Shown here: positions 1-64,000 of the stretch, piece by piece
How positions within the stretch are numbered: position 1 is the stretch's first letter
Layout: every line of letters begins with the position of its first letter
NCBI GenBank assembly: GCA_964373175.1
Contig: CAYJTP010000004.1
Location: forward strand, 6,651 to 70,650
Source of the DNA: an uncultured Planctomycetales bacterium
GTDB lineage: Bacteria; Omnitrophota; Gorgyraeia; Aquiviventales; Aquiviventaceae
Direction: 5' to 3'
Length of the DNA: 64,000 nt
The notes under the pieces: model-generated
Told to the model about the DNA's origin: nothing
The model's database searches: none
The model's input: only the letters and a program-made list of their open reading frames with translations
Position numbers and translations under genes: made by a program

Positions 1-1062
1 CCGCTGATGATTAAAGACTTCGCGCACACGAGCTTGAGCTTGACGTCCGAATTGCGCGGCCATGGCAGGATCCTTCAGGAGTCGCACGATGCCCTCCGCT
101 AAGGCCACTGGGTCGTCCGGAGGGACCAGCCACCCGGTTTTCCCATGCTCGATGATCTCTGGGACAGCTCCGGTTCGTGTGGCAACCACTGGCCGCCCCA
201 TCGCCATGGCTTCAATGAGCGACAGCCCGAACGCTTCCGGCCAGCGCGAGGAAAACACAAAGACATCCATCAGGGCAAGCGGGACTCGGACGTCATCGGT
301 CGCCCCTAAAAAGTGCACGTGACCATTGATCCCGAGCCGCTCAGCCTCGCGTTCCAAGAATGGCCGACGCGGTCCATCCCCAACTAAGATGACCTCAATG
401 TTAGGAAGTTGTTGCTGGGTGAGTTTGGCGGCTGCTAAGAGCACATCAAATCCCTTCACCCCTCCAGAGGCCAACCGCCCCACATTGCCAATCACGAATC
501 GCTGTTCTGAGGGCCATCGCATCCGGCATGCCTGAAGGGCGGCGACATCGGGAACCTCCGTGAAATAATTCACGTCGACGCCGTGGTAGATCAGACGGAT
601 GCGATCCTCAGCTTGCCAGCCCATGTCGATGAGATGCTGCCGGACCTGCTGGCTGATGGCAATCGTCACCAGCCCGGTGCAGGGCCACCATCTCCGTCCG
701 AGTCGCCGGCGATAGAACCCATGCCAGGTGGTGAGATACGGAATCTTGTGCCGCTTCCACAACCAGTGCGCGATGACCTGGGACACACGGGTGTGCGCAT
801 GAATGAGATCGACCGGCTCGCGGGACAGGGTTCGACTCAGTTGCCACCCCGACCACGCCACTGAGGAACTCAGTTCGACGCTGGTATGAAGCGGCAGGCG
901 CCGGTGCGGGATGGCGTTGTGCGACAGGCGGTGTTCCAGCAGCCCACGGTCTGAGGCAACCATCACCTGATGCCTACGCTTCACCAACGCCGCAGACAGA
1001 TTGACGACGTACGTGGAAATACCGCCGGCCTCAAGATGCGAGGTGAGTTGAAGGATACGCAT
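1..1062 (-). CDS. Glycosyltransferase family 4 (GT-B, GT1-like). The 5' part is in the window and the 3' end runs off the window start.
   Basis: Reverse translation from ATG at ~1062 gives MRILQLTSHLEAGGISTYVVNLSAAL… Further on comes the GT4 C-terminal signature …VFVFSSRWPEAFGLSLIEAMAMGRPVVATRTGAVPEIIEHGKTGWLV… The gene is absent from the ORF track because it leaves the window. Confidence 0.8.
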   Translation of the reverse strand, partial: MRILQLTSHLEAGGISTYVVNLSAALVKRRHQVMVASDRGLLEHRLSHNAIPHRRLPLHTSVELSSSVAWSGWQLSRTLSREPVDLIHAHTRVSQVIAHWLWKRHKIPYLTTWHGFYRRRLGRRWWPCTGLVTIAISQQVRQHLIDMGWQAEDRIRLIYHGVDVNYFTEVPDVAALQACRMRWPSEQRFVIGNVGRLASGGVKGFDVLLAAAKLTQQQLPNIEVILVGDGPRRPFLEREAERLGINGHVHFLGATDDVRVPLALMDVFVFSSRWPEAFGLSLIEAMAMGRPVVATRTGAVPEIIEHGKTGWLVPPDDPVALAEGIVRLLKDPAMAAQFGRQAQARVREVFNHQR

Positions 1063-1189
1063 CAAGAAGAGCTCGGAATGCGCCCGCCCCGGCTCTGGGA
1101 TTTGACGGCGGGCCGGGGGAGTGCGCCCGCCTGCCCCGTATTCTGCTGGGCGGGCAGGGAGTGTAGAGTGGAAGGGACGCGCCTCACAC

Positions 1190-3337
1190 TCATCGCCCGT
1201 GGCCCTTTCCACTTTCCACTTTCAACTTTCCGCTGTTGAGGATCTGCCGCGCCGCACACGCCTCTAGAATGGCTTGGGCGACTTCATCCACGGTGATCCG
1301 TTTCATGCAGGCATGCGTGATCGTCCGACACCTCGGGGAATAACACGGACTACAGAAGACTTTCTTGTTAATGACTCGGACCAGGGAAGATGGCGGAACG
1401 TGGCGGGCAGGATCGGTGGGTCCAAACAGACACACCGTGGGGACCCCCATGGCAACAGCGATATGGAGGGGCGCTGAGTCAGTGGTGACAAAGGCCGCGC
1501 ATCGTCGGATGAGACAGGCCAGTTCCATGATCCGGGTCTTGCCAATCGCTAGCACGGGTTTGGAGCGCACGAACCGCATCAGTTGCTCGCCAAGCCGATG
1601 GTCGGATGGGCTTCCGGTCACCACCACTTGGAACCCTTGGTCTGCCAAGCGATCGCACAGGGCCGCCCACCGCTCCAGGTCCCATCGCTTCGTCTTCCAA
1701 CGCCCACTGCTCCCAAGATGCACGCCAACGAGGGGCTTTCTGATATCGCTTTGGTCGGGTGGAAGCAACGGCTCGACGGCTTGCTCATCAAGGTCAGAGG
1801 GCCAGAGCTCAAGGGCGTGTCCATCAGGAGTAATCTGGGCGGCTTCAAGGAGGTAATGCTGATGGGCCACCGGATCCATCCGGGTGCGCGGCAGAGCCAC
1901 CCGCCGATTCAGCAATCTGCCCCACCGTCGGGCATACCCAATTCGCACCGGAATCCCTGCCAGCCACGCCAACACATGGGTCAAGCGGCTGTTCTGCAGA
2001 TCAATCGACAGATCAAACCCGCCGCGTGTGAGCCGGCGCAGGAAGGTCCGCTTCCCCCGCAGTGTGCGATCCTTGCGCTGCGCATCGTACACCACCACAT
2101 CATCAACATAGGGACACCTCGCCACGACCTCATAGACGGGACGTCCCACCACTAACGTGATCGGCGACTCAGAAAACTGGCGACGGATCGCCCGAAGGCT
2201 CGGCGTCACCAGGACCACATCCCCAAGGGCGCTGAGCTTCCACACAACGATCCGGGGTTTCGACAGGCAGTCGCGATAGACCGCCTCCGTCTCATGAACC
2301 ATCTGCTCAAGGCTAAACTGCTCCTCAACGCGTCGTCTGGCGTGCTGAATGATGGCCAGACGAAGCGGCTCTTCTTGGATCAGGCGGCTGATCGCCTGAG
2401 CAAGCGCCGTGGGATCACGTGGCTCAACCAAGAGACCCGTGACACCCTCCTCAACAATCTCCGCCAAAGCGCCGAGGCGTGAGGCCACGACCGGCACGCC
2501 CACCGCGTAGGCTTCGATGACGCTTCGGCCAAACGATTCCGGATACGTGGACGGAACCACCACCACATCCAGCGAGGCCAGACGCTCGGGGATATCGTAG
2601 CGGGTCCCCAGCCACTCGATCGCCTGCGCTACGCCCAACGTGTCGGCCAGTTGCTCTAAGCGGGCTCGCGCCTGAGGGTTTCCTGCCGGCGCATCGCCAA
2701 TCACACACAGCGTCGCCGACGGATGGTGTCGCAGCAGTTGCGCAAGGGCGCGGATCGCCACGTCATGACCTTTCAACGCGCTGAACCGCCCGATGATCCC
2801 GATCCGCCACGGGCGTTCCCCATGCGGCGCGGGATCGCGAAAAGGAAACTCGACGAGATCCACGCCTCGAGGAATCACCCGCAGTCGCTCTGGAGGCACC
2901 TGGAACGTATCAATCAGATACCGCCCAAGCAGCTTGGAGGGGGCGATGACGGTGCGCCCCCAGGTCATCACACGAGAGCCAAGATGCGGTGTATAAAAGC
3001 CGTGGCACGTGGTCACAAAAGGTTTCTGGATGCGCCGCGAGGCGAGATAGCCAACCCACGCCGGCACGCGGGAGCGCGCGTGAATCACATCGACCTGCTC
3101 CTCGCGGATGATCCGACAGACCTCAGGCACGCATCGCCACAGCGCCTGAGGCGATTTGTGATGGATCGAAAGTGCATAGTGGGTTGCGCCGAGTTGCACG
3201 AGCGGCTCAACGAGCGCGCCTCCCGATGAGACCACGCTCACCCGATGCCCCCGTTGGATCAACCCCCGGGCGAGATCCAGGACCCCGCGCTCAACCCCCC
3301 CTACATCAAGACGAGGCACGAGCTGGAGGATATGCAT
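1190..3337 (-). CDS. Bifunctional glycosyltransferase. An N-terminal GT4 domain is fused to a C-terminal GT9 ADP-heptose:LPS heptosyltransferase (WaaC/WaaF/WaaQ-like) domain.
   Basis: N-terminus MHILQLVPRLDVGGVERGVLDLA… with the EX7E-like motif ([21 protein letters not shown]). C-terminal half RIVVWKLSALGDVVLVTPSLRAI…GVHLGSSGRWKTKRWDLERWAAL…TTDSAPLHIAVAMGVPTVCLFGPTDP is typical of GT9 heptosyltransferases. Confidence 0.8.
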   Translation of the reverse strand: MHILQLVPRLDVGGVERGVLDLARGLIQRGHRVSVVSSGGALVEPLVQLGATHYALSIHHKSPQALWRCVPEVCRIIREEQVDVIHARSRVPAWVGYLASRRIQKPFVTTCHGFYTPHLGSRVMTWGRTVIAPSKLLGRYLIDTFQVPPERLRVIPRGVDLVEFPFRDPAPHGERPWRIGIIGRFSALKGHDVAIRALAQLLRHHPSATLCVIGDAPAGNPQARARLEQLADTLGVAQAIEWLGTRYDIPERLASLDVVVVPSTYPESFGRSVIEAYAVGVPVVASRLGALAEIVEEGVTGLLVEPRDPTALAQAISRLIQEEPLRLAIIQHARRRVEEQFSLEQMVHETEAVYRDCLSKPRIVVWKLSALGDVVLVTPSLRAIRRQFSESPITLVVGRPVYEVVARCPYVDDVVVYDAQRKDRTLRGKRTFLRRLTRGGFDLSIDLQNSRLTHVLAWLAGIPVRIGYARRWGRLLNRRVALPRTRMDPVAHQHYLLEAAQITPDGHALELWPSDLDEQAVEPLLPPDQSDIRKPLVGVHLGSSGRWKTKRWDLERWAALCDRLADQGFQVVVTGSPSDHRLGEQLMRFVRSKPVLAIGKTRIMELACLIRRCAAFVTTDSAPLHIAVAMGVPTVCLFGPTDPARHVPPSSLVRVINKKVFCSPCYSPRCRTITHACMKRITVDEVAQAILEACAARQILNSGKLKVESGKGHGR

Positions 3338-3352
3338 GGGAATCGGCGTTCC

Positions 3353-5299
3353 TTAGAGCAGACGCTTCACGGCGTCTCGGACGGCGACGTAGGAATCCAG
3401 ACGGCGAACGGGCGGGTGTGTGGTGAGCAGCCGTCGAATAGCGTGGCTGACTTCCGGCATGGGATGGACGCGCAGGTACCCTTGCTCGGTCAGGAGGCGA
3501 AGATAGCGTTGCGGCTTCGTCAGCCGGGCGTAGTTCGCCTTCCACAGGGGCGGTTCGACCACGACCACATGCCGGCCGCTCGCACAGGCCTCAGAAACCA
3601 TCGAGATGCTCTCACCCGTCACGACCACCACCTGCGCCCACCCCAGCATCCCCTCAAGGGTCCCGTTCAGTTGATCGCGACTGGCCAACAGGAGCAGTGC
3701 ACAGCGCGGATGTTTCGCGAGCCGCTCAGCGAGCACGCGTTCCACATCGGGCGGGGTCCGGCGGGAGGTGGTCACGAGGCAGGTGCCATCCACCTCTTCG
3801 CAGACCGCTAACACGTGCCGCACGACGGCCTCCGCAAAACTGGTGGTGACGTGATAGTCTGGGGTATCACCCCCGATGAACAGGGCAATGGCGGGCTTGC
3901 CGGACGTCATGGGCCTACGAAACCGCGGATGCGTTTGCAAGCGCTCGCGGGCATCACGCATCTGGCCATCGCTCATCGCGGTCAAGGCCCCATACGTGTG
4001 GAGGACGTTGCTCCGACGCGGGAGGCCGTCATGCACCGGTACGATCGCCAGCGAAAACTTGCGAAGCGGGATGGGCGTCGGATTCATGATGACCACCGAC
4101 TTGGCCCGGTTGTCCGCAGCCAACAGGACGTTGACCGGCGCTGTGGACGCCCCGCAGGAGATGATCACATCGACGTACCGGCACGCCAGCTTCGCGTAGC
4201 ACGATGGCTCCAAGACCAGTCGCAAGCCCCTCAGGGCGCCCACACCCCTTGGGATCAACCAGGCCCAGAGCACGGCCATCGCCCGAGCGAGCGGGTTGCG
4301 GTAGCGCACCTCAACAACCTCCTCGCGGAGATCCGTGGAGTGCTCTCGCAACGCCTGCACCACGGTGAGCGACTGCTTCAGGTGACCCAACTTCCCATCG
4401 CTGAGCACCAGGACCTGACGGGTCGGGGTGCGCTTCCAGCGTTTGTGCAACCACAGCCATTGGGTAGGAGCCTGCTCGATGTGCCGCGCCATGATCCTCG
4501 CAAACTGCTCAACACCGTTCCGAATGATGGCATCACGCTTCCCACGCCGCGGCAGTTCAATCGGCGGTTCAATGACGATCCGATGAAAGGGCCCTCGGAG
4601 GCGATGGATGAAAGCAGGCACAATCAGCGCCCCGCTTCGTCGGGCCAAGTCAAACGGGCCTGTGGTAAACAGCGCAGGGCGTCCAAAGAAATCCACCGCG
4701 ATCCCCTGTCGGGATGCCTGATCGCCCACGATGCCGACGAGCTCACGACGGGCCAGCGCCTGGACCAGCTGCTTCATCGCCCCGCCTTTGTGGACGATCC
4801 GGCACCCCTTCGATTCACGATACGAGACCAGGAGTCGATAGAAGTTCGGGAGTTTCTCTTGGGCCCTGGCGAGCGCCACAATGGGATAGCCTTTCAAGGC
4901 CGCGGCAATCGAACATAGCTCCCAGTTGCCGAAGTGACCTGTCAAGAAGACAATGGGACGTCCCATCTCGATCGCGGCATGAATATGGGACTCACCGACC
5001 ATCTCGAGGTACCGGTCCAGATACGCCTGGTCGATCGCCGGGAGCCTGAGCATCTCCACCAACCCCGCCCCCAGTTGGCCAAAGACCCGACGGACCATCT
5101 GCCGAGCCTGACGTGGCGTGATACGGTCCCCGAAGGCCGCCTTCAGGTTCAGGTACCCGATCCGGGCGCGTTTGGGCGAAATCCACGAGGCCAGCCACCC
5201 GAGCCCAAAGCCGAGCCGAACGCAGAAGCCCGGCGGGAGGTGACAAGCAATCCAGCCAATCGCTCTAACGAGCGCACACAGCAGCCAGTCGAGCATCAA
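3353..5299 (-). CDS. lpxL: Lipid A biosynthesis lauroyl/myristoyl acyltransferase (LpxL/HtrB family), N-terminal ~300 aa, fused to a C-terminal ELM1/DUF1022-like domain.
   Basis: LpxL hallmarks …VFLTGHFGNWELCS…FFGRPALFTTGPFDLARRSGALIVPAF… The C-terminal part (VLVLSDGKLGHLKQSLTVVQAL…) resembles the Mito_fiss_Elm1/DUF1022 family as recalled. It overlaps lpxK by 35 nt. Confidence 0.7.
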   Translation of the reverse strand: MMLDWLLCALVRAIGWIACHLPPGFCVRLGFGLGWLASWISPKRARIGYLNLKAAFGDRITPRQARQMVRRVFGQLGAGLVEMLRLPAIDQAYLDRYLEMVGESHIHAAIEMGRPIVFLTGHFGNWELCSIAAALKGYPIVALARAQEKLPNFYRLLVSYRESKGCRIVHKGGAMKQLVQALARRELVGIVGDQASRQGIAVDFFGRPALFTTGPFDLARRSGALIVPAFIHRLRGPFHRIVIEPPIELPRRGKRDAIIRNGVEQFARIMARHIEQAPTQWLWLHKRWKRTPTRQVLVLSDGKLGHLKQSLTVVQALREHSTDLREEVVEVRYRNPLARAMAVLWAWLIPRGVGALRGLRLVLEPSCYAKLACRYVDVIISCGASTAPVNVLLAADNRAKSVVIMNPTPIPLRKFSLAIVPVHDGLPRRSNVLHTYGALTAMSDGQMRDARERLQTHPRFRRPMTSGKPAIALFIGGDTPDYHVTTSFAEAVVRHVLAVCEEVDGTCLVTTSRRTPPDVERVLAERLAKHPRCALLLLASRDQLNGTLEGMLGWAQVVVVTGESISMVSEACASGRHVVVVEPPLWKANYARLTKPQRYLRLLTEQGYLRVHPMPEVSHAIRRLLTTHPPVRRLDSYVAVRDAVKRLL

Positions 5300-6407
5300 T
5301 GTGTTCTTCCCCGCTCAAGAAGCGCATCTGAATTCGCAACACCCACACAGGCACAGACACGCTCGTGCCCTTCATCCCCTCGAGATATGGCTGAAGCCGA
5401 ATCCAGTCTTTTTCCGTCGTCACCAGGGCCTCAGCACGATCCCTCGATGCCGCGTGGAGCATGGCATGCCAGTCCTGTCTCTGATACGCATAGTGGTCCG
5501 GATACGCCGCATGCGAGACTACCGTTGCCCCCATCCGCCTGACGGTCTGCTCAAACCCGTCAGGATCGCCGATGCTCGAGAGCAGGCTCACTCGGCCTCG
5601 GCTCAAGAGATCGAGCGAGAGCGTCTCCGAGGTCACGCCATCCTTCAGCGCAAGGGGCTCGTGGACAGCGGTCGCGATGATGGCGGTCGGGCTCACGCTT
5701 CGTAGCCGTTCTTGCATGGCGGCAGCGAGCTCAAGCGACTGGTCCACTTTGGTCACGATGATGACATCGGCCCGCCGCAGGGAGGCCAAGGGTTCCCGCA
5801 TCGGACCGCGAGGAAACAGTGGCCATCCGCCAAGCGGCATCCGGGCGTTGATCAACACAACCTCACAATCCCGATGCAATCGACGATACTGAAACCCGTC
5901 ATCGAGGATGACCACACCGGTTTGAAACTGTGCCACGGCGAGGCTGCCGGTCTGTTCCCGTCGTGCCCCAACCAGGATGGGCGTTCCAGGCAGATGCAAG
6001 GCCAGCAACTGCGGTTCGTCAGGAAGCCCATCAGTCCCCGTGTGCCCATTGCGCAGCACCTGGCCGGCCTGCGCCACGAGCCAGTAGGGCTTCTGCTGGC
6101 GTCCTCCATACCCCCGCGAGAGGATCGCCACCCGCTGGCCAAGCTGCTGGACTTTCGACGCAAGGCGTTCCACGCAGGCGGTCTTGCCGGTGCCGCCCAG
6201 CGTCAGGTTCCCCACGCTGATCACGCGGCAGGACAGTCGCTCCTGAGGCATCCAGCCGCGGTCATAGGCCAGATTGCGCACGCTCACCCCACCCTGGTAG
6301 AAGAACACCAGACCCTGACACACACCACCGAGGACGCGTGCACCAGAGGAGGAAGTCTGAGGTGTCGTGGCAAGACGCCACCAGGCGTCATGGAAGGAGC
6401 GCCACAT
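5265..6407 (-). CDS. lpxK: Tetraacyldisaccharide 4'-kinase
   Basis: P-loop VISVGNLTLGGTGKT and overall LpxK-like sequence. ATG confirmed at 6405-6407. Confidence 0.9.
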   Translation of the reverse strand: MWRSFHDAWWRLATTPQTSSSGARVLGGVCQGLVFFYQGGVSVRNLAYDRGWMPQERLSCRVISVGNLTLGGTGKTACVERLASKVQQLGQRVAILSRGYGGRQQKPYWLVAQAGQVLRNGHTGTDGLPDEPQLLALHLPGTPILVGARREQTGSLAVAQFQTGVVILDDGFQYRRLHRDCEVVLINARMPLGGWPLFPRGPMREPLASLRRADVIIVTKVDQSLELAAAMQERLRSVSPTAIIATAVHEPLALKDGVTSETLSLDLLSRGRVSLLSSIGDPDGFEQTVRRMGATVVSHAAYPDHYAYQRQDWHAMLHAASRDRAEALVTTEKDWIRLQPYLEGMKGTSVSVPVWVLRIQMRFLSGEEHIDARLAAVCAR

Positions 6408-6485
6408 ACACCCTATTCTACGGCGTCGAGGGGGAGGGTGTCAAAAGGGAGCGCTGGATGGTGCTGTCATGATTCGCCCAGGAAC

Positions 6486-6566
6486 CGCTGATGAACGCTG
6501 ATGGCTACGCTGATCCACGCCGATGTGATCGGCGAATATCAGCGTTTCGATCAGCGGGAATCAGTG
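6486..6566. repeat. Symmetric phased array: 3x direct CGCTGAT then 3x inverted ATCAGCG/ATCAGTG, spaced 10-12 bp, around a CCGATGTGATCGG centre.
   Basis: Seen directly at 6486, 6496, 6508 (CGCTGAT) and 6538, 6550, 6560 (ATCAGYG). It lies in the waaA-stop/lpxK-start intergenic spacer. Confidence 0.7.
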
Positions 6567-6580
6567 AGATCGAGAGGAAG

Positions 6581-7864
6581 TCACGACGCTGGTGTCAAAA
6601 GCGGCTTCAGGGCATCGAGTGTGCGCTGGGTACAGCCTCCTGAACGCTCAATCAGCGCTTGAGCGTGCTGGCCCATCGCGCGGGCTTCGACCCCGTCCGC
6701 CAGCAGTCGGCTGAGGACGGTCACCAGTTCCGTGCTGCTTGCAAGTTGTCTGGCCGCTTGGTGGGAGAGCAGCTGCTTGGTGATGTCGGCAAAATTGTCC
6801 ATGAATGGCCCAAAGACAATCGGCTTACCAAGACTTGCAGGTTCTAAGGGGTTCTGTCCTCCATGCGGGATCAAACTTCCTCCGATAAACGTCACCGTGG
6901 CCAGGCCGTAGTACAGAAACAACTGCCCCACGGTATCCACGAGTCCGACCTCCCACCCCCCGAGGTCTGAAGGGCGGGAGGTCCGGATGGACGTGAATCT
7001 GTATTGCCGGATGAGCGTCTCCACTTCCGCCACACGTTCGAGGTGTCGTGGAGCGAGGAGGAGACGAAGCGACGGGTGCGAGGCGCGTAAGGTGCGAAAC
7101 GCCTGTAAGACGAGATCTTCTTCGCCGCGATGGGTGCTGCCCGCCACGATGAGGGGATCTCCCGCACGCAATCCGAGTCGAGTGGTTACCGCACCGAGGT
7201 CTTGTTGCGTGGGGCGCGTCAACAAGCTGGCATCCCACTTGAGGCTGCCGAGCACCCAGACTCGAGCCGGGGGCGCCCCCATCCTGATCACCCGCTCGGC
7301 GTCGGCCTCGGTTTGCATGAGGAGGGCCTCAACCGATTCGAGGAGAGCTTTCACCCAGGGACGTACCCACCGATACCGACGACAGGCCCGCTCGGACACC
7401 CGGCCATTCACGACTGCGACGGGGATGCGCTGTTGCGCAAGCAGCCGGATGAGATTAGGCCAGAGCTCGGATTCCACTAATAACAGCATCCGCGGCCGGA
7501 TGACCTTGAGCGCCCGGCGAACCGTCAGGCCAAAGTCCAGCGGGCTATAGATCGTCACGCCCCGATCGCCCAGCAGGCTCGAGGCCACCTCAAACCCGGC
7601 CGGGGTGATCGTCGACAGGACAAGAGGGTTATCGGGGTATCGGGCGACCAGGGCTTGAATGAGCGGCTGCACCGCCAGCACTTCCCCAACACTGACGGCA
7701 TGAACCCACATCGCTCGCCGCCCGCCAAGACGCTGATGAACGGTCGCCGGGTAGCGTCCCAACCGCATCGTCCATCCCGGATGCGGCAGCCGCTTGCGCC
7801 AGAGCGCCTTTGGGAGATAACCCAGTAGACCAATGACCAGAAGGATGTCGTAGAGCAACCACAT
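6581..7864 (-). CDS. waaA: 3-deoxy-D-manno-octulosonic acid (Kdo) transferase
   Basis: 427 aa with a KdtA-like N-terminal membrane anchor and GT30 motifs (…VWVHAVSVGEV…, …GGSLIPHGGQNPLEPASLGKPIVFGP…). Confidence 0.9.
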   Translation of the reverse strand: MWLLYDILLVIGLLGYLPKALWRKRLPHPGWTMRLGRYPATVHQRLGGRRAMWVHAVSVGEVLAVQPLIQALVARYPDNPLVLSTITPAGFEVASSLLGDRGVTIYSPLDFGLTVRRALKVIRPRMLLLVESELWPNLIRLLAQQRIPVAVVNGRVSERACRRYRWVRPWVKALLESVEALLMQTEADAERVIRMGAPPARVWVLGSLKWDASLLTRPTQQDLGAVTTRLGLRAGDPLIVAGSTHRGEEDLVLQAFRTLRASHPSLRLLLAPRHLERVAEVETLIRQYRFTSIRTSRPSDLGGWEVGLVDTVGQLFLYYGLATVTFIGGSLIPHGGQNPLEPASLGKPIVFGPFMDNFADITKQLLSHQAARQLASSTELVTVLSRLLADGVEARAMGQHAQALIERSGGCTQRTLDALKPLLTPAS

Positions 7865-7865
7865 C

Positions 7866-7985
7866 GTGAGTCTAAAGTCGAAAGTCTAAGGTCGAAAGTA
7901 AAAAGAGTTCAAAAACGGCTTTCTGTTTTCTGGTTTTCCAATTGTCACTTTCGACCTTCGACCTTATACGTTCGACCTCCGCTGC
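7866..7985. repeat. AT-rich spacer with 2x direct GTCGAAAGT and 3x inverted (C)TTTCGACC copies. It is a potential long imperfect hairpin or operator array.
   Basis: aagtcgaaagtctaaggtcgaaagt … actttcgaccttcgaccttatacgttcgacc, between the xerC stop and the waaA start. About 42% GC against ~62% for the background. Confidence 0.6.
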
Positions 7986-7987
7986 TT

Positions 7988-8896
7988 TCAGGCACGAGGA
8001 TGAGCTTGTTCATACACCCGCTTGAGGCGTTGCGGGGTGATATGCGTATAGATTTGCGTGGTCGAGAGATGCTGATGGCCCAAAAGCTCTTGGACGCTGC
8101 GTAGATCCGCCCCTCGATCAAGCAGATGGGTCGCGAAACTGTGGCGCAAGCTGTGCGGACTAATGGCCACCGGAAGCTGAACGGTTTTGGCGTATCGCTG
8201 GAGCAAGCGATCCACCTGGCGGACGGTCAACCGCGTCAGTTTCTGGCTAACAAACAGCGCCTGGGGAACCTTGACCCGTTTTGGACGCTTCGTCAGGTAG
8301 CGCTGGACCGTGGTGAGGGCAGTTTTGCCAATCGGACACAGCCGTTCCCGCTTGCCCTTGCCACGAACGATCACAGTCCCGGAAATATCATCCACGTCGT
8401 TGAGATTCAATCCGACGAGCTCGCTGACCCGCATCCCGGTCGAATAGAGCGTCTCGAGGATCGCGCGATCCCGAAGTCCCTGCCACCGATCGGTCGGCGG
8501 GGCCTCAAGCAAACGGCGAACCTGGTCTTCATCGAGAAACGTCGGGAGGCGACGCTCCAGGCGTGGCGCCGGAACGACCGCCGCAGGGTTCTGTTTCAGG
8601 ACGCCTTCGCGACAGAGGAAGCGGAAAAAGCTGCGCAGGCAGGAGAGCCGTCTTGCGATGGTCCGTTTGGCGTAGCGGGAGATACTCTGATGGGCGAGGA
8701 AGCTGCGGATATCAAAGGGCGTGATGTCGCGCAAGGGTTTGTCACCGAGCAGCTGGAAAAATTTGGCCAGATCATCGTGGTAATTGCGACGGGTATAGTC
8801 CGACGTATTGCGCTCAACAGACAGGTAATGGAGGAACCGTTGAATCGCTTGTTGAGGGCGCGTGATTGACTCCTGTCTATCGACTATGTCCGCCAA
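7988..8896 (-). CDS. xerC: Tyrosine site-specific recombinase, XerC/XerD family
   Basis: C-terminal catalytic motifs …HSLRHSFATHLLDRGADLRSVQELLGHQHLSTTQIYTHI… The start lies inside a REP copy, and the listed start is a TTG. Confidence 0.85.
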   Translation of the reverse strand: MADIVDRQESITRPQQAIQRFLHYLSVERNTSDYTRRNYHDDLAKFFQLLGDKPLRDITPFDIRSFLAHQSISRYAKRTIARRLSCLRSFFRFLCREGVLKQNPAAVVPAPRLERRLPTFLDEDQVRRLLEAPPTDRWQGLRDRAILETLYSTGMRVSELVGLNLNDVDDISGTVIVRGKGKRERLCPIGKTALTTVQRYLTKRPKRVKVPQALFVSQKLTRLTVRQVDRLLQRYAKTVQLPVAISPHSLRHSFATHLLDRGADLRSVQELLGHQHLSTTQIYTHITPQRLKRVYEQAHPRA

Positions 8897-8934
8897 AGGC
8901 GGATCCGCCTCTGGCGGAGACTATCGACTCGCAC

Positions 8935-11046
8935 TTACTCGTCCTGTTTGGGCAGCCGGCGCGTGGTATAGGTGCAGGCCGGATATTTGGAGCACCCATA
9001 GAACACGCGCCCCCTCGAGCGCCGTTCAATCAACTCTCCCCCGCACCCCGGCTGAGGGCAGGCCACCCCCGTGGGAATCGGCCGGGCGTTCTTGCAGGTG
9101 GGATAGTCTGAACAACTCAAAAACTGGCCGAAGCGTCCCCACTTGATGACCATCGGTTTTCCGCATCGATCGCAGACGTAGTCCGTTGGGATCACTTCGC
9201 GTTTCACCTCGCGCATGTTCGCTTGCGCCGTCGTCACGCGAGCCGAAAAGGGCGTGTAGAAATGCCGCACCACGCTGACCCACTCCAAATCGCCTTCTTC
9301 GATGCGGTCGAGCTCCTCTTCCATCTCGGCGGTGAATGTGACATCCATCACTTCTGGAAAATGCTCGATCAGCATCTCGGTGACCACTCGACCCAGATGG
9401 GTGGGAACGAGACTGCCCCCGGTGCGTCGCACGTAGTCGCGCGAAACGATCGTCTGAATGGTCGGGGCGTACGTGCTCGGTCGGCCAATCCCCGCCTCTT
9501 CCAGCGCTTTCACCAAGGACGCATCGGTATAGCGACGCGGGGGCTTGGTGAAATGCTGGCTCGGCGTACACCCGAGCAACGTCAACGCCTCGCCTGCCGC
9601 AAGCGGGGGGAGCAGCCCTTCAGGCAGGCCGTCTGTTTCCTGTTCCTTATCTTCAACGGTTTGATAGACCGCCGTCCAGCCGGGAAAGAGGTTCGTGCGG
9701 CCGTTGGCTTTGAGATGGAATTTGCCTGCCCGCCCCTCGTCCATCTGGGCAGGCGGGCCTGCATCGATCTGCACGCTCACCACGCGATCCACGGCATCCG
9801 CCATCTGACTGGCGACAAATCGCTGCCAGATCAACTGGTACAGTTCGAACTGCTCCTCAGTGAGTGAGGCTTTCAAGGCGTCGGGGCGCCGCGTGACGCT
9901 GGTGGGTCGGATGGCCTCATGGGCTTCCTGGGCGGTTTTCTTGGCCCGGTAGGTCCGTGGGGCATCGGGGAGATACGGGGCTCCGAAGGCTTTCGGGATG
10001 AACCCGCGGACCGCTCGCAGGGCCTCATCCGCCACGCGGACAGAGTCGGTCCGCATATACGTGATCAACCCAACCGGACTCTCTTCCCCGATTTCAAGCC
10101 CTTCGTACAGTTGCTGGGCGATGCGCATCGTCCACGCAGAGGAAAAGCCAAGCCGGTAGAACGCTTCTTGCTGCAGCGTACTCGTGGTAAATGGGGGCTT
10201 GGGATAGCGCTTTTGCTCTTTCTCTTCGACGTTGGCAACCGCAAAGGACTGCTTCTTCAGCTCCGCCACGAGGCGCTGCGCCTCATCGTTCGTCTTGATG
10301 TGGACTTTCTTCTCGCCGATCTTCTCAAGTTGCGCAATGAAGGATCCTTCGGCCCCCACCTTTTGCAACTTGGCGTCGATGGTCCAGTATTCCTCAGGGA
10401 CAAAGGCGTCAATCGCTTGCTCGCGCTCCACGACCAGTCGAAGCGCCACCGATTGCACCCGTCCGGCCGAGAGCCCTCGGCCCACCTTTTTCCAGAGGAG
10501 CGGGGAAAGCGAATACCCCACCAGCCGATCAAGAATCCGACGCGCCTGTTGGGCGTTGACTTTGTTCACGTCAATCTCCCCGGGATGCTGCAGGGCCGCT
10601 TTCACCGCTTGCGGGGTAATCTCATGGAAGGTAATCCGGTAAATCTTGCGGCCGTCGCGCTGGGCAGAGGCGGACCGGCCCGTCTTCGAGGTCGTCTTGG
10701 ATGACGTGGTTGCGGTCTTGGCGTGTTTGCGCTGTTTCGCTTCGTCCTCGCGCAGGAGCCGCGCCAGGTGCCAACTGATCGCCTCGCCTTCGCGGTCCGG
10801 ATCAGGCGCCAGATAGATGGCGTCTTTCCCCCTGGCGTCTTGTTGAAGCTGCTTGGCGAGTTTTCGGCGCTGCTGAATGACGATGTACTGGGGGGAAAAA
10901 TCATGCTCAACATCCACCCCCAGCTTGCTCGCCGGCAAATCCACCAGGTGCCCCATGGATGACGTCACCTCGAAATCCTTGCCCAGGATTTTATGGATTG
11001 TTTTCGCCTTCGCCGGCGATTCAACAATGACGAGGTTCTTGGCCAT
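8935..11046 (-). CDS. topA: DNA topoisomerase I
   Basis: Toprim N-terminus MAKNLVIVESPAKAKTI, an active-site region, and C-terminal Cys4 zinc ribbons (CDRCGKPMV…CPQPGCGGEL…). Confidence 0.95.
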   Translation of the reverse strand: MAKNLVIVESPAKAKTIHKILGKDFEVTSSMGHLVDLPASKLGVDVEHDFSPQYIVIQQRRKLAKQLQQDARGKDAIYLAPDPDREGEAISWHLARLLREDEAKQRKHAKTATTSSKTTSKTGRSASAQRDGRKIYRITFHEITPQAVKAALQHPGEIDVNKVNAQQARRILDRLVGYSLSPLLWKKVGRGLSAGRVQSVALRLVVEREQAIDAFVPEEYWTIDAKLQKVGAEGSFIAQLEKIGEKKVHIKTNDEAQRLVAELKKQSFAVANVEEKEQKRYPKPPFTTSTLQQEAFYRLGFSSAWTMRIAQQLYEGLEIGEESPVGLITYMRTDSVRVADEALRAVRGFIPKAFGAPYLPDAPRTYRAKKTAQEAHEAIRPTSVTRRPDALKASLTEEQFELYQLIWQRFVASQMADAVDRVVSVQIDAGPPAQMDEGRAGKFHLKANGRTNLFPGWTAVYQTVEDKEQETDGLPEGLLPPLAAGEALTLLGCTPSQHFTKPPRRYTDASLVKALEEAGIGRPSTYAPTIQTIVSRDYVRRTGGSLVPTHLGRVVTEMLIEHFPEVMDVTFTAEMEEELDRIEEGDLEWVSVVRHFYTPFSARVTTAQANMREVKREVIPTDYVCDRCGKPMVIKWGRFGQFLSCSDYPTCKNARPIPTGVACPQPGCGGELIERRSRGRVFYGCSKYPACTYTTRRLPKQDE

Positions 11047-11052
11047 GAGTGA

Positions 11053-11331
11053 TCAGACCAGAGACTTGAGACATGAGACTTGAGATCTGTGACTTCCTTG
11101 TCTCTTGTCTCTTGTCTCTTGTCTCTTGAACGCTCCGCCCCCCACGAACTGAACGATCTCCACCTGATCTCCCGCCTTGAGCACCGTTGAGGGCAGTTGG
11201 TCCCGTTTGAGGATCGTGAGATTCACCTCAACCACCACCCGTTCCGGCCGAATGGCGAGCTGCTCCAAGAGCTGGGCCGCCGTGAGCCCCTCGGCCACGT
11301 CTCGCCGCTGTCCATTCACCACTAACTCCAT
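11053..11331 (-). CDS. thiS: ThiS/MoaD-family sulfur-carrier protein. The 66-aa core ends …VQFVGGG and is followed by a 26-aa tail encoded by the heptamer repeat.
   Basis: MELVVNGQRRDVAEGLTAAQLLEQLAIRPERVVVEVNLTILKRDQLPSTVLKAGDQVEIVQFVGGG matches the ThiS pattern. No stop follows GGG. The frame continues as AFKRQETRDKRQG… through gagacaagagacaag repeats to a TGA at 11053. Confidence 0.6.
   Translation of the reverse strand: MELVVNGQRRDVAEGLTAAQLLEQLAIRPERVVVEVNLTILKRDQLPSTVLKAGDQVEIVQFVGGGAFKRQETRDKRQGSHRSQVSCLKSLV
11062..11135. repeat. Heptamer-repeat element (GACAGAR/GAGACAAG family), copy a
   Basis: cttgagacatgagacttgagatctgtgacttccttgtctcttgtctcttgtctcttgtctcttg, located between the thiS core and the topA start. 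Confidence 0.8.
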
Positions 11332-11438
11332 CCCGTGAGACTTCCTTCACAGTGTGCGTGTCGACTCAACGCATCGTCGTATGCATAACGCCGCGCTTCG
11401 TTCCATCGAGTCGTTGGGAAGAAGTCTAACGGGATCCA

Positions 11439-12560
11439 TCAACACGCCTTGAGAAATTGTTTACCCGGCAATTGCTTGACGAGCCGTTTCAGCTCGAGCT
11501 GTAACAACGCCGACGCGCACGTCGAGACTGCCAAGCCGGTCTTTGCCACGATCGCATCAAGGTTGCACGGCTCATCCGAGTGAAGCTGATTGAGCAACAT
11601 GCGCTCGTCTGGAGCCAACGCGCTGAGGGCTCGATCTGCCTCAGCCGAGAGCGGTTGAGCTGGACGACCCGCGCAAACCACGCGTGCTTCGAGGTGAAGT
11701 TCTTCGAGGATGTCCTCAACGCAGGTCACCAGCTTGGCACCTTGTTTTAGCAACTGGTGCGTGCCTTGCGAGGTCACTGAGTCAACCTTGCCGGGCACTG
11801 CAAAGACTTCACGACCCTGCTCCAGCGCGCAGTCTGCGGTGATGAGCGCTCCGCTGCGGTTGGACGCTTCGACGATGACGACGCCAAGTGACAGGCCGCT
11901 CACCAACCGGTTTCGCCGTGGGAAATTCTGGGCGAGCGGCGCCATCTGCATCGGATACTCGGACAGCACAGCCCCGTGGGCCGCGATCTGCTCAGCCAGT
12001 TTCTCATGTTCTGGGGGGTAGATTGTCGAGAGCCCGTTTCCTAAGACCGCCAACGTCCGGCCATTCGCTTTGAGCGCGCCTCGGTGTGCAGCTCCATCGA
12101 TGCCCCTCGCAAGGCCGGAGACAACCGTCGCGCCTCGAAGTGCCAGGTCATACGCCAGCCGCTCAGCCACCTGCTGCCCATAGAGGGAGGCGCGCCGGGA
12201 GCCGACCATGGCGATCGCCGTGCGATCCGCCTCGGTCAGGTGGCCTTTCACATAGAGCACAAGTGGGGGATCGTGAATCTGCCTGAGCAACTCAGGAAAC
12301 TCAGCATCCAGTTGCGTCACGATGGTACATCGGGCTTGGTTGACCAAGCGAAGCTCTTCCTGAAGACCCTTCGTCTCGCGCAAGCCGGTCACCAGGCGCC
12401 TCGCCAAGACCGGTCCGATCCCCTCCACCTGCTTGAACTGTTCCTCCGATGCGGCAAACAGTTCACGCAACGTCCCGAATGCCTCGAGGAGCCGCTTGAC
12501 CCGCAGCGTCCCGATATCCGGGACCAGATTCAACAGGATCAATCGCTCGCGATCATCCAT
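11439..12560 (-). CDS. dprA: DNA processing protein DprA (Smf)
   Basis: Rossmann-like DprA core …IAMVGSRRASLYGQQVAERLAYDLALRGATVVSGLARGIDGAAHRGAL… plus a C-terminal winged-helix domain. Confidence 0.9.
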   Translation of the reverse strand: MDDRERLILLNLVPDIGTLRVKRLLEAFGTLRELFAASEEQFKQVEGIGPVLARRLVTGLRETKGLQEELRLVNQARCTIVTQLDAEFPELLRQIHDPPLVLYVKGHLTEADRTAIAMVGSRRASLYGQQVAERLAYDLALRGATVVSGLARGIDGAAHRGALKANGRTLAVLGNGLSTIYPPEHEKLAEQIAAHGAVLSEYPMQMAPLAQNFPRRNRLVSGLSLGVVIVEASNRSGALITADCALEQGREVFAVPGKVDSVTSQGTHQLLKQGAKLVTCVEDILEELHLEARVVCAGRPAQPLSAEADRALSALAPDERMLLNQLHSDEPCNLDAIVAKTGLAVSTCASALLQLELKRLVKQLPGKQFLKAC

Positions 12561-12589
12561 GGATTAGACTCAAGCTTTCTTCCAAGCCG

Positions 12590-12800
12590 CCTCGAATTGT
12601 GGATCGTCGATTGCGCCCGTCCCGGCTCTGAGACTCAACGGCGGGCCGGGGAATTGCGGATTGACCGACGAACCACTCCGCAATCCCTGCCCGCCATGAG
12701 AAGCGAGGGGCAGGCGGGGAAAATCCCTGCCCGCCACGCGGAACATGGGGCAGGCGGGCAAAATCCACAATCCCTGAGGTGTTGAAGCTAGCTCTAAGCA
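12590..12800. repeat. Array of GC-rich palindromic REP-like hairpin units (CCCTGCCCGCC-N10-GGGGCAGGCGGG family). A related unit lies at ~1080-1160.
   Basis: aatccctgcccgccatgagaagcgaggggcaggcggggaa / aatccctgcccgccacgcggaacatggggcaggcgggcaa plus a gaattgcgga…tccgcaatcc hairpin. The same cccgcctgcccc…gggcgggcaggg hairpin and the shared motif ccggctctgRgaYt..acggcgggccgggg occur at 1080-1160. Confidence 0.75.
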
Positions 12801-12884
12801 TACCACACGACGAAAACAGCAGACAAGGCACCCCGGGCAAATGGCAAGACAAGGACCGGCGTGGTCGCAAGATCCTCGAGGGCG

Positions 12885-13334
12885 CTATCGCCCGCCGCGT
12901 CGGATCGGACTGGCCGTGAGAAGCCGGGCCTTATCGTTAAAACACATGACAAATCGGTCGAACACCCCGGCCCGCCCCAGTAGATTGAACCCCACGCGGA
13001 GGGCATCCGAGAACCCTGCGGGCACGGAACATTCAACGCCCGCAAACCGCACCCGGACGCGGTGGAGGTAGATGGGGATGACGCTTCCGTTGCCCAGCGC
13101 CATGTAGCGCCGCTTGGCGTGCAAGAGCTTGAGGCCTAAGAGTTGTGCGACGTCAGAATGGAAGATAGTCCACGACGCCCCTGAGTCGACATACGCTTGG
13201 AGATAGAGCCAGCGATCCCCGGTCCAGACCTGGAGGTAGACAATGGGTGCAAAGTGCCCGGTTGAATCTTTCAGATAGGGGAATTCCATCCGCCGAAGCG
13301 GGGTCCTGCGAGGCGAGGCCGAACGCGCACCCAT
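12885..13334 (-). CDS. Retropepsin-like (clan AA) aspartic protease domain protein
   Basis: …LQAYVDSGASWTIFHSDVAQLLGL… carries the D-S/T-G-A active-site motif of bacterial retropepsin-like proteases. The true start may be the internal Met (MEFPYLKD…). Confidence 0.6.
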   Translation of the reverse strand: MGARSASPRRTPLRRMEFPYLKDSTGHFAPIVYLQVWTGDRWLYLQAYVDSGASWTIFHSDVAQLLGLKLLHAKRRYMALGNGSVIPIYLHRVRVRFAGVECSVPAGFSDALRVGFNLLGRAGVFDRFVMCFNDKARLLTASPIRRGGR

Positions 13335-13461
13335 CCCCCCACCTATCTATCAAGGCGGCTATGAGGAGAGAGAAACCGCCGTGCGAAGCCGCCTTGATCA
13401 ACCTGTGTTGTTCCGTCGAACGAGTCCGCTGACAGCGGACTCGAGATAGATGGGGGGACCA

Positions 13462-14181
13462 TTACAGGGCGATCGCGGATTCCTCAGGCAAAGGGATGTA
13501 ATAGATCCCAACCTCTCGGTCGGGGGGAACGTGTTGGCGAATTGCCTGATACGCCTTCAAATGCGTGGTTCCGACCGCGACGACGCGATCATTCAGGACC
13601 GCCACGTACTTGCCCCCGTAGCGGGTGGTGAGTTCGTGGCTGTGGGCGAGGAAGTAGTGCCAGCTTGTCGACATCCACGGACCGATCTGGCTCCAGATCC
13701 GCTCGACGACTTCCTCAACCGTGGCGCGACTCGTGTCAAGCGTCAGGTCAGCCTTCGCATAGGCCGAGGCGCGCTGCGCCAATAATTGCTGAATCCGCTG
13801 AAGCGGGGAGGCGGCCTTCGCAAGTAATGGACGGCTCAAGAGGGTTGGACGCGCGCGCTGCACAATGACCCGCGGGCTTGCCGTCAGACAAATCACCGGC
13901 CCCACGGCCCGCAAGAGGCGTTGGTTCTCTGGATTGACAAACGCTCCCCCACCTGTCGCGATGACCTGTTGATGGCCCTTGGCGATCCGACGAATCGCCC
14001 GTTTCTCCAGCCGCCGAAAAACCGCCTCGCCGTGTTCGGCAAAAATCTTGGCGACGGACTCCTTGGCACTGGCGACAATCACGCTATCCACATCGACGAA
14101 CCGCCAGCCCAAGCGCTTCGCCAGCCGCTTGCCGACGGCGGTCTTCCCCGTGCCCATGAAGCCGGTCAGGGTAATGTTCAT
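13462..14181 (-). CDS. aroK: Shikimate kinase with an in-frame C-terminal ~70-aa DUF5678-like domain
   Basis: N-terminus MNITLTGFMGTGKTAVGKRLAKRLGWRFVDVD (P-loop) through …VEEVVERIWSQI is typical AroK (~170 aa). The frame then continues without a stop into MSTSWHYFLAHSHELTTRYGGKYVAVLNDRVVAVGTTHLKAYQAIRQ…IYYIPLPEE. That stretch resembles small standalone DUF5678-type proteins, assigned from memory. Confidence 0.8.
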   Translation of the reverse strand: MNITLTGFMGTGKTAVGKRLAKRLGWRFVDVDSVIVASAKESVAKIFAEHGEAVFRRLEKRAIRRIAKGHQQVIATGGGAFVNPENQRLLRAVGPVICLTASPRVIVQRARPTLLSRPLLAKAASPLQRIQQLLAQRASAYAKADLTLDTSRATVEEVVERIWSQIGPWMSTSWHYFLAHSHELTTRYGGKYVAVLNDRVVAVGTTHLKAYQAIRQHVPPDREVGIYYIPLPEESAIAL

Positions 14182-14184
14182 AGC

Positions 14185-14258
14185 TCAGAGGTCAGAAGAC
14201 AGAGGACAGAAGACAGAATACAGATGACAGGTCAGACCAGAGACAAGAGACATGAGAC
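14185..14258. repeat. Heptamer-repeat element, copy b
   Basis: gtcagaagacagaggacagaagacagaatacagatgacaggtcagaccagagacaagagacatgagaccagagat, between the aroK start and the upstream gene stop. Confidence 0.8.
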
Positions 14259-14264
14259 CAGAGA

Positions 14265-15542
14265 TTAAGGCGCATGTGTCGAGGTTGGTTGCTCCGGTGT
14301 CGCTGCCGCGAGGGCTTCCGGTGGTATGGTGATTTCGATTGGAAGGTTATGGTCGCTAAAGTCCACTGTGTTTTCGAATAAAAATTTCACGTTTTCATTT
14401 TTAGGAGGCGTACCAACTAGCTCCGCAAAGGGCCAACTCTGAATCGTTAGTCTCTTCAGAATTCCTTCTCCCTTTACATGGTCTCTCACAAGAAAATAGC
14501 TGTTTGAATCGATCCACTGCTCAGATATAAAATCAGTAACAACCAGGTTATCTTGGAATGTCGGTAGACTCTCTGGCGTATCGAGCAACCCTTGTAGTAT
14601 TTTCGCAACTCTTTGAAGACCACCGAATTTCTGCCTCACAAGGTAGCATTCCTTACCCTCCAATAAGACTTGTGCAATCTCCGCATTAGCAAATTCAGTT
14701 ATAGCGGTTTGTTTTCCCTCTGGCAACCTACCACTCGCCAAGGTTACCAAATCTTCTGGACGTTCACTAATGAATAGGTCAACTAAAGTGATCTTTCCTT
14801 CGCCCAACATATTCCAAAACTCTGCCACCCCTTTCGCGGTTTCCTCACCGGAAATTTTCTCCCAGCTTCCCAAAAAATTATGGAGCACAGCAGTCTCTGT
14901 GAAATAAATGTCTCTTTTCCTTCGCATCTCCTGTTCCACTACATTTATATCCAGTAATTGGAGGAGGTGTTGCTTTTGATCCGGCTTGAGGTTTAGGTTT
15001 TGTAGGACCTTTTGTCTCTCTTTTTGAAACAGCTCCTTAGCAAATTCACTCTCATGCCGAAGAACCTGATAGGATGCATGGTATCTCTTAGCATCAGCAC
15101 TACCAGCCCCTTCGCCTCTTGCTTCAAGATCAGTAAGGCCTTCGATTGATAAGGTGGTTTGGGCTACTGCCTTAATAGTCCGTATGGCTTTATTTACCCT
15201 CTCATATTTTGTGACGATCTCTTGAGGATCTGGAATCGGGCCGGGTTCTGAAACCTTGGTATCTTGCGTTGCCACAGGAGGCGTTTCAGATATCTTTGTC
15301 CCTGTCTCTGGAGGAGAGCTTGCCTCGATATGGGCGATGGATTCTTTCGCGTAAGGGATCGTTGTCCCACTGGAAACTTCAACTTCGACGGCGGAGTCCG
15401 TCATCTTCACAATTTTTCCCTCAATGACCTTGCCATCCTTGAAGTGGATTTTTTCAGCAAACGCCTCCTCTGACCAAAGAGCTGTGAGCATGACCACAAC
15501 CCACGCTCCCCACCATTTCCAGTCTCTTGTCTCTTGTCTCAT
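14265..15542 (-). CDS. Hypothetical secreted protein (N-terminal signal peptide). The gene has low GC (~45%) and is probably horizontally acquired.
   Basis: Signal-like MRQETRDWKWWGAWVVVMLTALWSEEAFA|EK, then a KIHFKDGKVIEGKIVKMTDSAVEVEV small beta-rich motif. No recognisable catalytic motif. Composition is markedly AT-richer than its neighbours (runs of aaa/gaa codons). Confidence 0.6.
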   Translation of the reverse strand: MRQETRDWKWWGAWVVVMLTALWSEEAFAEKIHFKDGKVIEGKIVKMTDSAVEVEVSSGTTIPYAKESIAHIEASSPPETGTKISETPPVATQDTKVSEPGPIPDPQEIVTKYERVNKAIRTIKAVAQTTLSIEGLTDLEARGEGAGSADAKRYHASYQVLRHESEFAKELFQKERQKVLQNLNLKPDQKQHLLQLLDINVVEQEMRRKRDIYFTETAVLHNFLGSWEKISGEETAKGVAEFWNMLGEGKITLVDLFISERPEDLVTLASGRLPEGKQTAITEFANAEIAQVLLEGKECYLVRQKFGGLQRVAKILQGLLDTPESLPTFQDNLVVTDFISEQWIDSNSYFLVRDHVKGEGILKRLTIQSWPFAELVGTPPKNENVKFLFENTVDFSDHNLPIEITIPPEALAAATPEQPTSTHAP

Positions 15543-15552
15543 GTCTCTCGTC
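15512..15552. repeat. Heptamer-repeat element, copy c
   Basis: cagtctcttgtctcttgtctcatgtctctcgtct. It also supplies the first codons (MRQETRD) of the secreted-protein ORF. Confidence 0.7.
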
Positions 15553-15698
15553 TAAAACTGCTCGAGTTGGCGCAGGTAGCCGTGATAGTTGCGCTTGAGT
15601 TCGCGCAAGGAATCACCGCCAAACTTCTGGAGGATTGCATTGGCCAGTTCGAAGGCGACCATCGCTTCGCCGATCACCCCGGCCGCGGGCATGGTATT
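15552..15698 (-). pseudogene. Duplicated, diverged 3' fragment of aroC (49 codons). It is the relic of the original aroC end displaced by the MntA/HepT cassette.
   Basis: Minus-strand translation gives [49 protein letters not shown]. The intact aroC C-terminus is …[46 protein letters not shown]. Nucleotide identity is ~80% over ~150 bp (15550-15700 against 16337-16487). Confidence 0.85.
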
Positions 15699-16042
15699 CA
15701 TCGCGAGGCGCCACCCAGCAGTTCTTTGGCGGCTTCTTCAAGGCCAGAGAGCTTGTGCTGAACAACATCCCACACGACCTCAACGTTGATGCCGAAATAT
15801 TCATGGATTAAGATGTCCCGTAATCCGGCGATCTTTCTCCACTCGATATGAGGCTTCCGGCTGCGGGCATCCTCCGGCAGACGCTTCACGGCTTCGCCAA
15901 TGACTTCGAGATTCCGGACCACGGCATCCAACGTTTTCGCATCGTTCGACAGGGCGGCGACGGACATACCGCCTGTGAATTCCCGAATCTTTCGAATCGC
16001 CTCAAGGATGTCTTCGAGATAGACCTGAGGGTCCCGTGGCAT
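15698..16042 (-). CDS. hepT: HepT-like toxin (DUF86 / RX4HXY nuclease) of a HepT/MntA type II TA pair
   Basis: …[23 protein letters not shown]… contains the R-x4-H-x-Y motif. ~110 aa, immediately downstream of the cognate nucleotidyltransferase gene. Confidence 0.85.
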
Positions 16043-16322
16043 AAACCGTTTCCTTTAAAATGCCCTCCCGCAACCTCGGCTTAATCGTATCCGCCAACAC
16101 GAGATCGACGGAACATCGAAACAGGTCTTCCAGAAAAAATTTCAGGTTCATGTAGGCATCGAAGCTGTTGTGTTCAAGCTCGACGAGGAAGTCCAGGTCG
16201 CTGCCCGCACCTCCTTCATCGCGGGCGATGGAGCCAAAGAGGCCGAGTCGCCGAACGCCAAGTTGTCGGAGAGCCTGTTGGTTGTCTCGTAGACGTTTCA
16301 AGACCTCTTCTCGAGTCTTCAT
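16002..16322 (-). CDS. mntA: MntA-like minimal nucleotidyltransferase antitoxin
   Basis: GS-x9-DxD nucleotidyltransferase motif (LGLFGSIARDEGGAGSDLDFLVEL). It overlaps the hepT start, as is usual for this TA family. Confidence 0.85.
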   Translation of the reverse strand: MKTREEVLKRLRDNQQALRQLGVRRLGLFGSIARDEGGAGSDLDFLVELEHNSFDAYMNLKFFLEDLFRCSVDLVLADTIKPRLREGILKETVYATGPSGLSRRHP

Positions 16323-16338
16323 CGCATCATCTCCTCAC

Positions 16339-17493
16339 CTAAAACTGCTGGATTTGACGAACATAGCCCTGAAGATTCCGCTTGAGTTCGCGCAAGGAAT
16401 CGCCCCCGAACTTCTCGAGAATCGCCTTCGCCAGCTCAAACGCAATCATCGCTTCCCCGATCACGCCGGCAGCGGGCACAGTACAGACATCCGAGCGCTC
16501 TACTGTGGCGACGACGGGGCGTTTCGTATTGATCTCAACCGAGCGAAGGGGTTTGCGCAGCGTTGAGAGCGGTTTCAAAAATCCCCGGACGATGACCGGC
16601 TGGCCCGTCGTCATGCCACCTTCAAACCCCCCTGCACGATTTGACGAGCGTGTGAACCCTGTTCGCTTGCTGTAGAAAATTTCATCCTGCACTTTCGAAC
16701 CTGGCAGCGAAGCGGCGAGCACCCCATCACCCACTTCAGCAGCTTTCACCGCGTGGATCGCGAGGATCGCGCGTGCCAAGATGGCATCCAACCGCCGGTC
16801 ATATTGGACATAACTCCCCAGTCCAGGCGGAACCCCCTCCGCGATCACTTCAAAAATTCCACCGAGGGTATCGCCCCGCTTCATGCAGGCGTCGATTTCG
16901 CGCATCATGTTCTTTGTCGCCTGTGGATCAAGACATCGGACAGGCGAGGCGTCCGCTTTTTTTCGAAGCTGCGCAATCGACAGCTTCGGGATGCGCGTGG
17001 CACGCGTTGCGCCGATGGCCACGATGTGGCTCGCGAGCTCAATCCCCAGCTCACCCAGGAGTTGCTTGCAGATGGCTCCAACAGCCACCCGTGCTGCGGT
17101 CTCCCGGGCGCTGGCCCGCTCCAGGACATTGCGGATGTCCCGATGGTCGTATTTCATCGCGCCGGTCAGATCGGCATGCCCGGGTCTGGGCTGCGTGACC
17201 ACTAGCAAACGGTCGATGGAAAAGTCTTTGTTGGCAATCTGCAGCGACACCGGGCTTCCCAACGTCACGCCCTTGCGAAGCCCAGAGAGGATCTCGACCC
17301 GATCGGTCTCAAACTGCATACGGGGACCGCGGCCATACCCAAACTGCCGGCGCTTCATCTCGACGTCAATCGCCTCTTGCCGGATCCTCACTCCTGCCGG
17401 CAGACCATCGAGGATGGCCACCAGACATTTGCCGTGTGATTCACCCGCTGTCAAGAAGCGTAACATCAGGCTCTCCACCCGACCAAGGACCAC
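16339..17493 (-). CDS. aroC: Chorismate synthase
   Basis: MLRFLTAGESHGKCLVAILDGLPAG… and conserved AroC blocks (…GRSSNRAGGFEGGMTTGQPV…). 384 aa. Confidence 0.95.
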   Translation of the reverse strand: MVLGRVESLMLRFLTAGESHGKCLVAILDGLPAGVRIRQEAIDVEMKRRQFGYGRGPRMQFETDRVEILSGLRKGVTLGSPVSLQIANKDFSIDRLLVVTQPRPGHADLTGAMKYDHRDIRNVLERASARETAARVAVGAICKQLLGELGIELASHIVAIGATRATRIPKLSIAQLRKKADASPVRCLDPQATKNMMREIDACMKRGDTLGGIFEVIAEGVPPGLGSYVQYDRRLDAILARAILAIHAVKAAEVGDGVLAASLPGSKVQDEIFYSKRTGFTRSSNRAGGFEGGMTTGQPVIVRGFLKPLSTLRKPLRSVEINTKRPVVATVERSDVCTVPAAGVIGEAMIAFELAKAILEKFGGDSLRELKRNLQGYVRQIQQF

Positions 17494-18290
17494 AAGATTT
17501 GAATCGTCTCCTCAATGCCAGTTCTCTGGATCAGCAGAGATCCGCTAAAGAGGGACAGGACGAGCGCCAACGAGAGAAAGGGCCCATACGGAATCACGTG
17601 TGACCGTTTCCACAACAGCACCCCCACACCCGGGATCAGGGCGAGGACTGGAGCGATGAAAAACGTGAAGGTCACCAGTTTCCATCCCAGGATTGACCCC
17701 GCCATCGCCAGCAATTTCACGTCCCCCCCACCCATGGCCTCTTTGCGAAACAAGACGCTTCCAAGCGCCCCGGTTGTGTACAACAACCCTCCCCCCACCG
17801 CCGCGCCAAGGAGAGCACGCTTCAGGGAGACCAAGGCGTGGTCGGTCCCATGAAGGTGGGGGACGAGCAGGCTGAGCAACAGTCCGATGATGAGTCCCCC
17901 GACACTGATTTCATCAGGAATGATCTGGTGCTCCAGATCAATGAAGCTCGCCACCAGGAGCGCCCACACGAACGCCAGATAGATCACCCCAACAACCCCC
18001 ACCCCAAAATGATGGAGCACGGCAACCGTCGACAAGCCACTCAAGGCTTCCACGACGGGGTAGCGCCAGTGGATCGTCGTGTGGCAATGCCGACACCGGG
18101 CGCCAAGCGCCAGGTAACTGAGGATCGGGATGTTGTCATACCACGCGATGGGGCGCTGGCACTGCGGACAGTGCGACCGCGGGTGGATGATCGACTCCTC
18201 GCGAGGCAACCGATAAATGCAGACATTAAGGAAACTCCCCACCATTGCTCCGAGGACGAACCATATCATCCACATCAGTCCATAGTCCAT
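17466..18290 (-). CDS. pilD: Prepilin peptidase / type IV leader peptidase (peptidase A24)
   Basis: N-terminal Cys-rich region (CPQCQRPIAWYDNIPILSYLALGARCRHC) plus multi-TM body with the catalytic Asp region (…GGGDVKLLAMAG…). It overlaps aroC by 28 nt. Confidence 0.85.
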   Translation of the reverse strand: MDYGLMWMIWFVLGAMVGSFLNVCIYRLPREESIIHPRSHCPQCQRPIAWYDNIPILSYLALGARCRHCHTTIHWRYPVVEALSGLSTVAVLHHFGVGVVGVIYLAFVWALLVASFIDLEHQIIPDEISVGGLIIGLLLSLLVPHLHGTDHALVSLKRALLGAAVGGGLLYTTGALGSVLFRKEAMGGGDVKLLAMAGSILGWKLVTFTFFIAPVLALIPGVGVLLWKRSHVIPYGPFLSLALVLSLFSGSLLIQRTGIEETIQILWSLVGWRA

Positions 18291-18356
18291 GGTCCATAGT
18301 CCATAGTCAACAACGAGGTTGCCGGTGGACCATCGACGATTGACTATGGACTATCG
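18279..18356. repeat. Tandem TCCATAGTC/TCCATGGTC octamer repeats (x4) with a downstream inverted copy (gactatggactatcgac).
   Basis: gtccatagtccatggtccatagtccatagtc…gactatggactatcgactg. It spans the aroE-pilD spacer and supplies the pilD initiation codons (ATGGACTATGGACTG = MDYGL). Confidence 0.7.
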
Positions 18357-19259
18357 ACTGCGTGTACGAAGCGCCTGCTCTACCGCCCGGCGCATCACGT
18401 CAATCGGCGGCGGCCGATGCCACCACAGCCTGAATGACTCGGCTCCTTGGTATACTAACATCGGAAGTCCATCCACCGCAAGCGCCCCGCGCCGTCTGGC
18501 CTCCAGCACCAGCTTCGTCGTTGGGGCGCGATAGACCAGGTCGACCACCACCAGCCCCTTGCGAATGGTGCGCGGGGGAACCGGAAGCGGATCGCCGAGG
18601 CGAAGCCCCAGACTCGTCGCATTCACCAGCAGGTCGACCTCCTGAAGACGCCGTCCAATCGCCCGGCGCTCGAAGGGAATCGTCGTCAGCTCGAGGCGCT
18701 CGTGTGTCCCCTGCCGTGATGCGGCACGTCGTAACCACCGGATGAACCTGTTCGTATGCGCCGGTGTGCGGTTCGCCACCGTGATGCGCTCAGGAACCGC
18801 TTGCGTCAGCACCCACCCCACCGCTCGGGCCGCTCCTCCCGTCCCTAAGAGCAGAATGCGTTTCCCCCGACTATGCCAGTGGAGCGCTTCACGGAGCACC
18901 TGACGAAATCCGGCGACATCGGTGTTATACCCGATGAAGCGGCTGCCCTTGCGAACCAGGGTATTCACAGCCCCAACGACCGAGGCCGACTCATCAAGGT
19001 CTGTCCGTGGATTCAACGACCGCATGATCCGCTCTTTGTGCGGAACGGTGATATTCAACCCATCAATGCCGGCCGCTGCTAAACCCTGAAACACCGGGCC
19101 AAGGACTCGGGGCGGGACTTCGAACGGCGCATAGATGGCATCCAGCCCAAGGGCGTCAAAGGCCGCCGTATGCATGAGGGGAGACAGGCTGTGACTGATC
19201 GGGTAGCCGACCACCCCGAAGACACGCGTCATTGGAACGTGGCACGGGGCATGAGACAA
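18351..19259 (-). CDS. aroE: Shikimate dehydrogenase
   Basis: …VFGVVGYPISHSLSPLMHTAAFDALGLDAIYAPFEV… and an NADP-binding GTGGAARAV motif. The likely true start is the internal Met (MTRVFGVV, ~19232). Confidence 0.85.
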   Translation of the reverse strand: MSHAPCHVPMTRVFGVVGYPISHSLSPLMHTAAFDALGLDAIYAPFEVPPRVLGPVFQGLAAAGIDGLNITVPHKERIMRSLNPRTDLDESASVVGAVNTLVRKGSRFIGYNTDVAGFRQVLREALHWHSRGKRILLLGTGGAARAVGWVLTQAVPERITVANRTPAHTNRFIRWLRRAASRQGTHERLELTTIPFERRAIGRRLQEVDLLVNATSLGLRLGDPLPVPPRTIRKGLVVVDLVYRAPTTKLVLEARRRGALAVDGLPMLVYQGAESFRLWWHRPPPIDVMRRAVEQALRTRSR

Positions 19260-19318
19260 GGGGCAAGGGGATTATGCGGGGCTTTCTGCCCCACGCCCCG
19301 TGTCTCACGCCCCATATT

Positions 19319-20902
<1,584 letters not shown>

Positions 20903-20997
20903 GGAATGTCTCGACTAAATCAGGGGCGAGGGACGTGGGGCACGGGGCGTGGGCTCTCTGAGGCCGCCTTCGCCCCCTGTCTCCTGCCCCTTGCCCC

Positions 20998-21248
20998 TCA
21001 TTCTTCCACTCCGCCTTCCTCGATATAGGGCTCGATGAGATCCAGGAGACGATCGAGCGCGTCGAGCAGCTCGTGCTCACCGGTCTCGATCAAGCTGTGG
21101 CGGACCGCAGCCAGATCCACCCGTTTGGTAATAATGGCCTCGGAGAGCGCATTAGCCAGCTGACCCCGTTCACTCGCTGGGGTGTCATGGAAGGCTCGCA
21201 GCGCATGGATAAACACCTGCGGGTCTTGGACCTGTCCCTCAAACATAC

Positions 21249-21252
<4 letters not shown>
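20998..21252 (-). CDS. Hypothetical small acidic protein (84 aa). Its start overlaps the ilvC stop (ATGA).
   Basis: ORF only, with no recognisable motif. Its position inside the ilvC-leuA operon and the 4-nt overlap suggest it is real. Confidence 0.4.
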
Positions 21253-22367
<1,115 letters not shown>

Positions 22368-22403
22368 CCTGACTCCTGGTTAAGCGAGTGTCTTGTGCAT
22401 CGT

Positions 22404-22475
22404 TGTTCGTCTGTCGGTTACGCTACCCGTTTCGTAGTTCGGTAACGTCGTTCGCTTTTACGAATTTACGAACTA
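22404..22475. promoter_or_regulatory. Complex dyad (tcgtagttcggtaacg … cgaactacgtaacc) in the spacer upstream of ilvC. Candidate operator or attenuator-like structure.
   Basis: cggttacgctacccgtttcgtagttcggtaacgtcgttcgcttttacgaatttacgaactacgtaacc. The arms are mutual reverse complements. The region is AT-richer than the background. Confidence 0.35.
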
Positions 22476-22502
22476 CGTAACCACATGACGACACGGGTCG
22501 CG

Positions 22503-22898
22503 TCACCGATCACCGAAAACCGATAGCCGACCCGATGACTTAAACCAGGCTTTCACATGAGGCCGGGTCAAATAGCGAATCACCACCAGCTGGATCGAAG
22601 CGATGCCGGTCGCCAAGACGCTGCGCATCGGTTGGGGGGCGGCTTGGGCAATCGCAAGCCCCGCATTCGCCAGCGCCCCAACCAAGATGAGCCCTGAAGA
22701 CCAGATGGCGAGCTTCCGGGCCCACGGCTTCAACCACGCAAGTCCCACGACCAGGACCGCGGAGACACCACACCACACGCTCAGCCACAGGATGGCTCCG
22801 TGGACCTGCCCGTGCCAGAGCTTCCAGAGCGTCGCGGCTGAGGCGGTAGCTAATCCAGCATACCACAGCACCAAGAGCGCAATCGGCCACGGAACCAT
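22503..22898 (-). CDS. Hypothetical small membrane protein (~4 TM) within the ilv operon
   Basis: MVPWPIALLVLWYAGLATASAATLWKLWHG… with hydrophobic helices. The listed ORF extends upstream to 23015 through a repeat-containing spacer. The internal Met at ~22898 is preferred. Confidence 0.5.
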   Translation of the reverse strand: MVPWPIALLVLWYAGLATASAATLWKLWHGQVHGAILWLSVWCGVSAVLVVGLAWLKPWARKLAIWSSGLILVGALANAGLAIAQAAPQPMRSVLATGIASIQLVVIRYLTRPHVKAWFKSSGRLSVFGDR

Positions 22899-22904
22899 TA
22901 CGGC

Positions 22905-23045
22905 CTCACTTCGTTCGGCCGAGTGACAAGTGATAGGTGATGAGTGACGAGGAAAAACCGATCGGGCATCATCAGTTTTGGAAACTGTTACTAATGGCTT
23001 GTTAGATTGGTTCAATTCTCAATCTATCACTTATCATCCATCACC
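22905..23045. repeat. Inverted pair of GTGAYRRGTGA-type units (agtgacaagtgataggtgatgagtgac … tcacttatcatccatcaccgatcactg) flanking an AT-rich 60-nt core
   Basis: Seen directly between the ilvN stop and the membrane-protein gene. The motif resembles the IRs flanking the four-helix-bundle cassette at 26695-27120. Confidence 0.5.
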
Positions 23046-23047
23046 GA

Positions 23048-23554
23048 TCACTGTTTTTCAAGGGCGACGCGGCCCGTCCGCACCAGCTTCAGAATTCCAT
23101 GCGGACGTAACTGCTCGACGAGCTGATCCAACGCCTTCGTATCCCCGGACGCTTCAACGACGACCGAGGTTTCGGTCGCATCCGCCAGCTTGCCCCCAAA
23201 CCGCTCAGCGACTTGCTGCAACGCCGCCTTGGTCTGCCCGTTGGCCTTCACCCGGGCCAAGAGCAGTTCCCGATCCATGAACTCGCCCTCCCGCAGCTCC
23301 TGGACCTCGATCACATCGATCAGGCGGCCGAGCTGCCGCTTGACCTGCTCGAGCTTCAGGGCATCCGCGTCGACGACGATCGTCATGCGCGAGATCGTCG
23401 GGTCTTCGGTCGTGCTGACCGTCAAAGAGTCAATGTTGAAGGCCCGCGCGCTGATCAGGCCCGAGACGCGCGCCAAGACGCCGAAATGGTTTTCCACCAG
23501 ACACGAGATCGTATGCTTGTCGCCCATCGAGGTGGTTGACGTCGGGTTAGCCAA
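23048..23554 (-). CDS. ilvN: Acetolactate synthase small (regulatory) subunit
   Basis: ACT domain (HTISCLVENHFGVLARVSGLISARAFNIDSLTV). It overlaps ilvB by 8 nt. Confidence 0.9.
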   Translation of the reverse strand: MANPTSTTSMGDKHTISCLVENHFGVLARVSGLISARAFNIDSLTVSTTEDPTISRMTIVVDADALKLEQVKRQLGRLIDVIEVQELREGEFMDRELLLARVKANGQTKAALQQVAERFGGKLADATETSVVVEASGDTKALDQLVEQLRPHGILKLVRTGRVALEKQ

Positions 23555-25292
23555 GACTCAGCTTGGCCTCTTCATCGGGCTCTCGGTGACGGTACTGCGG
23601 GATTCCGCCTTCACCTTTCAAGGTCTCATACGTCCCGAGCATTTGATCATGCGCTTTCCCCGGGGCGATCATCGGCCAGCAGTCCTCGGATTCCTCGACC
23701 AGAAAATCGATCACCGTCGGGCGATCGCGCACCGCCATCGCCCGTTTAATCGCTGGACGCACGTCAGGTTTGCGCTCGACGCGGATCCCGACACAGCCAA
23801 ACGCCTCCGCGAGTTTCACAAAATCAATCGTGTTGAGTTTTGATTGCGCGTGGCGGCCTTGGTAGAACAGGTCCTGCCACTGGCGCACCATCCCGTGGTG
23901 CTGGTTGTTCATGATGGCGACCTTGATGGGCAGGTTGTGTTGCGCGGCGGTGGCCAGCTCCTGCGCCGTCATCTGAAAACTTCCGTCGCCATCGATGTCC
24001 CAGACCGTGGCCTCCGGACGCCCAAACTGGGCGCCGATGGCCGCCGGCAAGCCAAACCCCATGGTGCCCAAGCCGCCACTCGTGATGAGCGAGCGCGGCA
24101 GATTGAACTGGTAGAACTGGGCCGTCCACATCTGATGCTGGCCGACCCCGGTGGCGATGATGGCGCTACCCTTCGTCAATTCGGAAATCTGCTGGATGAC
24201 GAACTGCGGCAGCAGCTTCTTCTTTTCCCGGTACACCAACGGGTACTTCGCCCGCATCCCCTGAATCGTCTTCAGCCACGCGCGGGTGTCCCCGGGCTTG
24301 ACGATTCGATTGAGCTCTTGGAGCACTTGCTTCACATCGCCCACGATGGGGATATCGACCACGACGGTTTTATTGATCGACGAGGGATCGACGTCGATGT
24401 GGATTTTCTTGGCGCGTTTGGCAAACTCATCAGGCTTGCCGGTCACCCGGTCGTCAAACCGCGCCCCAATGCCAATGAGCAGATCACATTGGGCCACGGC
24501 GTAGTTCGTGTATTCAAAGCCGTGCATCCCCAACATCCCCAAACTCAACGGATCGGTCTCCGGAAATCCCCCAAGACCGAGCAGGCTCGTCGTCACGGGA
24601 ATGTGCGTCTTGCGGGCCAACTCCGCTAGCTCCTGCGCCGCTCCGGCATGGATGACCCCCGCCCCGGCATAAATAACGGGCTGGTTGCTGTTCGCAATGG
24701 CCTCAGCAGCGGCCTTGATGGCGCCGAGGTCTGGCTCCGGGAAGGCCTGGACGCGGTAGCCGCGGATGTTGATCTGCTCGGGGTAGAGAAACTCTGTCTC
24801 GGCGACGGTGGTATCGACCGGCAGGTCGATGAGCACTGGACCAGGTCGACCGGTGCGCGCAAGGTAAAAGGCTTCCTTCACCACCCGGGCCATGTCCCGA
24901 ACGTCTTTGACGAGATAGCTGTGTTTCGTGATGGGGCGGGTAATCCCCATCGTATCAGCTTCCTGGAAGGCGTCGTTGCCGATCACGGTCGTGCGAACCT
25001 GACCCGTCAGGGCGACGATCGGGATGGAATCCATGAAGGCCGTCGCAATGCCGGTAACGAGGTTGGTGGCGCCGGGTCCCGACGTCGCCAGGCACACCCC
25101 CACCTTGCCGGTCGCTCTGGCATAGCCATCTGCCATGTGCGCCGCGCCCTGCTCATGGACGGTCAGGATCACCTTGATGGACGACTGGTACAACGCATCA
25201 AAGGTCGGCAGGTTGGCCCCGCCAGGAATCCCGAACGCGATCTCCACATTTTCGCGTTTCAAGCACTCGATGAGAATTTGCGCTCCCTTCAT
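23547..25292 (-). CDS. ilvB: Acetolactate synthase large subunit
   Basis: ThDP-enzyme motifs (…GIPGGANLPTFDAL…, …GLGTMGFGLPAAIGAQFG…) over 581 aa. Confidence 0.95.
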   Translation of the reverse strand: MKGAQILIECLKRENVEIAFGIPGGANLPTFDALYQSSIKVILTVHEQGAAHMADGYARATGKVGVCLATSGPGATNLVTGIATAFMDSIPIVALTGQVRTTVIGNDAFQEADTMGITRPITKHSYLVKDVRDMARVVKEAFYLARTGRPGPVLIDLPVDTTVAETEFLYPEQINIRGYRVQAFPEPDLGAIKAAAEAIANSNQPVIYAGAGVIHAGAAQELAELARKTHIPVTTSLLGLGGFPETDPLSLGMLGMHGFEYTNYAVAQCDLLIGIGARFDDRVTGKPDEFAKRAKKIHIDVDPSSINKTVVVDIPIVGDVKQVLQELNRIVKPGDTRAWLKTIQGMRAKYPLVYREKKKLLPQFVIQQISELTKGSAIIATGVGQHQMWTAQFYQFNLPRSLITSGGLGTMGFGLPAAIGAQFGRPEATVWDIDGDGSFQMTAQELATAAQHNLPIKVAIMNNQHHGMVRQWQDLFYQGRHAQSKLNTIDFVKLAEAFGCVGIRVERKPDVRPAIKRAMAVRDRPTVIDFLVEESEDCWPMIAPGKAHDQMLGTYETLKGEGGIPQYRHREPDEEAKLSLG

Positions 25293-25304
25293 GCCTTGAG
25301 CCTC

Positions 25305-25395
25305 GTGATGATCCCTTCACGCTTGCCCGCCCCCCCGGCCCGCCGCGAGCGACAGCCGGGGCGGGCAGCGATAGCGAAAGGCGGGCCGGGGAGGC
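25305..25395. mobile_element. Partial, inverted copy of the TIR element core (the ccccccggcccgccg…gacagccggggcgggc… segment), immediately 5' of the ilvB start
   Basis: gcccgcccccccggcccgccgcgagcgacagccggggcgggcagcgatagcgaaaggcgggccgggg is approximately the reverse complement of the interior of the copies at 28479-28706 and 34447-34600. Confidence 0.5.
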
Positions 25396-25418
25396 ACTCA
25401 ACCAGGATGTGCGCGCCT

Positions 25419-25572
25419 TTCATCCCACCACCTGCGCCGCACGGCGGCGTTGTATCGTTGGTCCCACCATCGGCGCCGTGGCAAAGCCAAAACCCACAGC
25501 GTTGGGCAAATTAGAGGCCATTGGCTTCGTGGTCCGCCGTAGGCGGACCAGCGCAGGTGGTGGGATCATCTT
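25419..25572. mobile_element. MITE-like element with 16-bp terminal inverted repeats ATCCCACCACCTGCGC / GCGCAGGTGGTGGGAT (variant of the ATCCCCCCACCTG family)
   Basis: ttcatcccaccacctgcgcc … gcgcaggtggtgggatcatc. The TIRs are perfect and ~110 nt apart. It lies in the ilvB 5' region. Confidence 0.55.
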
Positions 25573-25726
25573 CTCAGGCATTCCGCGGACTCTTCATCCC
25601 TTTCACCCTGCCTGCCCGCGCCGAACATCGTGAGGCAGGCGGGCCTGACCGACGCCAGCTGAGGCGAGTGGTCAACCCGCTGATCGCCGTGATCGCGCAG
25701 GGAGGTCTTTGAAAAGACAAATTGTT

Positions 25727-25735
25727 ATTATACCA
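25727..25735 (-). promoter_or_regulatory. Candidate extended -10 promoter element (TGGTATAAT on the minus strand) ~430 nt upstream of ilvB
   Basis: The plus strand reads attatacca. The region is AT-rich and a weak TTGAC lies upstream. Sequence only. Confidence 0.3.
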
Positions 25736-25930
25736 CGGAACGGCCCGTCAAGGAGCGCCGCGTCTTACGGGCTAGGGGCTTGAGGCAGCGGCCGGGGTCG
25801 TGCGGCGACCCCGCCATCGGGCCACGGCCTTCGGCCGTAGGCCCGCGCTGCTTCTTCAAACGCGGGGGCGGGATGTCGCCCCCCCGGCCCGACGCTGGCG
25901 CGAGCCGGGGCGGGCAGGTGGAGCGTGGTA

Positions 25931-26692
25931 TCAGGGTGCCACGCCCGCCTGCCCCCTGTTCCCCCTGGCGGGCAGGGGCTCTGCCCGTGGGGCTCCACTT
26001 GCGGTGTTCTTGGGCTGGATCGAGCAGGTGAGGGGATAGAGATAGAGCGGCACGAGATCGCGCGGATTGTCCGTATGTCCTTGGTGGAGCCGTTCAAGAC
26101 CCAGCCGCCCGAGCGTCGCGGCCCGAGGCATCCAGAGCTCCGGAGCCGCGAAGAGGGCTCGACTCCCGTAGCGTTGGGTCAGTGGCTCTCGATAGAGCGT
26201 CACGCCATCGCCGAGGAAGACGATGGAACCATCATATGTGATGAGGGTGGGCAATTCCTCGATCGTGACGAGGTGGTAGTCTGACTGCTTGCGCAACGTG
26301 CCGTCGATGACTCGGTAGCACGCCGTATAGACCTTGCGCTGCTTGGCATCCACGATGGGACAGATGGCATGGGGCACAAGCGGCAGGTGTGCAGCTAAGA
26401 CATCAAGCGAGGCAACACCCACCACCGGTGTGTGCGTGCGAAAAGCGAGGGCTTTCACAAATGCGACCCCGATCCGCAAGCCGGTGAAGGACCCTGGACC
26501 GATGTCCACGACGATAGCCTCCAGCTGCTCCAACGTCTGGTTGGCGGTCTGCAACACCCTAGTCACGGCTTGGGGAAGTTCAACGGCGTGTGGGCGCTCC
26601 GCGAAGATCTCATAGGAGGCCAGCACTCGGACTTCCTCCACCACGGCCACGCCAAGCTGGTCGGTCGCTGTGTCAATCGCGAGAACACTCAT
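25931..26692 (-). CDS. tsaB: tRNA threonylcarbamoyladenosine biosynthesis protein TsaB (YeaZ)
   Basis: MSVLAIDTATDQLGVAVV…IVVDIGPGSFTGLRIGVAFVKALA… The listed C-terminal ~30 aa run through REP-type repeats and may not be native. Confidence 0.85.
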   Translation of the reverse strand: MSVLAIDTATDQLGVAVVEEVRVLASYEIFAERPHAVELPQAVTRVLQTANQTLEQLEAIVVDIGPGSFTGLRIGVAFVKALAFRTHTPVVGVASLDVLAAHLPLVPHAICPIVDAKQRKVYTACYRVIDGTLRKQSDYHLVTIEELPTLITYDGSIVFLGDGVTLYREPLTQRYGSRALFAAPELWMPRAATLGRLGLERLHQGHTDNPRDLVPLYLYPLTCSIQPKNTASGAPRAEPLPARGNRGQAGVAP

Positions 26693-26694
26693 GG

Positions 26695-27120
26695 GTTTCG
26701 TGACCCGTGATTCGTGGCTCGTGACCCGTCAGAGACTATGAATGAGTCTGACAAGCATGCGAGTTTCGTGGTTCACGGCTTCTGCGATGATCTGCATTTG
26801 CGGTGGATGCACATATCTCCTTCTTTGAGCGATAATCAACAATGTGTCCAACTCAGCACACGAACCTAACGAGACGTAAAGATGCTGCTGGTACTCCTTG
26901 GTATGGTGCCTGACAAAGCCTTCAGCGATATTCGTTGGGATTGACACGGCCGCACGTCTCATCTGACTGCTTAACCCATACATCTCCGATTGCGGAAAAG
27001 TCTCTGTCAGTTCGTAAACCAGACCGACGATTTCAACACCTTTTTGCCACACTTGAAGATCTTTATAGTCCTTCACCTTCATCGGCAGTTTACGGATCAC
27101 GGGTCACTGGTCACGAGTCA
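26695..27120. mobile_element. Low-GC cassette carrying a four-helix-bundle gene, flanked by inverted repeats built from GTGACCCGTGA units
   Basis: Left flank ttcgtgacccgtgattcgtggctcgtgacccgtcag. Right flank cggatcacgggtcactggtcacgagtcacggc, which is the reverse-complement arrangement. The enclosed gene is ~48% GC against ~62% for its neighbours. Confidence 0.55.
26729..27100 (-). CDS. Four-helix-bundle protein of the 23S rRNA intervening-sequence protein family
   Basis: 123 aa. …WQKGVEIVGLVYELTETFPQSEMYGLSSQMRRAAVSIPTNIAEGFVRHHTKEYQQHLYVSLGSCAELDT… matches this family as recalled. Confidence 0.7.
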   Translation of the reverse strand: MIRKLPMKVKDYKDLQVWQKGVEIVGLVYELTETFPQSEMYGLSSQMRRAAVSIPTNIAEGFVRHHTKEYQQHLYVSLGSCAELDTLLIIAQRRRYVHPPQMQIIAEAVNHETRMLVRLIHSL

Positions 27121-27613
27121 CGGCAAGTTTCTGGACCAGTTGGGATGAACGGGGCCCGTGGCTGATCGCCGCGATGGTCCGCTGGTTGGTCGTCCGATGG
27201 GTCAGGTAGATTTCGAGGTAGTCCTCTGGGAGACAGCCGCTGAATCGATCCGCCCACTCAATCACCGTCGCCTTCTTTGACGAGAACACCCATTCCAGGT
27301 CCAACCAGACGGCGGAGGCCGCGCCCTCCAACCGATACCCGTCGATATGGATCAGGGGGAGGCGTCCTTGATGCTCGCGTAAGAGGATAAAGGTCGGGCT
27401 TTTCACGCCTCCCGGATCGATGCCAAGCCCTTTCGCGATCCCTTGCACGAAGGTCGTCTTGCCACTGCCCAGTTCCCCCACCAGACCCACCACATCCCCC
27501 TGTGCCAGGAGCTCGCCGAGCCGCTCGCCGAGTTGGTGGGTCTCCTCCACCGAGCGGCTGATCAGTTCAAAAATGTTTGAAGCCTTTTGGGATGAGCGAG
27601 GTGATGCGGCCAT
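27104..27613 (-). CDS. tsaE: tRNA threonylcarbamoyladenosine biosynthesis ATPase TsaE (YjeE)
   Basis: Walker A VVGLVGELGSGKTTFVQGIAKGLG. ~160 aa. Confidence 0.85.
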   Translation of the reverse strand: MAASPRSSQKASNIFELISRSVEETHQLGERLGELLAQGDVVGLVGELGSGKTTFVQGIAKGLGIDPGGVKSPTFILLREHQGRLPLIHIDGYRLEGAASAVWLDLEWVFSSKKATVIEWADRFSGCLPEDYLEIYLTHRTTNQRTIAAISHGPRSSQLVQKLAVTRDQ

Positions 27614-28478
27614 CGGTTCGCACCAATTCTACACCAGCGCCGTGTGCGGTCACCACACCAATCTCCGTCAGGGGTAGGCGACCAATCGCCGCCGGCACGC
27701 GAGGGGCGATCCGCTGCGGGACCGTGAACAGCAATTCAAAATCTTCCCCGTCCATGAGCGCATGCCACGCCGTCTCGGCGGCTTGAGCCACGGGGATCGC
27801 GTCTTCGTGGATCTGGAACGTCACACGGCTAGCCCGCGCCAGCTGCCAGAGATCAGACGCCAGTCCATCCGAGAGATCAATCATGGCATGCACAGGAAGA
27901 TGCGCCACGAGCCACTGGGCCTCGCGCAGCCGTGGCGTGAAGGTCGCATGCCGGTGGTGCGCTAAGGCTCCGCCCAATCGCCCGGTCACGAACACCCGCT
28001 CACCGAGCTTGGCGCCACTGCGCAGGACAAGATGCTTCGGCCGGACGGTTCCGAGAATCGCGACGTCGATCACCACACACGGGGCGCGGACCGTATCGCC
28101 GCCGACGATCGCCACGCCAAATCGTCTGGCGCAGCGCACCAAGCCGTGGTAGAGCCGATCCACAAACGACACGGCAACCTGGCGCGGAAGTCCGAGAGAC
28201 ACAACCGCGTATTTCGGCACACCTCCCATCGCCGCGATGTCGCTGATATTGCATGCCAAGGCCTTCCATCCGATCCAGTGAGGGGCCAGATGTCCTCGCG
28301 TGAAGTGCACCCCCTCAATCAGCATGTCACTGGCAAAGAGCAGTGACTTGGTTCGCGTCGCGCGGAGAACCGCCGTGTCATCCCCGATTCCCACCAGCAC
28401 CGACGGGACAACGGGAATCCGTCGCCTGAGGCGGTCAATCAAGCCCACTTCCCCCAGCGTGGCAATCGTCCGCGTCAT
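27567..28478 (-). CDS. thiL: Thiamine-monophosphate kinase. The true start is ATG at 28476-28478, and the listed ORF extension runs into repeat DNA.
   Basis: MTRTIATLGEVGLIDRL…AIR-synthase-related fold motifs (…GDDTAVL…, …GGDTVRAP…). The upstream 61 codons of the listed ORF are encoded by the TIR element. Confidence 0.85.
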   Translation of the reverse strand: MTRTIATLGEVGLIDRLRRRIPVVPSVLVGIGDDTAVLRATRTKSLLFASDMLIEGVHFTRGHLAPHWIGWKALACNISDIAAMGGVPKYAVVSLGLPRQVAVSFVDRLYHGLVRCARRFGVAIVGGDTVRAPCVVIDVAILGTVRPKHLVLRSGAKLGERVFVTGRLGGALAHHRHATFTPRLREAQWLVAHLPVHAMIDLSDGLASDLWQLARASRVTFQIHEDAIPVAQAAETAWHALMDGEDFELLFTVPQRIAPRVPAAIGRLPLTEIGVVTAHGAGVELVRTDGRITSLIPKGFKHF

Positions 28479-28706
28479 CCCCCCACCTGTCTTCCCCGGC
28501 CCGCCGATAGCCCTCGCCGCCCGCCCCGGCTGTCGCCGGCGTCGGGCCGGGGGGGCGGGCGGCCCGGAGGGCCAACCGCGTTTGGGTTCATGGGTTGATT
28601 CACCTTCGGTGAACCCCCACACCACCCCGCCATCGGCGGGGTGGCGTCGGGGGAGCGCCATTCGGGGCTTCCTGGTGTGGGGGTGAATAGACAGGTGGGG
28701 GGATCA
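28479..28706. mobile_element. MITE-like element copy 1 (~228 bp). Terminal inverted repeats GTCATCCCCCCACCTG … CAGGTGGGGGGATCAT, with a nested CCCCCACACC…GGTGTGGGGG palindrome and a CCACCCCGCCA..GGCGGGGTGG REP.
   Basis: It is directly adjacent to the thiL ATG (…cgcgtcat|ccccccacctgtcttcc…gaatagacaggtggggggatcat). The interior shares ~70 bp with copy 2 at 34447-34600 (ccggcccgccgatagccctcgccgYccgccccggctgtcgccggcgtcgggccgggggggcgggc). Confidence 0.65.
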
Positions 28707-29735
28707 TCCCAACGCCTTGAACGTCAATCCCAGCCCCACCAACAAGGCGTTGTGAACCATGTGGACCGCAATGGGGCTGAATAACGACCCGGTCCGCTCA
28801 TAGAGATCGGCGAGCAAACAGCCCAGGATCACGATGGGGAGGAATCCGATGGGGTTGGTGTGGACCGCCGCGAACATCGAGCCGCTGATCAGCATGGCGA
28901 CAACGCGAGACATCCGGGTCCGCAGCGCGGGAAAGAGCACCCCTCGAAAAAAGATCTCCTCGACCACCGGCCCCACGAGGCACGCCAGCACGACGGTCAG
29001 CCCCACGATGATCCCCCGTTCCTCAAAGAGCAATTCCTGAATGGGCTCCAGGGGCGGCTGAATGCCGAACCGCTGGCACAGTTGGATCAGGATCCACAGG
29101 AGCCCGAAGATCCAGGGAAAGAGCGTCACATAACCCCGAAGCCCTTGCGTGATGGCCCCAGCCACCCTGCGTCGAGACAAACCCAAGGCCATCCGAACGG
29201 AGAGCGCTCTGGCGGACGCGAATCCGCACACGGTGAGCACGAGAAATCCGTGCACGATGAACATCGCAAGCACGCTCCACAGGTGCGGATCGGCCAGCTG
29301 CGATGGCCCCCACGCCATCAGGCTCAGGTGCACAAACGGGAGGAGGCTCGCGACCAACGCCAGCAACAGCACCATGCGGGCCAGTTCTTGGAGTGACCAA
29401 CTCCGGGGGAGTTTGGAGCGGTAGCGAAAGAGTCGGCGCAGGTTCCGTCGCCGGACGAGCTGGACCGTCAGCCCAACGCCACTCACGACCAGCCCAACCA
29501 ACAGCACGGCCCAGAATCCCAAGAGGAGCGCTACCCTGGGCTTCTGGGAAAAAAGCGACACCAGTTTTGTCGGGTCACGCTCAAGTCCCTGGAATTTCGT
29601 CGACGGGGCAGGGGTTTCGAATTCCGGCTCCAAGGCGCTGTGCAATCGAACCGGGGTACCGATGAACAACCGTGTGTACAGCACAAGGACGATGAGACCG
29701 AGCCCTGCATACAACCACCAGCCGCGATGAAGCAT
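28704..29735 (-). CDS. CPBP family intramembrane glutamic metalloprotease (CAAX protease-like)
   Basis: …VVEEIFFRGVLFPAL… (EExxxR), …FAAVH… and …HMVHNALL… motifs in a multi-TM protein. The probable start is the internal Met at ~29735 (MLHRGWWLYAG). It abuts the metG stop. Confidence 0.75.
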   Translation of the reverse strand: MLHRGWWLYAGLGLIVLVLYTRLFIGTPVRLHSALEPEFETPAPSTKFQGLERDPTKLVSLFSQKPRVALLLGFWAVLLVGLVVSGVGLTVQLVRRRNLRRLFRYRSKLPRSWSLQELARMVLLLALVASLLPFVHLSLMAWGPSQLADPHLWSVLAMFIVHGFLVLTVCGFASARALSVRMALGLSRRRVAGAITQGLRGYVTLFPWIFGLLWILIQLCQRFGIQPPLEPIQELLFEERGIIVGLTVVLACLVGPVVEEIFFRGVLFPALRTRMSRVVAMLISGSMFAAVHTNPIGFLPIVILGCLLADLYERTGSLFSPIAVHMVHNALLVGLGLTFKALG

Positions 29736-31321
29736 CAGGCGCGTGAGGAGTCCGGCCGAGGAAATAAGACGTCCCGCCTCCCGAGGGGTTGGCCAGGCGT
29801 AAGGCCTGGCCAGGAGGTCGTATCCGCGAAGCGTCGAGGCGCCTGGCCCATCCCGAGTTGACCCCAGATGGCTTGCGCCACACACGGCATGAACGGCTCC
29901 ATGGTGATCGCGACAACCCGGATGACTTCCGCAAGGACCGCTAAGACCGTGTGCAATCGCTCAGGGGAAGATGTCTTCGCCAGTTGCCAGGGGCTGGTGG
30001 TTTCGATGTACCGATTGGCATGGCTGACCAGCTGAAAGATGGCGTCGAGCGCTTCCGCAAAATTGAGTCGTGCCATCGCCGTCTCCAGCCGCTTCCCGAG
30101 GCCCAAGGCTTCCTGGCGTACGGGCTCATCATCAACCGCACACCCCACCGGACCGAGCGAGGGCAGGACGCCGTGGCAGTAGCGCTCGATCATGGAGAGG
30201 GTTCGATGCACGAGGTTCCCGAGGTCATTGGCCAAGTCCGCATTCAACCGAGTGAGAATCGCCTCTTCAGAGAAGTTGCCATCTTGGCCGAAGGGGATCT
30301 CGCGCAACAGAAAGTAGCGGTAGACATCGGCCGCGTACGGCTGCGAGGCCAGCACCTCGCGAATGACCACCGCGGGATCAACGATATTCCCGCGCGACTT
30401 GGACATCTTCTGCTCGCCCACCTTCCACCACCCATGGGCCACGATCATCCGCGGCATGTGGTCATCCGGAAATCCCAAGGCATGGAGCACAATCGGCCAG
30501 TAAATGGCATGATGCCTGAGGATATCCTTCCCGATGAGATGGACGTCGGCAGGCCAGAGGGACGCGAACCGACGCTCGTCCTCTCCGTAGCCCGGGGCGC
30601 TGATGTAGTTGAGTAGCGCATCGAACCAGACATAGGTCACGTGTTGCGGGCTGAACGGCACTGGGATCCCCCATCCCACCCGCTGGCGGGGTCGGGTGAT
30701 GCAGAGGGACTCGGGGAGAGGGCGGTCTAGGAGACTGGCCATTTCGTTGTAGCGTGTCTCAGGATGGATGAAGGTCTTGTGGTCTCGGACAAACCCCCGC
30801 AGCCAGTCTTGGGCGGGGCGCAGCGGCAGGTGCCACCCGTCTTCATGGACTCCCTCTACAGAACGCTGACAACTGGGGCACAGCGGCTGCTCAGCGACGG
30901 GGCTGAGTTCCTCGTGGGTCCAAAATGTCTCGCACGGGGTGCAGTACCACCCCTCATAGGTCGCCCGAAGCACCTTGCGTTCATCGTGCAGGCGCGCGAG
31001 GCAGGCCTGCACGATGCGGATGTGACGCGCTTGGGTCGTGCGAATGAAATCATCATAGGAAATGGATAAGAGCTGCCAGAGGGCGGTGAATCGCTCAACG
31101 ACGTCATCGACAAAGCGCTGCGGCGTGTGCCCAGCGGCCGTTGCGGCTTGTTCGATCTTCTGCCCATGCTCATCGGTCCCGGTCAACAGGAAGACGGCTT
31201 CCCCTTTGAGCCGGTGGTAGCGCGCCACGCAATCGGCCGCGATATTGGTATAGGAGTGCCCGATGTGGGGCGCGGCGTTGACGTAGTACAACGGCGTCGT
31301 GAGATAGTATGTCTTCGACAT
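29735..31321 (-). CDS. metG: Methionyl-tRNA synthetase (short form without a C-terminal tRNA-binding domain)
   Basis: Class I signatures PLYYVNAAPHIGHSYTN (HIGH) and KMSKSRGN (KMSKS). Zinc knuckle CPSCQ. Confidence 0.95.
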   Translation of the reverse strand: MSKTYYLTTPLYYVNAAPHIGHSYTNIAADCVARYHRLKGEAVFLLTGTDEHGQKIEQAATAAGHTPQRFVDDVVERFTALWQLLSISYDDFIRTTQARHIRIVQACLARLHDERKVLRATYEGWYCTPCETFWTHEELSPVAEQPLCPSCQRSVEGVHEDGWHLPLRPAQDWLRGFVRDHKTFIHPETRYNEMASLLDRPLPESLCITRPRQRVGWGIPVPFSPQHVTYVWFDALLNYISAPGYGEDERRFASLWPADVHLIGKDILRHHAIYWPIVLHALGFPDDHMPRMIVAHGWWKVGEQKMSKSRGNIVDPAVVIREVLASQPYAADVYRYFLLREIPFGQDGNFSEEAILTRLNADLANDLGNLVHRTLSMIERYCHGVLPSLGPVGCAVDDEPVRQEALGLGKRLETAMARLNFAEALDAIFQLVSHANRYIETTSPWQLAKTSSPERLHTVLAVLAEVIRVVAITMEPFMPCVAQAIWGQLGMGQAPRRFADTTSWPGLTPGQPLGRRDVLFPRPDSSRA

Positions 31322-31326
31322 GTCTG

Positions 31327-32391
31327 TCAGGGGCGTGGGGCGTGGGGCGTGGGGCGTGGGGCATCGCTCTGACCGTGCCCCTCGTCTCTCGCCCCCTGCC
31401 CCAACAAATCAAGCCATTCTTCGCGTAAGAGGGTCCCGACCAATCGGGGGCTCACCATCTGCTCAAGGGACCCCCATAACTCAATGAGCCGGAGGCCCGT
31501 CTCCACGCAGCGCTCGCTGTCCACCTGCTTCGCTTGCCGATGGATCGTCGTGGCGGCGTCCCGATGGCTCACCAGCGACTCATCCGCCACGGCCGCAACC
31601 GCAAGGTCACGAAGCCACGCAATCGACCCCATGAGCCAGGAAGCCACTTCCTGACGGTCCATCGGGACCGCCCATCCCAGCCACGGAGCTGGCGAGGCTG
31701 CACCAAACTGCGCGACCATTCCCTCCAGCGCCTTCCACTGCGTCATCACCTCAAGTGCCCGCGAGAGGCTCCCTTGGGCCAGACGGCTGATGGCCTGCGC
31801 AATCTGTGGAGGACAGGCGTGCCTGGTGACCAGCGAGTCTTCGATGAGGGAAGCGGACAGCCGAGCAAACCGAATGACCTGGCATCGCGAGACAATCGTC
31901 GCAAGGCAGCGGGCGGGCTGATCGGTCAGGAGAACAAACCGCGCGTGGGCGGGCGGTTCTTCGAGCGACTTCAGGAGGATGTTCCCCGCTTCCTCGGTCA
32001 ACCGATCCGCCCCATCCACGATCACCACCTGACACGTCCCCATGAAGGGACGCAGCGCAATCCGGCCTAACACGCCCCGAACCTCATCGATCCGAATCAG
32101 CTCTGAGGCGCCATGCGGGAAAAGCCCGTGCACATCAGGATGGACCTGGCGGTCGATCCGCTGACAGCTGTCGCAGCGATCACAGGAGTCGCTGTCGCCG
32201 TGTTCGCAGTTGAGGGCTTTAGCTAATGTTCTCGCCACGAGGCGCTTGCCGACCCCATCCGGTCCCACAAAGAGATACGCAAGCGCCAGACGCTGGCGGC
32301 TCGCGTGGGTCTGCAAGATCCGAAGGGCAAGGGCTTGTCCATGAATCTCCGTCCACGCCATCCGACCGAGTCCTATCCTGAAGGCCGCCAC
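31327..32391 (-). CDS. holB: DNA polymerase III delta-prime subunit
   Basis: AAA+ fold with AYLFVGPDGVGKRLVARTLAKALNCEH and the Zn module CDRCDSCQ. The C-terminal tail (…DAPRPTPHAPRP) is encoded by GGGGCGTGGGGCGTGGGG repeats. Confidence 0.85.
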   Translation of the reverse strand: MAAFRIGLGRMAWTEIHGQALALRILQTHASRQRLALAYLFVGPDGVGKRLVARTLAKALNCEHGDSDSCDRCDSCQRIDRQVHPDVHGLFPHGASELIRIDEVRGVLGRIALRPFMGTCQVVIVDGADRLTEEAGNILLKSLEEPPAHARFVLLTDQPARCLATIVSRCQVIRFARLSASLIEDSLVTRHACPPQIAQAISRLAQGSLSRALEVMTQWKALEGMVAQFGAASPAPWLGWAVPMDRQEVASWLMGSIAWLRDLAVAAVADESLVSHRDAATTIHRQAKQVDSERCVETGLRLIELWGSLEQMVSPRLVGTLLREEWLDLLGQGARDEGHGQSDAPRPTPHAPRP

Positions 32392-32413
32392 CTGTCCAGG
32401 GACCGATGGGTGA

Positions 32414-33058
32414 TCATCGCTGAGAATCGAGCCAGCTCAAAACCACACCGAGTACCCGGCGCGCAATCTCGGCTTGAGGCTGGGTGGCGTCAATGGCCAC
32501 AAAGCGCTGGGGCTCTCGCTGAGCGAGTTGACGGTACCCGGCTCGGACGCGCTCATGGAACGCGCGAGCTTTCTGTTCCATGCGATCCCGCGGCCTCCCC
32601 ACGCGTGCAAAACCTACCGCCGTTGGGACATCCAGGAGAATCGTCAGATCCGGGAGCCTCCCGTCAATCACCGCTCGGCCAAGCTGATCGAGCCAGTGGA
32701 CATCGACGCCTCCGCCGAACCCTTGATAGGCCACCGTCGAATCATGGAAGCGGTCGCACACCACGACGGCCCCTCGCTGCAATGCGGGACGGATCCGCGC
32801 CTGAATGAGCTGGAGCCGCCCCGCGAGAAAGAGCAGGGCCTCCGCTAGCGGGGAGAATCGATCCGACCCATCATGCAGCAACGTCTGCCGCAGACGACGA
32901 CCCAATGGCGTTGACCCGGGGTCGCAGACAAACACCACGGATTTCCTCCGAGTACGCAAGACCCGGACGAGACGTTTCGCCTGGCTCGACTTACCAGAGC
33001 CTTCTGGACCTTCGAAGGTGATGAAGAACCCAGGACGCGTCATGTCACGCGACGCCAC
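32414..33058 (-). CDS. tmk: Thymidylate kinase
   Basis: FITFEGPEGSGKSSQ P-loop, DRF-like motif (CDRFHDSTVAYQG). Confidence 0.9.
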   Translation of the reverse strand: MASRDMTRPGFFITFEGPEGSGKSSQAKRLVRVLRTRRKSVVFVCDPGSTPLGRRLRQTLLHDGSDRFSPLAEALLFLAGRLQLIQARIRPALQRGAVVVCDRFHDSTVAYQGFGGGVDVHWLDQLGRAVIDGRLPDLTILLDVPTAVGFARVGRPRDRMEQKARAFHERVRAGYRQLAQREPQRFVAIDATQPQAEIARRVLGVVLSWLDSQR

Positions 33059-34446
33059 AACGTCCCGCCGGCGGTATCCGTCAAGAGATATCCCTCCTGC
33101 TGGAGCTGCCGGCGGATTGCATCAGCCCGCTTGAAGTCCTTGGCCTTCCGAGCCCCGTCCCGTTCGGCAACCAGCGCTTGCAACCGTTGCTGGATGTCCG
33201 GACGCTCTTCTGACATGCCGTGGAGGAATAATCCAAGGGCCACCCCCCATTCCAGCAAGACATCATGGATCCCTCGTGCCATGAAGCGCTGTTTCGAGTC
33301 GCCAGACTCCAGGATCCGATGTCCCAGGTTCACCAGATCAAACAGCACGGACAAGGCCTCTGGCGTGTTGAGATCGTTAGCCATCGCTGTGTCGAATTGC
33401 GCTCGAGCCTTGAGGAGCTCTGGTGGAGCCGCTGCGCCACTCACAGCGTCGGGTTTGAGCTGGTCATCGTGTTGGAAAAACCGAGAAAATTCCTGCCAAT
33501 TGGTCTTGGCTTCAACCATGCGCTCCGATGAGTAGTCAATCGGCGACCGATAATGCGTTTTGAGGAAGAAGATTTTCAGGTAGTCGGGGTGAGGATAGTC
33601 CACCAGGACGTGGTCAACGGTCAGAAAGTTGCCCAACGACTTCGACATCTTTTCGCCGTTGACGGTCAGCAGCCCATGATGGACCCAATAACGGGCGAAG
33701 GGTTTGCCAGCCGCCTGGGCCTGGGCGAGTTCATTCTCATGATGCGGAAATACGAGATCGACTCCGCCGCCGTGGATGTCAAACGCATCGCCCAGATACT
33801 TCGTGCTCATCGCTGAACACTCGATATGCCAGCCAGGTCGTCCCCTCCCCCAGGGGCTGTTCCAAGACGGCTCGCCGGGTTTCGCAGCTTTCCACAGCGC
33901 GAAGTCTAACGGATCACGCTTGTGCTCACCCGGTTCCACGCGCGTCCCGGCTTGAAGCTCATCCAAGCTGCGGTTGGAGAGCTGGCCATAACGCGCAAAC
34001 TTCCGCACGGCAAAGTAGACATCGCCACCCGCTTCGTAGGCCGCGCCTTGCATGAGGAGCTTTGAGATCAGGTCGGTCATCTCTGGCACGACATGCTCCG
34101 TCGCGCGCGGCTCGTGCGTGGGAGGGTTGAGGCCAAGCCGATCCAACGTCTCATGATACCGTTTCAAATATCGTTCGGCGACGGCGGTCGGCGATTCACC
34201 GGTCTCCTGGGCTTTCTGGATGATTTTATCGTCGACGTCCGTCACGTTGCGGACACACTGCACCTGGAATCCTTTGTATTCGAGGTAGCGACGCAGGATC
34301 TCAAAGATGTAGGCACTCCGGACGTGGCCGATGTGCGGCTCATCGTACACCGTGGGGCCACAGACATACATCTTCACTGTAGGAGGATCGAGCGGCGTCA
34401 AGTCTTGGACGGTCCGAGTGAGCGTATTGTAAAGGCGCAGGGTCAT
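33040..34446 (-). CDS. cysS: Cysteinyl-tRNA synthetase. The true start is ATG at 34444-34446, and the upstream 112 codons of the listed ORF belong to the TIR element.
   Basis: [16 protein letters not shown]…[18 protein letters not shown] (HIGH) … KMSKSLGN. Confidence 0.9.
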
Positions 34447-34600
34447 CCCCCCACCTGCCTTCCCCCCCGGCCCGCCGATAGCCCTCGCCGTCCGCCCCGG
34501 CTGTCGCCGGCGTCGGGCCGGGGGGGCGGGCCGATCAAGCGTTGCGTCTCCTGTTGATTCACCTTCGGTGAATAGGCAGGTGGGGGGATCACGGGCTGTG
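34447..34600. mobile_element. MITE-like element copy 2 (~154 bp), same TIRs as copy 1, directly abutting the cysS ATG
   Basis: ggtcat|ccccccacctgccttcccccccggcccgccgatagccctcgcc…gattcaccttcggtgaataggcaggtggggggatcac. Confidence 0.65.
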
Positions 34601-35302
34601 GTGTGGTGACTGCGATTGCCGGAATTCTTTGAGGTGCCGCTCGATGAGATCAATTTCGTGCTGGAGTTTCTCCAAACGCTCCGTGAGCGGATCCGGGAGG
34701 TTGGTGTGATCGAGATTGATGCCGGGAAAATGGCGATCAGCGGTCCGGGCCACGCGGCCGGGGATCCCCACCACGGTAGCATTCGCCGGGACGTCTCGCA
34801 CCACCACCGCGTTGGCTCCGATCATCGCGTTATCGCCCACCGTGATATGCCCCAGGACTTTCGCCCCAGCGCCAATGACCACATTGTCTCCAATCGTTGG
34901 ATGGCGTTTGCCGCGTTGCTTGCCCGTCCCGCCGAGCGTCACCCCTTGAAACAGCGTCACGTTGTCCCCGATCACCGCCGTCTCCCCAATCACCACCCCC
35001 ATCCCATGGTCGATGAACAACCCCCGGCCAATCATCGCGGCGGGGTGGATCTCAATCCCGGTCGCCCACCGAACCAGCAACATGAGCAACCGCGGGATCA
35101 CGGGGATGTGCAGTCGGGACAACCCGTGGGCGACGCGATACCCAATGATCGCATGCAGTCCTGGATACGCCAGCAGCACCTCGAGCAGATTGCGGGCCGC
35201 AGGGTCTCGCTCAAAGCAGGCGCGGATCTCCTTGGCGAATGCGACTCGAATCATCAAAAGCAGCGTGACAATGAGGACGCTGCTGATAATCAGTGACGTC
35301 AT
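34589..35302 (-). CDS. cysE: Serine O-acetyltransferase
   Basis: N-terminal SAT helical domain plus left-handed beta-helix hexapeptide repeats (…[41 protein letters not shown]…). Confidence 0.9.
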
Positions 35303-35814
35303 GGTGGCGGTTCTCGTTTCCTCAAGGACGATCGGGGGGTGAGCAGGACGACCGCATGGGCCGCGATTCCACGCTTGCCGGGAGGCAGCCCCTCGGTCGT
35401 TTTCGCCTTGACCGAAACCGCGGAGGAGTCCACCTTGAGCAAGCGGCTAATCACCTGCCGCATCTGGGCCTTATACGGAGTCAACGTGGGTTCATCGGTC
35501 ACGACGGTCGCGTCCACGTTCCCGACGCAAAACCCGGCGCGATGGACTCGGCCGAGGGCCTGTTGCACAAACCAGCGGCTGTCCGTCCGCGTGTAGTGCG
35601 GATCGCTGGAGGGAAAAAGCTCGCCGAGATCCGGCGCGCCGATGGCACCCAAGAGCGCATCCGCGATGGCGTGGAGCAAGACATCCGCGTCCGAATGGCC
35701 AGAGAGTCCGCGAGCAGCCGGAATGACCACGCCACCGAGTTTCAACGGACGCCGACTGGCGTTAAAACGATGGCTATCGTAGCCAATGCCTATTCTCATT
35801 TCATGTCCCTTCAT
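35299..35814 (-). CDS. ispF: 2-C-methyl-D-erythritol 2,4-cyclodiphosphate synthase
   Basis: [12 protein letters not shown]…[19 protein letters not shown]… The probable start is the Met at ~35799. Confidence 0.9.
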
Positions 35815-35915
35815 TCAGAGGACAGAAGTCAGAAATCAGAAGACAGATCAACGCTAAACACACCGGAGGGTCTATTCTGATTTCTGTCCTCTGCCATCTG
35901 TCCTCTGGTACCTCC
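35815..35915. repeat. Heptamer-repeat element, copy e: inverted pair forming a long hairpin between ispD and ispF
   Basis: cagaggacagaagtcagaaatcagaagacaga…(loop)…tctgatttctgtcctctgccatctgtcctctg. Confidence 0.8.
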
Positions 35916-36669
35916 GCTTCAAGATCGCTTCTGCAAGTAGCAGATCTTCGCGGGTGGTGACCTTGATATTCAACGGATCCCCCGGCACCACATGAACCGG
36001 AAACCCGGCCCATTCCAGCAGGGCCGCGTCATCCCACCACCCGTCGCATCCGCCAAAGGCGGATCGATCGGCCCTTTGGGCCGAGCGACGAGTGGTGGGA
36101 TCATCCGGCATGGTCTCCAAGTGATGATCGACCCGCGCGAGTGTCTCTGCCAGCCAGTCTCGACGAAAAACCTGAGGCGTTTGCATGAACCAGAGGCTGT
36201 CTCGATCGAGGGTCAATCGAACCGTCGCGGCCTGATCGACGGCCTTCACGGTCACCGAGGCTGGCAAGCCGCACGCCACGGCTCCATAGCGCCGGGCCTG
36301 TGCAATCGTTGCCTGGATCAGACGTCGCGTGAGACACGGCCGAGCCCCGTCATGGACGAGAACCCATTGGGCCTTGGCAGGCAGTGCTGCCATCCCTCGG
36401 ATGACTGACTGGGCCCGCGTTGAGCCGCCGATGACAAGGGCCGTCACTTTCGTCAGCCGATGGCGTCGCACGAGACGCTGCATCGCGGCGCGATCCGCTC
36501 GGCGGACAGCCACCACAATCCACCGAATCGCCGGGGTCACCTCAAGCGCCTTGAGGGGGTGGAGGATGAGCGGCTGTCCCGCGAGCGTGATGAAGGCTTT
36601 CGAGGTCGGCCCTCCCAGGCGCATTCCTTGCCCCGCGGCAGGAATCACGGCTCCAACGTTCCGGACCAT
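35872..36669 (-). CDS. ispD: 2-C-methyl-D-erythritol 4-phosphate cytidylyltransferase carrying an in-frame ~26-aa insertion and a heptamer-encoded C-terminal tail
   Basis: MVRNVGAVIPAAGQGMRLG… conserved IspD blocks through …NIKVTTREDLLLAEAIL. Insertion PDDPTTRRSAQRADRSAFGGCDGWWD between …HLETM and DAALLEWAGF (E. coli has …TITDEASALEYCGF…). Confidence 0.85.
   Translation of the reverse strand: MVRNVGAVIPAAGQGMRLGGPTSKAFITLAGQPLILHPLKALEVTPAIRWIVVAVRRADRAAMQRLVRRHRLTKVTALVIGGSTRAQSVIRGMAALPAKAQWVLVHDGARPCLTRRLIQATIAQARRYGAVACGLPASVTVKAVDQAATVRLTLDRDSLWFMQTPQVFRRDWLAETLARVDHHLETMPDDPTTRRSAQRADRSAFGGCDGWWDDAALLEWAGFPVHVVPGDPLNIKVTTREDLLLAEAILKRRYQRTDGRGQKSE
36031..36101. mobile_element. Miniature TIR element (GTCATCCCACCAC … GTGGTGGGATCAT) with internal CCGCCAAAGGCGG and GGCCCTTTGGGCC hairpins, inserted in frame inside ispD
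   Basis: gtcatcccaccacccgtcgcatccgccaaaggcggatcgatcggccctttgggccgagcgacgagtggtgggatcatcc. It has the same terminal motif and the same GTCAT/ATGAT end asymmetry as the elements at 25419, 28479 and 34447. Confidence 0.7.
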
Positions 36670-36768
36670 CGAGGTTCACCTCATCACCGCGCCGCTCACG
36701 TGTATGGAGGAGGCCGTTGGTGTCTGTTCGTGGCGGAATACTGCTGTGCCCGTTGTGGGGAGGCGTCG

Positions 36769-37851
36769 TCAGCGACGAGAAGTATTCCCAGGTTGTCTGG
36801 GTGTCGTCGCGGCGGCACTTCCCCCCTGTGAGGAACCCCGGGCCGTCGCCGAGAGATCCGGTCGCACAAACACCATGCGACCCGCCGCCGTTTGCAAGAC
36901 GCTGGTGACGACCCCTTGGACGGTCTGGCCGATCAGGTGACGGCCGTTTTCCACCACCACCATGGTCCCATCGTCAAGATATGCCACGGCTTGGTGTGCT
37001 TCCTTGCCTTCCTTGAGGGGTTTGACCTCCAGGGCCTCACCCGGAAGCACGACCGGCCGAAGTCCCTGCGCCAATTCGTTGACGTTCAGGACCGTGACGC
37101 CCTGGAACTCTGCGACCTTATTGAGGTTATAATCGGTCGTCACCACCTTGGCCCCAAGCAGTTTGGCGAGCTTCACCAGTTTCGCATCGGTATCGGCGAT
37201 GCGCGGGATGTCCTCCTCATGGATGCGCAGATCCACGTGGGATTGACTGCGCAGGGCATTCAGGACATCTAAGCCCCGGCGACCCCGATTGCGTTTGATC
37301 GGATCGGCGCTGTCCGCAATCGCCTGCAGCTCCCGCAGGACGAACCGCGGGATAATCAGCCGACCTTCAAGAAATCGCGTCCGGCACAGTTCGGCGATTC
37401 GTCCATCGATGATGGCGCTGGTGTCAATCGCAAAGAGCTCTTCGCTACGATCCTGACGGGACAGCCGGACGTACGGGATCACGACGTTGAATTCGTCACG
37501 GCCGCGCAGCGCGACCACCATCCCGATATAGGCAAACGACCACGTCACCACCAGCCGAACCAGACTAATCGTCGCGGGATCGAGGGTCGTCAAGGCGATC
37601 GCATCGGACACCATCTTGGCCATAATCAGGCCGAACAACAGCCCAAACACCGCGGCGGAGAATCCCCGAACCGAGACCCGGCCGATGCGATGGAGCAACG
37701 CCTCAAAGGCGACGAGAAATCCGCCACAGAGAATCCCAACGGAAAACCAGAGCCACCACGCCACCAGGGACTGGGCTCGCTGGATCCCCAGCTGAATGCC
37801 CAGCAAGCCTCCAATGAGGATAAATCCCACGCGAATCAAGCGCAGATCCAT
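36769..37851 (-). CDS. Membrane-anchored PIN and TRAM domain protein (YacL-like)
   Basis: N-terminal TM helices, a PIN domain (…LFAIDTSAIIDGRIAEL…DPIKRNRGRRGLDVL…) and a C-terminal TRAM-like beta barrel (…GQTVQGVVTSVLQTAAGRMVFVR…). It sits in the yacL position between radA and ispD. Confidence 0.8.
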   Translation of the reverse strand: MDLRLIRVGFILIGGLLGIQLGIQRAQSLVAWWLWFSVGILCGGFLVAFEALLHRIGRVSVRGFSAAVFGLLFGLIMAKMVSDAIALTTLDPATISLVRLVVTWSFAYIGMVVALRGRDEFNVVIPYVRLSRQDRSEELFAIDTSAIIDGRIAELCRTRFLEGRLIIPRFVLRELQAIADSADPIKRNRGRRGLDVLNALRSQSHVDLRIHEEDIPRIADTDAKLVKLAKLLGAKVVTTDYNLNKVAEFQGVTVLNVNELAQGLRPVVLPGEALEVKPLKEGKEAHQAVAYLDDGTMVVVENGRHLIGQTVQGVVTSVLQTAAGRMVFVRPDLSATARGSSQGGSAAATTPRQPGNTSRR

Positions 37852-37914
37852 GGACTACTCACTCCCATGCATTGTTCCGCTCCCAAGAAGCAGACGACTG
37901 ACACGCCGGCTCGA

Positions 37915-39273
37915 TCAGGTGAGCGACGCCTGCACGGCCTCGCGAACGTTGCGCACCCCGACGACCTCAAGACCATCCGCCTGGATGGCGTGCTTCGAGG
38001 CCGCCACGAGGCACCGACGAAAACCCACCCGCTTCGCCTCGTGAAGCCGCTGGGCGAGATTGATGACAGGCCGAACTTCGCCGGTCAACCCCACCTCACC
38101 GATCGCGACATCCGTCCGGGCATTCGCCCGCTCCTTGAGGCTGGAGGCAATCGCCAGGGCCATCGCGAGATCGCAGGCAGGCTCCACCACCCGCACCCCA
38201 CCCAGCGATGAGACAAACACGTCCTGCTGGGCGAGCTGCGGCAGGCCGGCGCGCCGCTCGAGCACCGCCAACAACACGCTCACCCGATTAAAATCCACCC
38301 CGCTCGCTTTTCGACGGGGGAACCCCATGGTACACGGCGCCGTGAGGGCCTGAAGCTCGACCAGCAGCGGACGGCTCCCCTCGAGGCTCACCGTGACCAT
38401 GCAGCCGGGGGCTTGGTCGGTCCGATCACTCACGAAGAGCTCCGAGGGATTCGACACCTCGACCAGGCCCTCGCTCGTCATATGGAAGACGCCCAGCTCC
38501 GAGGTCTGGCCGAAGCGGTTCTTGGTGGTGCGCAACAAACGAAACCCGCTGGTGGGTTCCCCTTCGAAGTAGAGGACCGTGTCCACCAGATGCTCCAAGA
38601 CCTTTGGGCCGGCCAGGAATCCTTCTTTCGTGACATGACCAACCAAAATCATCGTGCAGATCTGATTCTTGGCGAGGCGAACCAGGCGATGGGCGCAAGC
38701 CCGGACTTGACTGATCGATCCCGGGCTTGAGGACAGCTCCCCGGATTCCACGACTTGAATCGAATCTACGATCACCACGTGCGCGGCGGTGTTGCGAATG
38801 GCTTCCTCAATGGCTTCGAGGTGTGTCTGTGAGACCAGCTGAATCGCGGACTCCCCCAGTCCCAGTCGCAGGGCCCGGAGTTTCGTCTGCCGGAGGCTCT
38901 CTTCCCCACTGGCATACAGGACCCGCAAGCCAGTGGCCCCTAAGCGGCCCGCCATGGAGAGTAGCAGCGTCGATTTGCCGATGCCCGGCTCCCCACCCAC
39001 GAGAATCACCGAACCCGGGACCAACCCCCCGCCTAAGACCCGATCAAGCTCTCCAATCCCGGTCTGGATGCGGATCGTGTCGTCAAGCGGGACCTCCGCC
39101 AGGAGGGTTGGGGTCACGGGTTCTGCGGTGACGGTGGACGTCCGAGGGGCTTCCTCAACCACTTCTTCCACCAAGGTGTTCCACTCCCCACACCCGGGGC
39201 AGCGGCCCGCCCACTTGATGGCCTGACACCCACACTGTTGGCAGATGAAGACGGCTTTGAGCTTACTGGCCAT
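37915..39273 (-). CDS. radA: DNA repair protein RadA (Sms)
   Basis: N-terminal Zn finger CQQCGCQAIKWAGRCPGCGEW, RecA-like ATPase (GGEPGIGKSTLLL), KNRFG motif and C-terminal Lon-like domain. Confidence 0.95.
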   Translation of the reverse strand: MASKLKAVFICQQCGCQAIKWAGRCPGCGEWNTLVEEVVEEAPRTSTVTAEPVTPTLLAEVPLDDTIRIQTGIGELDRVLGGGLVPGSVILVGGEPGIGKSTLLLSMAGRLGATGLRVLYASGEESLRQTKLRALRLGLGESAIQLVSQTHLEAIEEAIRNTAAHVVIVDSIQVVESGELSSSPGSISQVRACAHRLVRLAKNQICTMILVGHVTKEGFLAGPKVLEHLVDTVLYFEGEPTSGFRLLRTTKNRFGQTSELGVFHMTSEGLVEVSNPSELFVSDRTDQAPGCMVTVSLEGSRPLLVELQALTAPCTMGFPRRKASGVDFNRVSVLLAVLERRAGLPQLAQQDVFVSSLGGVRVVEPACDLAMALAIASSLKERANARTDVAIGEVGLTGEVRPVINLAQRLHEAKRVGFRRCLVAASKHAIQADGLEVVGVRNVREAVQASLT

Positions 39274-39274
39274 G

Positions 39275-39372
39275 ACTTCGCGATCAGAAGACAGAGGTCA
39301 GAAGTCAGAGGACAGGCGCGGCCGAGCTTATTGGGTACCTGTCTTCTGTCGTCTGTCTTCTGTCTTCTGTCC
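39275..39372. repeat. Heptamer-repeat element, copy f: inverted pair or hairpin between mlaD and radA
   Basis: gatcagaagacagaggtcagaagtcagaggacagg…ctgtcttctgtcgtctgtcttctgtcttctgtcc. Confidence 0.8.
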
Positions 39373-40101
39373 CTTCGGACGGATCAGGAGTTTCCAGGGG
39401 TGTTCTCGGAGATCATCGACAAACAGGACGATGCGCTGGTAGAGATCCTCGTCAAACAGGAGCTTCCCGAGATTGCCTTCACCGCCTTCCGCGTGGTACA
39501 TCGCCACGTTGAGCCGTTCGCCCAACAACCGCCACTGCCGTGTCGCATCCCGAGCCTCCTGCAAGGCCTCTTTGAGATAGATGCGCGCTTCGGGGTCCCC
39601 GACCAGCGCATTCAACCCTTCCAGGGCTCGCTTAAACTCGGTGAGGACTTCGTTGGACCGTTGGATGACTTGTTCGGTGGACACCGGGGGTCTGCCGATC
39701 AACAGATCCGTGGCTTTGACGAGCGCTCCGGTCCCAGCCCCGGGGATGATCTCGAGGTATTTCTCCCCTAACAACCCAAACGTGCTGATGGCGGCGATGT
39801 CGTCCGTCCGAATCTGCAGCCGGCGGGGCACGCGCGCGATCAATTCGACCTTGGGCCGCGAGGGATCCGATGGATAGATGATCCGCACATCCTCGACCTT
39901 GCCCACTTCGACCCCAGCGTACTGCACCGGAGAGCCCCGCGCGATCCCGTTGGCCGCGTCAAACACGACGTGCAACGTCAGCCCGGGCTGGAAGTAGGTC
40001 GCCAGGTCCCCGATGGCAAACAGAAACACCACCAGCATGACCATCCCCGAGATGATGAACGCCCCCACCTTCATCTCGAGTGACACGACCCGTTGCTGCA
40101 T
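39328..40101 (-). CDS. mlaD: MCE-family protein MlaD (outer-membrane lipid asymmetry maintenance) with a heptamer-encoded C-terminal tail
   Basis: TM helix plus MCE domain (…VVFDAANGIARGSPVQYAGVEVGKVEDVRI…). Ends …[21 protein letters not shown]. The preferred start is the Met at ~40101, adjacent to the mlaF stop. Confidence 0.8.
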   Translation of the reverse strand: MQQRVVSLEMKVGAFIISGMVMLVVFLFAIGDLATYFQPGLTLHVVFDAANGIARGSPVQYAGVEVGKVEDVRIIYPSDPSRPKVELIARVPRRLQIRTDDIAAISTFGLLGEKYLEIIPGAGTGALVKATDLLIGRPPVSTEQVIQRSNEVLTEFKRALEGLNALVGDPEARIYLKEALQEARDATRQWRLLGERLNVAMYHAEGGEGNLGKLLFDEDLYQRIVLFVDDLREHPWKLLIRPKGQKTEDRRQKTGTQ

Positions 40102-40103
40102 CG

Positions 40104-40919
40104 TCACGATCCCTTTCGCAGGACTTGCCTCCACAAGGGCTTGCGCCACTGGGTCAAGATCCGGCGATCCGGCAGCCCCTCCTGGATGGGCCCCATCGCG
40201 TGCCCCTGGATAAACTGTTGCACGATCGGGTTCTTCGACGCCTTGATGGCGTCTGGCGTCCCCACCTCCACAATGGCACCATTGTAAAGCATCGCGAGGC
40301 GATCTGCCACTTTGTAGGCGCTGCGCATATCATGGGTGACAACCACGGAGGTCACCCGGAGGCGATCGTGCAGGGTGACGATGAGGTCATTGATCACGTC
40401 CCCCATGATCGGATCGACCCCGGTAGTGGGTTCATCATAGAGGATCATTTCCGGATTCATGGCCAGTGCCCGGGCGAGCCCTGCCCGCTTGCGCATCCCG
40501 CCAGACAGCTCCGCGGGATGGAGGTCCTCGACCCCCTCCAGCCCGACAAGCGCCAGGCACTCCCGAACGCGCTGCCGAATCGCGGCGGGATCCATAGTGG
40601 TATGCTCCCGCAAGGGGAACGCGACGTTCTCCCCCACCGTCATCGAGTCAAACAGCGCGGCTCCCTGAAAGAGCATCCCGAACTTTTTCCGGAGCTCGTC
40701 GAGGGACCGGCCGGTGAGCTGCGTGACGTCGATCTCATCCACCAGCACCGATCCCTGCTCGGGCTTCATCAAGCCGATGATGTGCTTCAACAGCACGGAT
40801 TTGCCGCATCCGGAGCGCCCGATGACCACCATCGTCTCGCCGGTCTTGATCGTCAGGTCCAGGTGGTCCAGGACCAGATGATGGTTGAATGTTTTGGTGA
40901 GTTCCTTGATTTCGATCAT
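40104..40919 (-). CDS. mlaF: ABC transporter ATP-binding protein MlaF
   Basis: Walker A GRSGCGKS, signature LSGGMRKRAGLARA, Walker B ILYDEPTTGVDP. Confidence 0.9.
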   Translation of the reverse strand: MIEIKELTKTFNHHLVLDHLDLTIKTGETMVVIGRSGCGKSVLLKHIIGLMKPEQGSVLVDEIDVTQLTGRSLDELRKKFGMLFQGAALFDSMTVGENVAFPLREHTTMDPAAIRQRVRECLALVGLEGVEDLHPAELSGGMRKRAGLARALAMNPEMILYDEPTTGVDPIMGDVINDLIVTLHDRLRVTSVVVTHDMRSAYKVADRLAMLYNGAIVEVGTPDAIKASKNPIVQQFIQGHAMGPIQEGLPDRRILTQWRKPLWRQVLRKGS

Positions 40920-41007
40920 CCGCCTACCTAGGGGGCAAGGGACGAGAGACGTGGGGCGAGGAACTGGAAATCCCCACGCCCCTTGACCCCCGCCCCGCCC
41001 CCCGTCT

Positions 41008-41805
41008 TCATCGCCCGATGAAGTAGAACGCCGCCGTGATGAGACAGTCAGACGCGATGATGAGGATGAAGGACGTCACCACCGCCCTCGTGGTCGCGCG
41101 GCCCACCCCTTCCGCACCCCCCTCGGTCCGAAACCCCTCAAAGCAACTCACCACGCAGATGATCAGGGCAAAGACACACGACTTCAACAACCCAGAGCCG
41201 AGATCCTTGAAGGCCAGCGGGGTGAAGGTCATCTGCCAATAGAGGCTGGGCAGGATCCCCAGCTTCACGGTCCCAATCAGAAACCCCCCGGCAATCCCAA
41301 TCGCATCTGCCCACACGGTCAGCAAGGGCAGCGCCACGAGCATGGCCAGCAACCTTGGCACGATGAGGTAGCGTACCGGGTCGGTCGCCAGCGTCATGAG
41401 CGCATCGATCTGCTCCGTCACTTTCATGGTCCCGAGCTCCGCCGCAATCGCAGAGCCCACCCGTCCTGCCACAATGAGCGCGGTCATGACCGGGCCGATC
41501 TCTCGCACCACGGACAAGGCCACGAGGCTGGCGATATAGATCTCGGCGGCCAAGCGCTGCATCTGGTAGGCGCTCTGAAAGGCGAGGACCATCCCCACAA
41601 ACAACAACGACAGCGACACGATGAACCAGGACTGCACCCCGATCTTCCAGAGTTCATAGATGACGGCTTTGGCGCGAAGCGGCTTGACGAAACACCCGCC
41701 GACCGATTGCGCCAACAGGACGCCCAGATGCCCGGCGTAGTCCGCAATCTGCACCACCCAGGCCCCGGCTAATGCCACGGGGACGGCGACGCGGGAAACC
41801 TTCAT
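41008..41805 (-). CDS. mlaE: ABC transporter permease MlaE
   Basis: 265 aa multi-TM with the MlaE conserved region …EIGPVMTALIVAGRVGSAIAAELGTMKVTEQIDAL…. Confidence 0.9.
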   Translation of the reverse strand: MKVSRVAVPVALAGAWVVQIADYAGHLGVLLAQSVGGCFVKPLRAKAVIYELWKIGVQSWFIVSLSLLFVGMVLAFQSAYQMQRLAAEIYIASLVALSVVREIGPVMTALIVAGRVGSAIAAELGTMKVTEQIDALMTLATDPVRYLIVPRLLAMLVALPLLTVWADAIGIAGGFLIGTVKLGILPSLYWQMTFTPLAFKDLGSGLLKSCVFALIICVVSCFEGFRTEGGAEGVGRATTRAVVTSFILIIASDCLITAAFYFIGR

Positions 41806-42081
41806 CCTTCTACAACCTCGTCACCACAAGACCCGTCCTCAGCAGAGCGACCTGGTCGCTGGTGACCGGTCTTTGGTTTCGTCTCTCATGGAGCCCCCCG
41901 GGCAAGCCCGGGGTACCCTCTTGCCCGCCGTCGCTCTTCGAGCTTCGGCGAGGCATCCGCCTCCCCTCCAGGGGGCGACATCTCGCCGAAGCAGGAGTGC
42001 CGCATTCCTCCCCGGCCAAGGCCGGGGTCTCCTGCGGAGGCGGATGAAACGAACAGGCGATTGGATCACGCTGACCCAATC

Positions 42082-42187
42082 GCCCCCACACCAATTTGCT
42101 GCATCGTGACGACGGGAAGGTGACGGACTATGTGCTTAATGAGACGGCCGCGTTGGCATTCGGACCGGACCGGCAAATTGGTGTGGG
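42082..42187. repeat. 17-bp perfect inverted repeat CCCCCACACCAATTTGC … GCAAATTGGTGTGGGGG enclosing ~70 nt, immediately 3' of clpC (CCCCACACC-TIR family)
   Basis: Read directly at 42082-42098 and 42171-42187. The spacer 41806-42080 also carries stacked GC palindromes (cccgggcaagcccggg, ccccggccaaggccgggg). Confidence 0.7.
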
Positions 42188-42189
42188 GG

Positions 42190-44637
42190 TCAACTGGTCG
42201 TGGCAGGACGCTCAAGTGCCAGTTCACCTTCAAACTCAAGCGTTTCGCCTTTCCGAAAGACCCGAACCGGCGATCCCTGTTTGAACCGCTTGGCGATCAC
42301 CTCTTCCGCCAGGGGATCTTCCAGGAAGCGCTGGATCACCCGTTTGAGCGGTCGCGCCCCGTAGATTGGATCAAACCCCTTCTCCACGATGAAGTCTTTC
42401 GCGGACTGATCGAGTTCAATGATAATCCCTTGCTCGCGCAACCGTTCTTTGACGTAGCCGATCTCCAGCTCCACGATCTTGCTGAGATCCTCGCGGCTGA
42501 GCGGGCGGAAGACGATCACCTCATCGACCCGGTTCAAGAATTCCGGTTTGAACGCCCGCTTGACCTCATCCATGAGCTGTTCCTTCATCTTGTCGAAGGT
42601 GACCTCTTCCTTGGCCGGCGAAAACCCCAGGCTGCCCTGCTTCTTCAACAGCTCCGCCCCCAGGTTGGAGGTCATGATGAGCACCGTATTGCGAAAATCC
42701 ACCTTGCGGCCAAAGCTGTCGGTCAGGCGTCCGTCCTCCAACACTTGCAGGAGGAGGTTGAAGACATCTGGATGGGCCTTCTCGATCTCATCGAGGAGCA
42801 CCACCGAATACGGCCGGCGGCGGATCCGTTCGGTCAACTGCCCGCCTTCTTCGTAGCCGACGTAGCCCGGTGGGGCCCCAACCAATCGGGAGACATTGAA
42901 CTTCTCCATGTACTCCGACATGTCGAGCTGCGCCAGGGCGCCTTCGTCCCCGAAGAGAAACTCGGCCAACGCCCTCGCCACTAAGCTCTTGCCGACCCCG
43001 GTGGGGCCGAGGAAGATAAACGACCCAATCGGTCGGCGCGGGTCCTTGATCCCAGCGCGGGAGCGTCGGATGGCCCGCGCGATGGCAGCGATCGCTTCGT
43101 TTTGATCGATGAGGCGCTTGTGGAGCCCGTCTTCCATCTTCAGGAGCCGCTCGCTCTCTTTCTCTTCGAGGCGAGACACCGGCACCCCAGTCCACTTGGA
43201 GACAATCACGGCGATATCTTCCGCCGTGATGGCGGGCATCGCGTCGCCCTTCGTTTTCTTCCACTCTTGCCTGACCTTTTCCAGGCGCTCTTTGGCTTCC
43301 CGCTCTTGATCACGCAGACTGGCCGCCCGTTCGAAGTCCTGCCCTTTGATGGCGGCTTCTTTTTCCTTTCGAATCTGCTCCATTTTCTCTTCAAGGTCCT
43401 TAATCTCCGGCGGCGTCGTGAGGACCGATAGCCTCGCGCGGGATCCGGCTTCATCGATGAGGTCGATCGCCTTATCCGGCAAGAACCGACCCGCGATGTA
43501 GCGGTCGGCCTGCTTCGCGGCGGCCGCCAGGGCTTCGTCGAGATACTTCACCCGGTGATGCGCTTCGTATTTGTCGCGCAAGCCCTTGAGGATTTCGACC
43601 GTCTCATCGACTGACGGGGGTTCCACCATGATGGTCTGGAAGCGCCGCTCAAGCGCCGCATCCTTCTCGATGTACTTGCGGTATTCATCCAACGTCGTCG
43701 CCCCGATACACTGGATCTCACCACGCGAGAGGGCGGGCTTGAGGATATTGGAGGCGTCGATCGCGCCTTCGGCGGATCCCGCGCCGACCAGGGTGTGCAA
43801 CTCGTCAATGAACATGATGACGTTTTCCGAGCGGCGGATTTCGTCCATCACGGCCTTGATGCGTTCCTCAAACTGCCCACGGTACTTGGTCCCGGCGACC
43901 ATGAGGGCGAGGTCCAGGATGATCACCCGCTTGTCGCGCAAGATCTCCGGTACGTCGCCCTTGACGACCATTTGGGCCAAGCCCTCGACGATGGCCGTTT
44001 TCCCGACACCCGCCTCCCCCAGTAACACTGGGTTGTTCTTGGTCCGACGGGCCAAGATCTGGATCACCCGCTCGATCTCATCCTTGCGGCCGATCACGGG
44101 ATCGAGCTTGCCTTCCTGGGCGAGCTTCGTGAGATCCCGACCAAACGCATCGAGTGCCGGCGTCTTGGTCTTTGAGGAGGGCCCCGTTTGGGGCGGACCG
44201 GACGAGCCGAGTAAGGTGATGACTTCGTTGCGGACCCGATTGAGATCCAAGCCGAGGTTCATCAGGACCTGGGACGCCACGCCCTCGCCTTCCCGAATCA
44301 GACCCAGCAGCAGGTGTTCCGTCCCAATGTAGTTGTGGCCGAGGGACCTGGCCTCTTCCATCGCCAGCTCAATGACCTTTTTCGCCTTGGGGGTAAAGGG
44401 GATGTCGCCGGAGACCATGGTGCTGGGTCCGCTCTGCACCAGTTTCTCGACTTCCAACCGGATCTTCTCAGGCGACAAACCGAGTTTCTGTAAGACCGCG
44501 GCCGCCACGCCTTCCCCCTCACGGATCAACCCCAGCAGGATATGCTCGGTGCCGATGTAGTCATGGTTGAACCGTTTGGCCTCTTCCTTGGCTAACAGGA
44601 TGACTTTCCGAGCCCGTTCCGTGAATTTATTAAACAT
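42190..44637 (-). CDS. clpC: ATP-dependent Clp protease ATP-binding subunit ClpC. The true start is [12 protein letters not shown] at ~44637.
   Basis: Duplicated Clp_N repeats, two AAA+ modules ([15 protein letters not shown]… and [15 protein letters not shown]…), and a UVR-type coiled-coil linker. Confidence 0.95.
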
Positions 44638-44659
44638 CGGTGCCGCTCCTTCAATGAAG

Positions 44660-44700
44660 ACACAAGTTATGGAGTCCGCCAGGACGACATAACTTGTCTG
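44660..44700 (-). promoter_or_regulatory. 10-bp inverted repeat ACAAGTTATG-N16-CATAACTTGT located 25-60 nt upstream of the clpC start. Candidate operator.
   Basis: agacacaagttatggagtccgccaggacgacataacttgtctg. It matches neither the CtsR direct-repeat box nor CIRCE as recalled. Confidence 0.35.
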
Positions 44701-44705
44701 TCTGA

Positions 44706-44742
44706 ATTTCCGCCAGAGGCGGATCCGCCTTCGGCGGAGAAC
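44706..44742. repeat. REP-type palindrome TCCGCCAGAGGCGGATCCGCCTTCGGCGGAG. Other copies at ~8885-8925, ~60800-60845 and ~61380-61420.
   Basis: ccgccagaggcggatccgccttcggcggag. Compare ccgccaaaggcggatccgcctctggcggag (8885) and ccgccggaggcggatccgcccctcgcc (60800). Confidence 0.75.
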
Positions 44743-44843
44743 CCCACACCCAGCATCGCTGGCGAATCCTCTCAACCTCACAAAGCCGTCATCCCGTCCT
44801 CAACGGCTAGCTACTTGCGACTCCACCGCTGGGTGTGGGGTCA
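44736..44843. repeat. 13-bp inverted repeat CCCCACACCCAGC … GCTGGGTGTGGGG separated by ~80 nt (CCCCACACC-TIR family) in the mcsB-clpC spacer
   Basis: Read directly. The terminal motif matches the pairs at 42082/42171 and 28614/28676. Confidence 0.65.
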
Positions 44844-44898
44844 CATTCTGCCAGACCACTTACGTCGCGATGCTCCGTAAGTGGTGGCGTCATGTGAC

Positions 44899-45960
44899 CT
44901 ATTCTCCCGTGCCGAGCCGACGACGAATCAACTCAGCACGTTTCGCATCACGTTCTTGCGTGGAGAGCCGGCCCCCTTCCAGTTTCTGGAGGTGGGCGGG
45001 CTGTGAAAAGATCAAGAGTTCATTGACCAGGGGACGGTCCACGTGCTTCATGATCCCCAGATCCACCCCGAGCCGCACCGCGGAGAGGAGATCCAGCGTC
45101 TCCCCGGAGCTGATCGTCTGCGCGTGGCGCAAGATCCCATAGGCTCGCCAAATCCGATCCTCAAGTTGCAAGCGGTTGTTCGCCATGAGCCCCTCACGCG
45201 CCGTGTGTTCATGGTCGATGACCTGTTTCAGGATGCGCTCGATATTCTCGATGAGCTCTTCTTCGGGGCGACCCAACGCGACTTGGTTCGAAATCTGGAA
45301 AAAGTTCCCCGACGCTTCGGTCCCTTCCCCGTAGAGCCCGCGGGCAGTCAACCCCAGCTTCGTGATCGCGTGCAGGACCTTATTGATCTGTTTCGTGATG
45401 ACGAGCGCCGGCAGATGGACCATCACCGAGGCCCGCATCCCGGTTCCGGTATTCGTCAGACAGCACGTCAGATAGCCCCAGTCGCTTGAATACGCGTAGG
45501 GGATCGCCTCAGAGAGCTCGTCATCGAGGACGTCCATGGTCGTCCAGGCGTCCCGCAGATTTAAGCCCGACTGCATGACCTGAATGCGCAGGTGATCCTC
45601 TTCGTTGATCATGATGCTGATCACCTCGCCCTGCCCAATGGCCACCGCCCGATGGTCCGCGCGGCTAGCGTGCTCCCGGCTGATCAGATGCCGCTCCACC
45701 AAGAACAGCCGGTCGATTTCATCGAGCTCCTCCATCTGAAAGAACAACGGCTGAGGCAGCGACGCGGTGTGCTCGAGACCTTCTTTCACGATGCGAAGGA
45801 CGTCGGCCTCGGTCTCTTTGGTCGCCCGCGTGGCGAACGGGAGCTTTTCAAGATTGCGAGCCAGCCGAATCCGGCTGGACATCACGATCTCCGAGACCGG
45901 CCCAACCCCGCGCAGCCACTCACTTGGATGTTTGATGAGGTCGTCCAGTTCTTCCGCCAT
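44899..45960 (-). CDS. mcsB: Protein arginine kinase McsB
   Basis: Phosphagen-kinase-like catalytic domain (…EEDHLRIQVMQSGLNL…, …CLTNTGTGMRASVMVHLPAL…). Confidence 0.9.
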   Translation of the reverse strand: MAEELDDLIKHPSEWLRGVGPVSEIVMSSRIRLARNLEKLPFATRATKETEADVLRIVKEGLEHTASLPQPLFFQMEELDEIDRLFLVERHLISREHASRADHRAVAIGQGEVISIMINEEDHLRIQVMQSGLNLRDAWTTMDVLDDELSEAIPYAYSSDWGYLTCCLTNTGTGMRASVMVHLPALVITKQINKVLHAITKLGLTARGLYGEGTEASGNFFQISNQVALGRPEEELIENIERILKQVIDHEHTAREGLMANNRLQLEDRIWRAYGILRHAQTISSGETLDLLSAVRLGVDLGIMKHVDRPLVNELLIFSQPAHLQKLEGGRLSTQERDAKRAELIRRRLGTGE

Positions 45961-45963
45961 GGC

Positions 45964-46491
45964 CTATTTCTTGTTCCAACTCCGATGCTCCTGCTGCTCG
46001 ACCTCTCGAATCTGATCCCGCAGCTGTGCCGCGTCCTCAAACTCTTCCATCTCAATGGCCCGTTCCAGTTTCCGCTTCAGCTCCGCCAGCTCCAGCTTCC
46101 CTGTCGGCGGCTTGACCAACCGGGCCGGCGATTTGCCCACATGATGCGGGGAGCCGTGAATCCGCTTGAGCAGACTTGCCAGGCTTCGCTTGAACGTCGT
46201 GTAGCATTCCGCACAGCCCAACCGCCCCACCTTGCGGAAATCGTCGTACGTCATCCCGCAGTTGGGGCAGGCTTTCGTCGAGACCGCTTCCTCAACCTCG
46301 GTGGTCTTTCCCACGTCGGCCAGCCCCGCCAAGAGGTCCGCCAAGCCGAAATGGCTCTCCACCTGGGAGCCTTTTTCGTTGGCGCACCCCTCGCACAAAT
46401 GCAGCTCGGTCATCTGATCGTTGACAATCTCGGTCAGATGGACCGTCGCTTGCTGTTGTTTGCAGGCGTCGCAAACCATCGTTCTTTCCAC
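45964..46491 (-). CDS. mcsA: McsA (UvrB/C-motif protein, activator of McsB)
   Basis: Two CxxC zinc-finger pairs (CDACKQQQATVHLTEIVNDQMTELHLCEGCA; CPNCGMTYDDFRKVGRLGCAECY) plus a C-terminal UVR motif (…FEDAAQLRDQIREVE…). Confidence 0.85.
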   Translation of the reverse strand: MERTMVCDACKQQQATVHLTEIVNDQMTELHLCEGCANEKGSQVESHFGLADLLAGLADVGKTTEVEEAVSTKACPNCGMTYDDFRKVGRLGCAECYTTFKRSLASLLKRIHGSPHHVGKSPARLVKPPTGKLELAELKRKLERAIEMEEFEDAAQLRDQIREVEQQEHRSWNKK

Positions 46492-46666
46492 CCTCTTACT
46501 AGTCTAGCAGGTTTTCAACGGGAGGCAAAGTGGGCGCCTGTTAGAGCTGGTTCCACAACCTCCCGTGGCTGTGGGCTGGGGGCTGTGGGCTCTGGGCACG
46601 GGCGACAGACGACCCCGAGCCCCGAACCCTGAGCCCTCAGCCGAGAAACGGGTTTGAAAGATGCTG

Positions 46667-47578
46667 TTAATAGCGCACCCCGTCGGTCTTGGTTAACCGT
46701 CGGAAGGCCTGCTGAAGGCGCTTGGTGACCGGGCCGGGCTTACCCTGCCCAATCACCCGCCCGTCGATCTTCACGACGGGGACAATTTCGGCAGCCGTGC
46801 CGGTCAAGAAGCACTCCTGCGCGTTAAACAGATCGTGCCGTGTGAGCAGTTCCTCCCGGACATCCAAACGCAGGGTTTCGCCAAGCTCCATGACGGTCCG
46901 TCGGGTAATCCCGCGCAGGACCCCGATGTACGGCGGGGGGGTGAGCAAGCCTGCCTGCGCCGCCAATCGGCGGGGCGCAGGCAGGCGCTTGCCAGTGACA
47001 ATGAAGAGATTCTCACCCGTACATTCGGTGACATAACCTGAGGGCGAAAGCATGATCGCTTCCTCATAGCCTGCGTTGATCGCCTCAATCTTCGCCAGGA
47101 TGTTGTTCAGGTAGTTCAAGGATTTGATCTGGGGATTGAGCGCCTCGGGGACATTGCGCTGGGTCGCCACCGTGATGAGCTCAAGCCCTTTCTCATACAG
47201 CTGCTTCGGATAGAGCTCGATCTTGTCTGCAATGACGAAGACCGTGGGCTTGGTGCACTTGCGAGGATCCAAGCCCAGGTCCCCCTCACCCCGCGTCACG
47301 ACCAGCCGGATATAGGCGTCCTTCAGCTTGTTCACCCGAAGGCTCTGCTTGACGATTTCAACGAGCTCCCCCTTTGAGAGGGGAATCTTCAGCATGATCG
47401 TATGGGCAGATTCAAACAACCGATCGATGTGCTCACGCAGCTTGAAGATCAGGCTGTTGTACGAACGGATCCCTTCAAAGACCCCGTCCCCGTATAAGAG
47501 CCCGTGGTCAAAGACGGACACCGTCGCAGCTTGGCTGTCCACAAACTTGCCGTTGAGATAGACTTTCATATCGGTCAA
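46667..47578 (-). CDS. ilvE: Branched-chain-amino-acid aminotransferase (PLP fold type IV) carrying an in-frame 13-aa palindrome-encoded insertion
   Basis: …SVFDHGLLYGDGVFEGIR…, …EAIMLSPSGYVTECTGENLFIV… then TGKRLPAPRRLAAQAGLLTPPPYIGVLRGITR. Homologues go from …F.V.dg.l directly to TPP…GITR. Confidence 0.85.
   Translation of the reverse strand: MTDMKVYLNGKFVDSQAATVSVFDHGLLYGDGVFEGIRSYNSLIFKLREHIDRLFESAHTIMLKIPLSKGELVEIVKQSLRVNKLKDAYIRLVVTRGEGDLGLDPRKCTKPTVFVIADKIELYPKQLYEKGLELITVATQRNVPEALNPQIKSLNYLNNILAKIEAINAGYEEAIMLSPSGYVTECTGENLFIVTGKRLPAPRRLAAQAGLLTPPPYIGVLRGITRRTVMELGETLRLDVREELLTRHDLFNAQECFLTGTAAEIVPVVKIDGRVIGQGKPGPVTKRLQQAFRRLTKTDGVRY
46943..46990. repeat. 48-bp palindrome GCAAGC-CTGCCTGCGCCGCC-AATC-GGCGGGGCGCAGGCAGG-CGCTTGC inserted in frame in ilvE (same family as the leuA palindrome)
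   Basis: Read directly. It encodes KRLPAPRRLAAQAGL. Compare leuA LPARRSARQAGQQ from CTGCCTGCCGCGCCGATCGGCGCGCAGGCAGG. Confidence 0.75.
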
Positions 47579-47610
47579 CCCCGTTGTGCCCGTTAGGTCC
47601 GTTGTGCCCG

Positions 47611-48318
47611 TTAACCGGCTAACCCGCTAACCGATGCCTGTCCTTTGACGTCCGAGACAAACTGCCCGTCCCGCAGCACCAGCCACCGATTGGCGAGCTG
47701 CGCCAGCTCATGCTCATGCGTCACCAAGACCAAACTTACGCGTTCCCGTCGCTGCAACTCCACGAGCAACCCCGCCACGGCTTGGCCCGTCTGCGAATCG
47801 AGATTGCCGGTTGGCTCATCGCAAAAAATGATCTTCGGATGATTGATGAGGGCGCGGGCGATGGCCACCCGCTGGAGCTCTCCCCCGGAGAGCTGGCCAG
47901 GCTTGTGCGTTGCCCGGCTCAAGAGCCCGACATGATCGAGGCAGCGACGCGCCCCTGCTTCAAGATCCCGTCGCCCGCGATGCCCGTCCACCAACCCCGG
48001 CAACATGACGTTTTCAAGCGCGGAGAGCTCCGGCAGCAAATGATAGAACTGGAACACAAACCCAATCGTGCGGTTGCGAAGGTTCGCCCGCTCCCGATCG
48101 TTCATGCGCACAAGCGATTTGCCTTCCCACAAGACTTCCCCCTCCGACGGCAGATCCAAGCCCGCTAACACATGCAGCAGCGTTGATTTCCCCGCGCCGG
48201 ATGGCCCGGTGATGGCGATAAACTCACCCGCAGCAATCGTCAGGTCCACACCCTTGAGGACGTGGAGTGCAACTGCCCCTGTTTGATACACCTTGTGTAA
48301 ATTGCGCGCTTCAATCAT
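47611..48318 (-). CDS. lolD: Lipoprotein-releasing system ATP-binding protein LolD
   Basis: Walker A GPSGAGKSTLLH, signature LSGGELQRVAIARAL, Walker B IIFCDEPTGNLD. MacB/LolD-type. Confidence 0.85.
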   Translation of the reverse strand: MIEARNLHKVYQTGAVALHVLKGVDLTIAAGEFIAITGPSGAGKSTLLHVLAGLDLPSEGEVLWEGKSLVRMNDRERANLRNRTIGFVFQFYHLLPELSALENVMLPGLVDGHRGRRDLEAGARRCLDHVGLLSRATHKPGQLSGGELQRVAIARALINHPKIIFCDEPTGNLDSQTGQAVAGLLVELQRRERVSLVLVTHEHELAQLANRWLVLRDGQFVSDVKGQASVSGLAG

Positions 48319-48401
48319 GGATCCGTTGAGCCCGTTGGCCTGTTTGCCCGTGAGGCCAGTGAACCGGCCAACTGGCTAACGGGCTAACTGGCATAACGGA
48401 C

Positions 48402-49583
48402 TTATTCATAGCGCAATGCTTCAACCGGCGACAGCCTCGCCGCCTGACGAGCGGGGTAGACCGTCGCGACCAGGCTGATCACAAACGCCGCCAAGACCGT
48501 CATGCTCCAATCGGACCATTCGATGCGAACCGGCAAGTGGTCCAGGTAGTAGATGGTGCTGGGCAGATGGATGAACTGATAGGTATCGAGCAGCCACACA
48601 ATCCCCCACGCCCCCATCAACCCACAGCCGGTTCCGATGAGCCCAATCACTACCCCCTGCCACGTGAAGATCCACCGGATTGATTGATTCGAGGCCCCGA
48701 TCGATTTGAGGATCCCGATGTCGCGGGTCTTCGCAATCACCATCATGATCAACGTCGAGACGATATTCGCTGCGGCCACGATGACGATCAGGGTCAGAAT
48801 CACAAACATCGTCAGCTTCTCAAGCTTCAAGGCATCAAAGAGCGTCTGGTTGAGCTCCATCCACGTCTTGACCAAGTAGCGGCGCCCGAGTTCGCTGGTT
48901 AACCGGGCTTTGACTTCCTCAGCGCGTTCGAGTCGATCCAGTCGAATGGCTAAGCCGCTGACTGCGTCAGACAACCCGAACAGCGCTTGCGCGCGCGGGA
49001 TGGTGACACCCACGAGGCTTGCGTCGTACTCATACATCCCGGAGCGAAAGATCCCGCTCACCACCAGCTCATGCAGCTTGCCATCCGCTGGACTGATCAA
49101 CCGCAACGGCTCACCCAGACCAGCCCCAATGTAGCGGGCCAGCTCCGTCCCAATGACGACCTCGCGATCGGAGGTGGGCAGATGCCCCATGACGAGATAG
49201 TCCCGCAGCTTGCTCACGCGGACTTCCCGCTCGACGTCCAGGCCCCGCACCATGACCCCGAAGGCCCGGTCGGGCAGCCGGATGATCGCCTGGCCGAGCA
49301 CAAACGGGCTCACCCCCGCCACATGTTCGGTCGCCGCCACCCGTCGGATCAACGACTCGACCTCCTGAATACCTGGCTCTGACTCAATGGTCAGATGGGC
49401 ATTGGCCCCAACCAATTTTTCTTTGAGGTCGTGGTCAAACCCGCTCATCACCGAGAGAACAACCAACAGCGCCATGACCCCAAGCGCGACCCCGCCGATG
49501 GACAACAACGTGATGACCGACACAAACCGCTCACGCCGTCGCGTGAGCAGATACCGCACACTCAACCACAGTTCGTAGCGCAT
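48402..49583 (-). CDS. lolC: Lipoprotein-releasing system permease LolC/LolE (FtsX/MacB-like)
   Basis: N-terminal TM, large periplasmic MacB-like domain, C-terminal FtsX 3-TM bundle (…ILKSIGASNQSIRWIFTWQGVVIGLIGTG…). Confidence 0.85.
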   Translation of the reverse strand: MRYELWLSVRYLLTRRRERFVSVITLLSIGGVALGVMALLVVLSVMSGFDHDLKEKLVGANAHLTIESEPGIQEVESLIRRVAATEHVAGVSPFVLGQAIIRLPDRAFGVMVRGLDVEREVRVSKLRDYLVMGHLPTSDREVVIGTELARYIGAGLGEPLRLISPADGKLHELVVSGIFRSGMYEYDASLVGVTIPRAQALFGLSDAVSGLAIRLDRLERAEEVKARLTSELGRRYLVKTWMELNQTLFDALKLEKLTMFVILTLIVIVAAANIVSTLIMMVIAKTRDIGILKSIGASNQSIRWIFTWQGVVIGLIGTGCGLMGAWGIVWLLDTYQFIHLPSTIYYLDHLPVRIEWSDWSMTVLAAFVISLVATVYPARQAARLSPVEALRYE

Positions 49584-49628
49584 CTCAGACTTCAGACATG
49601 AGACAAGAGACTAGAGACATGAGACTTA
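49577..49628. repeat. Heptamer-repeat element, copy g
   Basis: tctcagacttcagacatgagacaagagactagagacatgagactt, between the lolC start and the low-GC membrane gene. Confidence 0.75.
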
Positions 49629-50066
49629 AAACCGAAAATAAGTCGAGAGAGAAAAGAGAAATGCGATGACAACAGAAATTGGAACCACGAATCCCGCTAG
49701 ACCGTATAAACGCGAAAGAGGTTCTCCCATCCTTTGTTCCACCAGTCGGACTTCCTCAAGAAAGAATCTAAGTTGAAAGGAGGGATTGTACAGATACCAT
49801 CCTTTTAACAGCCGAGCGTTTGCTGTCCATGCAGACCACATTTTCAGCCAAAACGCTACGACAACTACGACAGGAGACAGCATAACCCAAACAAACCACA
49901 AGGGGGGCGGCCTGTTTCGAAAAACCAAAGACGCAGTCAGAATGGAACACCCAAACATGATGTAAGCAAGCAAATAAAGCACAAGTTGCCAGCGCTTCCA
50001 ATGCATTGCCTCAAAAAATATTCGTGCTAATTCACGTGCGAGCGTTCTCCTGTCAGTTTCTGGCAT
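49626..50066 (-). CDS. Hypothetical small membrane protein in a low-GC (~45%) gene. Probably horizontally acquired.
   Basis: 146 aa with 3-4 hydrophobic helices (…LVLYLLAYIMFGCSILTASLVF…, …LWFVWVMLSPVVVVVAFWL…). Composition differs strongly from the flanking lolC and lysS. Confidence 0.5.
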   Translation of the reverse strand: MPETDRRTLARELARIFFEAMHWKRWQLVLYLLAYIMFGCSILTASLVFRNRPPPLWFVWVMLSPVVVVVAFWLKMWSAWTANARLLKGWYLYNPSFQLRFFLEEVRLVEQRMGEPLSRLYGLAGFVVPISVVIAFLFSLSTYFRF

Positions 50067-50073
50067 TTGCAGG

Positions 50074-51582
50074 TCACTCAGGTTTCAACAAGGGAAATAA
50101 AATCACATCCTTGATTGAAGGCTGGTCGAACAAGAGCATCGCTAATCGGTCGACCCCAAGGCCCAACCCTGTGGCCGGCGGCATGCCGTATTCCAGTGCC
50201 TCAAGAAAGTCTTCGTCAACCATTCGGGGGGGCGAGGGGCGTGGGGCACGGGGCGAGGATCGGGTTTTCCCTCGCCCCCGGTCTCCCGCCCCCTGCCCCT
50301 GTTCCTTTAATTGCGCTTCAAACCGTCGTCGCTGCTCAATCGGATCATTCAATTCCGAGTAGGCGTTGGCGACCTCAAAACCCCCGATGAACAGCTCAAA
50401 CCGCTCCGCGATGAGTGGGTTGTCCAGCCGGCTTTTCGCCAAGGGTGAGAGCTCGGTCCAGTAGTCCGTCACAAAGACCGGCACGTCCTTGGTCTTGGGT
50501 TCCACGAGCTGCTCCACGACATGGAGGATCTGGGAGCGTGTCTGGGCTTTGAGCTCGACCTTCGGAAATCCCGACTTCGGCGCTTTCAACTTGCGCTGCA
50601 TCGCTTCAAGTCCATCTTGAGGACCCAAGTCGTAGCCGGTCTTGAGCAGCTCAGTGAATGAGATGATTTCCCAGTCTTTGGCCAAATCGATTGCCTGGCC
50701 TTGATAGGTCAATTGCAACCGTCCCAGCGTGTGCGTCGCGGCCCCCCGGATGAGTTCTTGGACCAACTTCATCATGTACGTGTAGTCCTCATAGGCGCAG
50801 TAGGCTTCGAGCATCGTAAATTCAGGATTGTGTTTGGTGGAGAGCCCTTCGTTGCGAAACGATCGGTTGAGCTCATAGACCTTCTCAAAGCCGCCCACGA
50901 GCAGTTTCTTGAGATACAGCTCCGGAGCGAGGCGCAGATACAGCTCACACCCCAACGTCTGATGATGGGTGACAAACGGCTCGCCCGTCGCCCCGCCTGG
51001 GATCGGATGCATCATGGGCGTTTCGACCTCGAGGTAGCCGTGCGCGTTGAGCGTGGAGCGCAGGCTGTCAAGCAGCCGGGTGCGCTGCTCGAATGCCCGA
51101 CGGACGGGCTCATTCGCGATGAGATCCAGATACCGTTTGCGATAGCGGATCTCCACGTCGCGCAGCCCATGCCATTTCTCCGGCAGGGGTTTCAGCGACT
51201 TTGCCAGCAAGGTGAAGCGGCTGACCTGAATGGTGATCTCGCCGGTCTTGGTTTGGCACAACCGGCCTTCCACCCCAAGGCAATCCCCGAGATCGATGTT
51301 GTCAAAGAGCTGATAGGCGGCCTCGCCCAGTTGCTCTTGGCGAAGGCACAGTTGGATCTTGCCGCTTGCGTCACGAAGATCCGCGAAGGTGAGTGCGCCG
51401 TGAGAACGTTTGGCGCTCAGGCGACCGGCGGTCGTGACCGTTTCGCCGTCGTGGAAGTGCTCCACCAACCACTGGATGGATCGGGTCTTGGGAAACTTGC
51501 CCCCATATGGCTGGATGCCGTGTGAGCGCAACGTGTCGCGGTGCTTTCGTCGTGCGGCTGTAAGCTCATCATAGGTACCCAT
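50074..51582 (-). CDS. lysS: Lysyl-tRNA synthetase (class II) carrying an in-frame ~25-aa palindromic-element insertion near the C-terminus
   Basis: OB-fold anticodon-binding N-terminus, class II motifs (…FRNEGLSTKHNPEFTMLE…), then …RRRFEAQLKEQGQGAGDRGRGKTRSSPRAPRPSPPRMVDEDFLEALEYGMPPATGLGLGVDRL… E. coli has …[37 protein letters not shown]…. Confidence 0.95.
   Translation of the reverse strand: MGTYDELTAARRKHRDTLRSHGIQPYGGKFPKTRSIQWLVEHFHDGETVTTAGRLSAKRSHGALTFADLRDASGKIQLCLRQEQLGEAAYQLFDNIDLGDCLGVEGRLCQTKTGEITIQVSRFTLLAKSLKPLPEKWHGLRDVEIRYRKRYLDLIANEPVRRAFEQRTRLLDSLRSTLNAHGYLEVETPMMHPIPGGATGEPFVTHHQTLGCELYLRLAPELYLKKLLVGGFEKVYELNRSFRNEGLSTKHNPEFTMLEAYCAYEDYTYMMKLVQELIRGAATHTLGRLQLTYQGQAIDLAKDWEIISFTELLKTGYDLGPQDGLEAMQRKLKAPKSGFPKVELKAQTRSQILHVVEQLVEPKTKDVPVFVTDYWTELSPLAKSRLDNPLIAERFELFIGGFEVANAYSELNDPIEQRRRFEAQLKEQGQGAGDRGRGKTRSSPRAPRPSPPRMVDEDFLEALEYGMPPATGLGLGVDRLAMLLFDQPSIKDVILFPLLKPE
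50226..50302. repeat. GC-rich hairpin element (GGGGCGAGGGGCGTGGGGCACGGGGCGAGG … CCTCGCCCCCGGTCTCCCGCCCCCTGCCCC) inserted in frame in lysS
   Basis: Read directly. It is translated as QGQGAGDRGRGKTRSSPRAPRPSPP. Related non-coding copies at ~20920-21000, ~31330-31400, ~40925-41000 and ~19250-19320. Confidence 0.75.
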
Positions 51583-51690
51583 CCCGTTAGACTGTTGTGA
51601 AACGACTTGGTTGCTCCTCCAAACGTTCCGTCACGCTGATCAGCGATGCTTCAGATCCATCGACCTCTATGAAACAGTCTAACGGGACCC
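51583..51690 (-). promoter_or_regulatory. lysS leader: 13-bp perfect inverted repeat CCGTTAGACTGTT…AACAGTCTAACGG enclosing ~75 nt. The 3' arm ends 1 nt before the lysS ATG.
   Basis: Plus strand ggtacccat|cccgttagactgttgtgaaacg…ctctatgaaacagtctaacgggacccc. No Shine-Dalgarno is evident. The motif GGRTCCCGTTAGACT also occurs at 11408-11428 upstream of thiS/topA. Confidence 0.4.
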
Positions 51691-51812
51691 CTCCAGCGTG
51701 CCTGCCTACCCCACGTCGGCAATCCTAAACGGGAATGTCGCAACAAGGGAGGACTTTCATTATACGAGAGGCTTCAAGGGGTGTCAACGAGCGCGGGCGC
51801 TGCGAGCAGGCC

Positions 51813-53381
51813 TTACGTTGTCCTAACCCTGTGTTTGACGAGGGGTTGGAACCAGAGCCATCCAAAGGCCACCACAAGACACAGCCACGCAAACCAGTCT
51901 CCCCACCTGGCATACAGGGTGTGAGACTGACTCGGCTGCACGTCGCAGACCGAAAACCCCTCAACAAAGAGCTCCTTGCCCTTCGAGTTCTGGACGCTGG
52001 CCTGCCAACGGCCGGTTTCATCAATGCAGCCGGACCAGCCGGTGTTGGCCGCACGGATCATCGGCACGCGCAGTTCCACGGCTCTGAACGCCGAGGCTTG
52101 TGCATGCTGGTACGCGGCCGCCGTATCGCCAAACCACGCGTCGTTGGTGATCGTAACCAACATCTGAGCTCCCCGGTTGACAAATTGTCGAGCCAACCCT
52201 GGGAAGATGTCTTCGAAACAGATCAACACACTAAAGCGGGGCGGGGGGCGGGGGGCGGGGGGCGGGGAAACCAACTCATGCCCGTGCCCCACGTCTCTCG
52301 CCCCATGCCCCTCCACGTCAAATACGGTGTACTCATGGCCTGGCACAAAGTTGCCGATCGGCGGCAAGACTCCCCGCAGCCACGGAAAGACTGACTCCAG
52401 AGGGATGAATTCCCCGAAAGGCACCAGATGAAGCTTGTCGTACCGTGTCAGGATGGCTCCCTCGGCATCCAGCAACACGGCGCTATTCGTCAGATACCAC
52501 GTGCCGTCCCGCAAGACACCCATCGGCGCACCGACCAACAAGGGCGTCTGGATCGATTGGGCCAATTGCTTGATCTGCATCGTCATCTGAGCATCTAAAC
52601 CAACATAGCCGGGTACCGAGGTTTCCGGCCACACGATAAGCTGCGGGTGGTGGCGAGCCGCTTCGTGCGTGAGCCGTTCATAGCGCTCAACAATGGACTG
52701 CTGAAACGCCTCGTCCCATTTTTCCTCTTGGGGGATGTTGCCTTGGACGACGGCGATCTTGAGCGGTGTGGTGGGAACAAACTGCTGAAGACGCGCTTTG
52801 CCATACGCCCAGCTTGCAACCACACAACCAAGTGCCAGGGTCATCATGGGAATGACGCGGTGCGCCTCACGCTGGCTCAGATAGCTCGCAATCGCCACAT
52901 TCACCATGACCAGCAGAAACGACACGCCCCAGACACCAGTTACGTCAGCGACTTGGATGGCCGTCAATGCTGGTGTCTGCGAATAGCCCAGGAGGTTCCA
53001 TCCAAAACCCGAGAGGAGATGACTACGCAGGTACTCAAGCGCAACCCACGCAGAGGGAATAAGAAGGTGATGGGTGATGGGTGATGGGTGATGGGTGAAC
53101 TTATGAGCGAGCCAGCCAAATACGCCGAAAAAGAGCGCGAGGTATGCGCAGAGCAGGGTCAATCCCACAAGCGTCACATGCACAAGCCACCAAATGGTGC
53201 CAAGGAAAAACACAAGCCCGACGAGATACGACCAGCCAAATGCTTGCCGCGGGCTCAGCGTCTGCAGACTGATCAGCCATGGGACCAGCGCCACCCACGC
53301 GCACCACGGCTGGTTCCAGTTCGGGAAAGAGAGAGCCAGCAGGACGGCGCTACTCAGCGCCAGGAGGAGCGATTGCAACAC
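51813..53381 (-). CDS. lnt: Apolipoprotein N-acyltransferase carrying an in-frame ~23-aa GC-rich element insertion in the CN-hydrolase domain
   Basis: N-terminal multi-TM region plus CN hydrolase domain (…IAVVQGNIPQEEKW…, …VLICFEDIFP…). Insertion …VFDVEGHGARDVGHGHELVSPPPAPRPPPRFSVLICFE… The start is read as GTG at 53379-53381. Confidence 0.85.
   Translation of the reverse strand: MLQSLLLALSSAVLLALSFPNWNQPWCAWVALVPWLISLQTLSPRQAFGWSYLVGLVFFLGTIWWLVHVTLVGLTLLCAYLALFFGVFGWLAHKFTHHPSPITHHLLIPSAWVALEYLRSHLLSGFGWNLLGYSQTPALTAIQVADVTGVWGVSFLLVMVNVAIASYLSQREAHRVIPMMTLALGCVVASWAYGKARLQQFVPTTPLKIAVVQGNIPQEEKWDEAFQQSIVERYERLTHEAARHHPQLIVWPETSVPGYVGLDAQMTMQIKQLAQSIQTPLLVGAPMGVLRDGTWYLTNSAVLLDAEGAILTRYDKLHLVPFGEFIPLESVFPWLRGVLPPIGNFVPGHEYTVFDVEGHGARDVGHGHELVSPPPAPRPPPRFSVLICFEDIFPGLARQFVNRGAQMLVTITNDAWFGDTAAAYQHAQASAFRAVELRVPMIRAANTGWSGCIDETGRWQASVQNSKGKELFVEGFSVCDVQPSQSHTLYARWGDWFAWLCLVVAFGWLWFQPLVKHRVRTT
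52237..52316. repeat. GC-rich element (GGCGGGGGGCGGGGGGCGGGGGGCGGGG … CCCGTGCCCCACGTCTCTCGCCCCATGCCCCTCC) inserted in frame in lnt
   Basis: Read directly. It is translated as EGHGARDVGHGHELVSPPPAPRPPP. Same GGGGCRNGGGGCAC family as the lysS element. Confidence 0.7.
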
Positions 53382-53391
53382 GACTCGACGC

Positions 53392-53679
53392 TTAGGGATG
53401 CCAGATAAGGCGCTGAACCGGAACAGCGTAGACGTCCTTCCGATGTCCGATGGTGATAATCCACACCGTGTGGCTTTCGATGCGGTAGATGATCCGATAA
53501 TTTCCTACTCGAAGCTTCCAGTAGCCTTTCAATTGGTGTCGTAGCGGCTCTCCGTAATAGGCAGGCTCGAGGGCGAGCCGCTGCTCGAGGGCCCGTTGAA
53601 TGCGATCGCGAATGTCACGGTTAAGACGAGGGAGGTCTTCCCGCAGGACGGCAGGATGGTACGACAGCCGGTAGGGCAT
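53392..53679 (-). CDS. relE: RelE/ParE-family type II toxin
   Basis: MPYRLSYHPAVLREDLPRL…LKGYWKLRVGNYRIIYRIESHTVWIITIGHRKDVY… Its start overlaps the antitoxin stop by 1 nt (TGATG). Confidence 0.8.
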   Translation of the reverse strand: MPYRLSYHPAVLREDLPRLNRDIRDRIQRALEQRLALEPAYYGEPLRHQLKGYWKLRVGNYRIIYRIESHTVWIITIGHRKDVYAVPVQRLIWHP

Positions 53680-53927
53680 TACCGGCGTCGCGTGCGGCGC
53701 CGTCCCCAGACTTCTTCGTGGGTCAGTGCGGTCTTTCGATCGAAGGTGGTCCAACGCGCATGGGCGGCCTTGGCCCAGTACGCATCTTCGTGCAATTCAA
53801 GCGCCTCACGGATCAAGTCACGGGCCTTCAGCGACAGCGAGACCTTGTCACGGGCCGCAAGTCGCGCGACGGAACGGAACGTCGGTGGCTCTAAGACAAC
53901 ATTCAATCGGGGTCGTTTTGTCGGCAT
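53679..53927 (-). CDS. Type II antitoxin, ribbon-helix-helix (RelB/ParD/CopG-like)
   Basis: 82 aa. N-terminal beta strand plus helices (RLNVVLEPPTFRSVARLAARDKVSLSLKARDLIREALE). Positioned and coupled with relE. Confidence 0.65.
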   Translation of the reverse strand: MPTKRPRLNVVLEPPTFRSVARLAARDKVSLSLKARDLIREALELHEDAYWAKAAHARWTTFDRKTALTHEEVWGRRRTRRR

Positions 53928-53978
53928 CGAGTCTCACCTCCGCAATGAGTGTATCAGAAGTGATGAACTCTGTCAACA

Positions 53979-54062
53979 CGCGCACCACGGCTGGTTCCAG
54001 TTTGGAAACGAGAAAACGAGGAGGACGGCGTTACTCAGCGCCAAGAGAGGCGGTCGTCTCAA
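53979..54062 (-). pseudogene. Diverged duplicate of the lnt 5' end (first ~27 codons), on the far side of the relBE cassette
   Basis: gcgcaccacggctggttccagtttggaaacgagaaaacgaggaggacggcgttactcagcgccaagagaggcgg is ~85% identical to 53299-53378 (gcgcaccacggctggttccagttcgggaaagagagagccagcaggacggcgctactcagcgccaggaggagcg). It translates to RRPPLLALSNAVLLVFSFPNWNQPWCAC*. The lnt N-terminus is MLQSLLLALSSAVLLALSFPNWNQPWCAW…. Confidence 0.8.
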
Positions 54063-54111
54063 GGAGGAATTAGGGGGCGTCGGCGTAGGCAATCGTGGCG
54101 TATCCCGTGGA

Positions 54112-54168
54112 ACATTCAGTCTCTTGTCTCATGTCTGACATCTGTCCTCTGTCGTCTGACATCTGATT
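54112..54168. repeat. Heptamer-repeat element, copy h
   Basis: cagtctcttgtctcatgtctgacatctgtcctctgtcgtctgacatctg, immediately 3' of secA. Confidence 0.75.
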
Positions 54169-54172
54169 CCAA

Positions 54173-57100
54173 TCACTTCCCATGACACTTCTTGTACTTG
54201 AGGCCACTCCCGCATGGACAGGGGTCATTTCTTCCGACCTTCGGACCGGCGCGATGGTAGGGTGTGCCTTGTGATTGGTCGTTCTTCGCCCCTACTGGTT
54301 CAAGCACGCGTCGTGGCTGCTCGGCTTCGCTGGATGGCGTGGGAGGCGTTTGCGGCGCAAACCGATCCGCTAATCGCGTCGAGAGCTCTTCATGAACGGC
54401 CTGCTGGGGCGTACGGGCAAACACGCTCACAGGTTGGGCCTCAGCTCGTGGTTGGATGCGCAGGAGCATCATGAGCGATTCGGCTTTGACCGAGGCGATC
54501 ATATCCTGGAACATCGCGTAGGCTTCATGCTGGTATTCGACGAGCGGGTCGCGCTGGCCATAGGCTCGAAGGCCGATGCCTTCCCGGAGCGCATCCATCA
54601 TGTAGAGGTGATCCTTCCACTTCGCATCGACGACGGCCAGCAGGACACTGCGCTCTAGGCTCCGCATCAGCTCAGGGCCGATGGCCTGCGCCTTGGCCTG
54701 ATAGGCCTGCTTCAGGCTCTCGCTGAGCTGCTCGAAGAGCGCGTCACGGACAGGCGACGTGAGGTCAATGGATTGGGTCACGACGAACTGCCGCACGAGG
54801 GTCGTACGCAGGCCCTCCAGATCCCAGGCGTCCGGACGCGACTCTTTGGGGGCGTAACTCGTCACCAACTCATCGGCCACTTCCTCAGCGATCTCCCCGA
54901 CCAAGGTGTCCAGCCCAACCCCATCGAGGATGCGGCGCCGCTGCTCATAGATGACTTCGCGCTGGCGATTCATGACGTTGTCGTACTCCAAGAGATGCTT
55001 GCGCGCATCGAAGTTCTGGGCCTCGACCCGTCGCTGGGCGGTCTCGATCGACTTGGTCACCCACGGATGCTCAATCGGTAATCCCTCCTCCCAGCGAAAC
55101 CACTTGAACTCCATGAGCTTCGCAATCCGATCCGAACCGAAGATGCGCATGAGGTCGTCTTCGAGCGAGAGGTAGAACCGCGAGGAACCGGGATCGCCCT
55201 GCCGGCCGGATCGCCCGCGCAGCTGGTTATCGATGCGGCGGGCTTCGTGGCGCTCGGTCCCGAGGACATGCAGGCCTCCGACGGCAACGACCTTCTCGTG
55301 CTCGTCATCGGCTTGGCGCCGATACTGTTCAAGCAGCGCGCCTCGGTCCTCGTCAGACGCCGCGGTCCCTTGCGCTTCTCGCTCGCGGATGGCGTCCTCG
55401 CAGAGAAATTGGGGATTGCCGCCCAGGAGGATGTCGGTGCCGCGACCCGCCATGTTCGTCGCGATCGTCACCGCCCCCAGCCGCCCGGCCTGCGCGACGA
55501 TGCGCGCTTCTTGCTCGTGGTACTTGGCGTTGAGCACGTTATGCGGGATTCCTGTTTTGACGGCGGTCATCGTCTGGACGAGTCGCAGGAGTTGTTCCAG
55601 ACGATAGACCATGAGGGACTTGGGGGCTTGCGACTTGAGCTGGTCCAAGAGGACTGTCGCCGCCTCCTCGGTGATGGTCCCGGGGCGGCTCGCGAGCTGC
55701 GAGAGCTGCTGCTTGAGCGGTCCAGGAAGCTGTTCGGATTTCAGTTCCTCGGTCACCCACTGGCAGATCGTACTCAGCCGTTTGAGGAACGGGCCTGGTT
55801 CTTTGAGCATCCGCGAGAGCCGCTCGGATTTCTCAATCGAAATGGTTCCCACCAGGACGGGCTGGCCCCTGCGATGGAGCTCAGCAATTTCTTCCACCAC
55901 GGCGAGGAACTTTTCCGCTTCGGTCTTGTAGACGATGTCGGGGTGGTTAGCGCGGATGAGCTGGCTGTTGGTCGGAATGGTGACGACGTCGAGGTGGTAG
56001 ATCTCGCGAAACTCCTGCGCTTCAGTGGCGGCCGTACCGGTCATGCCGGCCAATTTCTCATACATCCGGAAGTAGTTCTGGAAGGTCACCGAGGCGAGGG
56101 TCTGGTTTTCTTCGCGGATCCGGACGTTTTCTTTCGCTTCGATCGCTTGATGGAGCCCATCGCTCCAGCGGCGGCCCGGCATGAGCCGACCCGTGAACTC
56201 ATCGACAATGATGATCTCCCCGTCCTTGACCATGTAGTCCACATCGCGCTTGAACAGCTCGTGAGCGCGCAGGGCCTGGTTGATGTGATGCACCAGGCGC
56301 ATGTTCAGCTCGTCATAGAGGTTCTCCACCCCAAGGAGCTCTTCAGAGTGCTTGATCCCATCCTCGGTGAGGGTCACCGCATGTTGCTTCTCGTCGACCT
56401 CGTAGTGGGTGCCTTTGGTCAAGCGCTCAACCACCTTGTCCAACCGGTAGTACAGCTCGGTGGACTCCTCGGCGGGTCCGGAGATGATCAGGGGGGTGCG
56501 CGCTTCATCAACCAGGATGCTGTCGACCTCATCGACAATCGCAAAGTGAAACTCCCGTTGGACAAGATCCTCGCGGCGATGGCGCATGTTGTCGCGCAGG
56601 TAATCAAAACCGAACTCGTTGTTCTGCCCGTAGGTGATCTCCGCGGCGTAGGCGGCCCTTCGGCTGACCGGTCGCAGGTGGATGAAGCGCTCGGAGGCCT
56701 GGGTGAAGGTCGGATCGTAGAGGAAGGAGAGGGATTCCTCGCCGGCCAGACGCTCGGCGGGGTCCACGCCTTGGATGACCCCGACGGACAATCCCAGGGC
56801 ATGGTAGATCGGCCCCATCCAGCGCGTGTCGCGTCGTGCCAGATAGTCGTTGACCGTCACGATATGGACCCCGCGACCCGTCAAGGCATTGAGGTACGCT
56901 GCCAACGTGGCCACAAGGGTTTTCCCTTCCCCGGTGGCCATCTCGGCGATCTTGCCCTCATGGAGCGCCATGCCCCCAAGGAGCTGGACATCGAAGTGGC
57001 GCATGTTGACGGTCCGACGAGCCGCTTCACGCACTACGGCAAAGGCTTCAGGGAGGAGCTCGTTGAGCGCTCGATCCTGGATCTTGCGCCGCTCCTGCCT

Positions 57101-57349
57101 GCGTTTCAGTCGCTCATCATGGCCAAGCTCATACCACTCGGGGCTGCTCGGATCAATAAACTGGAAGGACTCAAGAGATTTGCGCAGGCGGGCTCGCAGC
57201 TCCTCGGTTTTGGCGCGTAACTGGTCGTCGGAGAGCTTCTGGACATCTGGCTCAAGGCGATTAATGCGCTCGACCACGGGTGCGAGCCGCTTGAGCTCCC
57301 GTGCGCTCTGCGTCCCGAGCAGCTTTTGGAGAATCCACGTGACCATCAT
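54173..57349 (-). CDS. secA: Preprotein translocase subunit SecA
   Basis: DEAD-like motor motifs (…[20 protein letters not shown]…), preprotein cross-linking domain, and C-terminal zinc-binding [14 protein letters not shown]. 1058 aa. Confidence 0.95.
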
Positions 57350-57408
57350 CAGATGACAGACATCAGACCACAGACGTCAGACGACAGAAAACAGAGGACA
57401 GAACATGG
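57348..57408. repeat. Heptamer-repeat element, copy i
   Basis: catcagatgacagacatcagaccacagacgtcagacgacagaaaacagaggacagaac, between the prfB stop and the secA start. Confidence 0.75.
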
Positions 57409-57409
57409 C

Positions 57410-58544
57410 CTATTGCTGCTGTCTGATGTCTGGAGTCCGAGGTCTGTGTTGCTGGGTTTTCCATTTCAGGTACGCCTCGATCAACGGTTCCAATTTGCCA
57501 TCGAGCACGCCCTGGGCGTTGCCTGTTTCGTATTCGGTGCGGTGATCCTTCACCATGTTGTACGGGTGCAGGACGTAGGAGCGAATCTGCGAGCCCCATT
57601 CGATTTTTTGCTTGGCTTGATAGTCTTTTTCGAGTTGCTCTTCCCGCTTCCTGCGCTCCAGTTCATACAACCGGGACTTGAGCACCTGCATAGCCTTCGC
57701 TTTGTTTTGATGCTGCGAGCGTTCGTCCTGGCACTGGACCACCAACCCCGTGGGCAGGTGCGTGATCCGCACGGCCGAGTCGGTCATGTTGACGTGCTGA
57801 CCGCCCTTGCCGCTTGAGCGGTAGGTATCGATCCGCAGGTCGGATTCTTTCACGTCGATGACAATCTCTTCATCCACTTCCGGAATGACATCGACCGACG
57901 CGAATGAGGTATGGCGACGCTTGTTGGCATCGAAGGGTGAGATGCGCACCAACCGGTGGACGCCTTCCTCGGCCTTGAGGTATCCATAGGCGTACGGGCC
58001 TTTAACGATCATCGTGGCATTCTTGACCCCCGCCTCTTCACCCGGCAGTAAATCAATGAGCTCGGTGCCATAGTGCTGTTCTTCAGCCCAGCGACGGTAC
58101 ATCCGCAACAACATCTGGGCCCAATCACAGGATTCTGTCCCGCCGGCACCCGCGTGGATCGAGAGGATGGCATCCCGGGGATCCTGCTCGCCTCCCAAGA
58201 GCCGCTGGAGCTCCAGTTGCTCCAGTTGATGTTCGAGGTGTGTGAGGTCCTTGGCGAGTTGCTCAAGCGAGCTCGAGTCGTGGGGATCCACTAAGGTGAG
58301 GAGCTCCTCGACATCGTGCAGGCCGCGTTGGAAGGCGACAATCGGGGCGTGTCTGGCCTTGAGGGCTTTCAGGGCCTGGATCTGTTGCTGGGCGCCGGGC
58401 TGATCGGTCCAGAACTGGCTCTCCGCCATCGCCCGTTCGATCTGGGTGATCCGGCGGTCGAGGTCATTGAGGTCAAAGATACCTCCGGACGTTCTCCCAT
58501 CGAGCCCGGAGATCGCTGACACGACTTCGGAGTTCTTCCAGCAT
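57410..58544 (-). CDS. prfB: Peptide chain release factor 2 with programmed +1 ribosomal frameshift. ORF1 is ATG at ~58544 through CUU at ~58476-58478, then a +1 shift at UGA ~58473-58475, continuing to 57410.
   Basis: Minus-strand ATGCTGGAAGAACTCCGAAGTCGTGTCAGCGATCTCCGGGCTCGATGGGAGAACGTCCGGAGGTATCTTTGACCTC = MLEELRSRVSDLRARWENVRRYL* . An SD-like GGAGG sits 3 nt before CUU-UGA-C. The +1 frame continues DLNDLDRRITQIERAM… SPF tripeptide and GGQ (SSGKGGQHVN) are present. Confidence 0.9.
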
Positions 58545-58617
58545 CAGGATGAATCCTCGCAAGTGTTGAGGTAGTGTAACACGGACGATCACGGATGACA
58601 ACGGGAACTGGCGAGGG

Positions 58618-60171
58618 TCACGAGTCGGTGGGAGACAGGCGGGTTTCTTTCTCAGCGAGAATCTTCAGGAGGGCGTCAACGACCTGCGGATCACACAGCG
58701 CCCCAGATTGCTTGCGCAGTTCGGCTTTCGCCTCGTCAACGCTCAGGCGCTTGCGATAGGGTCGGTCGGTAATCATGGAGTCATAGATATCTGCGACTGT
58801 CAAGATTCGTGCCCCAAGCGGGATGTCTTCTCCTTTCAGGCCAGACGGATAGCCAGAGCCATCATAATGCTCATGGTGATGGCGCACGAGCTCTGCGACT
58901 TTCGCGAGGGAGCGCACCGGTTTGAGGATCGCTTCCCCGATGATCGAGTGCTGCTGCATGATGCGCAGCTCCTCCGGGGTGAGCGGCCCCGCTTTGAGCA
59001 GGATGGCATCCCGGGTCCCGATCTTCCCCACATCATGGAGGAGACCCGCGTCATTCAACACTGTCTTGGTCTCCTCATCCGCCCCCAGGGCTTCTGCAAT
59101 TTTCACGGCGTAGAAGGCCACGCGTTTGGAATGCCCGGCACTGTACGAGTCCTTCGCTTCCACGGCGAGGGCCAGCGCCATGATCGTCTCGATGTACGTC
59201 CGCTCGACATCCAAGTTCAAGCGGTAGTTTTCGATGGCGACGGCAATCTGGGACCCGATGTTTGCCAGCAATGACTCGTCATCCTCGGTGAAGGGTTTGG
59301 GCGGGTCTTCCCGCAGCACTGACAGCACACCAATGGTCTTGTCGCGGACGATGAGCGGCACGCACAGCACGACGCCCTCCTTCGCCTGCCCATTGGACAA
59401 TCCGATGGAGGCCGGGGAACCGGTCCCGCGGATGGCGCGGTTCTCTTTGGCGACCCAGCCGGCGATCCCTTCGCCGATTTTCATCCGCGTGGCGCTTACC
59501 CGCCGGCTCTCGGCGGACCAGACGGTTTTTGCCTCCAGCTCTTGTTTTTCCCCGTTAACGAGCATCAGGCTTCCCATCGAAGCCCCCAGCCCGACGGAGG
59601 CGTTTTCGACAATGAGCTCCAGGAGGTTGTCAATCCCTTCATAGGACACGATCGCCGTCCCAATGCGGGAGAGGAGTCGCTTAATGAGCGTGCGCGAGGA
59701 TTCGAGCTCTTCGATCTTGTGTTCCAGTTCCCGGGTGATCCGGTTAAAGGTCCTCGTCAGCTCCCCAATCTCATTCCCGTTCGAGCTCTCAAGCGATTCA
59801 CCGATCTGCTCTTGGGCCACGGTGCGGGCATGGTGGACCACCTCAATGACCGCGGCGATGGTGCGCTTGAGCACAAAATAGCCAATGAACATGGAGAAGA
59901 TGATGGCCGCCAGCAACGCACGTAACATGTCTTCCACCGAGCCGCGCACGTGGGGATAGACGAACGCACTGAACGCCCACACGATCAATAAGAGGGGGAT
60001 GAACGACATGAATCCAAAGGCGAGCGTCACCTTCCGAGCCAGCCGCTCATCTTTGAGCGGCACGACCCGGATCGTGGAGCGGGGTCGAGGACTCCGAGCC
60101 TCGCGCTCACGGTCTTGAGCGTTCGGCCGCTTCGTGGTAGAAGACGTGGTAGAAGACATGGGATGACTCAT
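58618..60171 (-). CDS. Membrane-anchored HAMP-GAF-HD-GYP signalling protein (putative c-di-GMP phosphodiesterase)
   Basis: TM helix (VTLAFGFMSFIPLLLIVWAFSAFV), HAMP-like linker, GAF region, and HD-GYP catalytic motifs (…GHSKRVAFYA…, …LLHDVGKIG…, HHEHYDGSGYP). The listed ORF start at 60672 runs through REP copies. The Met at ~60171 is preferred. Confidence 0.8.
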   Translation of the reverse strand: MSHPMSSTTSSTTKRPNAQDREREARSPRPRSTIRVVPLKDERLARKVTLAFGFMSFIPLLLIVWAFSAFVYPHVRGSVEDMLRALLAAIIFSMFIGYFVLKRTIAAVIEVVHHARTVAQEQIGESLESSNGNEIGELTRTFNRITRELEHKIEELESSRTLIKRLLSRIGTAIVSYEGIDNLLELIVENASVGLGASMGSLMLVNGEKQELEAKTVWSAESRRVSATRMKIGEGIAGWVAKENRAIRGTGSPASIGLSNGQAKEGVVLCVPLIVRDKTIGVLSVLREDPPKPFTEDDESLLANIGSQIAVAIENYRLNLDVERTYIETIMALALAVEAKDSYSAGHSKRVAFYAVKIAEALGADEETKTVLNDAGLLHDVGKIGTRDAILLKAGPLTPEELRIMQQHSIIGEAILKPVRSLAKVAELVRHHHEHYDGSGYPSGLKGEDIPLGARILTVADIYDSMITDRPYRKRLSVDEAKAELRKQSGALCDPQVVDALLKILAEKETRLSPTDS

Positions 60172-60199
60172 CGGATTGGGATCTTCACACTGGCTTTGT

Positions 60200-60300
60200 G
60201 GAGCCCCACCCCGCCACGGCGGGGTGGCACCTGAAAACCCACGCCCCGCCCACGCGAACGACTTGTCCCCCACCCCGCCAATTGGCGGGGTGGCCCCCGG
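60200..60300. repeat. Two REP copies of the CCACCCCGCCA-(n3-5)-TGGCGGGGTGG family. A further copy lies nested inside the element at 28630.
   Basis: ccaccccgccacggcggggtggcac … ccaccccgccaattggcggggtggcccccggcggggtgg. Confidence 0.75.
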
Positions 60301-60314
60301 CGGGGTGGATACTC

Positions 60315-60662
60315 TTACCAAAGTATACCTGAGAATGGGGAACGCCGACCAGGTGATGGACGTCGCGCGCGGACTTCCGTTGGGACCCGTCGGGCTTCCT
60401 GTCTGAGCAAGCGTCGTTTCTTCGCCACCCCCCACGCGTAGCCGCCCAGGGAGCCGTCGGTGCGGATCACGCGATGGCACGGCACACGGCGCGGCCACGG
60501 ATTGCGCTTTAGCGCTTGCCCCACCGCGCGCGCCAACCGCGGATTGCCGAGTCGGCTCGCTACCCATCGGTAGGACCGCACTTCGCCACGCGGGATCCGC
60601 CTTACGATCGTATAGACTCGACGCTGAAACGGCGTCAAGACGTGGCGTTTGCGTGCGTTCAT
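60315..60662 (-). CDS. MGMT-family protein, O6-alkylguanine-DNA alkyltransferase DNA-binding/catalytic domain only (~100 aa core)
   Basis: …LTPFQRRVYTIVRRIPRGEVRSYRWVASRLGNPRLARAVGQALKRNPWPRRVPCHRVIRTDGSLGGY… carries the PCHRV active-site motif with the Cys retained. The C-terminal tail runs into the REP copies. Confidence 0.7.
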   Translation of the reverse strand: MNARKRHVLTPFQRRVYTIVRRIPRGEVRSYRWVASRLGNPRLARAVGQALKRNPWPRRVPCHRVIRTDGSLGGYAWGVAKKRRLLRQEARRVPTEVRARRPSPGRRSPFSGILW

Positions 60663-60796
60663 CTAGAGTCAATCACCAAATTCCAAATCCCAAATTCCAA
60701 ATAAGCACCAATAACCAAGCACCAATCACCAAACCAAAGGCTCATGCCCTCTTGAGCAGGTTGATGATTGGAATTTGGTCATTGGAACTTGTTTGG

Positions 60797-62338
60797 TTAT
60801 TGTCCGCCGGAGGCGGATCCGCCCCTCGCCTTGAACGAGAGGGCGGAGGATTTGGTGATTGGTGATTGCGACAGTTGTTGGACAAGTGCTCTGGCGTTGG
60901 GTTCAGAAATACGTGCCACCCTGGCAATCTCCGAAAGGCTCGCGTGCTTGAGGCGATCAACCGACCCGAAGTGGGCAAGGAGCGCACGGGCTCGCCGGGG
61001 GCCGATGCCGGAAATCTCCTCAAGCGCAGAGCAGCTCATGGGCTTCCCCCGCAATCGCCGATGGTAGGCAATAGCAAACCGGTGCGCTTCGTCGCGGATG
61101 CGCTGGATCAAGTGCAAGACGGGTGAGGTGGGCAGCAAGACAATCGGATGTGGCTGATCCGGCAGAAAAATTTCCTCGTGCTGTTTGGCCAATCCCAAAA
61201 TCGGCAGGGCCGGATGGAGCGACGCGAGCTCCTCGCGCGCGGCATTCAACTGCCCCCGCCCGCCATCGACGAGGATGAGATCCGGCTGTGGCAGCTCGGT
61301 GGCAAGCGAACCGCTGTAGCGGCGCCGAATCACCTCGCCCATCATGGCGCAGTCATCTCCGCCCCAGCGTTCAGCGCGCGGGGCGGATCCGCCCCCTGAC
61401 TTGGACGGGCGGGCGGAGATGCCTGCCACTGTTTCGATCTTGAAGCGGCGGTAGTGGCGTTTGAACGGCTTGCCTTCCACAAAGGTCACCAGGGATCCGA
61501 CCGCAAAGGTCCCGGAGATGTTGGAGATATCAAACGCCTCGATCCGACGGGGGAGCACGGGAAGCTTCAACGCCACCTGGAGCTGTTCCAGGGGACCGGC
61601 GTGGGCGGATTTCTCCTTCGCGACGATCACCGAGGTCAATGCCTGGATCTGATCGCGCAGCCTGGCGGCTTCTTCGAATCGTTGCGCCCGCGAGGCCTGG
61701 GCCATGCGCTTCGAGAGCTCCCGCAGCAGATCATCCCGCTTGCCTTCCAGGAAGGCGAGGAGATCGTCGACGATCCGCTGGTAGGCAGCCTCATCAAGAT
61801 ATCCCACACAGGGCGCCAGGCACTGCCCCAGGTGGTATTCCAGACACGGCGTCTTGGGGAAGGTGCGGCACGTCCGAAGCGGAAAGACCCGCCGCATGAA
61901 CTGCAGGGCGTGGCGCAGCAGCCCGGCATCCACATACGGGCCAAAATAGCGCGCGCCATCCGGTCTGCGAGAGCGCGTCACGATCAGCCGCGGAAACGGT
62001 TCGTTGGTGAGTTTCAAGAGAGGAAAACTTTTATCATCCCGGTAGGCCACGTTGTATTTCGGCTGGTGCGCCTTGATGAGTTGAGACTCCAGGAGCAAGG
62101 CCTCGGCTTCCGACGCGGTGGCCCGCACCTCCAGATCGCTGATCCATTGGACGAGGCGGGTGATGCGCGGGGAAAGATCGCGTGAGGCGTGGAAATAGGA
62201 ACTGACGCGCTTGCGAAGACTCAGGGCTTTGCCGACGTACAGGACCTCCCCCTGCGCGTTTTTGAAGAGGTAGACGCCCGGCTGATCAGGTAACGTGGTT
62301 AGGCGCCTGCCTGCCGCGCCTCTGAGGGGTATAGTCAT
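60797..62338 (-). CDS. uvrC: Excinuclease ABC subunit C. The preferred start is ATG at 62336-62338, overlapping the murJ stop as ATGA.
   Basis: GIY-YIG (PDQPGVYLFKNAQGEVLYVGKALSLRKRVSSYF), UvrB-interacting UVR motif (FEEAARLRDQIQAL), RNase-H-like endonuclease domain, (HhH)2 (ISGIGPRRARALLAHFGS). The last ~20 listed residues are encoded by a REP copy. Confidence 0.9.
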   Translation of the reverse strand: MTIPLRGAAGRRLTTLPDQPGVYLFKNAQGEVLYVGKALSLRKRVSSYFHASRDLSPRITRLVQWISDLEVRATASEAEALLLESQLIKAHQPKYNVAYRDDKSFPLLKLTNEPFPRLIVTRSRRPDGARYFGPYVDAGLLRHALQFMRRVFPLRTCRTFPKTPCLEYHLGQCLAPCVGYLDEAAYQRIVDDLLAFLEGKRDDLLRELSKRMAQASRAQRFEEAARLRDQIQALTSVIVAKEKSAHAGPLEQLQVALKLPVLPRRIEAFDISNISGTFAVGSLVTFVEGKPFKRHYRRFKIETVAGISARPSKSGGGSAPRAERWGGDDCAMMGEVIRRRYSGSLATELPQPDLILVDGGRGQLNAAREELASLHPALPILGLAKQHEEIFLPDQPHPIVLLPTSPVLHLIQRIRDEAHRFAIAYHRRLRGKPMSCSALEEISGIGPRRARALLAHFGSVDRLKHASLSEIARVARISEPNARALVQQLSQSPITKSSALSFKARGGSASGGQ

Positions 62339-63924
62339 GGGCGCGGCGCAGGCTGGCTGGAGGAGGGTGGTGTGGTGAACGCGCGTGTGAGCCATCGCAG
62401 GGCTGCGGTCATTTCGGGAACTCGGGCAAGAGCGCAGCTCACTCCGTAGACGATCATACCACCGACGATCACCAGGGGCAATCCTGCCAGCGGCGCAAGT
62501 CGCTGCCCAATCCCGATCCACGCCCACCAACAGCCGACGCCCATGATGAGCGCGGCAGCCCCCATGCGCAGGATGGGCCCGATGAGACCGGGGACCAATG
62601 GGACGTTGAGCCGCCGTTCAAGCGTGCGAAGGAGTCGCCAGGCGTTGAGGCTGCTGGAGAGGGCGGTTGCGAGCGCCAAGCCAGCCACATGAAGCGGCCA
62701 CATGAGACACACGGCGAGGGCGAGATTCACGATGAGCGCTTCCAACGCGAGCCGGACTGGGGTGCGCGTGTCATGGAGCGCGTAGAACGCGCCGGCAAGG
62801 ACTTTGCTCGCCGAATACGCCAGCAGCCCGATGGCCAGGAAGCTCAAGGTCTGGGCGGTCATCTGGGTTGCGTGACGGTCAAACGCCCCACGCTCAAAAC
62901 ACACCTGCACGATCGGACCCGCCAAGACGCTCAATCCCACCGCAGCCGGCAGGCTCTCAAAGATCACCACCCGCAACACCCCCAACAGCGTCTGACGAAA
63001 CATCCCTAAATCCTTCACGGCGGCCCGCTCGGAGAGCATTGGCAAACTGGCTTGGGCCGAGGCCGTCGCAAACAACGCGAGCGGCAGTTGCACCAGGCGA
63101 TTCGCGAAATAGAGGGCTGCGACCGCTCCTTCGCCGGCAATGGAACCCAGCGAGGCGAGGATGGTGCTGAACAACACGCCCGCTTGATAGACGGCGGTTC
63201 CGAGAAGCCGAGGCACCAACAGCCGCATCACCTGTTTTGAGCCGGGGTGACGCCACACCAGACGCCAGCGAAACCCGAGGGCATAGGATACCGGAACCTG
63301 CATCACGAGTTGCATGACCCCGCCCACCATCACCGCCACGACAAGCCCGAGCACCGGCGGGTGCACATGGGGAACCAGCCACACGCACCCCGCGATCATC
63401 GACGCATTGAAGACGGCAGGACCCAAGGCGGGCATGGCAAAGTGGCCGAGGGTATTCAGCAACCCGCACAAGAATGCCCAGATCCCCACGAGCGCGATGA
63501 ACGGAAAGAGGAGGCGGGTCAGCCACACCGTCAGCGCAAACTTCTCAGGATCGCTCCCAAACCCCGGGGCGATGAGATGGACCAGCCAAGGCGCCAGACA
63601 GACCCCAAGGCCGCCCAACACGCTGACGCCGACCATAATCCTCAGACCCAAGGCTTGCGCAAGCCGCCAGAATTCCTGCGGACTGCTGGTCGCTTTGGTC
63701 GCGCTCAGGACAGGGACCACCGCGGTGGTCATCGCGCCTTCCGCCACGAGATCCCTGAAGAGATTCGGCAAACGAAACGCGACCACGAAGGCCTGGGCTT
63801 GGGGGCCGGTCCCAAAGAGCCTGGCGATGAAGAGATCGCGCGCAAACCCCAGGAGGCGGCTGGCGGCTGTGGCCAGCGAGATGGTTCCCGCCGAGGCCGC
63901 CAGGCGAGCGTGGGAGTCAGCCAT
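62335..63924 (-). CDS. murJ: Lipid II flippase MurJ (MviN)
   Basis: MADSHARLAASAGTISLATAASRLLGFARDLFIARLFG… 14-TM MOP-superfamily architecture. Confidence 0.9.
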   Translation of the reverse strand: MADSHARLAASAGTISLATAASRLLGFARDLFIARLFGTGPQAQAFVVAFRLPNLFRDLVAEGAMTTAVVPVLSATKATSSPQEFWRLAQALGLRIMVGVSVLGGLGVCLAPWLVHLIAPGFGSDPEKFALTVWLTRLLFPFIALVGIWAFLCGLLNTLGHFAMPALGPAVFNASMIAGCVWLVPHVHPPVLGLVVAVMVGGVMQLVMQVPVSYALGFRWRLVWRHPGSKQVMRLLVPRLLGTAVYQAGVLFSTILASLGSIAGEGAVAALYFANRLVQLPLALFATASAQASLPMLSERAAVKDLGMFRQTLLGVLRVVIFESLPAAVGLSVLAGPIVQVCFERGAFDRHATQMTAQTLSFLAIGLLAYSASKVLAGAFYALHDTRTPVRLALEALIVNLALAVCLMWPLHVAGLALATALSSSLNAWRLLRTLERRLNVPLVPGLIGPILRMGAAALIMGVGCWWAWIGIGQRLAPLAGLPLVIVGGMIVYGVSCALARVPEMTAALRWLTRAFTTPPSSSQPAPRP

Positions 63925-64000
63925 GCGTCACGTGGGCGAGGGGGGCGAGGGGGGTGTCAATGATACGTGAAGTTGTCAGTTGTTCAAAGCAAGTGAACTG

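Follow-up and report, generated by a model that had tools for sequence, protein, structure and literature searches.

The GC-rich stretch that lies in frame in the lnt gene of the 64-kb piece of DNA analysed here (the window) is probably a cargo-less miniature copy of a dispersed, heptamer-armed hairpin element of the type of an IVS-like cassette, and from sequence comparison we place the probability of this reading at roughly 0.65. Such an element consists of two arms of about 30 nt, each with about four 7-nt units, round a short loop. It would have entered lnt as a single piece, about 60-66 nt long. The insertion may have survived because it was free of stop codons, had a length divisible by three, and fell within a beta-turn on the surface, where the strand running to the catalytic Cys388 has its far end. 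Translation would yield a loop of about 21-25 residues, rich first in Gly/Arg and then in Pro, that is disordered and serves no function by itself, and the second arm (B-arm) would later have been homogenised in place by slippage.

The host gene encodes apolipoprotein N-acyltransferase. Its product matches Pfam LNT_N (5e-37) and CN_hydrolase (2e-29), with Lnt domains only, and phmmer returns Lnt structures from E. coli and P. aeruginosa with E-values of about 1e-40. The element places about 21 (21-25) extra residues in the CN-hydrolase domain, after the TVF strand and directly before the FSVLIC(388)FED strand that bears the catalytic cysteine, a position at which E. coli Lnt has only a tight turn, ...PPLSANGIEL.... 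The predicted translation includes ...TVFDVEGHGARDVGHGHELVSPPPAPRPPPRFSVLICFED..., identical to the string given in the original prediction, and the insert stretch can be read, from the inferred translation, as GHGARDVGHGHELVSPPPAPRPPPR. The insert is probably translated into protein. In the AF2 model (pLDDT 88.6, pTM 0.89) the protein is confident outside the insert; pLDDT falls below 50 at residues 360-370 only, residues 356-381 are without secondary structure, and the strand at 382-387 follows, leading to Cys388. The insert looks like a tolerated, disordered loop in this model. A GC-rich repeat in frame within the CN-hydrolase domain, as originally predicted, is confirmed by translation, Pfam and AF2.

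Tandem Repeats Finder reports a run of period 7 at 52238-52267 (4.3 copies, 100% matches, unit GGGGCGG), and the plus-strand string CCCGTGCCCCACGTCTCTCGCCCC lies beside it at 52282-52305. Both are arms of a single hairpin on the coding strand. The prediction had described a (GGCGGGG)n run and then a CCCGTG... stretch; the two parts are present as described, but they are not separate. Its limits of 52237-52316 were right to within a few bases, and are refined in Table 1 together with the positions of the other features.

Table 1. Positions of the lnt element, its relatives and their parts in the window.
Feature	Position	Strand	Basis
lnt (apolipoprotein N-acyltransferase), 522 aa, host gene	51813..53381	-	Pfam, PDB chains, AF2
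lnt hairpin, 76-nt imperfect palindrome with arms as inverted repeats	52236-52311	coding strand -	sequence
lnt A-arm, GGGGCAT GGGGCGA GAGACGT GGGGCAC GGG; encodes (E)GHGARDVGHG	52281..52311	-	aligns with A-arms of 13 other copies
lnt hairpin loop, 13 nt, CATGAGTTGGTTT; encodes HELV(S)	52268..52280	-	sequence
lnt B-arm, (CCCCGCC)x4 + CCGC, perfect heptamer run; encodes SPPPAPRPPPR	52236..52267	-	TRF
Second heptamer tract in lnt, (GGTGATG)x4.7, one perfect arm only; encodes HHPSPITHH, part of a variable loop between helices	53066..53098	-	TRF
lysS hairpin, in frame in gene 50074..51582; encodes GQGAGDRGRGKTRSSPRAPRPSPP	50226..50299	-	sister of lnt copy
Hairpin encoding the C-terminal tail (GQGARDEGHGQSDAPRPTPHAPRP*) of a DNA polymerase III delta' homologue (holB-like, 31327..32391)	31330..31402	-	GC family
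Hairpin between convergent genes (40080..40931 +; mlaE 41008..41805 -)	40932..41003	.	GC family
Intergenic hairpin just upstream of leuA/HMGL-like gene 19319..20902	20923..20997	-	GC family
Hairpin in the spacer of leuA-like 19319..20902 and aroE-like 18351..19259	19241..19313	-	GC family
Full-length relative of another heptamer type, arms with four-helix-bundle ORF (26729..27100; PF05635, TIGR02436), between tsaE and tsaB	26698..27123	-	Pfam, NCBIfam
Upstream arm of cassette 26698..27123, CGTGACT CGTGACC AGTGACC CGTGATC			
Downstream arm of cassette 26698..27123, ACGGGTC ACGAGCC ACGAATC ACGGGTC ACGAAAC			

The lnt hairpin belongs to a GC-rich family with six copies in the window, those in lnt and lysS among them. 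Strict tracts of period 7 number nine, while periods 5, 6 and 8-12 give none and shuffled sequences give none; a looser period-7 score finds 18 tracts against 0-1. The lnt repeat exceeds chance expectation. In repeat grouping, its arms cluster with repeats at 20923, 31330, 40932 and 50229 (family D6) and at 31370 and 50267 (family D9). The string CGTGGGGCACGGG occurs exactly three times in the window, and with up to two mismatches it has 11 matches against 4.2 expected. Across the family the A-arm is fixed as GGGGCAG GGGGCGR GAGACNN GGGGCRN GGG, and the B-arm is homogenised into repeats of CCCCACG, CCCTCGC or CCCCGCC. The proposed kinship of the lnt stretch with the lysS element holds, as the sister copy in lysS is 72% identical overall and has the GGGGCxx/GAGAC A-arm in common with it. 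The further claim that lnt is the fourth essential envelope or translation gene with such an insertion was not borne out in the window, where the only internal, in-frame copies of the GC family are those in lnt and lysS; one other copy is a tail and three are intergenic. The GC family is mainly a gene-boundary element, which lands inside genes only sometimes, and in several genomes its copies occupy both gene boundaries and the interior of unrelated housekeeping genes. It has many copies on metagenome contigs, where it is found in frame in RluD (twice) and ValS, makes up the tail of RibD and that of KdsB, and occupies the PriA 5' end.

Comparison of the lysS copies points to spread. The window and L084 copies agree at 36 of 37 nt over the A-arm and loop and at 86% overall, while the two LysS proteins share just 66% identity. 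The element is missing from LysS of L083, L085 and L081, and the closer relatives of the window, L082 and L083, have a different unit type or none at the lysS site. Four of six genomes have the same unit type in lnt and lysS; unit type tracks the genome and not the site or phylogeny. The GC family copies probably share ancestry by spread rather than by inheritance, which is part of the miniature-element explanation as a whole.

The turn that holds the insert was followed across Omnitrophota orthologues, for which the lnt loci of relatives were collected by exact-protein look-ups. Spacer length is bimodal in the 101 scorable Lnt proteins, with 16-19 aa in 19 of them and a mode at 37-39 aa; the gap between the classes (about 18 against about 37-39 aa) is about 21 aa, or 63 nt. 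Homologues that have no repeat DNA at this site (for example L083, P0007, P0010 and P0049) do not keep the extra residues either, which bears out the predicted insertion. Approximately 80% of the orthologues have a hairpin at the turn, built of unrelated heptamer units, and in eight genomes hairpins of unrelated units, including GGCTCAA/TCCAGCC, TTCGGAA/TTCCGAA, GTGGCGA/GTCACTC and GGGGCAG/CCCTCGC, sit at this same turn. The peptide of the turn is wholly different among orthologues (RNSEFGIRS..., SRLKAQGS..., GQGAGG...) because the DNA unit, read in three frames, sets it. Every insert-bearing orthologue among the Lnt proteins returned is in frame and stop-free, in a sample biased to intact gene calls. 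The recurrence at one turn could reflect an old resident element that is repeatedly overwritten, and not repeated new insertions. In L082 the second arm of the lnt unit is altered from TTGAGCC to TCCAGCC, avoiding the TGA of the perfect complement. Stop-codon avoidance was considered as the reason for imperfect arms; it accounts for L082 but was set aside for the GC family, of which the perfect complement is stop-free in every frame.

The connection to a larger element comes partly from the cassette that the window itself carries between tsaE and tsaB. The ORF of this cassette matches Pfam PF05635 at 2.8e-34 and NCBIfam TIGR02436 at 9e-32; its match to Avd (2.7e-5) is below the cutoff, with an equivalog score of 24 bits against a cutoff of 80. 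The cassette arms form a 25-nt inverted repeat that is 84% complementary. The PF05635/TIGR02436 protein is S23p, known from 23S-rRNA intervening sequences (IVSs) and a homologue of Avd in diversity-generating retroelements (DGRs); no catalytic activity is known for this four-helix-bundle protein. Arms flanking such an S23p/Avd-like gene are found in a metagenome contig and in Nostocales plasmids as well as in the window. The metagenome contig, L122, has a GC A-arm, then the four-helix-bundle ORF, then (CCCTCGC)x4. It is the sole case at the DNA level of GC arms round the ORF; the other four or five are read-through peptides, in which homologues of the L122 ORF read through GC A-arms at the N-terminus (MGQGAGDRG..., MIRGHGARDTGRG..., GEGRETRGKG; compare GHGARDVGHG in lnt). 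Arms are read through in at least 30 of 38 longer homologues, giving N-terminal VTRDPCPV... or C-terminal ...HGSRVTGHELC. Since GC arms also flank the four-helix-bundle gene, the lnt copy looks like a miniature of the IVS-like cassette from which the cargo is missing.

Similar cassettes are located in unrelated operons, with V-ATPase, hypC, nrd and cas genes as neighbours outside the window. On cyanobacterial plasmids, the 2.1 kb adjoining these ORFs hold 11 heptamer tracts, compared with 12 in 117 kb elsewhere. A search downstream of all metagenome A-arm matches, for other cargo closed off by a distant B-arm, yielded only L122 and one 90-nt loop. Spread would most likely have occurred through a trans-acting factor that recognises the heptad arms, for which the four-helix-bundle protein is the sole candidate in sight, or through hairpin-driven template switching or gene conversion between copies. 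A much wider proposal, which we regard as doubtful, is that PF05635/TIGR02436 genes and heptad arms together make a hitherto overlooked kind of cassette that propagates itself and spans several phyla (Omnitrophota, Planctomycetota, Nostocales, Gemmatimonadota and the Coxiella IVS). Each subunit of the pentameric protein would recognise one 7-nt unit, in arms some 4.5 heptads long, and hairpins without the ORF would be non-autonomous derivatives. It would explain heptanucleotide repeats (STRR and similar), the origin of 23S-rRNA IVSs, and the in-frame hairpins in lnt and lysS. Should the protein indeed recognise its own arms, odd N- and C-terminal extensions and low-complexity inserts from gene callers in these genomes would also be explained.

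Other explanations of the lnt stretch have to be weighed against the miniature element. Slippage clearly acts in the family, because the B-arms are perfect runs that are unlike between copies, and it could be asked whether the stretch is a home-grown microsatellite, formed by local heptamer expansion and then inverted duplication, with neither mobility nor kinship to cassettes. Heptamers are over-represented among the long simple sequence repeats of many bacteria, where slippage over a polymerase footprint of about 7 nt has been invoked (Mrazek 2007, as cited in PMC4692102 and PMC4679880). Single-arm tracts do occur, for example at 53066-53098, and the short lnt allele of L083 is itself a four-unit NTTCGNA tract. 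Nevertheless, the A-arm is no simple repeat: four different units follow one another in a set order, with the loop after them, and this arrangement recurs nearly unchanged at unrelated sites and in different genomes. Moreover, the same arms flank a gene, and the unit type goes with the genome rather than the site, so that a purely local origin is quite unlikely. Selection on a nucleic-acid structure, such as an RNA or DNA hairpin or G-quadruplex (G4) pacing membrane-protein translation, an RNase III site or an antisense terminator, is also unlikely, if slightly less so. Some hairpin is retained at the turn in about 80% of orthologues despite sequence replacement, but 19 of 101 are without any element. 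Both strands of the lnt element begin with four G-runs able to form G4, with an in-vitro precedent in GGGAATC and GGGGAYT (PMC4692102), and RNase III acts on the stems of IVSs (PMC4990558). G4 formation is impossible for most of the other unit types (GGCTCAA, TTCGGAA), and the G-quadruplex was rejected as a general principle, G-runs being missing from most unit types.

The GC copies fold as hairpins at -43 to -60 kcal/mol, and the strands of the lnt element differ greatly, the antisense RNA reaching -58.1 kcal/mol (z -4.2) and the sense RNA -45.5 (z -1.55), so the hairpin on the mRNA strand is not clearly better than shuffles. The sense fold is the weaker in 13 of 16 coding copies, which could be read as regulation. 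This strand asymmetry is shared by the family, the L122 cassette with its gene included, and so was not selected at lnt; a selected weakening of the sense strand at coding copies was dropped for the same reason. Covariation in the family arms is almost absent from the alignment of copies, which says nothing either way here because the pairs are nearly invariant G-C. An element found across many unrelated genes and spacers is more easily seen as a passenger than as a regulator of one particular gene. The fairly constant length of the loop (about +19 to +21 aa), present in most orthologues, and the argument that insertions of Rickettsia palindromic elements (RPEs) are compatible with fold and function (PMC10969869), could suggest an adaptive loop, in which the Gly/Arg- and Pro-rich residues would be a new interaction or regulatory surface of Lnt in Omnitrophota. 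Given that the loop peptide is not conserved among orthologues, that it is predicted to be disordered (AF2), and that the same peptide is found in LysS, RluD, ValS and KdsB, we find such an adaptation very improbable. Least credible of all, and extremely improbable, is that the stretch is absent from the mature product through IVS-, intron- or intein-like removal or translational bypassing, or that it is an assembly artefact. The element is hairpin-forming and kin to rRNA intervening sequences, which RNase III excises; however, such excision would leave the mRNA cut and unjoined, and the in-frame, stop-free state of the insert-bearing Lnt genes (again with the bias to intact gene calls) would be needless if the insert were removed. 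With only some 25 residues or 76 nt, the element falls short of intein size; it has no Rfam match at the gathering score that would suggest a self-splicing intron, and recurs in many independent assemblies. A sub-threshold resemblance to GC-rich miRNA hairpins in Rfam was taken as meaningless.

The miniature element can be compared with several known systems. RPEs are in-frame palindromic repeats in coding genes (Ogata et al. 2000; reviewed in PMC10969869). They share with the present element a dispersed, multi-copy, palindromic nature with hairpin potential, residence both in intergenic DNA and inside housekeeping ORFs, and in-frame, stop-free copies that are tolerated at the surface and leave the host protein intact. 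The element is not itself a member of the RPE families and resembles them in behaviour alone: RPEs measure about 100-150 bp, are not built of heptamers, have one conserved peptide per family and are confined to Rickettsia, whereas the Omnitrophota element is about 65-80 nt long (76 nt in lnt), is built of 7-nt units read in three frames and of interchangeable types, and has arms that also flank a four-helix-bundle gene.

Heptanucleotide repeats, including the cyanobacterial STRR, Xanthomonas GGGAATC, Nostoc GGGGAYT and Beggiatoaceae TAACTGA (PMC4692102, PMC4679880), are similar in their period of 7, few copies per tract, tracts within 0-50 bp of gene ends that may overlap stop codons, convergent pairs (common in Xanthomonas), G4 formation by G-rich types, and length and sequence differences between close relatives. 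The available text of these two papers describes them as intergenic simple repeats, and in-frame residence in essential genes, re-occupation of sites and association with four-helix-bundle genes are not reported there. The window has dispersed tandem 7-nt units in three copies or more (TRF), enriched over other periods and shuffles, as STRRs do. The canonical cyanobacterial STRR units are CCCCAGT, TTGGTCA and CAACAGT, and these are not matched by the units here (GGGGCGN, GAGACNT, CAGAAGA and others).

The 23S rRNA IVSs of Coxiella, Leptospira and Xanthomonas carry an S23p ORF, and in the Coxiella IVS (GACAGAT)x3 lies upstream of S23p (PMC4990558); this unit is also common in the window (CAGACAT, GAGACAT, CAGAAGA). 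An inverted-repeat stem round an optional PF05635 ORF, in forms with and without the ORF, is common to both systems; it is seen in the window at 26698-27123, in L122 and in cyanobacterial plasmids, while the lnt copy has the arms only. The sites of IVSs are helices 25 and 45 of 23S rRNA, from which RNase III removes them. The elements here lie in lnt, lysS, operon spacers and gene ends, the window has no rRNA, and excision, unlike that of an IVS, would destroy the message. REP/REPIN sequences with RAYT, and MITEs, are likewise short, imperfect palindromes, dispersed in high copy number, that as inverted copies bracket one small gene and whose miniatures far outnumber the gene-bearing form. The present element has terminal inverted repeats as MITEs do, but its cargo is PF05635/TIGR02436 and not a Y1 (Y1_Tnp) or DDE transposase, its arms are heptameric, and copies lie inside ORFs. 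No target-site duplication or conserved target sequence was seen by eye at the ends of about 15 copies, no duplication separates the empty from the filled lysS and lnt alleles, and no transposase-like gene is associated with the copies analysed, a four-helix-bundle protein being the only cargo found between the same arms. Avd of DGRs assembles as a basic pentamer, each subunit a four-helix bundle, and binds both nucleic acid and reverse transcriptase (PMC10053308). Homologues of the cargo match PF05635 and PF22296 (bAvd), with a weak NF033474 match, and beside the cassettes examined there is neither a reverse transcriptase nor a template/variable repeat pair.

Selfish palindromic DNA inside essential genes is rare, with Rickettsia as the main example. 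Here, in-frame palindromes that appear selfish are a routine feature of a whole uncultured lineage. The loops re-occupied again and again by different 7-nt units mark where, in nature, Lnt, LysS, RluD, ValS and other proteins tolerate insertions, and perfect heptamer runs inside essential genes are frameshift hazards. To our knowledge, bacterial heptanucleotide repeats, described in cyanobacteria in 1990, are still unexplained. Similarly, we know of no established origin of 23S rRNA intervening sequences and of no function outside DGRs for the very abundant four helix bundle protein/S23p family, a homologue of DGR Avd. The heptamer arms would tie these three together. In the literature searched, no paper on heptamers in Omnitrophota was found, an absence which does not prove novelty, and nothing beyond the note on the Coxiella IVS links four-helix-bundle/S23p genes to heptanucleotide repeats.

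Other hairpins with a 7-nt period abound in the window and in its close Omnitrophota relatives, and the heptamer units of the window include GGGGCGN, GAGACNT, CAGACAT, GAGACAT, CAGAAGA and others. The HHPSPITHH peptide of the second heptamer tract of lnt is also present in P0009, and other orthologues bear different heptamer types at that site.

The reading frame at 51813..53381 on the minus strand encodes an apolipoprotein N-acyltransferase (Pfam LNT_N 5e-37, CN_hydrolase 2e-29), which the solved Lnt structures of E. coli and P. aeruginosa match at about 1e-40, and whose nearest public proteins are the Lnt of Candidatus Omnitrophota MAGs. The peptide insert quoted in the original prediction is present exactly in the translation, which contains ...HEYTVFDVEGHGARDVGHGHELVSPPPAPRPPPRFSVLIC(388)FED.... 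The prediction had described the underlying DNA as a repeat run followed by a further string. Their sequence is correct, but they are not separate pieces: the coding strand reads A-arm, CATGAGTTGGTTT and B-arm, and the two are therefore arms of one imperfect palindrome. The B-arm has a period of 7 with 4.3 copies at 100% matches (Tandem Repeats Finder).

Strict period-7 tracts number nine in the window, with none for periods 5, 6 or 8-12 and none in shuffles; a looser score gives 18 against 0-1. Inverted pairing a few tens of bases apart is common among them. The expectation of more than a private sequence, in a repeat family that includes lysS, is borne out by six copies of the GC-rich type, and the lnt element is a member of this family. 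Additionally, AT-richer heptamer tracts (CAGAAGA, GAGACAT, AGTCCAT, AGTCGAA, GGCTGTG, CCAAATT and others), many in inverted pairs and almost all 4.3-4.7 units (about 30-33 nt) long, occupy short spacers of co-directional genes and overlap gene ends. Heptamer tracts also lie within the 3' ends of ilvC, a glycosyltransferase, uvrC and an unknown ORF, where they appear to extend the proteins past their Pfam domains; in ilvC, KARI_C stops at residue 327/372.

Positions and units of the hairpins, tracts and cassettes (window positions unless a locus or plasmid is named; arms given as first / second)
Feature	Position	Units or setting
lnt hairpin A-arm, coding strand (minus)	52311..52281	GGGGCAT GGGGCGA GAGACGT GGGGCAC GGG
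lnt hairpin loop, coding strand (minus)	52280..52268	CATGAGTTGGTTT
lnt hairpin B-arm, coding strand (minus)	52267..52236	(CCCCGCC)x4 CCGC
GC-family copy	19241-19313	intergenic
GC-family copy	20923-20997	intergenic
GC-family copy	31330-31402	C-terminal tail of DNA polymerase III delta' homologue, followed at once by the stop codon
GC-family copy	40932-41003	between convergent genes
GC-family copy	50226-50299	in frame in lysS
GC-family copy	52236-52311	in frame in lnt
AT-richer heptamer tracts	7869-7978, 11055-11128, 14178-14258, 15522-15553, 18277-18359, 21323-21377, 35816-35907, 39285-39371, 46567-46642, 49585-49625, 54119-54166, 57350-57402, 60676-60868	
Heptamer tracts within ORF 3' ends	21323-21377, 1205-1230, 60852-60868, 22503-22530	
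Lnt turn, L081		GGGGCAG / CCCTCGC
Lnt turn, L082		GGCTCAA / TCCAGCC
Lnt turn, L083		short (NTTCGNA)x4 tract only / none
Lnt turn, L084		GGGGCGR with GAGAC / pyrimidine-rich complement ACGTCTC CTGTCTC CCGCCCC TTGCCCC
Lnt turn, L085		decayed copy (both arms)
Lnt turn, L086		GTGGCGA / GTCACTC
Lnt turn, L087		TTCGGAA / TTCCGAA
Complete GC hairpin (among the matches listed), RluD-type pseudouridine synthase, two contigs		in frame; one with a second insert of another type
Complete GC hairpin (among the matches listed), ValS		in frame
Complete GC hairpin (among the matches listed), RibD		C-terminal tail
Complete GC hairpin (among the matches listed), KdsB		C-terminal tail, plus internal PPPAPRPPP variant resembling that of lnt
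Complete GC hairpin (among the matches listed), PriA		5' end
Window cassette, upstream arm	26698-26729	CGTGACT CGTGACC AGTGACC CGTGATC; overlaps tsaE stop codon
Window cassette, downstream arm	27092-27123	ACGGGTC ACGAGCC ACGAATC ACGGGTC ACGAAAC; ends at tsaB ATG
L122 cassette, A-arm		GGGGCAG GGGGCAG GAGACAA GGGGCGC GGGG; ORF 23 nt further on
L122 cassette, 3' end		TGA TTT then (CCCTCGC)x4
Plasmid arms, Nostoc edaphicum		GTAGGGA / TCCCTAC
Plasmid arms, Nostoc sp. C052		GGGAACA / CTGTTCC
Plasmid arms, Calothrix brevissima		AGGGTGT / CTACACC
Plasmid arms, N. punctiforme, gene 1		GTCGGAG / CGACCTC
Plasmid arms, N. punctiforme, gene 2		GGGTGTG / CCCTACA
Plasmid arms, Geminocystis sp. NIES-3709		AAGGGAA / TTCCCTT
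Plasmid arms, Anabaena sp. 90		CAGGTGA / TCACCTG, further from ORF
Plasmid arms, Nostoc sp. ATCC 53789		GGGAAAA / TTTTCCC
Plasmid arms, Nostoc PCC 7120 pGamma (L237)	7915-7949, 10371-10406	(GGCAGAG)n and (CTTCTGCC)n; ISL3 insertion parts one arm from ORF
Non-heptamer GC-rich palindromic family	25325-25394, 25877-25917, 28479-28560, 34450-34531	core GCCCGCCCCGGC...GCCGGGGCGGGC
Short palindromic family	1076-1164, 12609-12766, 25605-25646, 25943-25987	CCCTGCCCGCC...GGCAGGCGGG
Short palindromic family	8886-8920, 44706-44740, 60800-60848, 61349-61426	TCCGCCnnAGGCGGATCCGCC

The lnt element is an insertion relative to orthologues. E. coli Lnt joins the two strands here by nothing more than a tight turn (...PPLSANGIEL...), and in an alignment of 40 Omnitrophota Lnt the turn is short in P0003, P0007, P0010, P0011, P0038 and P0049, most others having about 20 additional residues. 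The spacer, scored in 101 of the 120 best homologues, is bimodal: 19 proteins have 16-19 aa, and the other peak is at 37-39 aa; the gap of about 21 aa equals 63 nt, or nine heptads, and a few longer spacers are apparently double inserts. The AlphaFold2 model, built with the Omnitrophota alignment, is confident (pLDDT 88.6, pTM 0.89), and residues 360-370 are its only segment with pLDDT below 50. Secondary structure is missing from about 356 to 381, followed by a strand at 382-387 and Cys388; the model thus predicts that the insert leaves a beta-turn as a disordered excursion at the N-terminal end of the strand bearing the catalytic cysteine.

DNA was compared at seven orthologous lnt loci (L081-L087), most of which keep the order secA-lnt-lysS-lolE. 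Heptamer repeat DNA is found in the Lnt turn at all seven, in unrelated units, although L083 has a short tract only and L085 a decayed copy. The insert peptides (RNSEFGIRS...SELRTPNSEL, SRLKAQGSR...SSLQPP and others) are no more than three-frame translations of 7-nt units, and none of the compared loci conserves the insert at the protein level. The second arm of L082, TCCAGCC, departs from the perfect complement TTGAGCC, in which a TGA would arise, and this shows that the ORF constrains the hairpin. Turnover in lysS parallels that in lnt: the GC family occupies the window and L084, GGCTCAA- or GGTTCAA-type units occupy L082, L086, L087 and another close relative, L001, while L081 has a short tract of a further type only, and L083 and L085 have no element. 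Unit types therefore turn over. As a separate observation, L084 carries a GGCTCCA/GCCTCCA heptamer hairpin within the 3' part of secA (3097-3164), a tract with no like in the window secA.

This turnover could reflect slow divergence in place or copying between sites. LysS and Lnt identity place the window with L082 and L083 (LysS 71-76%) and L084 in another clade (66%), yet the lysS elements of the window and L084 match at 36/37 positions in A-arm and loop (86% overall), while the same site holds another type in L082 and nothing in L083. The unit type is shared between lnt and lysS in four of six genomes with both sites filled (window, L082, L084, L001), and the two L082 elements are 88% identical. 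The unit type thus tracks the genome rather than phylogeny, and the lysS match across clades, together with the sharing within genomes, favours copying from site to site (transposition or gene conversion) over slow divergence in place. Slippage acts locally as well, since each B-arm is a perfect run of a single unit, and the unit varies between copies.

Close relatives (L001, L081-L087) are rich in period-7 tracts (about 35 in about 66 kb); more distant Omnitrophota have almost none, and the tracts are scarce in Nitrospirota, Desulfobacterota and other phyla (6 in 474 kb). A metagenome scan with the A-arm core GGGGCRNGAGACNNGGGGCR found complete GC hairpins, among the matches listed, in genes confirmed by Pfam. 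The metagenome contigs L094, L205 and L113 hold single proteins with at least two hairpin inserts of differing types: RluD (SRLQAAKVGLELGAES... insert plus GC copy), KdsB (internal PPPAPRPPP copy plus GC tail), and a 1682-aa amidohydrolase-like protein with several. Wherever the gene strand was verified (11/11 coding copies), the sense strand has the GAGAC-bearing A-arm ahead of the B-arm; peptide tolerance, transcription and replication are candidate causes of this polarity across the window, L084 and the metagenome contigs L090-L205.

The GC family is asymmetric, with GAGAC in the A-arm opposite GCCCC in the B-arm, and the arms still pair; A·C mismatches therefore arise in the sense RNA and G·U pairs in the antisense RNA. 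The lnt element folds at -45.5 kcal/mol in sense (z -1.55) and -58.1 in antisense (z -4.2), and in 13/16 coding copies the sense fold is the weaker one (mean difference 5.8 kcal/mol). RNAalifold on 14 copies gives three GGGGC/GCCCC helices with almost no covariation, and an Rfam search matched no family. G-quadruplexes would be possible for the GC type, since four G-runs open each strand, and not for most other types; other G-rich heptamers form them in vitro (PMC4692102).

Heptamer arms also enclose genes. The window cassette, with inverted arms as its exact borders between tsaE and tsaB, brackets a 123-aa ORF that matches PF05635 '23S rRNA-intervening sequence protein' (2.8e-34) and TIGR02436 'four helix bundle protein' (9e-32), with a weak, sub-cutoff match to DGR Avd. 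On the metagenome contig L122, the GC-family arms themselves enclose a four-helix-bundle ORF (phmmer 4e-29 to the window ORF), with an ORF ending just ahead and a putative ABC-transporter ATPase, by eye, downstream. Arms are therefore common to GC-family hairpins and four-helix-bundle cassettes. Homologues of the L122 ORF start with A-arm read-through (MGQGAGDRG..., MGQGAGE..., MIRGHGARDTGRG..., ...GEGRETRGKG...), of which MIRGHGARDTGRG is comparable to lnt GHGARDVGHG. At least 30 of 38 longer gene calls among window-ORF homologues read through the arms, as N-terminal VTRDPCPVTR... or C-terminal ...HGSRVTGHELC. Similar cassettes lie in unlike operons (a V-ATPase operon, beside hypC, beside a DUF374 gene), and 13/15 with readable flanking genes are co-oriented with their neighbours.

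This association holds generally. When 72,556 plasmids were searched with tblastn, 27 records contained the protein; nearly all come from heterocystous cyanobacteria (Nostoc 11, Calothrix 4, Trichormus, Anabaena, others), long known as hosts of STRR heptamer repeats, and inverted heptamer runs bracket the ORFs there. Across six stretches of 20 kb, the 2.1 kb beside the ORFs contain 11 period-7 tracts and the remaining 117 kb contain 12, roughly a 50-fold enrichment. The Calothrix PCC 7716 gene is an exception without arms; variants are direct runs in Pseudanabaena, direct period-8 repeats in Gemmatirosa, and inverted arms not of period 7 in Picosynechococcus. The Coxiella IVS carries (GACAGAT)x3 directly upstream of its S23p ORF (PMC4990558), a unit close to the window tracts CAGACAT, GAGACAT and CAGAAGA.

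Several plasmid loci bear separate mention. The L237 ISL3 transposase gene lies between upstream arm and ORF. Four-helix-bundle genes sit inside CRISPR-cas operons of Anabaena sp. 90 (L231, upstream of cas4), Pseudanabaena (L232, between cas6 and cas4) and Picosynechococcus (L239, between cas10 and cmr3), and in L228 on the opposite strand between two ribonucleotide reductase genes. An ORF-less hairpin of (GGCAGAG)x5, about 60 nt and (TGCCTTC)x5 on the Nostoc sp. C052 plasmid (L234 5955-6084) reads through in frame within the annotated 5' part of a hypothetical CDS; this may be the cyanobacterial equivalent of an in-frame insertion, or the gene call may be too long.

The best reading of the lnt element is that of an IVS-like cassette in miniature, without cargo. 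It must have reached lnt in this form, because a gene-bearing copy would kill lnt, and it would persist there because it is stop-free, a multiple of three in length and placed in a permissive turn. We infer that the insert is translated, without function, and mobile. The hairpin copies compared show no target-site duplications, and no transposase gene accompanies hairpins or cassettes, the four-helix-bundle protein being the sole cargo. Its DGR homologue Avd is described as a basic pentamer with nucleic acid and reverse transcriptase as binding partners (PMC10053308); speculatively, the arm length of about 4.3-4.7 heptads would match a pentamer with one heptad for each subunit. In the way it works the element resembles the Rickettsia palindromic elements (PMC10969869), yet it is not a member. 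It is heptamer-built like STRR and the Xanthomonas and Nostoc heptanucleotide repeats, although the literature on those treats them as simple repeats between genes. The full-length form looks like a 23S rRNA intervening sequence but lies outside rRNA, and the layout of the element is similar to REP/RAYT but without a transposase. No paper in the literature searched joins in-frame palindromic insertions, heptanucleotide repeats and IVS-like cassettes.

Elsewhere in lnt, a perfect single-arm (GGTGATG)x4.7 at 53066-53098 encodes HHPSPITHH, also present in P0009, in a loop between transmembrane helices; other orthologues have other heptamer types there (e.g. SDIRHQTSDI from CAGACAT). The site is another hot spot of Lnt, and the tract puts an essential gene at risk of frameshifts. 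A 76-nt direct repeat (53296-53371 and 53977-54052, 86% identical), with a leftover piece of the Lnt N-terminus (LLALSNAVLLVFSFPNWNQPWCA) encoded by the second copy, flanks a ParE-toxin/antitoxin pair (53392..53927), which suggests that the module inserted at the lnt 5' end and duplicated or displaced its start. The window also holds a non-heptamer GC-rich palindromic family (about 70-82 nt, 84-92% identical), two short palindromic families, the first including a 40-nt tandem pair at 12682-12766, and a 150-nt direct repeat (15547-15696 and 16334-16483, 79% identical, 787 nt apart).

Follow-up and report, generated by a model that had tools for sequence, protein, structure and literature searches.

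A truncated second copy of the 5' end of lnt lies between secA and a RelE/ParE-type toxin-antitoxin (TA) module in an Omnitrophota genome, and it stops precisely where the -35 box of the TA promoter begins. We tentatively read the resulting direct repeat as the scar of recombination between a TA-bearing and a TA-less form of the locus, left by a single homologous crossover together with an illegitimate join. The window, the whole stretch of 64,000 nucleotides that was analysed, is a syntenic core region of this genome, and all coordinates given refer to it.

The lnt 5'-end repeat and the TA pair it brackets

Every gene, promoter and intergenic element described here for the lnt and aroC loci is on the reverse strand. 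SecA is encoded by a 1,058-aa ORF (54173-57349) that is 70-82% identical to the SecA of relatives and belongs to a conserved prfB-secA-lnt-lysS cluster. Directly after the secA stop come heptanucleotide repeats (54120-54172) of the native intergenic type of this genome; the same repeat flavour precedes several other genes of the window. The predicted TA promoter (53948-53976) consists of TTGACA, a 17-nt spacer and TG-TACACT, with 10/12 matches. It is the only promoter-like site within 53200-54300, and its sequence is conserved in the relatives L085, L089 and L183.

The 95-aa product of 53392-53679 is a putative type II toxin of the RelE/ParE superfamily. It matches the Pfam family ParE_toxin (PF05016) at 45.8 bits (cut-off 23) and the NCBIfam family RelE/StbE (TIGR02385) at 32.7 bits (cut-off 27.9), scores that do not separate RelE-like from ParE-like activity, mRNA cleavage or gyrase poisoning. 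The ORF upstream (53679-53927) encodes an 82-aa antitoxin candidate, which shares 70-83% identity with the ORF preceding the toxin gene in relatives and gave no Pfam match and no PDB sequence match. The antitoxin stop overlaps the toxin start (TAATG), and the pair is kept together in relatives. A relBE cassette had been predicted here; the toxin half of that assignment holds, whereas the RelB-like match of the antitoxin candidate (NCBIfam NF048017, 25.7 bits) falls short of its cut-off of 50.

The lnt gene (apolipoprotein N-acyltransferase, 51813-53381), with the Pfam domains LNT_N and CN_hydrolase, starts with a GTG located 10 nt past the toxin stop. No terminator-like site was found, and the promoter precedes the antitoxin gene only, so lnt is probably co-transcribed with the TA module upstream. 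It had been proposed that lnt came to lie transcriptionally downstream of the TA genes through their integration. The position is as proposed, but this gene order long predates the duplicate.

A repeat search returned a direct repeat of 76 nt, 86% identical, between 53296-53371 and 53977-54052 at a spacing of 681 nt, in agreement with the original prediction that the lnt 5' end is repeated across the TA cassette. The in-frame similarity of the two copies runs from the start codon (53381 and 54062, respectively) to codon 29, and the length of the repeat is about 76-86 nt. One arm is the functional lnt 5' end (53296-53381). The other belongs to the truncated extra 5' end (53973-54062), which comprises TTG and 28 codons (MRRPPLLALSNAVLLVFSFPNWNQPWCAC). 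A run of 26 identical nt (53977-54002, equal to 53296-53321) occupies the gene-interior end of the repeat. The extra copy was checked for indels and internal stops, and neither was found. Its stop (TGT TGA) is formed where it abuts the TTGACA box, at the join 53976/53977. The premature stop, earlier taken as a sign of decay, is thus a product of the junction, and the extra copy is truncated and probably not decayed.

The two copies diverge unevenly. Within codons 1-5, 9 of 15 nt differ, compared with 10 of 72 afterwards (Fisher p = 4e-4), and the first five codons together with the sequences upstream are unrelated. This uneven divergence fits two alleles with different start regions better than one sequence copied in place. 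The 10 differences in codons 6-29 fall 2/2/6 on the three codon positions, a third-position bias that is not significant (p = 0.2). At the extreme N-terminus, agreement with the relative L183 amounts to 11 of 15 nt for the functional copy and 8 of 15 for the extra one, a difference too slight to rely on. Only two long, closely spaced direct repeats are present in the window, at lnt and at aroC. They have no sequence of 9 nt or longer in common and hence no core between the two sites, which gives no support to the common integration mechanism that had been proposed for them.

The secA-lnt locus in relatives

The closest relative, L183, has SecA, Lnt and LysS that are 82%, 65% and 72% identical, respectively, to those of the window. 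In L183, L089-L091 and L087, secA, a homologous promoter, the antitoxin and the toxin are all present. In L183 and L089-L091, lnt begins 7-20 nt past the toxin stop, and in L087 one extra ORF lies between the toxin gene and lnt. A duplicate of the lnt end was sought in all of these genomes and was found in none. In L001 and L085, lnt directly follows secA, which provides the empty site that relatives had been expected to reveal. The clade thus contains both of the parental arrangements. Since the closest relatives carry the TA-lnt arrangement and no duplicate, the TA-lnt unit is the ancient component and the truncated lnt copy the anomalous one, which speaks against the recent insertion into lnt by a dedicated mechanism suggested at first. 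L085 carries the same TA family at another intergenic site, upstream of secA, indicating at least one move of the module by some route.

The best Lnt match in the collections searched is 65-67% identical, and the nearest genome stands at 65%; apart from four short assemblies of this same organism, no contig was identical to the window. When SecA was compared with Lnt, LysS and LolC across six relatives, no phylogenetic conflict was found across the junction; L183 is nearest on both sides, and at this distance the comparison has no resolving power.

Repeats at aroC and at other loci

At aroC, 16334-16483 and 15547-15696 form a direct repeat of 150 nt, 79-80% identical, at a spacing of 787 nt. 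The first arm consists of the last 145 nt of aroC (16339-17493) and a few further bases. The gene for the MntA nucleotidyltransferase antitoxin (16002-16322; PF01909, with NF047752 below its cut-off) starts 16 nt past the aroC stop and is followed by that for the HepT toxin (15698-16042; PF01934, 106.9 bits). Pfam confirmed the identities initially given to Lnt, AroC, MntA and HepT. The second arm falls in an intact ORF of 49 codons (15552-15701), a copy of the AroC C-terminus, whose ATG overlaps the HepT stop (ATGA) and whose product matches positions 344-381 of the chorismate synthase model. The ORF is conserved in L098, there with a GTGA overlap. Against L098, dN/dS was 0.11 for the AroC fragment, 0.09 for MntA and 0.05 for HepT, at dS values of 1.1-1.4. 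Judged by these sequence comparisons, the AroC-fragment ORF is under purifying selection and not decayed. Both TA modules of the window are thus bracketed by a copy of a neighbouring gene terminus, as claimed, but the description of these copies as decayed does not apply to aroC.

Most differences between the aroC arms fall on third codon positions (7/1/20, p = 4e-5). Some 50 nt at the 3' end of aroC, upstream of mntA (16334-16384), are identical to L098 at 49 of 50 positions, unlike the two loci as a whole, which are 79% identical. The 23-nt identical run of the aroC arms is located mid-repeat and clusters by genome, not by copy, which points to gene conversion between the arms. Because such conversion is evident at aroC, the similarity of repeat arms is not a reliable clock.

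The architecture recurs elsewhere. In a HepT scan of metagenomes, target-derived direct repeats bracket 15 of the 78 MntA/HepT cassettes among the matches listed (relatives of at most 69% identity, the 80-88% ones of the protein search not being included), compared with none of 78 in the inverted control. When 1.37 Mb of loci were compared with themselves, 35 direct and 5 inverted repeats emerged. In a Nitrospirae genome, a VapBC cassette at lnt likewise has target-derived direct repeats on both sides, and tRNA-Pro fragments flank related MntA/HepT cassettes. The targets at these other loci are unrelated genes. At L161, 44 identical nt are followed by synonymous differences alone up to the stop (TCC GGC TGA versus TCA GGA TAA); together with the third-position bias at aroC, this is the pattern of two functional alleles. 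The arms are nearly identical at L161, L172, L173 and L037, some reaching 96-98%, and at L011, which contains tandem arrays, a promoter and not a gene end is duplicated; true target duplication fits these cases equally well. At L106, L126 and L175, the distal copy has indels and differences spread uniformly over the codon positions (pooled p = 0.72). Among L109, L129/130, L131, L165 and L172-L174, some repeats may be of a dispersed kind, attC-like or other, and not copies of the target, and a few metagenomic loci (L172, L173) may be true integron arrays. Text searches of the literature returned no description of gene-end duplicates flanking TA cassettes; an earlier one may exist.

Possible routes to the duplicated gene end

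The route of recombination that we infer, the direction it took and the part played by the toxin in selection would be as follows. The RelE/ParE-type module, with its promoter, antitoxin and toxin, is an old resident directly upstream of lnt in this Omnitrophota lineage. The extra 86-nt lnt fragment between secA and the TA promoter would be the lnt start of a TA-less allele, in which secA and lnt are adjacent, and its codon 29 would have been joined illegitimately to the -35 box that belongs to the TA promoter in the TA-bearing version. DNA of one version of the locus would have recombined into the other, with the homologous crossover in lnt or in secA depending on the recipient, and the second, non-homologous join would be of the homology-facilitated illegitimate type. 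Integration, by a single crossover, of a circle carrying the TA genes and a gene end would be an equivalent route. The TA-bearing segment would bring its own gene terminus and leave the displaced terminus behind, and short-patch gene conversion between the arms could later have yielded the identical runs. Toxin action would spare only recombinants with an intact TA operon, which may explain why such scars gather beside TA modules.

Homology-facilitated illegitimate recombination combines one homologous anchor with one microhomology join in naturally transformable bacteria, and RecA strand exchange needs roughly 26 bp (PMC6382021). In the present case, too, one border lies in conserved, homologous lnt or aroC, while at the other unrelated sequences are joined (lnt codon 29 to the -35 box at 53976/53977; the HepT stop to aroC codon -47), and the element encodes no enzyme of its own. 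With 26 nt at lnt and 23 nt at aroC, the identical runs are close to the length for RecA strand exchange, which we count in favour of recombination between the two locus forms. The lack of inverted repeats at the borders, of any integrase or transposase but XerC and of a shared 9-mer is counted likewise. DprA and a prepilin peptidase are encoded in the window, making DNA uptake conceivable. A microhomology of 3-10 bp and a dependence on RecA and on DNA uptake are expected of this process; at most G or TG is shared at the join, as far as the hybrid locus can be read. To our knowledge, the events described so far delete or replace recipient DNA, in contrast to the duplication of part of the anchor gene observed here.

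It is unlikely that a mobile TA cassette was inserted into the first ~30 codons of lnt and the last ~50 of aroC, duplicating a target of 50-150 bp so that the gene end is restored while the other copy decays. Such insertion would account for the excess of direct over inverted repeats, both among the listed MntA/HepT matches and in the 1.37 Mb of loci, and for the arms of 96-98% identity at L161, L172, L173 and L037. The distal copies of L106, L126 and L175 have the pattern of a decaying duplicate, and the different intergenic site of the TA family in L085 also fits. However, the TA-lnt junction and the short toxin-lnt spacer are common to the duplicate-free relatives, and an insertion would have had to recreate them by coincidence. 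In addition, the similarity of the repeats ends at, or fades towards, the gene terminus and not at arbitrary points, and the differences at L161 and aroC are synonymous. We know of no bacterial insertion mechanism with variable target duplications of 20-150 bp, which we count against this alternative, and the literature text searches found none for TA cassettes. Features of transposons and insertion sequences are likewise missing at lnt: the repeat search detected no inverted repeats at the borders of the unit, no transposase is present, and the repeats measure 76-150 nt and have diverged.

A tyrosine or serine recombinase acting in trans, with the 26-nt and 23-nt runs as att cores and the cassette-borne gene end as part of attP, appears quite improbable. 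The lnt repeat does have an identical run at its gene-interior border, some relatives show empty sites, tRNA-Pro fragments lie beside related MntA/HepT cassettes, and regeneration of a 5' gene end has a precedent in islands whose integrases are specific for the dusA 5' end (PMC4482086). Like integrative islands at tRNA genes, icd or dusA, the unit carries a replacement terminus with a displaced partial copy beyond it. Those islands, however, are kilobases long and have their own integrase and one conserved att core per family, whereas the 681-nt bracketed unit at lnt holds two TA genes alone, and no integrase lies within or beside the 0.6-kb units. A trans-acting integrase had been postulated; the search of all large ORFs of the window for integrases and transposases returned none apart from XerC (7988-8896; 343 bits, equivalog cut-off 335), which adjoins topA and dprA. 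The lnt and aroC sites lack a common 9-mer, the aroC run lies mid-repeat and groups by genome as in gene conversion, and the targets elsewhere are unrelated. Integron cassettes, which often bear TA genes, resemble these units in being small and largely promoter-poor, with one or two genes in one orientation, direct repeats and tandem arrays (as at L011). They differ in that the repeats here are local target copies (gene ends, a tRNA, the lysS promoter), different at each site, and the bounding repeat at lnt is lnt coding sequence. Neither attC bounding repeats nor an integron integrase or attI was found nearby, and the integron-integrase model matches only XerC, far below threshold.

A purely local rearrangement, either a tandem duplication of promoter, antitoxin, toxin and lnt codons 1-29 after which the first TA copy was deleted, or an ancient duplicate kept by gene conversion, is very unlikely: the arms are in direct orientation 681 nt apart and conversion between the aroC arms is evident, but a precise second deletion would be needed, the first five codons and upstream sequences of the lnt copies are unrelated, none of the TA-bearing relatives has the duplicate, and local alignment for a toxin-gene 3'-end relic upstream of the extra copy scored no better than shuffles (281 of 500 scoring as well).

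Like other chromosomal type II and type VII TA modules in conserved operons, the RelE/ParE-type and MntA/HepT pairs lie between housekeeping genes and are present in some relatives but absent from others. A comparative survey notes the mobility of MNT-HEPN modules and such TA insertions; a keyword search of it led to neither gene-end duplicates nor an insertion route (PMC2701414). It is poorly understood how chromosomal TA modules pass from one genome to another and what makes them so difficult to lose, and under the preferred reading of recombination between TA-bearing and TA-less loci, gene-end duplicates beside them would be a readable footprint of such events. We also consider a broader proposal, which we regard as rather doubtful. 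TA modules of uncultivated bacteria might routinely keep a terminal fragment of a neighbouring essential gene as a homology handle for integrase-free excision, transfer and re-insertion at the same gene by host recombination, with toxin action removing recombinants that lose the module; the aroC fragment would then be a third gene of the MntA/HepT operon, translated and under selection, and its 49-residue product would mimic the AroC C-terminus. The conserved AroC-fragment ORF would exemplify a gene fragment that such an event made and that was then recruited as a small protein. Should it hold genome-wide, the pattern would provide a simple computable signature of addictive modules being gained, or failing to be lost, without an integrase, and would show that essential genes such as lnt can become permanently wired behind a TA promoter.

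Repeat of the lnt 5' end around a toxin-antitoxin pair

Every gene in the window is on the minus strand, and together the genes make up a housekeeping block: murJ, uvrC, prfB, secA, lnt, lysS, lolCD, clpC, mla, radA, ispDF, cysS, metG, ilv/leu, aroE, aroC, aroK, dprA, topA, xerC and lipid A genes. Downstream of secA (57349-54173), heptanucleotide repeats (54172-54120) and a 57-nt spacer lead to a truncated copy of the lnt 5' end (54062-53977). A predicted promoter (TTGACA-17 nt-TACACT, 53976-53948) follows, with a candidate antitoxin of 82 aa (53927-53679), a RelE/ParE-family toxin of 95 aa (53679-53392) and, 10 nt past the toxin, lnt itself (53381-51813). The two lnt segments align without gaps over 76 nt at 86% identity, extend in frame up to the start codons and are identical over 26 nt at the end that lies inside the gene. 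This confirmed the original prediction that a duplicated lnt 5' end brackets a RelBE-like cassette; the interpretation attached to it held in part. The premature stop ascribed to the copy is present, but it arises from the junction to the -35 box, the copy itself carrying neither indel nor internal stop. Divergence between the arms is uneven, with mismatches at 9 of 15 nt in codons 1-5 and 10 of 72 nt in codons 6-29 (p = 4e-4). Only one other long, closely spaced direct repeat was found in the 64 kb, at aroC (150 nt, 79-80% identical). Both toxin-antitoxin (TA) pairs belong to known families and are unremarkable within them.

Of four independent short-read assemblies of this organism, three (L082, L083, L084) break exactly at 53286, 10 nt inside lnt past the repeat. 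These breaks do not fit an effect of the 26-nt repeat at k = 31 (k being assumed to be Logan's usual k-mer size) and suggest a population polymorphism at that point.

The genomes nearest to the window are Candidatus Omnitrophota assemblies, and the top match to its Lnt in any collection searched is 65-67% identical. The order prfB-secA-lnt-lysS is kept across Omnitrophota. The empty site that the original prediction proposed to look for exists: in the relative L001, lnt directly follows secA with no TA genes. An unrelated membrane-protein gene separates secA and lnt in L002. Homologues of the window toxin are few and at most 72% identical, and those with known context lie mostly within the prfB-secA-lnt-lysS cluster, either between secA and lnt (L089/L090/L091, L087) or between prfB and secA (L085/L086); L102 has another context. 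The closest relative, L183 (SecA 82%, Lnt 65%, LysS 72% and LolC 82% identical), has secA, a homologous promoter, antitoxin, toxin and lnt in this order, with 7 nt from the toxin stop to lnt. No duplicate of lnt was found in L183, L089-L091, L087, L085/L086 or L102, and none of secA in L085. Since the TA-lnt unit is common to the nearest relatives, which have no lnt duplicate, it is older than the duplicate. In L085 (3440-4290), the toxin stop of the RelE/ParE-type module lies 1 nt ahead of the secA start; upstream of the module are two more small ORFs, of 55 and 48 aa.

Conserved AroC-fragment ORF at the second TA module

At the second site, 16 nt separate aroC from MntA; then come HepT, a second copy of the final 47 codons of aroC, a run of heptamers and the next gene. 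The arms differ at 7, 1 and 20 first, second and third codon positions, respectively (p = 4e-5), without indels. The copy forms a complete ORF of 49 codons (15552-15701, minus strand). Its start codon, ATG, and the stop codon of HepT share bases (ATGA). The same structure is present in L098, a 1.2-kb contig from another sample (79% identical), with the ORF at 720-872 and a GTGA overlap; the ORF is intact in both, at 49-50 codons. The dN/dS values between window and L098 were 0.09 for MntA, 0.05 for HepT and 0.11 for the AroC-fragment ORF, at dS of 1.1-1.4 (about 1.4 for the ORF). The last value indicates a gene under purifying selection and not the decayed duplicate originally proposed. The ORF is probably translated, and its small product would mimic the C-terminus of AroC.

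Six parsimony sites group the arms by copy type (real with real, small ORF with small ORF), 5 clustered sites group them by genome, and none supports the third grouping. The duplication is therefore older than the split between window and L098, and a short patch has been gene-converted since. A stretch at 16334-16384 (minus strand), which covers the final 14 codons of aroC plus the bases leading up to mntA, is identical to L098 at 49 of 50 nt, while synonymous sites in the surrounding genes are saturated. This suggests nucleotide-level constraint, for which a promoter, an operator or an RNA element are candidates.

Gene-end repeats and small inserts at other loci

Close homologues of HepT, at up to 88% identity, occur in other contexts, between lysS and lolC in L096 and downstream of ribE adjoining tRNA-Pro in L092-L095, where tRNA-Pro gene fragments lie upstream of MntA. 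For 78 metagenomic MntA/HepT cassettes, we compared the 700-nt flanks on the two sides. Among the matches listed, 15 of the 78 had a direct repeat at E <= 1e-5 and none an inverted one (best inverted match 4e-4). The repeats are different at each locus. In five cases the repeated sequence is the 3' end of the gene lying upstream, namely aroC (L098), a DUF6916 gene, an ABC permease, FabH and a DUF3795 gene. Three of these five have indels and differences spread evenly over codon positions (pooled p = 0.72), the pattern of decayed copies. Locus L161 shows 44 identical nt and then synonymous differences up to the stop codon. Self-comparison of 1.37 Mb of collected loci gave 35 direct versus 5 inverted repeats (40-400 nt, spaced 250-3000 nt). 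Two of these repeats stand out. The lnt case has a parallel in L037 (Nitrospirae, 5055-6083), where lnt is preceded by a truncated copy of its own 5' end (about 100 nt at 97% identity, with a 10-nt deletion), a small VapB-like ORF and a PIN-domain toxin. The layout is that of the window lnt site, but the TA family and the phylum are different. In L011 (Omnitrophota, 1749-3345), two tandem MNT-HEPN pairs lie between lnt and lysS, each behind a 41-nt copy of the lysS promoter (TTGACC-17 nt-TACGAT / TAAAAT).

Other repeats and small inserts are scattered through the window. Heptanucleotide runs (CAGAnGA / GAGACAn and complements) fill many short intergenic spaces directly before start codons (11037-11135, 14172-14265, 15500-15546, 21316-21389, 35795-35921, 39264-39390, 49577-49632, 54120-54179 and 57343-57408); after secA, L085, L089 and L183 each carry a variant of their own. 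A family of G+C-rich palindromic elements, 45-80 nt long, is dispersed in both orientations (1076-1125, 12609-12658, 25325-25394, 25877-25917, 28479-28560, 34450-34531 and 61349-61426), some within predicted ORFs or long N-terminal extensions (thiL, cysS, uvrC). A palindromic element of about 75 nt lies in the window at 50228-50304, within lysS, and at 40932-41002, and, in related genomes, within the coding sequences of lnt and lysS (L096 870-948 and 2816-2889; L001 7042-7105 and 8837-8901), with matches in both orientations. The window Lnt and LysS contain Pro/Arg/Gly-rich stretches, which may be such inserts. The element is reminiscent of Rickettsia, whose genes carry palindromic elements inserted in frame.

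The aroK region (12885-14181, minus strand) encodes a shikimate kinase with a C-terminal DUF5678 domain (residues 183-230) and, about 130 nt downstream of aroK, a 149-aa clan AA aspartic-protease-like ORF (12885-13334). Here a third small cassette may have become fused to the 3' end of a gene of the shikimate pathway. Between tsaE and tsaB, a four-helix-bundle protein is inserted (TIGR02436; 26729-27100, minus strand); its type is known from 23S rRNA intervening sequences and has DGR Avd as a relative. Two minus-strand ORFs without Pfam match lie within conserved operons. One (49626-50066) encodes a membrane protein of 146 aa and is placed between lysS and lolC, where L096 has MntA/HepT; the other, of 170 aa, is between ilvN and ilvC (22503-23015).

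Origin of the duplicates

For some metagenomic loci, a true long target duplication is a serious rival. Had the cassette newly inserted into lnt and duplicated its target there, it would have had to rebuild by coincidence the TA-lnt junction that relatives already have, which disfavors this route. A self-contained mobile element or site-specific recombinase is argued against by borders without terminal inverted repeats, by the lack of a common core between the lnt and aroC sites, and by the search for a trans-acting integrase, in which XerC, above its equivalog threshold and adjoining topA and dprA, was the only integrase or transposase in the 64-kb window. The architecture resembles that of islands regenerating a gene end, for example the dusA 5' end (PMC4482086), but the integrase that defines those islands and their conserved core are both missing here.

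Both locus forms, TA-bearing and empty secA-lnt, are present in the clade, and the arrangement is most simply read as a hybrid of the two, a mechanism that we infer. The TA-less form would have contributed secA-spacer-lnt(1-29), and the TA-bearing form promoter-antitoxin-toxin-lnt, joined non-homologously to lnt(1-29). The second crossover would fall in homologous sequence, and the recipient could have been of either form. The borders match those of homology-facilitated illegitimate recombination products, which to our knowledge are known with deletions, not duplications. The identical runs of 26 nt (lnt) and 23 nt (aroC) correspond to the length of about 26 bp that RecA strand exchange requires (PMC6382021) and may mark the crossover or later conversion. 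The DNA may have entered by uptake; dprA and a prepilin peptidase gene are encoded in the window.

An earlier study already notes insertion of MNT-HEPN pairs into conserved operons and gives no mechanism (PMC2701414); the literature searched, which was incomplete, contained no account of TA cassettes flanked by duplicated gene ends. TA action would select recombinants that retain the operon, and scars would pile up beside TA modules. The conserved AroC-fragment ORF is an unexpected by-product of the duplication at aroC. The bracketing repeat is a real, recurrent footprint of TA gain or retention beside housekeeping genes.
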